Positions 1 through 64,000 of a stretch of 64,000 nt of DNA are shown here, one piece after another. A program made the translations under genes and the position numbers. The DNA lies in NCBI RefSeq assembly GCF_052425735.1, contig NC_135766.1, forward strand, positions 27,962,001 to 28,026,000. Reading direction: 5' to 3'. How positions within the stretch are numbered: position 1 is the stretch's first letter; each line of letters starts with the position of its first letter. This DNA comes from Oculina patagonica (Eukaryota). The notes beneath the pieces are model-generated. The model saw only the letters and a list, made by a program, of their open reading frames with translations. It was not told the DNA's origin and did not search any database.

Positions 1-1829
1 GCAAAAAAATATTTACATTTAATTTGTTCGCGAGAGATGACATCGCAATTAAATGGACAGCCGGTGTGTTCGCATTGCGACCGTGTTAAAACCCGCGCAA
101 GAAATATACAAAGTTCATTTCTTTTATTGAAAGAAAGTGTCAATAATTCATCGCCCTGTCCTCCCCTCATGGGGTAATTCATCGAGTCTCAACACAAGAT
201 TAAAGACGGTTTCCGTGAACATTCGAGTAATAAAGGCAAAAATAAAAGTTACCAAAAAGAAGGTCATAGCATGGTAACAGTTTTGACTTAGCGAAACTTC
301 AGCTCTCAAGGTGACCCCACGCGAGTAAAATGAATCCATATTTTACAAAACAGACGTTTCACGTCAGTTCAAAACAAAAAAAACGCGCATTTTAAGCATT
401 TTTACGAGGTTTGAGTTACAGTGCCGAATGTTTCAAATAGTATAGAAAATGTTAACGTGCTATGAGTAGATTTTTGGTAATTAATATTTGCACTTATTGC
501 TCGAGCTTTCAGTGGAATCCGTCTTAAACCTCTTCAGAGACACAATTCGAAATTTATCTCGTTGAAGTGGGATTTGCCCGTGACATAAATTTACACTGCG
601 TTTAGACAGGTACTTTGAGTTTAGGATTTCCCTTTTCATTTTGTTTACCAAACTGTGAGCTAAACTAGAGCGGAGAATTTTTTAAAATCTCGCTGTTCGC
701 GCGCACTAGACTCGCTTGCGAGAGTAAGGTTTCTTGTTTGGAGACTGCTTTGTTTGTATACTGCCAAAACACTCACCTGAATACATAACCCTGAATTGAA
801 TCAGTTGTTATTAAAATCACGCCCTTGTCAGATATCTTACCAGCTGTTTTTTACGGTCTTGGTTGCGGTGCATAAAACTGCACGCAAAACTACTTATGCG
901 AATATAAATAATTCCGCGCAGAAAATTAAACCAATAAAAATACAGCTAAGGGTAACCCTGTTAAAATCATGACACGTCTATCATTGTTTCTAGCCAGAGT
1001 TTTAATTTTTCTTGTTCAATTCGCGTGCCATGGAAACGGTTTAAAATGAAATGAATTTAAATCATCTACTTTATTCTCACGTATAAAACCGAAATTTTCT
1101 TGTGTAAAATTTGAATAGAAGTTCCCATTTTCGCCGATTTTGGTTGTTGACATTTGTACTGAAACACACCACGAAACTGATCCATGAAGGATATACCACA
1201 CTGATTTGCATAAAAATTGCGTATTATTCAAGTCAGAACGCATTCTGTTATTTTACAAAGTCGCTTTCTGCTATTGTTTCATTTACAAGCACGGCATTTC
1301 TTCTTGTAAAAAATACCACAAGTGGTTCCCAAAAATACACCATCCTCTTCAGCATCACGTAATTATAAATGCGAAAAATCTTTCTGCGTGTTCTTCGGAT
1401 CCCATGTTGCTTATTTATAAGTTTCATTGTCTCTGTTCATCAATCATTCTATTCTTTTCACTACTCCACATTGGTCGGATCTGTCGCGACAGCTTCAGCA
1501 GTATTTTCGTTGGTTTCCAGCTCTGTGTTTTTTTCTTCACCGATCCCTTTTCGCTCTCCATTTTGACCCGGTAGTTTCTCGTAAAGCAATGGTCTCCCGA
1601 CATCGGGTGTTTCGCGAGTACAGCAGTTGTTCCCCATATCCACCGATGCAAAGACGTCTAAGCAAAATTTTAACTGTTATTGCATTAAGTTAATTCCCCT
1701 TTCTTAAGCATGAAAAAGTCGGGGGTAGGTTTACCAGTATCATCAGAAACTTGACCTAATAATATTCCTCGTGAATGTCACACCATATCAGGGTAGGCGC
1801 GTGGTCAAACTATACTTTAACACTTCACA

Positions 1830-3008
1830 CCCGGCGTATCAAATCGAACGTTCGGTTTTCGAACTCAATCGAACGCAATCGAACTTAATCGAACGATTAA
1901 ATTCGATTTTGTTCGGTCATCGAACGAAATCGAACTCACAAAAAAAAAATGCAAATCGAACCAAATCGAACGTTCGATTAAGTCCGATGACGTTCGATTT
2001 AGTTCGGTCGCCGAATGACACCAAGCCGAGCGGCTTACGTAGTATGACTTGTGATGAAAATACAGAAGTGGTCGTTGCCCCCACTCCTCAGGAAAATGTA
2101 ATTTTGCGAGAAAATCCAATGGCCATATCAAACCTGCACTGCACCAAGCACGACTCATCAGATCCAGCCACCATTTCAGTTGTGACTATGAAACCCATTT
2201 AAACATCGATAATAATTTTAAGATTCCCGTTGTTTGTGATTTTGACCTGAGGAAAAAAATCATTCTCTTGATTCATGTGATCTTTCTGTTCTCGATGCTT
2301 CATACAAGCCAAATAACGGATTATTTATGGAACGTTCTCCAAGTTCTGCTTTCTACATCGCTACTTCATGCTCTGCAGATATACGAAAAACTTGTCCTGA
2401 TAATATTTCTAATTTTCCACCTTAATTATCGAAATTTTGTACGCTGCTGCTTGTGTCGCAGTCAACCATCTCATTCCAGCCTTGTCACATGTCACATGTC
2501 AATTCGCAAAATGTTATTCTAAAATACGGTTTTCACTTGATACGATACGCCGATGCGGCGGGGGTTGTATTTGAGTATTTATAATTAGATTTCTTATACG
2601 ATTTTATAAATGGCTTACTACGTATTCCCGGGCTTATTAGATTGCTGAATATTATGTTTGTTTCTTTAGGATCAAATAAATGACAAAGATTATACGATAC
2701 CGTGTCCAGTCACTTATTCCAAAACCATTTAAGGAATAATCATTAACTTTTTACTCGCTCATTGGGTTCCAATTTCGTTATTTTAAATTTTAGCTACAAG
2801 TTCGATTTCCGAACTAAATCGAACTTAATCGAACGCTTAATTCGATTTCGTCCGATTTGGTTCGGAAATCGAACTCACAAAAAAAATTGTTGTCCGATTT
2901 CGTTCGATGACCGAACAAAATCGAATTTAATCGTTCGATTAGATTCGATTGAGTTCGATTGAGTTCGATGAAAAATGTGTTCGATTTCGTTCGGTCTGAT
3001 ACGCCGGG
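1830..3008. mobile_element. Non-autonomous DNA transposon with 6-bp TSD
   Basis: TIR CCCGGCGTATCA...TGATACGCCGGG; TSD TTCACA at 1824-1829 and 3009-3014; TCGAA-rich subterminal inverted repeats. Confidence 0.88.
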
Positions 3009-3382
3009 TTCACATCACTGGGGTCGCCACGTGTCCTAATTACCTATTCACGATATCTCTCATGATGAACTAAAACTAGCATGAAATAGAGGCTCGTTTA
3101 TTTCATTTAGCGCTGAAACGCAAACCGGCTTCAATGGTCTTGTATAGGTTTGAAGAAGAAAGGTTACGTTATAAACAATACGTCGGCTGACAAAACTGGT
3201 AAATTAAAAGGCCTAAGGTGGGGTTCTACCTTAATTTGAATGAAATTTTAAGAGGTTTAAAGAAGGGATAGAAGAAAGAATATTATTTTTGGAACACCAC
3301 AAGATAGTTGACCCCCACGCAAGAGCACTCCAGGTTGAGCGAAGCATTTTTGAATTCCTTGAAACGCGAACGAGATATTTCT

Positions 3383-3705
3383 CCCGGAGGGGGGGGACTC
3401 CCACATAAAACGGACGGGGATGCTCGTCGGAAATTTTGAAAAGAACCCCTAAAAGAGACCGATCTGAGTGTGGCTCAAGCTTTTCTTGACCCCTAAAAGA
3501 TACCAAAAAACTAAGAATGGAGTTTATATTTGTATATTTCTTCGTGTGTAAACCAAAACGAGACCATTATGGCTAAAAATATTGGCGTTTTGGGCGTTTT
3601 GCCCGGAACACCCTAAGCGAGACCAAAAATCCGAAATTTACACCCCTAAGCGAGACGACGAGCATCCCCGTCACTTTCATATGCGAGTCCCCCCCCCCCC
3701 CCGGG
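3383..3705. mobile_element. MITE with poly-G/poly-C TIRs and ~8-bp TSD
   Basis: CCCGG(G)nACTC...GAGT(C)nGGG; flanks ATATTTCT and ATATTTCC. Confidence 0.8.
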
Positions 3706-4505
3706 ATATTTCCGTTACAAGTTAAGCGATGGATAAACGGTCTTCAGGTGAATTCCCACCTTGACTAACCTTTATTTTGTTGAAACTGGGTTGCTGTGTG
3801 ATAACGCTTCTTAAAATACTTCTTGGACTTTCAACAGCCTCTTTATTTTTAAGCGATGACGTGCAACTGATGACGTCATCGCTTTAATGCAGGCACCCGA
3901 TCGACCGGATCCGTTTAGCTCAATCGAACAGAAATCAAGTTTAACTTATTAATAACAAGAAATCGCCGCGTAGCAAAAGCAAAATACTCCCGTGCAGTAA
4001 GAATGGGACCCTACAATGTATAAACGAAAGAGACTAAATTTTATGTGATGGGATCTATTAGATTTAGTAGACAGAGATTTCTAGTTCTTGGACTGAGAGA
4101 CCGTTTGACCTTTCTCGCAGCTTAAAAGCTAGCTCCCGCGTATCGTATGTCGTTTGTCGCAAGTCACGCTATAATATAACGTAATCTTTGTTGAGACAAC
4201 ATAGGGAAATCAAAAAATATATATATATAAAATAAAATATTACTGCAGTTGTACAATTGAGCAAATCTACGAAGAAAATGTATTTTTAACCCCTTGTGAA
4301 ACGTCATCGCTTCAGCATGTATTGCATGCCGTTTATTTAGATCGTGTAGCGGGCGCGCGTTTATTTAGACAGTCATCTGATAAAAATTCCATAAAATGCT
4401 GGTTACAAAAAGGAACATGTTTCTTTTTCTTGTGCTTATGCTTGCGCATATTTCTCCTCGGTGCACACAAACGTTTTCTTGTGCTTACGCTCAATCAATT
4501 TATTA

Positions 4506-4854
4506 AGCCCTAACAAAACGGCAACGCAAGTAGACGCAAGTTAAAAACTTATGTCTACTTAATTGCGTTTCCGTTTGGCCAGGACTTGCGTTTACTTGCG
4601 TTCACTTTGGTCGAGATCACATTTGCACTTAAGTTAACGTAATAAATTTATTCAAGTTTTTTAGTTTCATTTCAAGTCAACGCATTTTTCGCAGTTTAGT
4701 TGAAATACTAAATTGCACCTCGTAGCATTTTAAATGACTTTTTGCAAACTTGCGTGCACTTGCGACTAAATTTGCGAGTCCGTTTGGCCACCCAACGCAA
4801 GTCTGTACGCAAGTTGAACTTGCGACCACTTGCGTTACCCGTTTGGCCAAGGCT
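4506..4854. mobile_element. PIF/Harbinger-like MITE
   Basis: Imperfect TIR AGCCCT..CAAAACGG..ACGCAAGT / ACTTGCGT..CCGTTTGGCCAAGGCT; TTA on both flanks; internal ACTTGCG repeats. Confidence 0.7.
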
Positions 4855-4897
4855 TTAGAGTCGTAACGCGGGATAAGGTTGCCCTCCCTATGCGAGC

Positions 4898-5161
4898 TAG
4901 CCTCCCACGCGAAAGTCGTTCTTAGGGGCGATCGTGTTTCACTCCTCCACACTACAGTGGAACCCCGATATAACGATCTTCGATATAACGATATTCCCGA
5001 TATAACGATGAATATGTTATGTCCCAGCAATAGTAAAATGTATGGGATGGAACCCCGATATAACGATTACTGCCCCCTTGGCATATCGTTATATCGGGGT
5101 TCCACTGTAGTGGGGAGGAGTGAAACACGATCGCCCCTAAGAACGACTGCGTTGGAGGCTA
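4898..5161. mobile_element. Palindromic MITE with 9-bp TSD, hosting a nested MITE
   Basis: TIR TAGCCTCC...GGAGGCTA; TSD TATGCGAGC at 4889-4897 and 5162-5170. Confidence 0.85.
4955..5107. mobile_element. Tc1/mariner-pogo-type MITE nested in the previous element
   Basis: TIR CAGTGGAACCCCGATATAACGAT / ATCGTTATATCGGGGTTCCACTG; TA TSD. Confidence 0.88.
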
Positions 5162-6032
5162 TATGCGAGCCAGAGGCTCATATATAAATATATTTATATA
5201 AAGCGCATGACAGTTATCGCACAAGTGTGAAGCCAGATTTACAGCACGAGCCTGTGGACAGTCTAGACACTTCTTTGACCTCCAAACAACATGCAATCTC
5301 AGCTTATATCTTTATTTTTTTCTTCATCCAGAACTGCGTTGTCAACAAATAATATCCTAGATGTATATCTTATTTCCACATAAACTTCATCTTTACACAT
5401 AAAAGACCGATCAGAAAGTCTTTTAACAATAATATACTGTAGTTTAAATAGCTTCTCTAGAAGTGAAAAGCAATAAATATTAAAATAACTTATTTGTTTA
5501 CACAACCGTATAAGAACTTTAACCAAGAAATCCACCAGACAGGCGCACATTGAAAATGAATGCTAACTATAGTTGTTGCCCTCTCGCCCCAATCCCCTGT
5601 TGCTTAGCTCTTTTTGGGGGTGATCAAGACTTGTTTTCGTTTAGAGCGTTCATGAACAATATTGCGTATACTACTATCACTACAATTATACAATACTACT
5701 TTCCTACAGACTGGTCTATTAACCTAAGTTTCTTTAATGCTTAAGTTTCATGAGGCACCTGATACGTCCTCTTTATCTGTCCGAGGTTTTACGTTCTAAG
5801 AACTATTTTTAGGTTGCAACGGTCACGTCAGTGCTTTTCAGGGACGTACAAGTTCGCTAGCATTGTTTGTTTTGCACAAATAGTCACACGAGAATACGAC
5901 AAGGAAGCAAAGCGACAAGAAGACAACAAAAAAGGACTCCACACATAGAGAAAGATCCTTCCTATGCAACAGACGCTCAAATCGTCCCCCGGAAAAAGAC
6001 GGTCTAGAGTGATTAAAGGGGGGGGGGAGATT

Positions 6033-6198
6033 TCATCTTTGTGGGGGTCGTGGAGGTCTCTTGAGGTTGGAAGACGTCTTGGATTGTACCACAGGTTTTC
6101 CAGTATGCCAGTAAGATTTCTGGATCGCGAATCCGTCCACAGAGATAGATAAAGTCTTGGAAGGAATCTTAGTGAACTCCTTTCCTCCGCTGTTATAC
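6033..6198 (-). CDS. CAMSAP: CAMSAP exon 19, end of CKK and stop
   Basis: YNSGGKEFTKIPSKTLSISVDGFAIQKSYW...PPQR*, TGA at 6035-6033. Confidence 0.92.
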
Positions 6199-9100
6199 CT
6201 GGAATGGTAACAAAAGCAGCATGGTTAATAGGGACTGTGTCACGGCTGTGTTTAGTCTATTGCCAAATACTTGCTATGAAACTTAATGCTAGCAAAGAAA
6301 TTACATCTATAGATCGAACTGAGGAAACCATAGCTTCATTACAAATAAACGAATTAACTTTAAAAACTGTTCAGCGTAACAGCTTTTTCAAAAAGCCATA
6401 TCGCAATCTGTTTTAATCTTCTTTAAAATTTTGTCCATCCGTACCTTATTTTGTATTTGCTCTGTAACTGAAATGTTCCTTCCCTGTTTTAAGTAATTAT
6501 TTTTATATTTCACTCAATTTGGTGGCCATTTGCTTGTCTGTGACACAGTTTCTTTAAAGCTTCACTCAGGGCAGGGATGGCGCAGGGATGGCGCAGTGGT
6601 GAGAGCGCTCGCCTCCCACCAATGTGGCCCGGGTTCGATTCCGGCCCCACACTTCTAAATTCCAATTCGATCGGGAATACACGGCCCCACAAGCTAATAG
6701 CTTTAATCCTTACCGTGTCTAAATAAAGGTAATTTATTTTTATTTCTTTATTTGATATTTTTTTCAGCGTTCTCTTCAAAGTAACATATTGTGATGAAGT
6801 ACTTACTTATAAAGTCCTTCAATCATTTTGCTCGTGATAACACGTGGTCCTATTCCAAATATTTTGAACAGCTAAGGAATGGAAACAATAAGAATACGTA
6901 TTAGACTTCACCTTTTTCGAGCCTACATACCTCTGCAAAAAGCTGTTTGTTGGTAGCGAGATTAACATGGAGAGTAAATATTTGATTGTTTGTTTGTTTG
7001 TGTTTTGTTTGTTTGTGTTTTTGCGGTGCTGATAAACGAAACGTAAACATGAAATGCACTTCATAGCGTAAATATTCTTACAAGGTTGCACAGACATCAT
7101 TTTTTAAAATTTCCTGATTTTCGCTGATTTTTTCCCAAAATAAATACAAAATGTCAGATAGAGTAGCGGCCTCCAGGCTCCGCTTTCGCTTTCACTCCCC
7201 CTGTATGACGCTATCTTTTTAAGTGCTGTTTGTTTTTCAATATTCTTCGACATTAAAGATTTGCATTTTTCTTTTGGAATTGATCTTTTTAACTCTTGGG
7301 ACAATATTAATAATACAATAATAAAACGATCAATAACCTGGTCGTTGTCGAGGTTGTGAACATATATCCCCCGGAACTTGAGTCCATCTTTAAACAGAAT
7401 CATGAAGTGATGACCGTCGGATTCAGAAATGGCCTGAAATAAGAAAAAAACATCAAGACAAAGTCTGAGAAAACAAGAATGGGGAAAAAGTAGACGTATT
7501 ATATTGCTCCGTTAATTAGCCCCAATATGTGATCCTTAAATTGGTATGGGTGGTGGGGGTAGGGGGTGGTGTTCACCGCTTGATGTAGCCTGCGAACGCA
7601 GACGCATTATAAACCCGACCGCAAGAAACAAGAGATCAAAGTTTCGAAATAACGCATCCGTTAGAAAATAGTTACTTTTACTGACCCATTTGAAAAAAGA
7701 CTAGTGTTTTATTCACTCAAACAGAAAGTATTGGGACATCGAAACTTGCCAACAGCTTGTCCAGTTTTTTTTTTCTTTTTTTTTTTTTTTACAGGGGAAG
7801 GGTAGTCCCCTTCGCAGCCGTTTAATGGGATGTCATGCAATTTCCCCTCCCCCCCCCCCCTCCAAAAAAAAGCATTGCGTGAGATCACAAAAAAAACGGC
7901 TGCGAAGAAGACTAGAGAAAGGAAGCGGGGATGAAAACACATAGAGAAAACGAGAATGCACACCTACAAAACTGAATCAAGTCATGTAACACAGGTATAC
8001 CACTCCAACAAACCTGTAAACACTTTTCTTTCTGATCTTGGTTAACTGTTCCCGATAGACACACATGAGAAATAGCGTTCACGATTATTTTCCTGTTCGA
8101 CTTCCCGCTCGGCTTTACATAACACTGTGGCCCTAAAAACAAATAAACAAACATGGAAATTTTAGTTTTAAATCAAGGGAATCTCAAAACTCTGCGACAA
8201 GTCAAACATACCACTGAATTCCGCAAAACCAGAGGGCTGCGCGGGAGCTGGGACGAAATAACTGTTGACGTCATCATCGACGTCATAAACATGTTGCCGA
8301 GGCCCCGGGCGGCGGTAAGTCGTGTAAGAGTCTGGGACTCGTGCGGTGGCCTGGGCCTCTCTCATCCTCAGTTCCTGCTCGGCTTTTTGTCGTTCCACTT
8401 CTTCGTGACGTAATCGTTCCTCTTCCATTTTTTGAAGCATTTCTTTCTCGCGTTGTTTTTCTTCTTTCCTGTGAAAAGCAAAACGTTTTTAGCCGCTGTT
8501 ACGTTATGCAATGTTTTGTACAACTTGCCTCGCAATTTTATAACGCCACGGCAAGACAACTTTCCCGAGACGTTGCTTCGCGCAACACAACCAAGTTATC
8601 ACATAAAACTAAAAAAAAAAGATTTCGGTGAAGGGTTTGTTGCCGCAACAAGACAAATAGAACTTCACTCTACCCCTTGTAATGCTCGTTGAAACGAAAA
8701 CGTTGCGAGCTGATCTCAGCAACTTATATGTGGGTGGGGGGGGGGGGCGTCTGTACTTCCCGCCTCCCGTACTTTTTACTCCAGGTCCCCCCCCCCCTTT
8801 CTTAGTGGTTCACGTTTCTTTATGCTATTTCTATCGCAAAACATTACGAAAAGTTGAGAAAATTACTGTACGTCAATTTCTCTCGGTTCCCGCCACTTTG
8901 AGATCCCCGCTTCCCGCTCTCTCTTTCCCGACTTCCGGATCCCTCCCGCCCCTATTCTCTCTGCCTCCCGCCCCTTGTCTCCCTTCCCTTGTATGGCTTT
9001 CTTGTGTCAAGGCACATTTAACAAACTCTGATTGCGTTCTTTTTAAAGCGCAGCAATGATTCGTTCTAAGTAAAAAAATACACTAAGGGACTGACCATTA

Positions 9101-12100
9101 TTTTTGTGGAGGGGGGGGGGGGGTGAAAAATATTGAAAAAATTGTTTGCAGGGCCTAAAAAGACAAAATAAATTGTTTGCAAACACGATACGTATAACAA
9201 AAAATAGTTAGAATTTCGAAAAAAATGTTTGCAGAGGTGTATGAACTAAAAAAAAAAGTTTGCAGAGAAAAATGTTTCATTCCCCCCCCCCCCCCCTCCA
9301 AGAACATAATGGTCCGTCCCTAACATAAAAGAAGCAAAACACTACTGAGGATTGAAAACAAGATCTGAGAATTACTGTGCCTGCAATGTTGGCCGGTTCT
9401 TAAGTGACGAAAATCATGTTACAAATTTTGACGCAAAAAAACGCGAAGCCAACAAGTCGCTTACAATAGAAGTAAATTTTTCCAATCCCAGATTCAACAT
9501 ATTTACTTGTTGCAGCGTGACTTACCTTCTCTTTTTCTCCATTTCTGCTTCTTTTCGAGTTTTATCCTCCTCTTGTTTCTTCTGTCTCAACCTCATAAAC
9601 TTCTCTCGCTTACGTTCTTGCTCTGGAGTCAAGCCCTACATAAGCAAAAAAAAAGAGATCTAAATTTGAATTCTCCCGACTGATTTCCATACATTTCTTT
9701 TAATATTAGCTGTGAGAACTTGGTGGTTAATCAAGACTTATCTCCTAGTTGATGTTTTTCTAAATTCTCATCACCTGCCTGCTTGATGACGTATCGATAT
9801 TGTATGGAGAAGATGAATGTGATCACAATTATACGTTTGGTCTTTGAGCTTCCGTGTTCCGTTTTGGTTTCTTTGCTTTAAACCTTTTTCTGGAGAAATC
9901 ATTCAAATTTTAAGACCAAATCATATCTAACAACTTATATCGTCTGTGGAAGTGAAGGTGGAGTCTGCGTCGAGCCAAGTGGCCCATACCGCCGGAGTTT
10001 AAAATGGGTTTTGTTGCATGAAGCGACTAGGAGTATTCCTACTACCCCCTTGGATGGGATGATAGTCCATCGCAGGGTTACCGCCCAAGCATTAATTCGC
10101 CGATACTCATTCATACACCTTGGAGGATGTAGGCACTATGAAAGAAAAGTGTCTTGCCCAAGAACACAACGCAGTGCCCCGGCCAGGGCTCGAACTCGGA
10201 CCGCTCGATCTGGAGTCCGGCGCACTAACCATTAGGTCACGGAGGAAGTGAAAGCAATACTAATCACCTGAAATTCTCCAAAAAAAATATGGCCAAAAGC
10301 CACTAAAAAGTATTATATTTTTCTGCAAGTACACAACAGTTTACCTGTGCTGCGGGGCTTGCGTCCTCACCAATAAACATTGCTAATCCTCTCTTGTTAG
10401 GGGTCTGAATATCCACCTCAATTTCTCTCGCACCACCTCCCGGAGGGTTTTCTTGCTTGGTGTCCGTACTCATAGAAGTCGTGTCCGGTTGCACCAAGGG
10501 GGGTGGAGTGGGTACTTGAGCAACGTCTACATCCCAACATTTTCGCACGGGAGCCGTGTAGCGGGAAGCCGCTGGATCGTGCGAGGACGGGCGTGGTGGT
10601 ACTGGCGTTGGCCTGGAACCGACTTCGACCGCTGGTTGGGATGACGGGCGCACCGTATCCTGATTAGTACCCAGACCATCAACAGGCGGGTAATCAGAAA
10701 GACGAAACTCACGAGTTTCAAACTGCGGTCCACTGGAGGGACTGGGCTTCGAGACAGACGCCGGTTGTGGAGAGTTGGCTGGGGATGACCAAGCGATGGG
10801 AGGGGAGGGTGAATTGGGAAACTCAGCCACAGGATTTCTCGGTTTATCGTGGACAGGAGGCTTGTCCGAGTGGACCACCTAACAAAGAAAATTACATTAA
10901 CATCTTAGCAACTGAAATCTAGGACAACTTAACCACAAGATATTTTTATTGTCAAACGATGACAAGCAAACTTCTCACCTCAGGCTCAGTTCCTTCTCCG
11001 ACGTTCTGACCTCCTTGAGCCTTTCCCATGACATACCAAAACGCAGTCTGCCCCAGTCTCCGTCGCTGATCTTCCCACTCGGCCTGGGCGCGGTGTTTTT
11101 CTGCCTCGATATGACGCCGCTTTTCCTCCAGTTGCATGCGCAAGTAAGCCATTTGTGACGTCACGGCCTTTTCATCTTCAACTGCGTCTGGCGTCTCTTC
11201 GATTTCACCTAAAACACAAGACCTTGTTAGTCGTCACGTAATGCAGTATCACGCAACCTGTAATTAAGCGTCACGCAATGCAAGGTTGTGTTACTTTGCA
11301 CAAAGTGAAGGCTGGTACTGGACAGGAGAGGCTTCTGGCTGCAGTAAGAGGAGATCGTCGAGTTTACAAAAAAATGAAATTACTTCGAAGCATTTTTCTA
11401 GGATAACCTTGTGGAGTCTGTTGATGAAATGCTAGTGTGTGGCCATTCAAATGAAAGCCACTGAGCATTTCTTTTACGTGGTACTGTTTATTATGCTATG
11501 CAAGGTGGTTTTAACTTTTGAGTCTGTGGATAAAACCCAAGTGTGTGACTATTCAAATGAAAGCCACTGAGCAGTTCTTTCACGTGGTACAGTTTATTAT
11601 GCTGCACAAGGTGGTTTTAACTTTTGAGTCTGTGGATAAAACCCAAGTGTGTGACTATTCAAGTAAAAGCTATTGAGCAGTTCCGTTCATGACGATGGTT
11701 CTAACTTTAAAGTCTGTGGATGACCATTCAAATGAAAGCTATTGAGCAGTACTTTCATGTGGTAGTGTTTGATTTGCTGTACAAGGTGTCTCTAACTTTC
11801 AAATCTGTAGATGAAACCCTAGTGTGTGACCATTCAAATGAAAGCTATCGAGCTATGCTATTTTGTGGTTCTGTTTATTTTTAAACATTCTATATAAAAT
11901 GAACAAGATGAACTTGTCCTCTCCCGGGAGTAGAGAATTTATCATTATTGAACCAACCTTCAGCGTCACAAGGCAAGTCAGATACTTGACTAAGAACATC
12001 AGAAGGGGACATCCCACAATCATCTGCAGCGTCCATTAGACTCGCGATCTTATCTAACACACTTCCACTAGGGCGCCACGTGGCTCGTCCGCGGGAAGCT

Positions 12101-15100
12101 GCAGTGTTTGCATCAGATTTGAGCTCCACTGATTCAGGGCCCCTAGAAGGTGCCGAGCTTTTGATATCTTTTTCGACACTGACGGCGTTTGCTTCGTTAT
12201 TGTTAACATTAACCTCTTCAACTTTGTTGTTAACAATCTGAAATTTCGACATGTTTGGTTGTTGTGGACTATTTGAAGAAAAAATCTCAACGACAAATGC
12301 ATCAGAGTTTGATTGCTGTGAGTTCGATTTCTTGGATATCTGGCGTTTTGGTTTTGGAGGCGACTTCTTTTTCCGTGAAGTAGAAGGTTTTTCAAGCGTT
12401 TTGTCCGGAATATCTGTGGAAACATTCTTTTCGTTTTCTTTGCATTCGATCTCTTTAGCATGATCTGTTTTTAGCCCAGCACTGTTCAATGACAATTTTT
12501 CCAGAGCCTCGATTACAGGTATACCACGTGATAACTCGCGTTCCACCGAGCCGCTCACGTGGTCTAGCGTAAACGTTCTGCGGTTTTCATCCTGGTCGAC
12601 CATTGAAGACTGCGTCATGTTTGCAGCATGAATTGTGTTCTCCTTCACTTGTGAACCCACAATTTTTGCTAAATCCAGCTCTTCGTTAGAACTATCAAGA
12701 ATGAACGTATTGCTTCGGTGGCGCGAAGACTCAAAACTATGCGAAGAGATATCATAATCAGACAGCGACGACAGAAAACCGGAATCGACAGACCGTGGTC
12801 TAACGTCCCGGGAAGACGAAACCGGTTCAACAGGCTTTTCAGAAGCAAAGCTGTCCAGGAAGTCATTTAAAGACGTACCAGATTGAAAGGCCTGCTGCAC
12901 AGCAAAGGCGACGTCATCTAGCGAATAAGCTTTCCGTATGGGAGGGGGGTAAGGTGACCCATGGGGTGAGGGGTTGGGCGATTGCTCTCGTGATGGTTTA
13001 AGATGGCGGATAGGTGTTTCCGAATGACGTTTTCGTTTCCGGTTATCTTTGTCTAAAGACACTGTCTGAATGTCTCCACCCAATGCAGTTCTTGAGAACT
13101 CTGCGAGTTCATTAGTGAGTTGATCCAGTGCTTGAATAACAGGTATTCCCGCCTTTTTGGCGTCTTCAAGTGTTCTGGGCATGTCCTCTAGTGAATGAGT
13201 GTACCTCTTAGATGACTGTTTCTCGCTACCTTCGTTGATGAGTTCTGAATCGGATTTGGAGTTGAGACGCTTTAGATTACTCCTCCGCGTGCTACCAGTT
13301 TTTTCAACAGATGTTACAGTTTTTAGCGCATCTACAATTGGAATTCCTGCTGCTTTTGCATCGTCAATAGACTCTGAAACACTGTCTAAAGAGTAAGTAC
13401 GACGCTCGGTTTGACCACCATCGGTACAAGATTTGAAATCAGGATGAATTTCGTAAGATCTTCGCACAGATTCGTCTGTCGTCGGATTGTTCCGAGTATT
13501 CTCCGGAAGCGAAGCAGTCTCCTGTTGATCTTTTGAAATCTCCTTAGCATTTGCCTGCAACAATAGCTCGCACGCTGAAGTCAAGAAATCTAACTTTTGT
13601 ACAACACCTAAGCCCCTAGCCTTGTTTTCATTGCTGTTTGTTTTTGATGCAGTTATATCTTTTGTTTTCATGTGTAAACTCAGCGGTGACATCATCTGCC
13701 TCTGACTCCCATCGTACAAACGCAGCTTTGTTCCTTCTCCAATCGTCTCCAACGGACTCGCCAGAGCATAAGTCTTTCTGTTGACCAGTTTCTCTTGTCT
13801 TCGGTGAACAGCATCTGGTGTCTGTCTGTAAGAAACATCTTTAGACCCTGTAATTTGTCCTAACGCATCGACAACAGGAAGGCCTTTCTGTTTCGCTTTT
13901 TCTAACGTATGACTCACTTCATCTAGTGTGTATGTTCCTCGGTTTTCTGGACTTCTTTCAGGGATTTTAAGTCTAAGTGGACTCGCTGGTTTTCCTTTTG
14001 ATAGAGACTCTAGGGCTTCAACAACAGGTATTCCAGTTTTCTCAGCGTGCTCTAGGGACTTTGACACTTGATCCAGGGTGTACGTGCCTCGTTTCTGTGC
14101 ACTCTCTCCAGTCCTTCCAGCTGGCTCGTTAGCTCTTGTTATGTTCTTCAAAGCTTCCACTACAGGAATACCCTGTTGTGATGCAGTCTGAAGCGAAAGA
14201 GAAACTTCATCTAGCGTGTAAGTTCCTCTTTTTTGATCAGACAGTTGAGTCTTTTCAACGCCGTCCTTGGGAAGAGCCTTCGTTTGAGATAAACCCTCTA
14301 ACGTTTCAATCACGGGAACGCCGTCTTTGACACCGTCTTCAACAGAGTTCGCGACGTCGTCAAGATTATACGTTCCACGCTTCTCTAGCACCTCAGGAGA
14401 CGTTTGTTTCCGACCGGATGACGGTTGTTCCCGATCAGAAGACGATTGTTCCCGATCAGAAGACGATTGTTCCCGATCAGGAGACGATCGTTCGCGATCA
14501 GGAGACGACCGCTTCCGATTAGTTAACCGTCGTTCGTGATCAGAAGCCGATGGGAACGATACAAAAGTCAGGCAATCCTCAAGTTGCTCCAAAGCATCTT
14601 CAAAGGAAGCCTCGATCTCGTCCCGATGGTCGGGCGACAGTGGCCTGGGATCAAGGTGGGTTTTGAGTCCTTGCGCAACCTCGCCAGCGGAAGAATCGTC
14701 ATATCCATGCGCTGGGGACTGCCGCAAAGGTGTTTCTTCCTGAGCTAAGTGATTTAATGTCACGGATACTGGAATCCCTTTCTCCACTGCTTCTTCTATA
14801 GCGTGCGAAACCGTATCTAACGAGTACGTCCCCCTATTCGGGGATGGTTTTGAGTAGGCAATGTCCTCTGAAGGTGTATTAACTGGCAGATTGGATTCAT
14901 GTTTGGATGCTAGCTGATCTAGCACATCTACAGCTGGTAAGCCCTTGCTTTGAGCATCTTCTAAAGACTGCGACACTGTGTCCAGGGTGAAAGTACCACG
15001 CTTTGGAACCGAGTCAATTTGCGTTAGAGAGTCTTCGACACCAGACAAATTTGATGATTTCAATTCTTCACGTTTGGCGAGCTGACATAAAACCTCAGTA

Positions 15101-18100
15101 ACTGGCAAACCTTCCTCAGCTCCACTTTGCAAAGACGACGAAACTGCGTCCAAAGTGTAAGTCGATCGCTTCTCTGAAGATTCGTGTTTCATTTCCAATG
15201 ATAAATCTTCTTTTGTTAAAGTATCAGCAGCGACAGTTTTATTTTGAAGAGAATTTTCTTCCTTACTCTTGGCCGTTTCTTGTAAACCGTCAGCAATTAA
15301 TCCCTCTTGTCTAATCGCGTTATCTATTTCTTGAGACACGCTCTCTAAAGTGAACGTACTCCGCTTCTGCGAGTTTTCACTTGGCACCAATGAAGTATCA
15401 TCATCCGACTGCAGTTTGCTTTGTTTAAATTCCTCCTTATTCGCAAGGTCGTTCAGTACATTGGCCACAAACAATCCTTCGCTATTAGCAGTCTCTATAG
15501 ACTGGGATACAGAATCTAAGGTGAAAGTACTACGTTTTGGGACGTGGTCGCTCGACGGTAAAACTGTCCCTTGATTAGATTCTTCTTTACTAGCAAGTTC
15601 GTTTAATACCTTAACGATTGGTAAGCCTTCGTTGGACACTGTCTCTAGAGTAAACGTATTTCGTTTTAGCAGATGCGGTACTTTAAAATCGCTTTTATCT
15701 TTACAATCCTCCTGCGTTGATTTAACATCGTCCGAAGCAGTTTCAACAAGTAATTCTCCGTTTGCTGCTCTCTCCGTGAATCGTTTGTCCGAAACAAAAG
15801 AATTCTCATACTGTTTCTGCGCTGTTTTTACATTAGTTGATGTATCTGCGAAATTGTCGTCCTTTGCAAAGACGTCGCTTCCGGGGTTTGAATCATCTTT
15901 CGGCGAGGAAGCCAGAAAACCTCTCTCACTAACTTTCGACGTTGAAGTAGGTTGTGCACCTTGGGTCTGACAGGGCTTGGCTTTTTGTTGGCGTCTAAGG
16001 TTTGAACGCGTTTTAAAGGCCTTAAACGGCGACTGCAGTAGAACTGGTTCATCTTTAGCGCGTTTCGAACGTGGTTCATCATCAAAGCTCAGCTCAAACG
16101 CTATAGATCTGTCCTGCACGGCCCCGATCTCACTGCTACTTACAAGCTGCGATTGAGAAACAACTACCTCGTCCTTTCCTTCCAGATTGCTAGGTTTAAA
16201 TCTTGACAAAACACGAGGCGGAGGTCGATTTTTAGCTGTATTTTGAAATCCAACGTCGAATGCGACAGCATTTTTCGCGGAGATTTGGGACAGCCCTGTA
16301 TTTTTGCTTGATTTTGAAGCATCCGCGAATAAATCTGCTTTTACACCTCCGCGCGTTTTGTCCTCAGACGGTTGCGTGACGGAAGTTTTCTTGGACTGTT
16401 CCCTGCCTGGTGTCACGTTTAACCGTGTCACGCCAGCTGCCGCGGACAGCGCCGCTATTCTGTCACGGATACTTCCGCCAGCACGCGTATCTGTGTCAGT
16501 CTCGGATGTGGTCCAACTTGATAACATGTTACCTTCTTTTTGAAATATCTCTTTAGATGATTTAGATTCATTATCCAAAAGACTGCTCGTATCAGTAGCA
16601 TTTATCTGCGACTCTGAGCCATTAAACAGTACGTGTCCATTTGTGTGCGAAGAGGGACCACCACGCGAATGTGCTCTTAGCCATAAGTCTTCAGGTGCCT
16701 TCACCCCATTTTCTTGCCCCTTCCATGGGGCTGCTTCGTCATCATGACGCAGTTTTGGGCGGAAAACCGCTGTTGCTATGAAATGCGGTTTTTCATTAAC
16801 AGACAATTCGTCAACAAAAGGCTGTGTCCTAGTTTCTCCCTGCATGCAACCTGCAAAATTAAATAAAAATTAAATTTATTATCTCACAGTAAGAAAAGCT
16901 GGAATGAAAATAGCAGACAAGCAAAAATGTTAATAGAAAAAAAAAATGTCAGCTTAAGCTTTGCTAAAAGGCAACAGGTCGCTGCGTATAAAAGGCGAGA
17001 GCTGGTCACTTTCGTAGGGTTTACACGTAAGAACTGATATACAGAAAATTTCAATGTTAAAAAAGAATAATGTGTTCGCTAATCGAAGCTACCACAGTTT
17101 TAGAAGCTGTAACAACCAGCATAAGAGATGAGAAATTGAAAAATATGAAGCTTTTGCTTATTCACACTTTCATCTGCAACTCACATGTATGATTCATTTC
17201 ATAAATACATTACCATGTTAAAACTATATTGTTTTAAGGTAGTTTATGCTAGCGAGTAACCATGGACAACCAAAATAATCACTCGTGATATTCGCAACTT
17301 TAAAGAAGTTTATTTTTATCAGACAGAGCAGACGCTAGATCAAAAGGTTATGGAAATTTTGAAGAATAAAACTTTTCATTTGCGCTTAATTATGGAAATA
17401 TAATGGCAACTATTTCTGCCATTAAATTAGACTGCAAAAAAGTCTGTTTATGTCCACAAAATTGACACGATCGAACATGAAAAGGCAGAGCTTGCAGACA
17501 ATAAACAGAATCTACTGTCAAATATTCGTGACACTGAAAAACAATATACTGTAAAAAAGATATTGAGAAAGCATCTGTCAATGCCATTTATTATTTTAAT
17601 ATTTACACAAAACGCGCCGAACGACCCCTGAAGAGACAAAAATGCCCAAAATGTAAACAAGATGTAAGATTAGTTTTTAACAGAAAATACATACATCAAA
17701 ACTACCTATGTAAACAGTGAGTAAAAGGAAAATTTAAACAACAACAAAATGTCTATTCCCTGGTTACAATGTGAGTGACTGTGTCAAGTCTATACGATAA
17801 CAATTTTAAATGTATTAATAATTATAAATATTCAATATCAGCTCAACAGAAAATATTAATTTTTTCCCAAGAACGATTTCGCAAGAATTTACGTGACATA
17901 TCGAAGATGAAACTATTACAAGCAATTAAGCAAAGATCTGTTTTAAAAACAAGAGCCTTATTAGAACAGAACACTTTTATAAAGGTCGCAATTTTCTGCT
18001 CACGAAATATGGAATAAAAAACCCGCTGATATAATGCACTGTAATGCATTCAAGATAACAATTATTTCAGATCTGCCTAAGCCCATGCTAAGCGTCGAAG

Positions 18101-21100
18101 TCATAATGTGAAACTGAAGGTTTAGAACACAAAGCTACACAATAATATATAGATCTGTTAATCTACCTTGAATTCTGTTCCACAAAGCATCAGATTCCCA
18201 CGATTTGATACACTCAACACTAAAGGCACCAGAAATATAAACACGCTAGTTTCCGGTGGCGTTCTGGTGGAATAATTTGGCGATCTACGAAGCGTGTTCG
18301 CTCAGTTTTTCGTAGAATTTCTCAGAGGAATTCTGTCAAGAGTTAAAGCACGAAGATTGAAGAGATAACACCAATCAAGTGCGGTGAAAACCATGCCAGG
18401 TTATTTGCCTACCATAACATCACGTCCTGCTGTCGGTCGATCGCACGGTGCTTCGAATACAACAGCCGTTTCAAATGTAGTCCTCAATATAAACCGCGGA
18501 AGGCTATTTCTGAAATATGACGATGAACTCAGACAGTGGCTCACTCGTTCCTAGGGAATGACATCACCACTGCTGAATGCACAAGCGACATTTCCCACAC
18601 TAACGGCGAAGCGACAGCGAAGAGTACATTATAAAAACACACGTAGTCTATCCAAGGACTGTTCGCAAATTTGGCGTTTTCCTTGCTTGTTTTCGTTTCG
18701 GTTCTTACACTGTAAGCCACTCTTAACACACCTAAGGGATCACTGAAGTCACGGCCCGGTAAAAACAACACAAGATCCGATTAAAACACTCAAAAATTAT
18801 ATACTGTGCCACGACATCCAAGTTAATGTATTCAGTTCTTACATGCAAATTATAGAACTCGCCGCGCGAAGGCGAAGTATCAACAATTATATTATCATGC
18901 ATATATTATTTATCAATATAGTTAAAAGACTGTCGATAGACTCACCTTATTTTTCGGCGGTTTAAGATATTTCTTTGTATCCAGAGGAGATACGGCTTCA
19001 AAAGCGTCTTTACCGTAAAGATATCGACACCAATGTAATGCTTTTAACCCCAGTCAGTCAAGCGTATCTGATGAACGTCATCGAGTACACGCGAAAACAC
19101 GGTCACACAACTTACAAATGTAACGCGCGGATAACAAAACTGAAATCAAACGTATGTTTCGATTAAAAACACTTCCAGCTCTCTATCAGACGAGAAACTT
19201 TTCTGCAACTCACGGACGAACGAATGACAAAGTCATAAATGGCTGTAATCCAGTAAAAGAATCGATTGTTGTGAAATGGAAATTATGTTCAGGATTTCTT
19301 GCCAAGGAAAATTAATTTCTTAGCCACACCTCGGAATAACTTCATAAGTCGGAAGCGACACGGATTATGCAAAATCACAGCCGGATTTCCACACCTTAAA
19401 TTGCGTCTAATTTTAACCAAACTGAAAGGTTATTTATTTCGCTGTTATTCCCCAGCGCCTGGCGGCATGCAAGGTATTTGTTTTGGACGTAAATCCGTTT
19501 CCATAAGACTAATTTTTTTTGCCATAGGATGGGTAGAAGCCCGGGGTAGGAGGGAGATTTCTAACGTCATTTTCTGTTTATCCCACAAGCTTCACTATGA
19601 TCAAAGCTTAAGACTTAACGGGGCTTTGTCGCGGATTTTAAACCAAATATATATATCTGTGTCGCAGGAAACCAAAAAAATTAATGGTATACTTTTATTA
19701 ACAATTGCCATATTTGAGCACTGAAACTGTTGACAAACGTCTTTGGCGGCGGATGGCAAGGATGGAATTGGATTACAACTTGAAAAAATTAATTAAGGCT
19801 AAACTTTTCAAGTTGTTTCTGCGCTTCTTTAAAAAAAAATCGATATTTATAGGCGTAGTTTTATTTCTCCCCACAAATTAAGGTTATATCTTTCTTCAGA
19901 TGTTCAAAAATTACGTTTTTCACGAGTTCAGGTGCCTACCACTTATTTCAGAACAGTTTAGACCACTAATTCCCCGTGATGTAGCTTCTTCAAAGCGGTG
20001 CAGACAGGGCATAAAAGGTTTTTAGTTTCTTAGCGAGGTTTGGAAGTTCCTATAAACAGAATAACATGCCAAGGATTGTTATGCGTGTGAAAAAGAACCA
20101 GAGTTTTTCATCCTTGGAGACCATCAAGAAGATGATGGGTTGGAAAAAAGTTCAAAAGATGGGAAAACTTGCCAACAAAAAGTGTGATTTTATATTATTG
20201 TAACTTCCACTCACTCTAATGATCTACCTCTGGGTTTCAAGGATGTAGTCTCAATAGTTTTTATTTTTACAGTACACTGTTGGCTCATTTATCACTATAA
20301 TCATTTCATTGCCTGCGTCACAGAAAGTATAAACCGCGGACTATATCGAGAATTTTGTGACATGTCCGGCTACAACACAGGCTATAGCTATGCTAAAAGA
20401 GCCTTTCTTCTAAATTCCACCTTCACGATCAGACAGCCAGAAATGCGGTATCTTACGGCAAACCACACCGAAATATATGTACGTCACTTGTGAATAATAT
20501 TTCCTTTGATAAGATGAAATGTTCAAAATGTCACGTGCTTGGGACAAAGAAAGAATCCTGAAGTCCCCGACGGGAATTAAACCCATGCCCTCCCAGATAC
20601 CGGTTGGGCGCTCTTACCAACTGAGCTACGAGAGACTCGTGGTGAGCTGGGCCATTTACTAGGTTGATTTGGGACATGCCTCCTGAATACCTTTGTACGA
20701 TGTTTCTCCACTGTCCAGTACCAGCCAACATAATGTGCAACAACACTCCGCACCGTCCCCTCCCTGCTATTCTTACCTTTGTCATTCAACATCACTTGCC
20801 CTCCTACACCACTCTTAGCTGCTGTCAGCCAACTGATCCTCGCCCCGGGGCTCCCGCGGCCTGTCTGTCTGGGGCTGCCACGCCTCCTGGGACTGCCTGT
20901 TTCATGACTCTCCTGGGTGGCCTGCTGCTAAAAGAAACAAAATTAATCAATCAATAAAAATTTATTTATCCGAGGCTGACTAGGCCCCTAGCAATCATAT
21001 GCTAATATACCGAGAAAATAAATAAAAATGTGTATATACAGAACGAAAAATTAATTAATCGAAAATTATTAAATTCAATTCAATTCATAAAAAGAAACTA

Positions 21101-24100
21101 TCTAGCTGCGCACAGCATTGCGAAAGGCCTGTAGTGTTGTAATTGTTCTTATTCCGTCTGGCAGTTGACTCCAGGCGTTCGCCGCCCAGAATCTTACGGA
21201 CTTCAGTCCATACTTGGTCGTATTGACCTTAGGTAAGACAATCTTATTAATGCCTCTAGTTTTTGATATCTCAAGTTCAAGATTCGCTTAGAATTTTAAA
21301 TGAATCACAGCAATCGTACAAGACAACTCAGTGGTCGTGTGAGGAATTAACATACATCTGTCAATCATCTGTAGTATTCATCAATGCTGTAATGCATTTC
21401 ACCCTACCATTTTGCCCCCATCCACCCTTGTTGCGTATTTTTTTAGTCTTCTCTAATTCCTTACTGCTATACAGTCAACTCTCTCTTAACGGACACCTCT
21501 ATAAGACGGACATCTCCATAAGACGGACACCTGGTGTTGGTCCCGTCCCTGCCGTTTTTCAGTCATTTTACTGTTACTAAACTCCCTCTAAGATGGACAG
21601 TTGGAGCCGGTCCCGAAGGTGTCCGCTTTAGAGAGATTTAACTGTATTTGGATAAAAGATAATATTTCGCCTTACCGATCTATCCACACTGGCATTGAGG
21701 TGTCTGCTCAGTCTCGCCCCAGCCTCCGACTCATCTGTCCAGCTTATCCTGTGTGGATTATCGTTTCCAGCTCCCTCTGGGCTAACCCGGATCTGTGTGT
21801 GGACAGTCTGCTGTCCAGCAAGAGTGCTGGCACGGTTTGTTGAGGAACTCTCATCGTCATGTCTAGGAGAACTACTACCCGTGGCCATATCATTGTCTTC
21901 GATAATTTGTCCGTCAGGTTTCTTCCGAAAAGTTCGAGATCTAGTGATATTGGACGAACCAGATGCGCGAATCTGCTCCTCTTCTCCCCCTCTGGGGGTA
22001 GTGTGGATCTCACTCTCCCCTCCCTGGCTGGGAAAAGATCTCGTAGCCACGACCGTTGATGGTTCTAGTTGGGGAGGGTGGTACGTTTCTTCTCGAGCAT
22101 AATGCTGGCTACTGTCGTGTTTCTTGGCAGATTTGGCGAATGTAGCGTACTGATCAGTTTCGTTCTCTCTCTGAACATGAGCCGAAGCCGTCTTGTACTG
22201 CGCTAAAAGACCATCTGATGTTGCTGCTACTGGTTCTTTTCTGAAAGTTGAAAACCCGTCCGACTGTCGCAGATCCAAGCTTTTAACAACGGACTCGGCT
22301 TTTGCGGTCCCATTACACTTTTCTGGCGCTGTGTCTTTCCTAAAAGTTGTAAATCCGTCAGACTCTCGAAGATCTTTAACATTTGCGCCTGCAGCGGGAT
22401 TTTCTTCTTGTTGAGGATGTGTTTCGTCAAGAGGAACAAACTCCTTAACATCATTTGCCTGCTGTTGGCTGGGAGGTCTGTGCTCCTGTGAACCACCATA
22501 AGAATTTTTACCGAATGTAGCGAAGTGTTCGTCTTGTTGTGAGCCTTGGAATCTTTGGTGACCCTGTAGCACACTGCTTTCCTCAGTTGGTCGACCCTGC
22601 TTGCCTTTCTTGTACGTTCTAAAGTCTTGTGCCACAGGATCATTTTCAAAATGTTGAACAACATCTTGATTAAAGTCGAACACGTAAGCTTCTGATTTCT
22701 TGGATCTGGTGACAGTTGTAGAATTTCTTTGCGCGTTTTCATTCGTCTGAGAGTTAAAATCCTCATTTGCAGTGTCTTCCTTAGCTCCGTGCGAGTTTGA
22801 CAAGGAGCGCTCAAATATAACCACATCACCCGGGCTGTCCTGCGCAGTCATATCACGTGATCGGAAAGCAGCTTCTTGTCGGGCATCGTCCCGTTTCCCG
22901 CGGGTTAAAGCGGGTGAATGTGCGGGTGAGCTCTCGAGTGAGTCCCGTCTCCCGTCCACACCCTCAGTTGGATAAACCTCATTTGATTCACCGCCACCAG
23001 AGGACAAGACAAGCGGTCTGAACCCAGACAGATCACGACTTGAATTTGTTTCTTTCTGACTAAGTTTCCTACTGTGAAAAACATCGCCAGGTTCCGAATA
23101 CACCGATTGACTGCTCGCTGAGTCCACCCTTGGACGAATTTCTTCCGAGCTAGCGTTGATCACAGGAATACCAGCCGCTTGAGCAGACTCCACAGACGCC
23201 TGACCTACAGTATAGCTACCACGCGCAAGCTGCTCAAATGACTTACTCTTGGACGGAAAGTCACGAGCCTTGTTAGGTTGCAATGTTTGAAATCTTGGTG
23301 TCGCGCTATATTCTGGATCGCTCGGGAATTCGTCGTCTTCCTCAGCGACTAAAGTCCTCTCAGTATCTTCTCTTTCCTTAAGACTCGTTCTCTGTTTCTT
23401 TCTATCAAGCGTGTTTGCAGGCGAAGTTGTGAAAAACGCGGGCATGAACGGAGCAACATCAAGAGGTGAACACGGGCTGCTAGGCGCAGTGGAATCAGGG
23501 GATGGAACCGAGTTAGGATTGGACACCACCGAAGGGCAAGGCTCTGTTCCTTCAGTTATAGGAGACAGCTGATCTGTGGGAACTTCCGGCTCAGATACCT
23601 CAAGGCGCGTGCGCTGTTCCGGAGGATTTCTAGGGCTGCTGACCGCATTATTGCGGGCGAGCAAGATAGGATCATCATCGTCCTCCATCTCCACTTCATC
23701 CGGGATCTCTCGTAGCTTGTCTTCTGTGAGCCTCTGTAGAACTTCCAGTCTGAACTTGTTCATGTCCTCGCTACTGACGCTCGTGTTAAGGTCGTCTTCT
23801 TCATCTTGCGAGGGTGCATTGGGAAGTTTATTCGGTTTTATGAACCTTCGAGGAGTTTCAACGCTCTTTCCAGCCAGGATCATGGCTTCAATCTCCTCAA
23901 ACTGGTTCAGCTCCTTAGTGGAGATATCACTTGTACAACTGTCCCGGACACCTGATGATTTAGAAAACGCGGCACACATTTAATAAACCGAGACTTNNNN
24001 NNNNNNNNNNNNNNNNNNNNNNNNNNNNNNNNNNNNNNNNNNNNNNNNNNNNNNNNNNNNNNNNNNNNNNNNNNNNNNNNNNNNNNNNNNNNNNNNNNNN

Positions 24101-27100
24101 NNNNNNNNNNNNNNNNNNNNNNNNNNNNNNNNNNNNNNNNNNNNNNNNNNNNNNNNNNNNNNNNNNNNNNNNNNNNNNNNNNNNNNNNNNNNNNNNNNNN
24201 NNNNNNNNNNNNNNNNNNNNNNNNNNNNNNNNNNNNNNNNNNNNNNNNNNNNNNNNNNNNNNNNNNNNNNNNNNNNNNNNNNNNNNNNNNNNNNNNNNNN
24301 NNNNNNNNNNNNNNNNNNNNNNNNNNNNNNNNNNNNNNNNNNNNNNNNNNNNNNNNNNNNNNNNNNNNNNNNNNNNNNNNNNNNNNNNNNNNNNNNNNNN
24401 NNNNNNNNNNNNNNNNNNNNNNNNNNNNNNNNNNNNNNNNNNNNNNNNNNNNNNNNNNNNNNNNNNNNNNNNNNNNNNNNNNNNNNNNNNNNNNNNAAAC
24501 CCGACCGCAAGAAACGAGATCAAAGTTTCGACATAACACACCCATTAAAAAAAAGTTTCTTTTACTGACCCATTTGAAAAAAGACTAGTGTTTTACTCAC
24601 TTAAAAAGGAAGTATTGGGACATCAAAACTTGCCAACAGCTTGTCAAGTTGTTTTTTCCCTTTTTTTCTTGACAGAGGGAGGGTAGTCACTTCCCAGCCG
24701 TTTTATGGGATGTCACGCAACCTCCCCCCCCCCCCAAAAAAAAAGGCGTTGCGTGACATCACAAAAAAAGGCTGGGAAGAAGACTAGAGAGAGGGAGAGG
24801 GGATGAAAATACATAGAGAAAACGGAATGGACACCTACAAATATCGTATCTATAAACAAGAAAGAACAAGTCATGTGGCACAGGGACACCACTCCCACAA
24901 ACCTGTAAACATTTTTCTTTCTGATCCTGGTTAACTGTTCCCGATAGACACACATGAGAAATAGCGTTCACGATGATTTTCCTGTTCGACTTCCCGCTCG
25001 GCTTTACATAGCACTGTGGCCCTAAAAACAAATAAACAAACATGGAAATTTTAGTTTTAAATCAAGGGAATCTCAAAACTCTACGACAAGTCATACATAC
25101 CACTGAATTCCGCGAAACCAGAGGGCTGCGCGGGAGCTGGAACGAAATAACTGTTAGCGTCATCATCGACGTCATAAACATGTTGCCGAGGCCCCGGGCG
25201 GCGGTAAGTTGTGTAAGAGTCTGGGACTCGTGCGGTGGCCTGGGCCTCTCTCATCCTCAGTTCCTGCTCGGCTTTTTGTCGTTCCACTTCTTCGTGACGT
25301 AATCGTTCCTCTTCCATTTTTTGAAGCATTTCTTTCTCGCGTTGTTTTTCTTCTTTCCTGTGAAAAGCAAAACGTTTTTAGCCGCTGTTACGTTATGCAA
25401 TGTTTTGTACAACTTGCCTCGCAATTTTATAACGCCACGGCAAGACAACTTTCCCGAGACGTTGCTTCGCGCAACACAACCAAGTTATCACATAAAACTA
25501 AAAAAAAAAGATTTCGGTGAAGGGTTTGTTGCCGCAACAAGACAAATAGAACTTCACTCTACCCCTTGTAATGCTCGCTGAAACGAAAACGTTGCGAGCT
25601 GATCTCAGCAACTTATATGTGGGTGGGGGGGGGGGGGGGCGTCTGTACTTGCCGCCTCCCGTACTTTTTACTCCAGGTCCCCCCCCCCCTTCTTAGTGGT
25701 TCACGTTTCTTTATGCTATTTCTATCGCAAAACATTACGAAAAGTTGAGAAAATTACTGTACGTCAATTTCTCTCGGTTCCCGCCACTTTGAGATCCCCG
25801 CTTCCCGCACTCTCTTCTCTCGACTTCCGGATCCCTCCCGCCCCTATTCTCTCTGCCTCCCGCCCCTTGTCTCCCTTCCCTTGTATGGCTTTCTTGTGTC
25901 AAGGCACATTTAACAAACTCTGATTGCGTTTTTTTTTTAAAGCGCAGCAATGATTCGTTCTAAGTAAAAAAATACACTAAGGGACTGACCATTATTTTTG
26001 TGGAGGGGGGGGGGGGATGAAAAATATTGAAAAAATTGTTTGCAGGGCCTAAAAAGACAAAATAAATTGTTTGCAAACACGATACGTATAACAAAAAATA
26101 GTTCGAATTTCGAAAAAAATGTTTGCAGAGGTGTATGAACTAAAAAAAAAAGTTTGCAGAGAAAAATGTTTCATTCCCCCCCCCCCCTCCAAGAAAATAA
26201 TGGTCCGTCCCTAACATAAAAGAAGCAAAACACCACTGAGGATTGAAAACAAGATCTGAGAATTACTGTGCCTGCAATGTTGGCCGGTTCTTAAGTGACG
26301 AAAATCATGTTACAAATTTTGACGCAAAAAAACGCGAAGCCAACAAGTCGCTTACAATAGAAGTAAATTTTTCCAATCCCAGATTCAACATATTAACTTG
26401 TTACAGTGTGACTAACCTTCTCTTTTTCTCCATTTCTGCTTCTTTTCGAGTTTTATCCTCCTCTTGTTTCTTCTGTCTCAACCTCATAAACTTCTCTCGC
26501 TTACGTTCTTGCTCTGGAGTCAAGCCCTACATATGCAAAAAAAAGAGATCTAAATTTGAATTCTCCCGACTGATTTCCATACATTTCTTTTAATATGGTT
26601 GTGAGAACTTGGTGGTTAATCAAGACTTATCTCCTAGTTGATGTTTTTCTAAATTCTCATCACCTGCCTGCTTGATGACGTATCGATATTGTATGGAGAA
26701 AATAAATGTGATCACAATTATACGTTTGGTCTTTGAGCTTCCGTGTTCCGTTTTGGTTTCTTTGCTTTAAACCTTTTTCTGGAGAAATCATTCAAATTTT
26801 AAGACCAAATCATATCTAACAACTTATATCGTATGTGGAAGTGAAGGTAGAGTCTGTGTCAAGCCAAGTGGCCCATACCGCCGGAGCTTTTCCCCGTTAC
26901 TGTAGCATTAAGCAACTAGGAGTATTTCTACTCCCCCTGGATGGGATGCTAGTCCATCGCAGGGTTACCGCCCCAGCATTAATTCGCTGATACTCATTCA
27001 TACACCTTGGAGGATATAGGCACTATGAAAGAAAAGTGTCTTGCCCAAGAACACAACACAATGACCTCAGCTAGGGCTCGTACCCGGACCACTAGATCCG

Positions 27101-30100
27101 AGTCCAGCGCACTAACCATTAGGCCACTGAGTTCACCTCTGTGCAAGTAAAAGCATTACTAATCACCTGCAATTTTTCCAAAAAAAATGGGAGGCGAAAA
27201 GTACACAACAGTTTACCTGTGCTGCGGGGCTTGCGTCCTCACCAATAAACATTGCTAATCCTCTCTTGTTAGGGGTCTGAATATCCACCTCAATTTCTCT
27301 CGCACCACCTCCCGGAGGGTTTTCTTGCTTGGTGTCCGTACTCATTGAAGTCGTGTCCGGTTGCACCAAGGGGGGTGGAGTGCGTACTTGAGCAACATCT
27401 ACATCCCAACATTTTCGCACGGGAGCCGTGTAGCGGGAAGCCGCTGGATCGTGCGAGGACGGGCGTGGTGGCACTGGTGTGGGCCTGGAACCGACTTCGA
27501 CCGCTGGTTGGGATGACGGGCGCGCTGTATCCTGATTAGTACCCAGACCATCACCAGGCGGGTAATCAGAAAGACGGAATTCACGAGTTTCAAACTGAGA
27601 TCCACTGGAGGGACTGGGCTTAGAGACGGACGCAGGTTGTGGAGAGTTAGCTGGGGACGACCAAGCAATGGGAGGGGAGGGTTGATTGGGAAACTCAGCC
27701 ACAGGATTTCTCGGTTTATCGTGGACAGGAGGATTGTCCGAGTGGGCCACCTAACAAAGAAAATTACATTAACATCTTAGCAACTGAAATCTAGGACAAC
27801 TTAACCACAAGATATTTTTATTTTACGATGATAAGCAAACTTCTCACCTCAGGCCCAGTTCCTTCTCCGACGTTCTGACCTCCTTGAGCCTTTCCCATGA
27901 CATACCAAAACGCAGTCTGCCCCAGTCTCCGTCGCTGATCTTCCCACTCGGCCTGGGCGCGGTGTTTTTCTGCCTCGATATGACGCCGCTTTTCCTCCAG
28001 TTGCATGCGCAAGTAAGCCATCTGTGACGTCACGGCCTTTTCATCTTCAACTGCGTCTGGCGTCTCTTCGATTTCACCTAAAACACAAGACCTTGTTAGT
28101 CGTTACAAAATGCAGTGTCACGCAACGTGTAATTAAGCGTCACACAAGGCAAGGTCGTGTTACTTTGCACAAAGTGAAGGCTGGTACTGAACAGGAGAGG
28201 CTTCTGGCTGCAGTAAGAGGAGATCGTCGAGTTTACAAAAAAAATGAAATCAATTCGAAGCATTTTTCTAGGATAACCTTGTGGATTCTGTTGATAAAAT
28301 GCATGACTATTTAAATGAGCAGTTCTTTCACGTGGTACTGTTTATTATGCTGTACAAGGTGGTTTTAACTTTTGAGTCTGTGGATAAAACCCAAGTGTGT
28401 GACCATTCAAGTAAATGCTATTGAGCAGTTCGTTCATGACGATGGTTCTAACTTTAAAGTCTGTGGATGACCATTCAAATGAAAGCTATTGAGCGGTACT
28501 TTCATGTGGTAGTGTTTGATTTGCTGTACAAGGTGTCTCTAACTTTAAAATCTGTAGATGAAACCCTAGTGTGTGACCATTCAAATGAAAGCTATTGAGC
28601 TGTGCTTTTATGTGGTTCTGTTTATTTTTAAACATTCTATAAAAATGAACTTGTCCTCTCCCGGGAGTAGAGAATTTATCATTATTGAACCAACCTTCAG
28701 CGTCACAAGGCAAGTCAGATACTTGACTAAGAACATCAGAAGGAGACATCCCACAATCATCTGCGGCGTCCATTAGACTCGCGATCTTATCTAACACACT
28801 ACCACTAGGGCGCCACGTGGCTCGTCCGCGGGGAGGTGCAGTGTTTGCATCAGTTTTGAGCTCCGCCGATTCAGGGTCCCTAGAGGGTTCCGTGCTTTTG
28901 ATATCTTTTTCAGGATTGGCGACGTTTGCTTCGTTATTGATGACGTTAACCTCTTCAACTTTGTTAACAATTTGAAATTTCGACATGTTCGGTTGTTGTG
29001 GACCATTTGAAGAAAAAAACTCAACGACTAATGCATCAGAGTTTAATTGCTGTGAGTTCGATTTCTTGGATATCTGGCGTTTTGGTTTTGGTGGCGACTT
29101 CTTTTTCCGTGAAGTAGAAGGTTTTTCAAGCGTTTTGTCCGGAATTTCTGTGAAAACATTCTTTTCGTTTTCTTTGCATTCGATCTCTTTAGCATGATCT
29201 GTTTTTAGCCCAGCACTGTTCAATGACAATTTTTCCAGAGCCTCGATTACAGGTATACCACGTGATAACTCGCGTTCCACCGAGCCGCTCACGTAGTCTA
29301 GCGTAAACGTTCTGCGGTTCTCATCCTGGTCGACCATTGGAGACTGCGTCGTGTTTGCGGCATGAATTGTGTCCTGCTTCACTTGTGAACCCACAATTTT
29401 TGCTAAATCCAGCTCTTCGTTAGAGCTATCAAGAATGAACGTGTTGCTTCGGTTGCGCGAAGACTCAAAACTATGCGAAGAGATATCATAATCAGACAGC
29501 GACGATAGAAAACCGGAATCGGCAGACCGTGGTCTAACGTCCCGGGAAGACGAAACCGGTTCAACAGGCTTTTCAGTAGCAAAGCTGTCCAGGAAGTCAT
29601 TTAAAGACGTACCAGATTGAAACGCCTGCTGCACAGCAAAGGCGACGTCATCTAGCGAATAGGCTTTCCGTATGGGAGGGGGGTAAGGTGACCCATGGGG
29701 TGAGGGGTTAGGCGATTGCTCTCGTGTTGGTTTAAGATGGCCGATAGGTGTTTCCGAATGACGTTTTCGTTTCCGGTTATCTTTGTCTAAAGACACTGTC
29801 TGAATGTCTCCACCCAATGCAGTTCTTGAGAACTCTGCGAGTTCATTAGTGAGTTGATCCAGTGCTTGAATAACAGGTATTCCCGCCTTCTTGGCGTCTT
29901 CAAGTGTTCTGGGCATGTCCTCTAGCGAATGAGTGTACCTCTTAGATGACTGTTTCTCGCTACCTTCGTTGATGAGTTCTGAATCAGATTTGGAGTTGAG
30001 ACGCTTTAGATTACTCCTCCGCGTTGTACCAGTTTTTGCAACAGATGTTACAGTTTTAAGCGCATCTACGATTGGAATTCCTGCTGCTTTTGCATCGTCA

Positions 30101-33100
30101 ATAGACTGTGAGACGCTGTCTAAAGAGTATGTACGACGCTCGGTTTGACTGCCATCAGTAATGGATTTGAAATCAGGATGAATTTCGTGCGATCTTCGCA
30201 CAGATTCGTCCGTCGTCGGATTGTTCCGAGTATTCTCCGGAAGCGAGGCAGTCTGCTGTTGATCTTTTGAAATCTCCTTAGCATTTGCCTGCAACAAAAG
30301 CTCGCACGCTGAAGTCAAGAAATCTAACTTTTGTACAACACCTAAACCTCTAGCCTTGTTTTCATTGCTGTTTGCTTTTGATGCGGTTATTTCTTTTGTT
30401 TTAATGTGTAAACTCAGCGGTGACATCATCTGCCTTTGGCTCCCATCGTACAAACGCAGCTTTGTTCCTTCTCCAATCGTCTCCAACGGACTCGCCAGAG
30501 CATAAGTCTTTCTGTTGACCAGTTTTTCTTGTCTTCGATGAACAGCATCTGGTGTCTGTCTAAAAGAAACATCTTTAGACGCTGTCATTTGTCCTAACGC
30601 ATCCACAACAGGAAGGCCTTTCTGTTTCGCTTTTTCTAACGTATGACTCACTTCATCTAGAGTGTATGTTCCTCGGTTTTCTGGACTTCTTTCAGGGATT
30701 TTAAGTCTAAGTGGACTCGCTGGTTTTCCTTTTGATAGAGACTCTAGGGCTTCAACAACAGGTATTCCAGTTTTCTCAGCGTGCTCTAGGGACTTTGACA
30801 CTTGATCCAGGGTGTAGGTGCCTCGTTTCTGTGCACTCTCTCCAGTCCCTCCTGCTGGCTCGTCAGCTCTTGTCATGTTCTTCAAAGCTTCCACAACAGG
30901 AATGCCCTGTTGTGATGCAGTCTGCAGCGAAAGAGAAACTTCATCCAGCGTGTAAGTTCCTCTTCTTTTATCAGACAGTTGAGTCTTTTCAACGTCGTCC
31001 TTGGGAAGAGTCCTTGTTTTAGATAAACCCTTTAACGTTACAATCACAGGAACGCCGTCTTTGACACCGTCTTCAACAGAGTTCGCGACGTCGTCCAGAT
31101 TATACGTGCCACGCTTCTCTTGCGATTGTTCCCGACGAGAAGACGACTGTTCCCGATCAGAACACGATTGTTCCCGATCAGAACACGATTGTTCCCGATC
31201 AGGAGACAATCGATCCCGCTCAGGAGACGATCGTTCGTGATCAAGAGACGACTGCCTCCGATTAGTAAATCGTCGTTCGCGATCAGAAGCCGATGGGAAC
31301 GATACAAAAGTCAGGCAATCCTCAAGTTGCTCCAAAGCATCTTCAAAGGAAGCCTCGATCTCGTCCCGATGGTCGGGCGACAGTGGCCTGGGATCAAGGT
31401 GGGTTTTGGTTCCTTGCGCAACCTCGCCAGCGGAAGAATCGTCATATCCATGCGCAGGGGACCGCCGCAAAGGTGTTTCTTCCTGAGCTAAGTGATTTAA
31501 TGTCACAGATACTGGAACACCTCTCTCCACTGCTTCCTCTATAGCGTGCGAAACCGTATCCATTGTGTATGTCCCTCTATTCGGGGATGGTTTCGAGTTG
31601 GCGTTGTTCTCTGGAGGTGTATTTACTGGCAGATTGGATTCTTGTTTGGATGCTAGCTGATCTAGCACATCTACAGTTGGTAAGCCCTTGCTTTGAGCAT
31701 CTTCTAAAGACTGCGACACTGTGTCCAGGGTGAAAGTACCACGCTTTGGAACCGAGTCAATTTGCGTTAGAGAGTCTTCGACACCAGACAAATTTGATGA
31801 TTTCAATTCTTCACGTTTGGCGAGCTGGCATAAAACCTCGGTAGCAGTCAAGCCTTCTTCAGCTCCACTTTGTAAAGACGACGAAACTGCGTCCAACGTG
31901 TAAGTCGATCGCTTCTCTGAAGATTCGTGTTTCATTTCCAATGGTAAATCTTCTCTTGTTTCAGTATCAACAGCGACAGTTTTATTCTGAAGAGAATTTT
32001 CCTCTTCACTCTTGGCCGCTTCTTGTAAACCGTCAGCCATTAATCCTTCTCGTCTAATCGCGTTATCTATTTCTTGAGACACGCTATCTAAAGTGAACGT
32101 ACTTCGCTTCTGCGAGTTTTCACTCACTGGTAGCGAGGAAGTATCAACATCCGACTGCAGTTTGCTTTGTTTAAATTCCTCCTTGTTCGCCAGATCGTTC
32201 AGTACATCGGACACAGGCAATCCTTCGCTACTAGCAGTCTCTATGGACTGGGATACAGAATCTAAGGTGAAAGTACTACGTTTTGGGACGTGGTCGCTCG
32301 ACGGTAAAACTGTCCCTTGATTAGATTCTTCTTTACTAGCAAGATCGTTTAATACCTTAACGATTGGTAAGCCTTCGTTGGAAACTGTCTCTAAAGTAAA
32401 AGTGTTTCGTTTTAGCAGCTGCGGTACTTTAAAATCGCTCTTATCTTTACAATCCTCCTGCGTTGATTTAACATTGCCCGAAGCAGTTTCAACAGGTAAT
32501 TCTCCGTTTGCTGCTTTCTCCGTAAATTGTTTGTCTGCAGCAAAAGAAATCTCATACTGTTTCTGCGCTGTTTTTACATTAGTTGATGTATCTGCGGATT
32601 TATCGCTCTTTGCAAAGACATCGCGGTTGGGTTTTGAATCATCTTTCGGCGAGGAGACCAGAAAACCTCTCTCACTAACTTTCGACGTCGAAGTAGGTTG
32701 TGTACCTTGGGGCTGACAGGGCTTGGCTTTTTGTTGGCGCCTGAGGTTTGAACGCGATTTAAAAGCCTTGAACGGCGACTGCAGTAAAACTGGTTCATCT
32801 TTGGCGCGTTTCGAACGCGGTTCATCATCAAAGCTCAGCGCAAACGCTATAGATTTGTCCTGCACGGCCCCGATCTCACTGCTACTTACAAGCTGCGATT
32901 CAGAAACAAGTGCCTCGTCCTTTCCTTCCAGATTGCTAGGTTTAAATCTTGACAAAACACGAGGCGGAGATCGATTTTTAGGTGTATTTTGAAATCCAAC
33001 GTCGAATGCGACAGCATTTTTCGCGGAGATTTGGGACAGCTCCTGTTGATTTTCTGTATTTTTGCTTGATTTTGAAGCATCCGCGAATAAATCTGCTTTT

Positions 33101-36100
33101 ACACCTCGGCGCGTTTTGTCCTCAGATGGTTGCGTGACGGATTTAGTTAAAGTTATCTTCGACTGTTCCCTGCCTGGTGTCACGTTTAACCGTGTTACGC
33201 CAGCTGCCGCGGACAGCGCCGCTATTCTGTCACGGATACTTCCGCCTGCACGCGTATCTGTGTCAGTCTCGGATGTGGTCCAACTTGATAACATGTTACC
33301 TTCTTTTCGAAATATCTCTTTAGATGATTTAGATTCATTATCCAAAGGAGCATTTATCTGCGACTCTGAGCCATTAAAAGGCATGTGTCCATTGGCATGC
33401 GAAAAGGGACCACCACGCGTAAGTGCTCTCAGCCCTTCTTCGGGTACCTTCGCCCCATTTTCTTGCCCCTTCCATGGGGCTGCTTCGTCATCATGACGCA
33501 GTTTTGGGCGGAAAACCGCTCTTGCTATGAAACGCGGTTTTCCATTAACAGACAATTCGTCAGCAAAAGGCTCTGTCCTAGTGTCTTTCTGCATGCAACC
33601 TACAAAATCAAATAATATTTAAATATATTATCTCACAGTTAGAAAAGCTAGAATGAAAATAGCAGACATAAGCAAAAATTAATGTAATATAAAAACAATA
33701 CTATCAGCTAACGCTTTGCTTAAAAGGCAACAACTTGCTGCGCATAAAAGGCGAGAGCTGGTCACTTTTGTAAATTTGCGCGTAAGAACTGATATACAAA
33801 ACCTTCAATATTGAAAGCTGTTCGCTAATCGAAGTTACCTTGCAGTTTAAAAAGCTGTAAAACCCAGCATGAAAAACGAGAAAATTGAAAAATATGGATC
33901 TATTGCTAATTCACACTTTCATCTGCAACTCCCATGTTTGATTCATTTCATAAATACATTACTGACAATAACTTTTCACTCGACTCTGAAGATGAGTTCC
34001 GCTCAGGTTGTCGAAACGTCAGTCACCAACAACAGTTCTTTTCAGAACTACTCTCACCCGATCACACTATACGACCCACCGATACTCCTGGGTTTAAACC
34101 ATTTACTGTATTATATTTAAACTATATTGTTTTAAATTAAGGTAGCTGATGCTAGCAAGTAACCATGGACAACCAAAATAATCACTTGTGATATTCGTAA
34201 CTTTAAAAAAGTCTATTTTTATCACACAGAGCAGACGCTAGATCAAAAGGTTATGGAAATTTCGAAGAATAAAACTATCCATTTGCGCTTAATTATGGAA
34301 ATATAATAGCAACTTACAGAATAATTTTCTTCAATTTAAAAATTTAGACTGCAGACAAGTCTGTTTTTGTCTACAAAACTGACATGATCGAACGTGAAAA
34401 GGCAGAGCTTGCAGACAACAAACAGAATCTACTGTCAAATATTCGTGACACTGAAAAACAATATACTGTAAAAAAGATATTGAGAAAGCATCTGTCAATG
34501 CCATTTATTATTTTAATATTTACACAAAACGCGCCGAACGACCCCTGAAGAGACAAAAATGCCCAAAATGTAAACAAGATGGAAGATTAGTTTTTGACAG
34601 AAAATACATACATCAAAACTACCTATGTAAACAGTGAGTAAAATGAAAAATTAAACAACAACAAAATGTCTCTTCCCTGGTTACAATGTGAGTGACTGTG
34701 TCAAGTCTATACGATGACAATTTTAAATGTATTAATAATTATAAATATTCAATATCAGCCCAACAGAAAATATTAATTTTCCCCAAGAACGATTTCGCAA
34801 GTATTTACGTGACATGTCGAATATGAAACTATTACAAGCAATTAAGCAAAGATCTGTTTTAAAAACAAGAGTCTTATTAGAACAGAACACTTTTATATGC
34901 TCGCAATTTTCTGCTCACGAAATATGGAATAAAAAACCCGCTGATATAATGCACTGTAATGCATTCAAGATAACAATTATTTCAGATCTGCCTAAGCCCA
35001 TGCTAAGCGTCGAAGTCATAATGTGAAACTGAAGGTTTAGAACACAAAGCTACACAATAATATATAGATCTGTTAATCTACCTTGAATTCTGTTCCACAA
35101 AGCATCAGATTCCCACGATTTGATACACTCAACACTAAAGGCACCAGAAATATAAACACGCTAGTTTCCGGTGGCGTTCTGGTGGAATAATTTGGCGATC
35201 TACGAAGCGTGTTCGCTCAGTTTTTCGTAGAATTTCTCAGAGGAATTCTGTCAAGAGTTAAAGCACGAAGATTGAAGAGATAACACCAATCAAGTGCGGT
35301 GAAAACCACGCCAGGTTATTTGCCGACCATAACATCACGTCTTGCTGTCGGTCGATTGCATGGTGCTTCGAATACAACAGCCGTTTCAAATGCAGTCTTC
35401 AATATAAACCGCGGAAGGCTATTTCTGAAATATGACGATCGACTCAGACACTGGCTATCTCGTTCCTAGGGAATGACATCACCACTGCTGAATGTACAAG
35501 CGACATTTCCCACACAAACAGCGAAGCGATAGCGAAGAGTACATTATAAAAACACACGTAGACTATCCACGGCTGTTCACAAATTTGGCGTTTTCCTTGC
35601 TTGTTTTCGTTTCGGTTCTTACACTGTAAGCCACTCCTAAGACACCTAAGAGATCACTGAAGTTCACGGCCCGGTAAAAACAACACAAGATCCGATTAAA
35701 ACACTCAAAAATTATATACAGTGCCACGACGAACAAGTTAATGTATTCAGTTATTACATGCAAATTATAGAACTCGCCGCGCGAAGGCGCTAGTATCAAC
35801 AATTATGTTATCATGCATATATTATTTATCAATATGGTTAAAAGACTGTCGATGGACTCACCTTATTTTTCGGGGGTTTAAGATATTTCTTTGTATCCAG
35901 AGGAGATACGGCTTGAAAAACGTCTTTACCGTACAGATATCGACACCAATGTAATGCTTTTAACGCCAGTCAGTCAAGCGTATCTGATGAACGTCATGGA
36001 GTACACGCGAAAACACGGTCACACAACTTACAAATGTAACGCGCGGATAACAAAACTGAAATCAAACGTATGTTTCGATAAAAAATACTACTAGTTATTC

Positions 36101-39100
36101 GCCAGGCGAAAAACTGATCAGAAACTCACCGACGAACGAATGACAAAGTCATAAATGGCTGTAATCCAGTAAAAGAATCGATTGTTGTGATATGGAAATT
36201 ATGTTCAGGATTTCTTGCCGAGGAAAATTAATTTGTCAGCCACACCTCATAAAAGTCGGAAGCGACACGGATTATGCAAAATCACAGCCGGATTTCCACA
36301 CCTTAAATTGCGTCTAATTTTAACCAGACTGAAAGGTCATTTATTTCACTGTTATTCCCCAGCGCCTGGCGGCATGTCAGGCATTTGTTTTGGACGTAAA
36401 TCCGTTTCCAAAAGACTAAATTTTTCTGCCATAGGATGGGTAGGAGCCCGGGGTAAGAGGGAGTTATCCAACGTCATTTTCTGTTTATCCCACAGGCTTC
36501 ACTATGATCAAAGCTTTAGACTTAACGGGGCTTTGTCGCGGATTTTAAGCCAAAAATATCTATCTGTTTTGTAGGAAACCAAAAAATTAATGGTATACTT
36601 TTATTAACAATTGCCATATTTGAGCACTGAAACTGTTGACAAACGTCTTTGGCGGCGGATGGCAAGGATGGAATTGGATTACAACTTGAAAAATTAAGGC
36701 TTAACTTTTCAAGTTGTTTCTGCGCGTCTCAAAAAAAAAATAACAAATAAAGGTTATATCTTTATTTAGATGCTCAAAGATTATGTTTTTCACGAGTTTA
36801 GGTGCCTACCAATACTTTCAGAACAGTTTAGACCAAAAATATACAAAATCCCCGTGACGGAGCCCCCTTAAAGCGGCGCAGACAGGGCCTAAATCGATTT
36901 GTGCATGAAAGTTTCTTAGTGTCTTAGCGAGGTTTGGAAGCTCCTGTAAACAGAATAACATGTGGAAGATTGTTTAGCACTGATGTGAAAAAGAGCCAGT
37001 TTTTTTTTCCTCTCAGACTAAGGTTTGTTCATCTCCGGAGACCATGGGGAAGACAATGGGTTAGAATATAAGTTAAAAGATGGAAAAACTTGCCAGCAAA
37101 AAAAGTGTGTGATTTTATACTGCTGAAACTTCCACTCACTCCCATGAAATGTCCCTGGGTTTCAAGGATGTAGTCTCAATAGTTTCATTTTTACAGTACA
37201 CTGTTGGATCATTTATTACCATAATCATTTCATTGCCTGCGTCACAGAAAGTCTAAACCGCGGACTATATCGAGGATTTTGTGACATGTCCGGCTACAAC
37301 GCAGGCTATAGCTATGCTAAAGCCTGCCTTTCTTCTAAATTCCACCTTTCCGATCAGACAGCCAGAAATGCGGTATCTTACGGCAAACCACACCGAAATA
37401 TATGTACGTCACTTGTGAATAATATTTCCTTTGATAAGATAAAATGTTCAAAATGTCACGAGTTTGGGACAAAGAAAGAATCCTGAAGTCCCCGACGGGA
37501 ATTAAACCCATGCCCTCCCAGATACCAGTTGGGCGCTCTTACCAACTGAGCTACGAGAGACTCGTGGTGAGCTGGGCCATTTACTAGGTTGATATGGGAC
37601 ATGCCTCCTGAATACCTTTGTACGATGTTTCTCCACTGTCCAGTACCAGCCAACATAATGTGCAACAACACTCCGCACCGTCCCCTCCCTGCTATTCTTA
37701 CCTTTGTCATTCAACATCACTTGCCCTCCTACACCACTCTTAGCTGCTGTCAGCCAACTGATCCTCGCCCCGGGGCTCCCGCGGCCTGTCTGTCTGGGGC
37801 TGCCACGCCTCCTGGGACTACCTGTTTCATGACTCTCCTGGGTGGCCTGCTGCTAAAAGAAACAAAATTAATCAATCAATAAAAATTTATTTATCCGAGG
37901 CTGACTAGGTCCCTAGCAATCATATGCTAATATACCGAGAAAATAAATAAAAATGTGTATATACAGAACGAAAAATTAATTAATCGAAAATTATTAAATT
38001 CAATTCAATTCATAAAAAGAAACTATCTAGCTGCGCACAGCATTGCGAAAGGCCTGTAGTGTTGTAATTGTTCTTATTCCGTCTGGCAGTTGACTCCAGG
38101 CGTTCGCCGCCCAGAATCTTACGGACTTCAGTCCATACTTGGTCGTATTGACCTTAGGTAAGACAATCTTATTAATGCCTCTAGTTTTTGATATCTCAAG
38201 TTCAAGATTCGCTTAGAATTTTAAATGAATCACAGCAATCGTACAAGACAACTCAGTGGTCGTGTGAGGAATTAACATACATCTGTCAATCATCTGTAGT
38301 ATTCATCAATGCTGTAATGCATTTCACCCTACCATTTTGCCCCCATCCACCCTTGTTGCGTATTTTTTTAGTCTTCTCTAATTCCTTACTGCTATACAGT
38401 CAACTCTCTCTTAACGGACACCTCTATAAGACGGACATCTCCATAAGACGGACACCTGGTGTTGGTCCCGTCCCTGCCGTTTTTCAGTCATTTTACTGTT
38501 ACTAAACTCCCTCTAAGATGGACAGTTGGAGCCGGTCCCGAAGGTGTCCGCTTTAGAGAGATTTAACTGTATTTGGATAAAAGATAATATTTCGCCTTAC
38601 CGATCTATCCACACTGGCATTGAGGTGTCTGCTCAGTCTCGCCCCAGCCTCCGACTCATCTGTCCAGCTTATCCTGTGTGGATTATCGTTTCCAGCTCCC
38701 TCTGGGCTAACCCGGATCTGTGTGTGGACAGTCTGCTGTCCAGCAAGAGTGCTGGCACGGTTTGTTGAGGAACTCTCATCGTCATGTCTAGGAGAACTAC
38801 TACCCGTGGCCATATCATTGTCTTCGATGATCTGTCCGTCGGGTTTCTTTCGAAAAGTTCTTGATCTGGTGATATTGGACGAACCAGAAACGCGAATCTG
38901 CTCCTCTTCTCCCCTTCTAGGGGTAGTGTGGATCTCACTTTCCCCTCCCTGGCTGGGATGAGATCTCGAAGCCACGACTGTTGATGGTTCAAGTTGAGGA
39001 GGGTGGTGCATTTCTTCTCGAGTGTAATGCTGGCTACTGTCGTGTTTCTTGGCAGATTTGGCGAAAGTGGCGTACTGATCTGCTTCGTTCTCTCTCTGAC

Positions 39101-42100
39101 CATGAGCTGAAGACGAATTGTACTGCGCTAAAAGATCATCTGATGTTGCTGCCACTGGTTCTTTTCTGAAAGTTGAAAACCCGTCCGACTGTCGCAGTTC
39201 CAAGCCTTTAACATTAGACTCGGCTAATACGGTACTGTCATTCTTTTCTGGCGCTGTATCTTTCCTAAAAGTTGTAAATCCGTCAGACTCTCGAAGATCT
39301 TTAACATTTGCGCCTGCAGGAGGATTTTCTTCATAATCGTGGCTAACAGCACTTGTCCGCTGTTGGCTGGGAGGCCTGTGCTCCCGTGTATCACTATAAG
39401 AATTTTTACCGAATGTAGCGAAGTGACCATCTTGCTGTGAGCCTTGGAATCTTTGATTTTCCTGTGGCAGACTGCTTTCCAAAGCTGGTCGACCCTGCTT
39501 GCCTTTCTTGTAAGTTCTAAAGTCTTGTGCCACAGAATCATTTTCAAAATGTTGAACAACATCTTGATTAAAATCAAACACGTAAGCTTCTGATTTCTTG
39601 GATCTGGTGACAGTTGTAGAATTTCTCTGCGCGCTTTCGTTCGTCTGAGAGTTAAAATCCTCATTTGCAGTGTCTTCCTTAGCTCCGTGCGAGTTTGACA
39701 AGGAGCGCTCAAATATCACGACATCGCCCGGGCTGTCCTGCGCGGTCATATCACGTGATCGAAAAGCAGCTTCTTGTCGGGCATCGTCCCGTTTCCCGCG
39801 GGTTAAAGCGGGCGAATGTGCGGGCGAGCTCTCGAGCGAGTCCCGTCTCCCGTCCACACCCTCAGTTGGATAAGCCTCGTTTGATTCACCGCCGCCAGAG
39901 GACAAGACAAGCGGTCTGAAACCAGACAGATCACGACTTGAATTTGTTTCTTTCTGACTAAGTTTCCTACTGTGAAAAACATCGCCAGGTTCCGAATACA
40001 CCGATTGACTGCTCGCTGAGTCCACCCGTGGACGAATTTCTTCCGAGCTAGCGTTGATCACAGGAATACCAGCCGCTTGAGCCGACTCCACGGACACCTG
40101 ACTTACAGTATAGCTACCGCGCGCAAGCTGCTCAAATGACTTACTCTTGGACGGAAAGTCACGAGCCTTGTTAGGTTGCAATGTTTGAAATCTTGGTGTC
40201 GCGCTATATTCTGGATCGCTCGGGAATTTGTCGTCTTCCTCGGCGACTAAAGTCCTTTCAGTATCTTCTCTGTCCTTAAGACTCGTTCGCTGTTTCTTTC
40301 TATCAAGCGTGTTTGCGGGCGAAGTTGTGAAAAACGCGGGCATAAACGGAGCAACATCAAGAGGTGAACACGGGCTGCTAGGCGCAGTGGAATTAGGAGA
40401 TGAATGCGAGTTAGGATTGGACACCACTGAAGGACAAGGCTCTGTTCCTTCAGTTATAGGAGACAGCTGATCTGTGGGAACTTCCGGTTCAGATACCTCA
40501 AGGAGCGTGCGCTGTTCTGGAGGATTTCTAGGGCTGCTGACCGCATTATTGCGGGCGAGCAAGATAGGATCATCATCGTCTTCCATCTCCACTTCATCCG
40601 GGATCTCTCGTAGCTTGTCCTCTGTGAGCCTCTGCAGAACTTCCAGTCTGAACTTGTTCATATCCTCGCTACTGACGCTCGTGTTGAGGTCGTCTTCTTC
40701 ATCTTGCGAGGGTGCATCGGGAAGTTTACTCGGTTTTACGAACCTTCGAGGAGTTTCAACGCTCTTCCCGGCCAGGATCATGGCTTCAATCTCCTCAAAC
40801 TGGTTCAGTTCTTTAGTGGAGATGTCACTTGTACAACTGTCCCGGACACCTGTCAAGAAAACGCCGCGTACATTAACAAATCACACTAAATTTCACATTA
40901 AGTAACATGTTTTCAAGCACAAATGCAATGCTACTCTCTCCCAACAAAAGATCATTTCATGGTAAATGGGCGTGCGTCCCGCTAACCACGCCCCAGAGAG
41001 GTTGCCCAGAGCTTCTCAAACTAAAAGAAAATCATAACCGTGAAGGAGCTTTGGATACCCGTTCTTAATTAGCATAGATTTTTACGATCTTATTTCTCCG
41101 TTTACCCCGTTGTTTTTGTTTCGATTGAGAGGATATATCAAACACTCGAGATAGTGTTTCATCGGCTATCCAAATGTCTCGAATTTTGTCAAAAATACTC
41201 TCTTCTCGGTGTTTGGATGTCCCGATGAAACACTGTCACTCGTGTTTGATATATTACAATTTTCGGACTGCTCTCGGTGGCTTCATATAAAAATAAGAAG
41301 GGCCTATACACTGCAGGTATCGCAAGGGATATAGGCAAGGTTATGAATCCTATTGAAGCCTCGAACCACACCACTAGTTTACATCTCATTACCTGATTGC
41401 ATGGAGTGTTGTCTTTCCCTCGGCCTATCCCCAGACGATCTCATATTCAGACTGTCTGTTGATTTTGGACTTGAAGACAGACTATCCTGAGAGGTGTGCT
41501 CTTCACGCTTAGCTGTTAATCCTGATGACGTCATTGGCACGTGAATCCCTTGTGCTTGTGCCCCCCTCTGGGGAGCACCCCCTTCTGTGCCCCTCTGAGG
41601 AACACTGCCGGTTAGGTTTGGTCTGATGAGAAAAATCAGAATAGGCATACATGTAAACTGTCTAAGCACGGATGTTCTGTTCTGGTAGTAAGTTATAGAG
41701 AAAGCCTTTAGAAAAATGCACAGATTATACTCAAACTTCCTAAAAGGGAGCAACTTACAAATTGGGAGTCTGTTACAGTCCTATGGTAAGGTTTGGTGGA
41801 TTGTTTCTATTTTCGCGGAATTTCGTTTATATTAAAGAGCAAGTATGAGCAAGGATAGGTAACTGACTTTTGCTGAGTGTAAATATATTTCCATATCCTC
41901 AAATAAGCGAGTATTTCCTCATTTTAAACGTTCCGCAACCGAGCCGAATGCTTTGACAAGTGGCGCCGACAAGTCCGTATTTACCTGTTTTCAAACACGT
42001 AGAACTTTTTTAGTAAAGTTCCAAAAAATTTAGCAAACCATCAGAATACCGGTTAAGTATCGATCTTTGAACAGTGAAAAATACAACCTTATCTTTGAAG

Positions 42101-45100
42101 TACTTTTCTTGTTTTTTTACATATATCTATCGTTTGACCGCGCTCGAATCAGTGCCAGCCCCTATCCCTGGTTTCTGTAGCTTGAAGTAAGTAGGAATAT
42201 TCCTGCTCCACCTCCCCCCTTCCGCCCCCTGAAATGAATGAGATGCTATATTTAGTTCAACACAGATTCCCTTCCCCCCCCCCCCCCCAACCTCCCCACC
42301 AGCATTTTGCCCGGCAGCCCTAAAACTTTGGTGGTACACATTTATCTCTGGGGGGTGGGGGGAGGGGTCACTGTGGAAAGTATAAGTGTCTTGTGCCAAA
42401 CATTACACAATGACCCCAGCTAGGGTTTGAACTCTTGACTTCAAAATCTAAAGATCCGTGAACACTGAGTCCCTTCCCCTTGTGGGAGTTATCCCCTTTA
42501 ACACTAGTTACAAAATTTAGACTGTTAGTGTGAGAAATGGCCAGGACCACAACTCAGTGATCCCTTATCATACGTGTCCCCTCAGTGGAGATTTTAACTT
42601 TACATAGTTTTTGTGTGACCTGGCCAGAATCAGCACTCTGAGTCTAAAATTGACCCACCTGAAGTCAAGCGATATTCTCTCATTCCTGCTAGAGGCAAGG
42701 TTGCTGTCAGACAAACTTGCCCCAGTGTCCTCCTGCCAAGCATGGAAGGACTGCCTGGGCTCCACCTTTGCTTTGTCAAGCCCAGTCAGGGACTGGGACC
42801 GCTGGAGGTCATTGAGTTGCAACTCTGCGAGACATATTCAAAACAATGTTTAAACTCTGTCAATGTCCAAAAGAGTGATTTCAAACTCAATCCATAACTC
42901 CCACAGACCCTAACCAGTAAACGTCCCACACTGCCAGACCAGAAATGCAGGGTAGGGTGGCCAGACTTAATGAATTTATTTTTATTGAATTTAAACAATT
43001 TTAAAAAGAACAGGTCAAGGGAAATTATACTGTTTTTATACATCAATCATCAACATTGTAAATAATGTCTGCAGTTAAATTATTAACACTGCGAGATTTA
43101 TGTTCAAAGTGACTTTTAGGTCAATTTTATTTTTCATAAAATTTAATTGTACTGTATTTTCAATACTTTCCATTTAGTAGTTACTATTTACCAGACTGGT
43201 AAGATTTCAAACTCAGTCCCCCATTGTTCAAAGAAATAAAAACGTTATTGTGCATTATTTAGTTTGTTTTGTTTGGTAAGGGTTTGGTGAAACATACCCC
43301 TTTAGTAACATGACTCATGCACTCTATTTACAAGTCAAAAGACTTCAGAAAGATTAAACATACCTTGCAAATACCTCTGAAGTATACTTTTATCTGCAAA
43401 GTTAGATTATTTTTAACAGGTTTAAACAATATTATTTTATAACCTTATGATAATAATAATCATGGTAATTTAAAATTAAACAATTCATGTGAGTTGAACA
43501 GTTAACTAAGCATAGAGGGTCGAACCTTCATTAGATAAAATTATCAGAAAGGTGGAACCTTTTTACAATTATTCTGTTTCAAAAATAGTATAGCGTGAAA
43601 ACGAAAAATTGAATTTTTAACAAACTCATGGATGTAAGGGAATTATGCCGATCTTTAAATACAGTGATATATTAAAATTTTAACAGCAAAGTAAATGCAA
43701 AATCATAATTTATTTAAAAAGGATGCTTTACTATCGATGACAAAAAGCATGATCCATGTAATATTATATAAATAAAATTATGTTCTCTTCAGAGAGTCTA
43801 AGCTGATTGAATTTTAAAATATATTCCAAGACCTGCAGTATTATAAAACTACATGTATTATAACATGTTTAACATTTATAACACACACATGTACCTGCGT
43901 TTAGTTTAGAAATGATGAAAGAATAATTTTCAAAACTGCCAGAAGCGAAACTATTTGTAATTCTGCAACACAGAATGATGGAGTTTTGATTTTTTTGCTG
44001 CTCATATTTCCCAGACTAAAGTGTCAACACAGCAACCATACTTTATCCTTATAAATTATTCATGTGAAAAGTATGATTTTACCTCAGATGGAATAAATTT
44101 TGGTCACATCCACTTCAGAATTAATTGCAGCAAGGAAATTGACTTAGCCTAAGCAATAAGTCATTTATTTTTTCTTGTTTAATTATTTGTTCATATATAA
44201 TGTTTACAGTTTTTTTTGTATTTTTCATCAAACTGATGTATTTGCCTTCATCTCAAGGCAGCAGGCAGCCAGAACAGGTAAAAAAGCATCAAAAATGCAT
44301 CCAAGTTTTGAATAGCAATTCGCAAAGAAAGCCACACAGAATCTACAATTATGTAGTAAGATTTCCATAAATATAACTTCCCATGATGTGTTATTGTTGA
44401 TACAAGGAGAGGGAGGGAAAATGTCAGCAGGTGTTCATGTGTGAATAAATGATATTATTTAAATTATTTTCAGTCAAAATAAAAATATGAAAGGCCAATT
44501 TGCCAGCAGCATAATATGAATTCTGTTTACAGACAGTTGTCTTTTGTCATGTTTATTTGTACGAAAGGTTCTTTATGACTTAGCATGAGGGAGGTTTGCA
44601 TTAGAATCAATGTCATAAATTTGCATTTTGTTAGCTTTTTCATGATAACATTTTTCATTAGCTCTTTTGCCTTTATTTTACATGGTACAAAAAAAATGAA
44701 AAAAAAAATTAAATTCAAGGGGGTTCACAATGTTTTCAAGTGGACATCAGCAACTGGAAAAGTACATATACTTAGGTGGTCCTGTGTGACGCTGTGCTTG
44801 TTTATTGCAAGCTGATTGCTATGACCAGAGTAACCAGTGACATAATTTATATAATCAAGTAGCTGGCAGAACTGTGGCAGTTGCCAGGTTGGTTTTAAAA
44901 CCCTGAGAAATTTATTAATGTACAGGCAACAAAAATAACAGTTAAATCTTACCTTCTACTTCTTCTTGCTGCATATCCCAATCTTCAAGATCAAGTGTTC
45001 TTTGCTTCTGTTTATTGCGTCGCATCAGAAGTGGAACGTCTTGTCTGGGTGTGGTCCGAGGGCTTCCATGCACGTTACCTGGTAAGCTATGTTTCCTGGA

Positions 45101-47402
45101 ATCTCCAGCAAGAACTGGTCTCTGGAGTATTCCACTGAATGGATTTTCTTTTTCTTTTTCTTTATCGGTGCCTTGTTTTGGCAAAGGTCCATTTAAAGGA
45201 GGTTGCTGTATGTCATTATCAACAGTGAAATCCAAATGAAATGGAGACTTAAATGACAATCGACTATTTGAGTTCACTTGGCTGTCACTTTGCGATTTCC
45301 AAACACTGGTATTTTCCTGTCTCACATAATCAGAAGCAGAGCTGCTTAACTGACCAGACATTGATGACGATCTTTCACTTTTGCTTTTAAAAGATTCCCT
45401 AGGACTTCCATGTCCAATGAATTTACTTTTGTCTGAGTTTAAAACTGGAGCACTAGAACTTTTGTTATCCATGACATTTTCTTTATTTGCGGCAATATAC
45501 CTTAGGTCAACATCTGACTTAGAAGTCTGTTTCTCAATAACACCATTTTCTGACGATTGTGATTCCATTTCACACTTCTGAAATATCTCAGCAAGGAGTG
45601 CAATAACATTTGGCTTCATGGCTTGCGATCCATATAATAAATCTTCAACTTTAAGCGCTAGAACAGAAGTACAGATGAACTGACTACAAAGAGAGCGGAA
45701 TAGATCAAGATTGTGAACACAGTCTTCTGTAGAAAGATTCTTGTCAAAACGAACATCTGTAAAACAACATGGAAAAAACATAGTTTACATGGTATTTATG
45801 GTATTTAACATTAAGGACTGTTCCCAAGTAAAACAAAATTAACTGGTTTCCCAAGAGATCAGTCATTAAAGACTGATCTCTTATGAAGACTTAGAAAAAA
45901 GGCAGTCCTCGGTCAACATTCACGGGCAACATTGCACTGTTACAGTCTGACATAATAGATTTTGCAATGGTGCCCGCTCAGAGACATTTGATAGGAAACA
46001 GGTTCTATTGGTAGGTGTCATGTGACCTCGAATTAGCCAATAAAAGTGCTCACTGTTGTGGAAAAATTTCTAGCTTTATAACAATATTTTATATGTATTG
46101 TATTTTATTAAACAAAACATGAAACAAAACAAAATAGTCATCTTTACTTTGTTTGATAACTTATATTACTTCAAAGTTAACAACTGACTGAAACTATTTT
46201 AGTTAATAATTTTATCATGAAGGCTGATAATAATCTAATTCATCTGCAAGGATGGTAATGAACTACACGTGGCAACTTTAATTTGTTATTTAATTTTGAT
46301 GGTAAATAACTGTGTAAAAACTTACCTTCAAGGTTAATAACTGTTGGATGGTAAAACATTACAATGCCAAGTAAACTCTTCCCGTCACTGATATCCTTCA
46401 GAAGTTCTTCCATCACAGGAAATGCCGTCTGCACTTTTGGTTGTAGCTGGTCACGACGAAACCTGAATCGCTTGGCTTTATCCTGATTCTGAAGAAGCTG
46501 TTCTGCATGCTGCTTTTGCTTTTTCAGCTGATTTTCATTCAACGCTGCACAGATTTTGTTGATCCATAAAAGCAAAGCATCTTCTAAATCAAAAGGAAGC
46601 TCTTTGGAGGCATTGAATGACGAGAACTTGCTGTGGAATTTAAAAAGAGGGAAAGGTTGAACATTAATAAATTAATCGGGTATTGTCAAGTACCATTGAT
46701 TTAGTATTATTTCGTAAAAAAATAGCAGTTGTGAATGTGATGCAATTAAAACCTTCAGCTACATGGTATGGCTCACACAATAACAACAACAACAACAACA
46801 ATGACAACTCATCGTCATCATTATCATTACCATCATCACTCTTTGTCACTCCCAGGGAAGCATACCTGAAAGAACATGCATGATTCAAAAAGGTAAAGCC
46901 TGCTGTCGAGCCAAGTGGTTCATCAGGCTGGAGCTTATCCCAGTTTCTGTAACATTAAGCAACTAGGAGTATAAATACTCCCCCCTGGATGGGATGCTAG
47001 TCCATCACATGGTTACCCCCAGCAGTAAATTTGCCTGTACACCTGGATGGAGAGAGGCACTATGAGAGTAAAGTGTCTTGCCTAAGAACATAATGCAGTG
47101 CCCCAGCCATTTGTCAAACCCAGACCGCTCACAGCGCGCTAACCATAAGGCCACCGTGCCTCCCACATGATTCAAAAAGAGTCTTATAAATATTACCTGA
47201 CACACTGTACTACTTGATGTACAGTGACAGCTCGTGCAGAAAAGGCGTTCATTAGACAATCCATTAGCGCAAGATGTGTGGACTAAAAAATTGATAAAAA
47301 GAGATATTAGAGAGCCCTGACAAAGGTTAATCAGCTGTATGCATAAAGAATTACATGAACCTTTGAGTGTATAATTTAATGACTGCGGGCGGGGGGGGGG
47401 GC

Positions 47403-47436
<34 letters not shown>

Positions 47437-50400
47437 TAGCCAGTTTACAGATTACTTATAAGGTCTTAAATTAAGGTTTAACTCCTGCACAAGAGCTACT
47501 GCAAACATCCAAAAACTAGCGCCTTTCTCTAAAAGAAAAATATAACATGATCATGCAAAGATTTCTCTTAACAAAAGCCCCCTATATTAATGGACATATC
47601 AGAGCTATGCTGTAGCAGTGCTTAGTGCCACAAGCAAATTAGTGTTGTCTTTGGGTGACTTGTAAATCTTGACTATTATGAAAGTTTTTAAGAGCTGGGC
47701 ACCCAAGATTTCTTACAGAAAAGCCTTTTGGCACACTGCAATTATATTGACTAAGAGCAGACCTTTTGCATATGAATGTGCAGAAAAGTACAGTATGTTA
47801 CTCCCAGTATGTTTTACTAAATTAATGTAATGTGATTGTTATCATAATGGCCATAAATACCTTTCTAAATGGTTTCTTTTGCTGTAAAGCAGAATCTGTG
47901 ACAGCAATGTCGCCTTCTTCAACGACATAAAAGCCATGACGAGAGAGAGTTTGAATAAGGGCCCACTGACCAATGACAGGAACTTTTCCATGGAAGATAC
48001 TGTCACACACCCTGCAGTAGATTTCTCCATTTGTGAGGAATTCTGTTACCTCAGGACGGACAGTGATACGTTTCTATTGAAACAGACATGAAACTTATTA
48101 CTTATTAGCCAATTAACTTCACGGTATATCAAAATTAATTCTTATAAGTGGAAATTGTGCAGCAGTCAAGATGAACCCTACCCTCATGCACCTCTAGAAA
48201 TATGATTACGGTCAACTCCCTCCATACAACACCCTTGAGACCACAATTGAGGAAGTCCCTAGTAGCGAGAGTTATTTTCAGTAATTCTTATTCACCAGGA
48301 CTTCAACTTCTGTCTGTAATAACATGGTCCATTATGGTGAGGTGTCCACAAGCCTGGCAAGAGTTGACTGTATCATATAAAACTAGGTCAGCCTGGTATT
48401 CTTTCCTGGATGGGATGCTAGTCCATCGAAGGGTTACACCCCCCCCCCCCCCCTTCACCCAGCACCCAGCATTAAATTTGCTGGTACCCATTAGTACACC
48501 TGAATGGAGAGAGGCACTGCGAAAGTTAATACACAGTTCTGTTAAATGTAATTTATGTTGTGGCAACTTTGAATTAAAAATAAAGATCAATGTCATGTCA
48601 TGTCCACCAAATTGGTGTCTTATTTGGACGTATGTCATTTCAGCAGAAAAAAAAAAAAAACAGTTTGAAGCCTTGTATACCTCAGCATCTCTCTGGATGG
48701 GACTGGTCACTTGTGAAGGGATATTATCAAATTCTCCATCTTCTGTTGCCCGAAACACCAACCAGTAAAGGGAAGCTGCAAACTTTGCCTGTTAATAAAA
48801 ACAAACAAAAAAGTCAAGTGAAGTGTTCTCTATAATATGTAACAAGAAGCTCTAAGAGCTAAGGAACTTTTGAAAAGGGGGGGGGGAAAAGGGAAAAAAA
48901 AAAAAGAAAGGAAACTAGGCCTGGAAGTTTGATCACAAAGTGTAACTGGTTTTTCATGTGTAAAAGACATGACGCAGCACAGCGGAACCTTTGGCAAGGC
49001 TGGGAGTCATGTTAGTCACATTAGTCAATTATAAAAGTCCAAGAATGCACACATAAACCCCAGAAGTGACAAGTTAAAGCCCACTGAATACATGTATCTC
49101 TTTCAGATCCCAAACCATCTACTTTTCAAAAACCTTTGGCTAATAATAATGATAACAATAACGTTATAAACATGTCAGTTTCATTATCCTGGGAAGAAAC
49201 CACTTTCAACCCCCCCCCCCCTATACCTCTCCTCTTACCCCAAAAACGAATAATAAATTAATAAACAGTCAATGATGCGTGACACTTTGGATCATAGTAA
49301 AAAATTCGAGAAAAAACTCTTTTAAGTGTTTTTTTATTACATTACATTGAAGAAGGGCCTGCCGAACGTCTGTAAATTTAATCTTCTGACACTTAAAAGA
49401 GTTTTTTTTGAATTTTTTACTAATAAATTAATATAATGCCATCACCAAAGTTACATCACTTAATATGGGTCAATCACAGTGTGTGGTAAAACCACAATAC
49501 GGTATTGTTATTTGTGTTAACCATTTTTATGCTAATATCTATGTACAATAAAGTGTAATATTTTAGTTTCAAAAACCAGTACCTCTTCCAATGGCCATGA
49601 AAACTGAACAGTGGAATTGTCAAAAATAGCTGGCAGTGGGTGAAAATCACTAACTACTTTTTTTTGCCAGCTTCTCGCTAGCTGGAATATCCTCTGATTC
49701 CCAACCTACCATTAGCCGCCTTGGTTCTACCTACTTCAAAACTTTCTGACAACCCTGATACAGTACTACACAGTAAAGTCCTGATTATGAACCCTCGGTT
49801 TCTTGAAACTCCCGATTTCTGAAACCAATTTTCATTTCCCTTGGATAGTACAGTTCTAAAAATTTTTCCCCAGATTTCTCAATCCTCCTGATTTCTCAAA
49901 GAAGTGTTCGTTTCCCCTGGAGGTTTGAGAAATTGGATTCTATTTAATGTAAATTGTTAATTCCAGTTAATATACAAGAACTTCAAAGATGTGATAACTA
50001 ATTTAGACTGTACATTTTGCCCTTTTTATATTGTATTTTAATTTAGAAACCCATTACACAGCAAGAAATTCCTTTCAAAACTTGACAGGTTTAAAATTAG
50101 TGTTGGAAACAGCAGGATTTTATTGTAAACTCGTGTACAGTACTGTTAATGTTTACCTAAACGAAAACCAAAATGCAAATTGGTCACAACATAATCATCA
50201 CACATGTTTCCTTAAGTAATGAAAGTAGATAATTGGCCCATCTTGTCTCGACTCTGGGTACGTCTGAAATCCACAAGACCCAACCAATTTAGAAACACTT
50301 CATTTGCCGAGAAACAAAAACAACAGGGAAATATAATTCAATGGATATGCCTGTCAAGAGTTCCTTACGTTTGACATTAATTTAAAACGTGGTTTTTGCG

Positions 50401-59897: not shown

Positions 59898-61150
59898 CTG
59901 AAATCAAACATTTTATTTTATTAGCACCTTAGTTTTAATAATTAAATCCATGTTCAGTAAAGTATATGTTTGGATTTGAAAATAGTGTAATAAATTGTAG
60001 TCAGGGGATGACATACGATGTAGTTTTTTTTTTTTTTTGTTTTTTTAAAAAATAATGTGTAAACGTTTGAAACAAAAGAAATGTGGCGCGAAACTCATGC
60101 GCGTGACAAGGACTTGTAAACCTCTGGGATGACAGCATGGTCGTTCCCAGAGTGCGGATCCTTAATGGACAACCAGGCTTCCAAAAAGAGTCGCTTGTGG
60201 TAATTAATATAGCCAGGATTTAAAAAGTGGGAGTCCAAAATTTTTATAAGGCCTGACTTTGTCCCCATAGGAGGGCCTGAGGAGCATGCAAGGTGTTTCT
60301 CTGCAGTAATGGGTGCAAAGGTATCTAAAGATTTCCAAATTTGCTAGAAAAAAAACTCAGTAAACAGTTATTCATATTAATTTTCTCTGAAAAGTGACCG
60401 TCCATACGACTCCTGGACTCCCACCTGGCTAATAGCCTGCTGCTATGTATCACATCTTTTATTTATAATCATTATCATTAATTAAAAAATGGCCAATAAC
60501 AAAATAAAGGGTAGCTAAAGGTTGTGTAGACTGTTTTGAGCCTCACACAACATAGTTATGAAGGCTTAAGCCTGATTCACACTGTCTTGTGAGATAAGTA
60601 TGGCCGTGAGTGGACAATCTGAGAATCACGCTAGGGTAAAGAGAGGCAATGTGAGAGTGTCTTACCCAAAAACACAACACAATGAACCCGGCTCCAGACT
60701 GGACCACACAAAATGTGGGTTCCAGTGCATTAACCATAAGGCCGCTGCATCTTCCCCCTTTTACTGGTAATTAAAACAAAAAAAAAAGGAAGCCTCGAGC
60801 TAAGTGGCCCACACTGCCAGAGCTTATCTTGGTATCGATAGCATTATCCAGCTAGAAATATTTCTACTCCCCGCTGGATGCGAGATGCTAGTCCATCGCA
60901 GGTACCCCCCCCCCCCCCCCGCAGCATTATTTTGTCGTTACCCACTCATACACCTGGGTAGAGAAAGGCACTATGAGAGCAAAGCGTCTTGCCCAGCAAC
61001 ACAACACAGTTACACCAGCTGGGGCTCAAACCCAGAACTTTCGATCTGGAGTCCTGCGTGCTAACCATCATAAGGCCACTGCACCTTCCCATCCCTTCTT
61101 TTACTGGTGACTAAAACAAACAAAAAAAAAACAATATTATATTTACATAC

Positions 61151-61592
61151 TAGCAACAATATTTTTGTGCTTTGCTCCTTGTAGATGGGTGTCCATTTGC
61201 GTCTTGGAATTCGCCGTTAAGCCACATGGTTCACAATAGAGTCCATTATTTTCAGAGCCGTTTGTCAATGAGAAAGGTAACATATTATTTCCAGTAGCAG
61301 CAACACAATGTGTTCCATTTTGTCTTTGTTGTGATGCAGGTGTTGAATGTATCTCGGTATTACTCCCTCCTACGCTTTGCATTTTAAGTTTGTGTTTTTG
61401 TCCTTGAAAATGCTGTACAGCTTGGGATTCAGAGTTGAATATTTTCTGACAGATATCGCACTTGAAATTCACACTGCCAAGTTGTTTTCTTGGTTCTTCT
61501 ACAGGAAGTGTTACTGGTGGTGGATTTGGAACCAGTTGTGGATGAATGGGACCAGTGCTGGATATCCCATGGTTGGTGGGATTCTGCAACAT
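61151..61592 (-). CDS. ZNF346/385-like exon (fingers 2 and 3)
   Basis: CDIC...HFQGQKH and CEPC...HLQGAKH; exon start at 61592 or 61583 (both in frame); A|gtatgt donor. Confidence 0.85.
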
Positions 61593-61681
61593 CTTCAAAA
61601 ACAATACATCATAATTATATTTTACTATTTTTAATATATCTCATTTTAGAAAATGTGTTACCAAACAGCACTACACATCAA

Positions 61682-62128
61682 AGGTCGGGACATACTAGGC
61701 GCAAGTCCCTGCAACATGTCGCGGAGACAAGTTGCTGCAACATGTGGCCTTGTGTGACATGGTGCATTATTGCGACAATCGTTGTCGCTGTGACAGAATT
61801 TTGTCCCTGCGTTCAGCCGCACAAATTCAAACCAGTTTGAATTCGTGTAACTGATCGCAGCAACAAAGTGAGCAAAAGCAGCATTGTCGCACCATGTGCA
61901 CAATTCTGCGACAAGTCGCTGCAACAAAATACAAATTAACCAATGAAAGAGCATGATGTATTTTCGCCATATTGAATTGGAAAACTAGTTCACATTTCCA
62001 GTCTTCGAAATTCACTGCGTGCCCCAATCAAGCACCTTGTCGCAGCGACATGTTTTGAAGCACTACACACGAAGCGCCTTGTTGCAGAGACCTGTCGCTG
62101 TGACTTGTCGCCTGGTGTGTCCCAACCT
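61682..62128. mobile_element. Harbinger-like MITE with TGTCGC subrepeats
   Basis: AGGTCGGGACATACTAGGCG / CGCCTGGTGTGTCCCAACCT. Confidence 0.7.
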
Positions 62129-63709
62129 TAAGTCCACTTTTTTTTCTTTATGTATCCTAACTGATATTATGATGATTTGAAATAAGGCCCCTGTCTCTAA
62201 TAAGCTCCCCCTCTATTTGGTGTTCAAAGAAATATGTCCCCAGGGACTTAATAGAGCTTTTACAGGATTACGGTCTTTACTCTATTTAAGCTCATACATC
62301 TACATGCAAACATGTAAAATTAATGTTTTGTGTTTGAGTATAATGTCTACGAAAAATTGCTTTTGACTAGCAGCTGTCTATTTTTGTTATCTATAACACC
62401 TTTAGTTACTAAAAAAAATATGATAGCCCAGGTTTTTTATCACTATTAAATCCTGTACACATGAAAACTACATCCAATTAGTACTTTTTATCAAAAAGTA
62501 ACATTACAATCGATGGGTGGTCATGTTATGGTATATGAGCGTATGGTTACACACTCAAGCACAAGGAAATAGTTTAATGAAGTCTTTGTAAATATGGTAA
62601 AATCAAATATAAAATGACTAATTAAATATTTTCAGGTCCTTTTAAAGTACAAACTATATTTGTCAGGAAAAAAACAAGACATAACAGATTTTATGCAAAT
62701 TATCAGCACAGGTCCACACCCAATTTGCAGATACACTGTGCTCATTATTTTTTTTCCTTTTTTTTTGCTTCACAAATTATTAATGAGTATGATAAAAGTA
62801 CATATAGTCAAGTAAACTATTTTGTCTGCTAGCATCCAAATGCCAAACGTACTGTATGAATGTGGATGTACTACAACACTATGCATAGATTGCCTGTGGG
62901 ACAGCTTGTAGCATTCAAGACATAATTCATAGTTTACTAGGGCACAAAAAACAGTACATCCTAAACACAATAGAAGCTACAAATTAATTAGGCTACACCT
63001 GCTGTCAAAAATACAGGATTGTCGATTATCTTGTCACCTAAGCAGACAAGTATTCTGCGTTCACGTAGACCAAATTAACTGCGAATTAGGTTTAAAAAAA
63101 TTCATTTTGCTTCCTTGTTTTGTTTTTAAAGAACTGTTAATAGTTAAATTTGATTACATACCATGAACCTGGAGACATTCTTTTTTAAATATTGATAACA
63201 ATGAATACAATAGCTAGGGGTTTGAAAACGATCTGGAAAATTCTATCACAATGTATATATGATTCTCATTTCATATTAGAAAAAAATGATACAGATGTAC
63301 AAGGTTATATCATCAGTTCTGTAAAAAAAATTGATTTCTCTTTATATGTACTACTTTGTTACAATTTTACAAAAAGTCTAAGGATGTGCAGTCTCATAAT
63401 TTTATAAACATAAATAAATGTAATTAGCTTAATTTAGCTAGTTTACTGTTTGACCGCGAATAGTCCCTAACCCGCGCGCCCCAATGACAGAAAAAAATAA
63501 TTGTCATAATTTTTAAACAAAATATAACCAGCAGAAGAGTGTAGGATATTAACAGAGGTATTTAGGATACCACTGATTATAGGGGGCATGTCTTGGGTTC
63601 GTTGAAACTTTAATAACAAGCAGGGTTGAACTTGAACGTTGAAAGGTGAAGGTCGTTCAACTCCGCCGTCAACATAAAATTTTGGAGCAACATTTCTAGC
63701 AAGCCTTAC

Positions 63710-63916
63710 CGTTCTAAATTTCTCCACCTTTTTAGCTTTGTTCAAATGGATTTTTCCTTGTCTGTGCTGTAAAGCCTGACTAACCGAATTCAGTTGAACG
63801 ATGCAGATTTCACAAAACAAATCTTGCCTCTGTTGCTCGGGCTGTTGTTGCGGCAGCCATGCCGGTTGCTTGAGGGGAGTTTCGTGTTGTTCACTGTCAG
63901 ATGACTTCCGCTTCAT
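63710..63916 (-). CDS. ZNF346/ZNF385-family zinc-finger protein, first coding exon in window (finger 1)
   Basis: FCEICIVQLNSVSQALQHRQGKIH; ACG|gtaagg donor; an acceptor 2 nt before the ATG suggests a further upstream exon. Confidence 0.85.
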
Positions 63917-64000
63917 TCCTACATTAGTACAGTTTATCTGCTGAGATGGAACGTTAGGCTGAGGTATGGCAGATGGTCCAAAAGCTTGATTAGGGTTAGT

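What the first reader, a model, noticed from the sequence alone, without database searches (positions are those of the whole stretch)
12480..15670. Unrecognised ~35-aa repeat module (about 14 full copies) in the giant exon
Seen: consensus (K/N)R-x-T-(Y/F)-(T/S)-L-D-x-V-S-x-S-L-E-x-A-x-x-x-G-(L/I)-P-V-x-(E/D)-x-L-x-x-L. Examples are KRGTFTLDTVSQSLEDAQSKGLPAVDVLDQL, KRGTYTLDEVSLSLQTASQQGIPVVEALKNI, NRGTYTLDEVSHTLEKAKQKGLPVVDALGQI and NRRTFTLDHVSGSVERELSRGIPVIEALEKL, plus 2-3 partial copies. Units are separated by variable S/T-rich linkers and are diverged at the DNA level, so this is an old protein repeat rather than a VNTR. Inference: the pattern suggests a strand followed by a helix-GxP-helix hairpin, arranged like beads on a string. 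The leading (K/R)RxT fits PKA/Aurora-type kinase consensus, suggesting a phospho-regulated multivalent docking array. The second helix (V/I-x-E-A-L-x-x-L/I) loosely resembles the IEEALQII katanin-binding peptide I recall from the equivalent region of vertebrate CAMSAP3; that link is speculative.
Basis: partly seen in the sequence, partly recalled or inferred. Interest (0 to 1): 0.8.

Follow-up and report, generated by a model that had tools for sequence, protein, structure and literature searches.

The report
New hairpin repeat in coral CAMSAP
A stony-coral gene for a protein that caps microtubule minus ends (CAMSAP) has a huge, expressed exon with about 14 copies of a small two-helix module that I found in no domain library or paper searched. 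The module occurs only in cnidarians, and what it binds is not known.

Summary
The minus-strand exon 11958-16850 (4893 nt, 1631 codons) of the coral's CAMSAP/Patronin gene holds 12 full units, one shortened unit and two degenerate units of a 35-38-aa module. It is transcribed and spliced to the CC1 exon.

AlphaFold2 predicts each unit as an independent helix-turn-helix hairpin (pLDDT 75-87) joined by disordered linkers. It predicts no strand.

The units are under stronger purifying selection than the linkers (dN/dS 0.21 against 0.43). In the 529-Mb genome the module occurs only at this locus. Among 1.84 billion proteins it turns up only in cnidarian CAMSAP giant exons: stony corals, anemones and octocorals, plus two units and arrays of the short N-terminal motif in jellyfish and hydroids.

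Pfam, PDB sequences, Foldseek and the ESM Atlas give no match.

Over 499 units, R(-2) is 98%, T is 99% (S under 1%) and Y/F(+1) is 92%. This fits the minimal Aurora/AGC kinase consensus.

RefSeq models place the exon in an isoform that lacks the CH domain.

The katanin link has no statistical support and could not be tested.

Best reading is a phospho-tunable multivalent docking array on a minus-end-binding isoform, with the partner unknown.

The scan also noted this exon as s1-274294 and s1-274355.

The parts
11958..16850 (-). Giant exon (copy 1), 4893 nt = 1631 codons, phase 1-1. Acceptor ttttgcag|GTTGC at 16851/16850, donor GAAG|gt at 11958/11957.
   Evidence: Sequence read. The spliced joint 11208|11958 (GT..AG on the minus strand) appears in contigs of 3 runs, and continuous contig cover stops at 16847-16852.
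15580..15666 (-). Unit 1 (aa 394-422), first helix shortened
   Evidence: HMM E 1.2e-8
15430..15540 (-). Unit 2 (aa 436-472)
   Evidence: HMM E 1.6e-20; leave-one-out 6e-20
15259..15372 (-). Unit 3 (aa 492-529), turn lacks Pro
   Evidence: HMM E 1e-17; leave-one-out 9e-11
15064..15177 (-). Unit 4 (aa 557-594)
   Evidence: HMM E 5e-20
14896..15006 (-). Unit 5 (aa 614-650)
   Evidence: HMM E 1.5e-21
14734..14844 (-). Unit 6 (aa 668-704)
   Evidence: HMM E 3e-20
14393..14551 (.). 21-bp VNTR (Ser/Asp/Arg/Glu-rich heptapeptide) in the long linker between units 6 and 7. It is not part of the module.
   Evidence: TRF: period 21, 5.5-7.6 copies
14275..14385 (-). Unit 7 (aa 821-857)
   Evidence: HMM E 2e-19; AlphaFold2 hairpin H13-26/H30-39
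14125..14238 (-). Unit 8 (aa 870-907)
   Evidence: HMM E 4e-21; AlphaFold2 hairpin
13990..14097 (-). Unit 9 (aa 917-952)
   Evidence: HMM E 7e-22; AlphaFold2 hairpin
13840..13947 (-). Unit 10 (aa 967-1002)
   Evidence: HMM E 2e-21; AlphaFold2 hairpin
13555..13815 (-). Non-repeat block, the most conserved part of the exon. It holds an invariant ~35-aa peptide starting with a unit-like N-R-K-T-Y-A-L and containing L-E-T-I-G-E, then a variable linker, then a 16-aa helix (VVQKLDFLTSACELLL).
   Evidence: Alignment A5, invariant across stony corals and anemones. AlphaFold2 gives low confidence for the peptide and pLDDT ~86 for the helix.
13303..13410 (-). Unit 11 (aa 1146-1181)
   Evidence: HMM E 8e-20
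13105..13215 (-). Unit 12 (aa 1211-1247)
   Evidence: HMM E 1.3e-19
12835..12936 (-). Unit 13 (aa 1304-1337), degenerate: no Thr, no G-I-P
   Evidence: HMM E 5e-4
12481..12591 (-). Unit 14 (aa 1419-1455)
   Evidence: HMM E 4e-19
11971..12081 (-). Unit 15 (aa 1589-1625), degenerate, directly before the donor to the CC1 exon
   Evidence: Seen by eye. A weak HMM hit lies on the orthologous stretch of P0050 (E 0.017). The stretch is conserved in A4.
10976..11208 (-). CAMSAP CC1 exon, to which the giant exon is spliced
   Evidence: PF17095 61 bits; joint in RNA contigs; tblastn of RefSeq models
20772..20927 (-). Small exon that precedes CC1 in the canonical isoform. The giant exon lies in the intron between it and CC1.
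   Evidence: tblastn of P0077
23152..23226 (-). Lone half-unit (R-G-S-Y-T-V ... A-A-G-I-P-V-I) in the large upstream exon of the canonical isoform
   Evidence: HMM E 4e-5. Conserved in cnidarian and mollusc CAMSAPs.
28695..33599 (-). Second copy of the giant exon (4905 nt), 14 units, about 93% identical in DNA. This is the copy used by the RefSeq models.

Best explanation
The stretch encodes about 14 copies of a cnidarian-specific 35-38-aa module. Each module has an invariant R-x-T-(Y/F) site followed directly by a small acidic two-helix hairpin: a 14-residue helix, a G-(I/L)-P turn and a 10-residue helix. The hairpins fold independently and hang on disordered Ser/Thr-rich linkers.

The exon makes up most of the N-terminal part of an alternative CAMSAP isoform. 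That isoform keeps CC1 and the minus-end-binding CKK domain. In RefSeq models of six cnidarians it lacks the CH domain.

Most likely this isoform sits on microtubule minus ends and uses the hairpins as a multivalent docking platform for many copies of one still-unknown partner. Binding would be tuned by phosphorylation of the invariant threonine by an Aurora/AGC-type basophilic kinase.

Shown: the repeat, its expression and splicing, its conservation and selection, and the predicted hairpin. Inferred: docking, multivalency as the purpose, and the phospho-switch.
For: - Gene identity: CKK and CC1 exons lie downstream on the same strand.
- Expression: contigs from four small runs in four studies cover the exon. 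Three of them carry the GT..AG-spliced joint to the CC1 exon.
- Isoform: RefSeq X1 (P0001, 2158 aa) starts 5 nt inside the exon and has CC1+CKK but no CH. The canonical X5 (P0077) has CH but not the exon. The same pattern holds in Montipora and Nematostella, and Rhopilema, Clytia and Hydra also have CH-less models. In the three medusozoans the protein starts inside a hairpin.
- Fold: four independent hairpins, pLDDT 75-87, disordered linkers, pTM 0.22.
- Selection: dN/dS is 0.21 in units, 0.43 in linkers and 0.63 in the pre-repeat part.
- Age: units align one-to-one from stony corals to anemones. Octocorals and medusozoans also carry it.
- Conserved non-polar face: Y7, L9, V12, L16, A19, I24, V27, L30 and L33 are conserved. 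That is too large a non-polar face for a 30-aa hairpin to bury alone (inference), as expected for a binding surface.
- Phospho-site: R(-2) 98%, T 99%, Y/F(+1) 92%, K/N/R(-3) 79% over 499 units. This matches the Aurora minimal consensus with Arg preferred at -2 (PMC12953774).
- Separable parts: medusozoans keep arrays of the short R-x-G-T-(Y/F)-x-L motif without hairpins. Their first hairpin lacks the R-x-T. The two parts are therefore separable.
Against: - No partner is identified, and no binding or phosphorylation was measured.
- Many conserved residues can be explained by folding alone: N-cap, hydrophobic staple and Pro at the start of helix 2.
- Thr at 99% with no Ser is unusual for a plain kinase site. 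It could be structural instead.
- The exon's 5' connection was not resolved. It is frame-preserving, so a CH-containing form of ~3600 aa is not excluded.
- The hairpin prediction rests on one AlphaFold2 run with 34 mostly close sequences.
Confidence: 0.45

Rival explanations
1. The hairpins are katanin p60N/p80C-binding modules. Their second helix would be related to the katanin-binding helix of vertebrate CAMSAP2/3, so the isoform would recruit about a dozen katanins to minus ends.
For: - Vertebrate CAMSAP2 carries a conserved P-S-I-E-E-A-L-Q-I-I-H about 200 aa before CC1. It shares a hydrophobic-x-E-A-L-x-x-hydrophobic pattern with helix 2.
- Canonical cnidarian and mollusc CAMSAPs lack that pattern.
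- CAMSAP2/3 have a katanin-binding helix next to the WDR47 site (bioRxiv 10.64898/2026.03.26.714132).
- The coral has katanin p60 and p80 genes.
Against: - The unit HMM gives the vertebrate peptide -0.1 bit and aligns it to helix 1.
- hhalign of the vertebrate central region against the giant exon does not align it.
- The profile search finds no vertebrate CAMSAP.
- That IEEALQII is the katanin-binding helix could not be checked: no PDB chain of 20 aa or more matches, and the paper is not held.
Confidence: 0.1
2. The units are passive structural beads. The array would be a long, acidic, flexible spacer or entropic tether that sets distance or excludes other proteins at minus ends, with no specific partner.
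For: - Independent hairpins on disordered linkers.
- Acidic overall, pI 5.5.
- Unit number varies between lineages, from 2 to about 17.
Against: - Sequence-specific conservation of about 12 positions over the whole of Cnidaria is more than a spacer needs. R, T, L and G are at 93-99%.
- dN/dS is 0.21 in the units.
- One-to-one orthology of units.
Confidence: 0.15
3. The hairpins pair with each other, within or between molecules, into four-helix bundles. This would cluster or condense the isoform at minus ends.
For: An exposed non-polar face on a small hairpin. Multivalency suits condensation (inference).
Against: AlphaFold2 on four tandem units packs none of them together (pTM 0.22). No other evidence bears on this either way.
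Confidence: 0.1
4. The units are microtubule- or tubulin-binding repeats of the tau/MAP kind that extend lattice binding.
For: Repeat length (~35 aa) and spacing resemble MAP repeats, and the host protein binds microtubules.
Against: Units are net acidic: hairpins -1 to -5 except one at 0, 15 units summing to -27. Known MAP repeats are basic (established knowledge). There is no similarity to any Pfam MAP repeat.
Confidence: 0.05

Closest known systems
CAMSAP/Patronin family (host gene)
   Same: CH_CAMSAP2_N, CAMSAP_CH, CC1 and CKK are all present in the canonical isoform of this locus. The giant exon is spliced to the CC1 exon.
   Different: No described CAMSAP has this repeat. King et al. (PMC4016758) describe the sequence around CC1 as showing little to no conservation. 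In RefSeq models the isoform carrying the repeat lacks the CH domain.
Lone R-G-S-Y-T-V ... A-A-G-I-P-V-(I/V) motif of canonical invertebrate CAMSAPs
   Same: It shares the N-terminal motif, helix 1 and the G-I-P turn. It is found in cnidarian and mollusc CAMSAPs 170-560 aa before CC1. It is the likely source of the repeat.
   Different: It has Ser instead of Thr, lacks the second helix and is a single copy. Vertebrates show only (R/K)-D-Y-T-V-S-(L/M)-D at a similar place, and homology there is unproven.
Katanin-binding helix of vertebrate CAMSAP2/3
   Same: A short amphipathic helix in the region before CC1, with an 8-residue pattern shared with helix 2.
   Different: There is no statistical similarity. 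The vertebrate element is a single helix, not a hairpin, and a single copy. Binding was not tested.
Multivalent short-motif arrays on disordered chains (e.g. LC8-binding TQT arrays in ASCIZ; from my own knowledge)
   Same: Many copies of one conserved element on flexible linkers, with a T-x-T core in many units.
   Different: The TQT signature is not met: the centre residue is Y/F, not Q, and the second T is only 62%. The element is a 35-aa foldable hairpin, not an 8-aa strand.
Aurora/AGC basophilic kinase substrates
   Same: (K/N/R)-R-x-T-(Y/F) fits R/K/N-R/K-x-S/T-hydrophobic, with Arg preferred at -2 (PMC12953774).
   Different: This is a pattern match only. Strict Thr (no Ser) is not a feature of the kinase consensus.

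Membership tests
CAMSAP/Patronin (gene level) | C-terminal CKK domain | tested here: met
   PF08683 at 57 and 51 bits on exons at window 24804-25019 and 8011-8130, and 162 bits on the full model P0077.
CAMSAP/Patronin (gene level) | CC1 region | tested here: met
   PF17095 at 61 bits on window 11027-11182 and 27896-28051.
CAMSAP/Patronin (gene level) | N-terminal CH domain in the same protein as the repeat | tested here: not met
   RefSeq isoforms that hold the giant exon (P0001, P0029, P0040, P0086, P0088, P0090) carry CC1 and CKK but no CH. The canonical isoform has CH. The exon's 5' connection was not resolved by reads.
Any Pfam repeat or domain family | Match above the gathering score | tested here: not met
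   The only hit is a sub-threshold Radical_SAM match (22.8 bits against 29.5) on a linker. PF27295 on some orthologues is a faint Y4kD_C hit. The five medusozoan-type ORFs have no hits.
Solved structures / known folds | Significant sequence or fold match | tested here: not met
   phmmer/hmmsearch against PDB: nothing below E 0.1. Foldseek against PDB: nothing at E 0.001 or below. ESM Atlas: no usable hit.
DNA tandem repeat / VNTR | Head-to-tail DNA copies of the unit | tested here: not met
   TRF finds only a 21-bp array in one linker. Units are 32-58% identical in protein.
Katanin-binding helix of CAMSAP2/3 | Detectable sequence relationship to the vertebrate helix | tested here: not met
   -0.1 bit, aligned to the wrong helix. 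hhalign does not align it.
Katanin-binding helix of CAMSAP2/3 | Binds the p60N/p80C heterodimer | not testable with these tools
   The coral p80 con80 domain is split over at least three exons. No unaltered sequence could be handed to complex prediction.
Aurora/AGC kinase site | R/K/N-R/K-x-S/T-hydrophobic, no Pro at +1 | tested here: met
   K/N/R 79%, R 98%, T 99%, Y/F 92% over 499 units. Consensus taken from PMC12953774.
Aurora/AGC kinase site | The residue is actually phosphorylated | not testable with these tools
   No phosphoproteome is available here.
LC8 (TQT) or EB (SxIP) motif arrays | T-Q-T anchor, or S/T-x-I/L-P in a basic context | tested here: not met
   Position 7 is Y/F/H and never Q in the top counts. 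Position 8 is T in only 62%. The residue two before I/L-P is K/Q/R/A/E rather than S/T, and the context is acidic.

The most novel reading that the evidence does not exclude
The hairpin's second helix is the cnidarian counterpart of the vertebrate CAMSAP2/3 katanin-binding helix. The long isoform would then be a 12-15-valent katanin recruiter at microtubule minus ends. An Aurora-type kinase acting on the invariant Thr would switch it on and off, and a PP2A-B56 docked on the invariant L-E-T-I-G-E peptide in the middle of the array would reverse that.
Probability: 0.08. Interest if true: 0.75.

Novelty: new variant of a known kind. Interest (0 to 1): 0.45.

Why it matters
CAMSAP/Patronin proteins organise non-centrosomal microtubules in animals. 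Their long central regions are thought to be poorly conserved apart from CC1-CC3.

Here a whole phylum keeps an alternative CAMSAP isoform that probably lacks the CH domain. About 1600 of its residues are built from a repeat I found described nowhere, with very strict sequence rules. A relic of that repeat is shared with mollusc CAMSAPs.

If the units are docking sites, the isoform would show how minus ends are coupled in bulk to another machine in early-branching animals. Nematostella, Hydra, Clytia and Hydractinia are tractable systems in which to find that partner.

It would also add a new small domain family to the catalogues.

The practical value is moderate. The function is unknown and the family is lineage-restricted.

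Tried and rejected
- Pfam on the whole exon and on medusozoan-type ORFs: nothing real.
- PF27295, listed for some orthologues, turned out to be a faint Y4kD_C hit. PF24312 is irrelevant.
- PDB by sequence, with the exon, the unit profile, the upstream exon, vertebrate CAMSAP2 and its IEEALQII region: only CKK structures for CAMSAP2, and nothing for the repeat or the peptide.
- Foldseek against PDB with the four-unit model: no match at E 0.001 or below.
- ESM Atlas by features: no usable hit.
- hhalign of the vertebrate central region against the giant exon: the only hit is a 20-column match of an S-F-D-x-S-F-D motif, E 0.025, probability 2%.
- Complex prediction with two copies of one unit: the verdict was 'no answer', which is evidence neither for nor against.
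- A katanin complex could not be set up. p80C is split over several exons and p60N is incomplete in its exon.
- Papers: the CAMSAP-katanin and WDR47-CAMSAP structure papers are not held. No paper on cnidarian CAMSAP isoforms was found.
- Logan contigs L010 and L011 proved to be genomic, not transcripts, so they did not resolve the 5' exon.
- LC8, SxIP, RVxF, LIR and YxxPhi readings of the motif were rejected on pattern (my own knowledge of those consensus sequences).

Full report
**What is there**

The window is chromosome-scale contig C9, 27962001-28026000, of a stony coral. RefSeq proteins of Oculina patagonica LOC144664608 map to it at 98-100% identity, so it is that species' annotated assembly or one very near it.

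The gene lies on the minus strand and is the coral's CAMSAP/Patronin homologue:
- CAMSAP_CC1 scores 61 bits at window 11027-11182.
- CAMSAP_CKK scores 51-57 bits at 8011-8130.
- The full canonical model P0077 has CH_CAMSAP2_N, CAMSAP_CH, CC1 and CKK.

The exon proper is 11958-16850. A polypyrimidine tract and AG precede 16850, and GT follows 11958. It is 4893 nt, or 1631 codons, in phase 1-1.

**The repeat is real**

An HMM from 12 units finds the following:
- 12 full units, E 1e-16 to 1e-22
- one unit with a shortened first helix
- one degenerate unit

A fifteenth, very diverged unit lies just before the donor site.

Several controls support this:
- Each unit is recovered by a model built from the other eleven (E 1e-10 to 3e-22).
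- In six frames of the window, hits below 0.01 fall in the two copies of the exon and in the lone half-unit of the upstream exon. Two more weak hits lie on the plus strand.
- In the whole 529-Mb genome, all 26 hits are in these two exons.
- At the DNA level there is no tandem array of the units. TRF finds only a 21-bp VNTR in one linker.

**It is expressed**

Logan contigs of four small runs from four studies cover the exon end to end. The runs hold 84-316 million letters, too little to assemble a 529-Mb genome.

Three of the runs carry a joint that removes 11209-11957 with GT..AG ends on the minus strand. That is the giant exon spliced to the CC1 exon.

Contigs stop at 16847-16852, exactly at the acceptor. 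The upstream partner exon was not seen.

**Which isoform**

In the canonical RefSeq isoform X5, a small exon (20772-20927) is joined directly to CC1. The giant exon lies in that intron and would keep the frame if included.

RefSeq isoform X1 instead starts at an ATG 5 nt inside the exon. It has CC1 and CKK but no CH domain.

Other species show the same:
- Montipora and Nematostella repeat the pattern. Rhopilema, Clytia and Hydra also have CH-less models.
- In the three medusozoans the protein begins M-F-T-L-G-D-V, which is inside a unit.
- In Dendronephthya the exon is annotated as a separate gene.

I therefore favour a CH-less isoform from an alternative start. The ~3600-aa form proposed in note s1-274294 is not excluded.

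**Structure**

AlphaFold2 was run on units 7-10 with 34 orthologues. It gives four separate helix(14)-turn(3)-helix(10) hairpins at pLDDT 75-87. Linkers are below 50 and pTM is 0.22. These are independent beads with no inter-unit packing, and no strand is predicted.

Helix 1 starts at the conserved Leu. The residue before it is T/S/D/N in 93% of units, and the one before that is Y/F. I read Y-(T/S/D/N)-L-(D/E)-x-V as an N-cap with a hydrophobic staple. This is an inference.

Units are net acidic and the exon's pI is 5.5.

**Conservation**

Between the window's two copies, dN/dS is 0.21 in units, 0.43 in linkers and 0.63 in the first 390 aa.

Units align one-to-one across stony corals and sea anemones.

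A profile search of 1.84 billion representative proteins returns only 31 hits:
- The strong hits are giant-exon ORFs of hexacorals and octocorals, named where names exist: Oculina, Montipora, Nematostella, Dendronephthya.
- A second group starts M-F-T-L-G-D-V and has two full units, then arrays of the short R-x-G-T-(Y/F)-x-L motif.
  - One of these ORFs lies directly upstream of CAMSAP CC1 and CKK exons.
  - These ORFs match the named Rhopilema, Clytia and Hydra proteins.
- Three hits are unrelated low-complexity repeats.

No bilaterian protein carries the array.

Over 499 unique units from 65 proteins, the most conserved positions are:

| Position | Frequency |
|---|---|
| R4 | 98% |
| T6 | 99% (S under 1%) |
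| L9 | 95% |
| V12 | 90% |
| G23 | 93% |
| L30 | 98% |

**Origin**

The canonical isoform has a lone half-unit (R-G-S-Y-T-V, helix 1, A-A-G-I-P-V-I) in the large upstream exon. It is conserved in anthozoans, hydrozoans and three molluscs.

Vertebrate CAMSAP2 has (R/K)-D-Y-T-V-S-(L/M)-D at a comparable distance from CC1, but homology is unproven.

This agrees with note s1-274355 that the lone copy may be the progenitor.

**Comparison with what is known**

Pfam, PDB sequences, Foldseek and the ESM Atlas give nothing.

The motif before the hairpin fits the minimal Aurora consensus, R/K/N-R/K-x-S/T-hydrophobic, with Arg preferred at -2 (PMC12953774). It also fits AGC kinases in general.

On the katanin idea:
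- IEEALQII is indeed in vertebrate CAMSAP2.
- CAMSAP2/3 have a katanin-binding helix next to the WDR47 site.
- I could not confirm that this peptide is that helix.
- The unit HMM gives it -0.1 bit, aligned to helix 1.
- hhalign does not pair it with the units.
- A katanin complex could not be modelled, because the coral p80 C-terminal domain is split over several exons.

**Verdict**

The structural reading is largely right and the phospho-site reading is pattern-true but untested. The katanin link is unsupported.

The thing is a repeat family I found described nowhere, inside a known protein family, and it is old and specific to cnidarians.

The most likely function is a phospho-tunable multivalent docking array on a minus-end-binding isoform (confidence 0.45). 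Its partner is unknown.

Noticed in passing
window 7611-23987 and 24497-40880; N gap 23997-24496: Two ~16.4-kb copies of the 3' half of the gene, about 93% identical, meet exactly at the 500-N gap. The RefSeq models use copy 2 and then jump over copy 1 to the last exons at 6036-6871. RNA contigs from different runs carry mosaics of the two copies' letters, and 20 of 38 listed variants equal copy 2. The most likely cause is two unmerged haplotype contig ends (a false duplication) rather than a real tandem duplication. Synonymous divergence between the copies is about 0.10-0.14.
   Followed up: partly
window 13708-13815 and 13555-13605 (aa 1011-1046 and 1081-1097 of the exon): The best-conserved part of the giant exon is not a hairpin unit. 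It is an invariant ~35-aa peptide predicted to be disordered. The peptide starts with a unit-like N-R-K-T-Y-A-L and contains P-L-E-T-I-G-E, which fits the PP2A-B56 LxxIxE docking pattern (PMC7108865). A conserved 16-aa helix follows it. By BLAST it is conserved in stony corals and anemones only. The PP2A reading is a pattern match only.
   Followed up: partly
window 14393-14551: A 21-bp VNTR coding a Ser/Asp/Arg/Glu-rich heptapeptide sits in the long linker between units 6 and 7.
   Followed up: no
window ~16070-16110 (aa ~247-258 of the exon); P0095 aa ~420-430: A motif (V/I)-(S/A)-F-(D/E)-x-S-F-D-(D/K)-E is shared by the pre-repeat part of the giant exon and the central region of vertebrate CAMSAP2. 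A weaker form occurs in the coral's upstream large exon. It is the top hhalign match but not significant (E 0.025, probability 2%).
   Followed up: partly
P0092 aa 679-700, P0171, P0193, P0095 aa 622-640: The lone G-S-Y-T-V ... A-A-G-I-P-V-(V/I) motif of canonical CAMSAPs is shared by cnidarians and molluscs. Vertebrate CAMSAP2 has (R/K)-D-Y-T-V-S-(L/M)-D-S-D at a similar distance before CC1. This may be an old CAMSAP motif; I found no description of it.
   Followed up: partly
window 11400-11999 (intron between the giant exon and CC1): Word depth in the RNA contigs is very high here (hundreds to about 15,000, against 10-130 on the exon). There are many rearranged joints and loose ends. It looks like a dispersed repeat or transposon fragment that is abundant in transcriptomes.
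   Followed up: no
L005 (ENA ERZ25066855), L006 (ERZ26692694): Unnamed eukaryote assemblies in ENA carry the same gene layout: giant ORF, then CC1 and CKK exons. L005 looks scyphozoan by its similarity to Rhopilema.
   Followed up: partly
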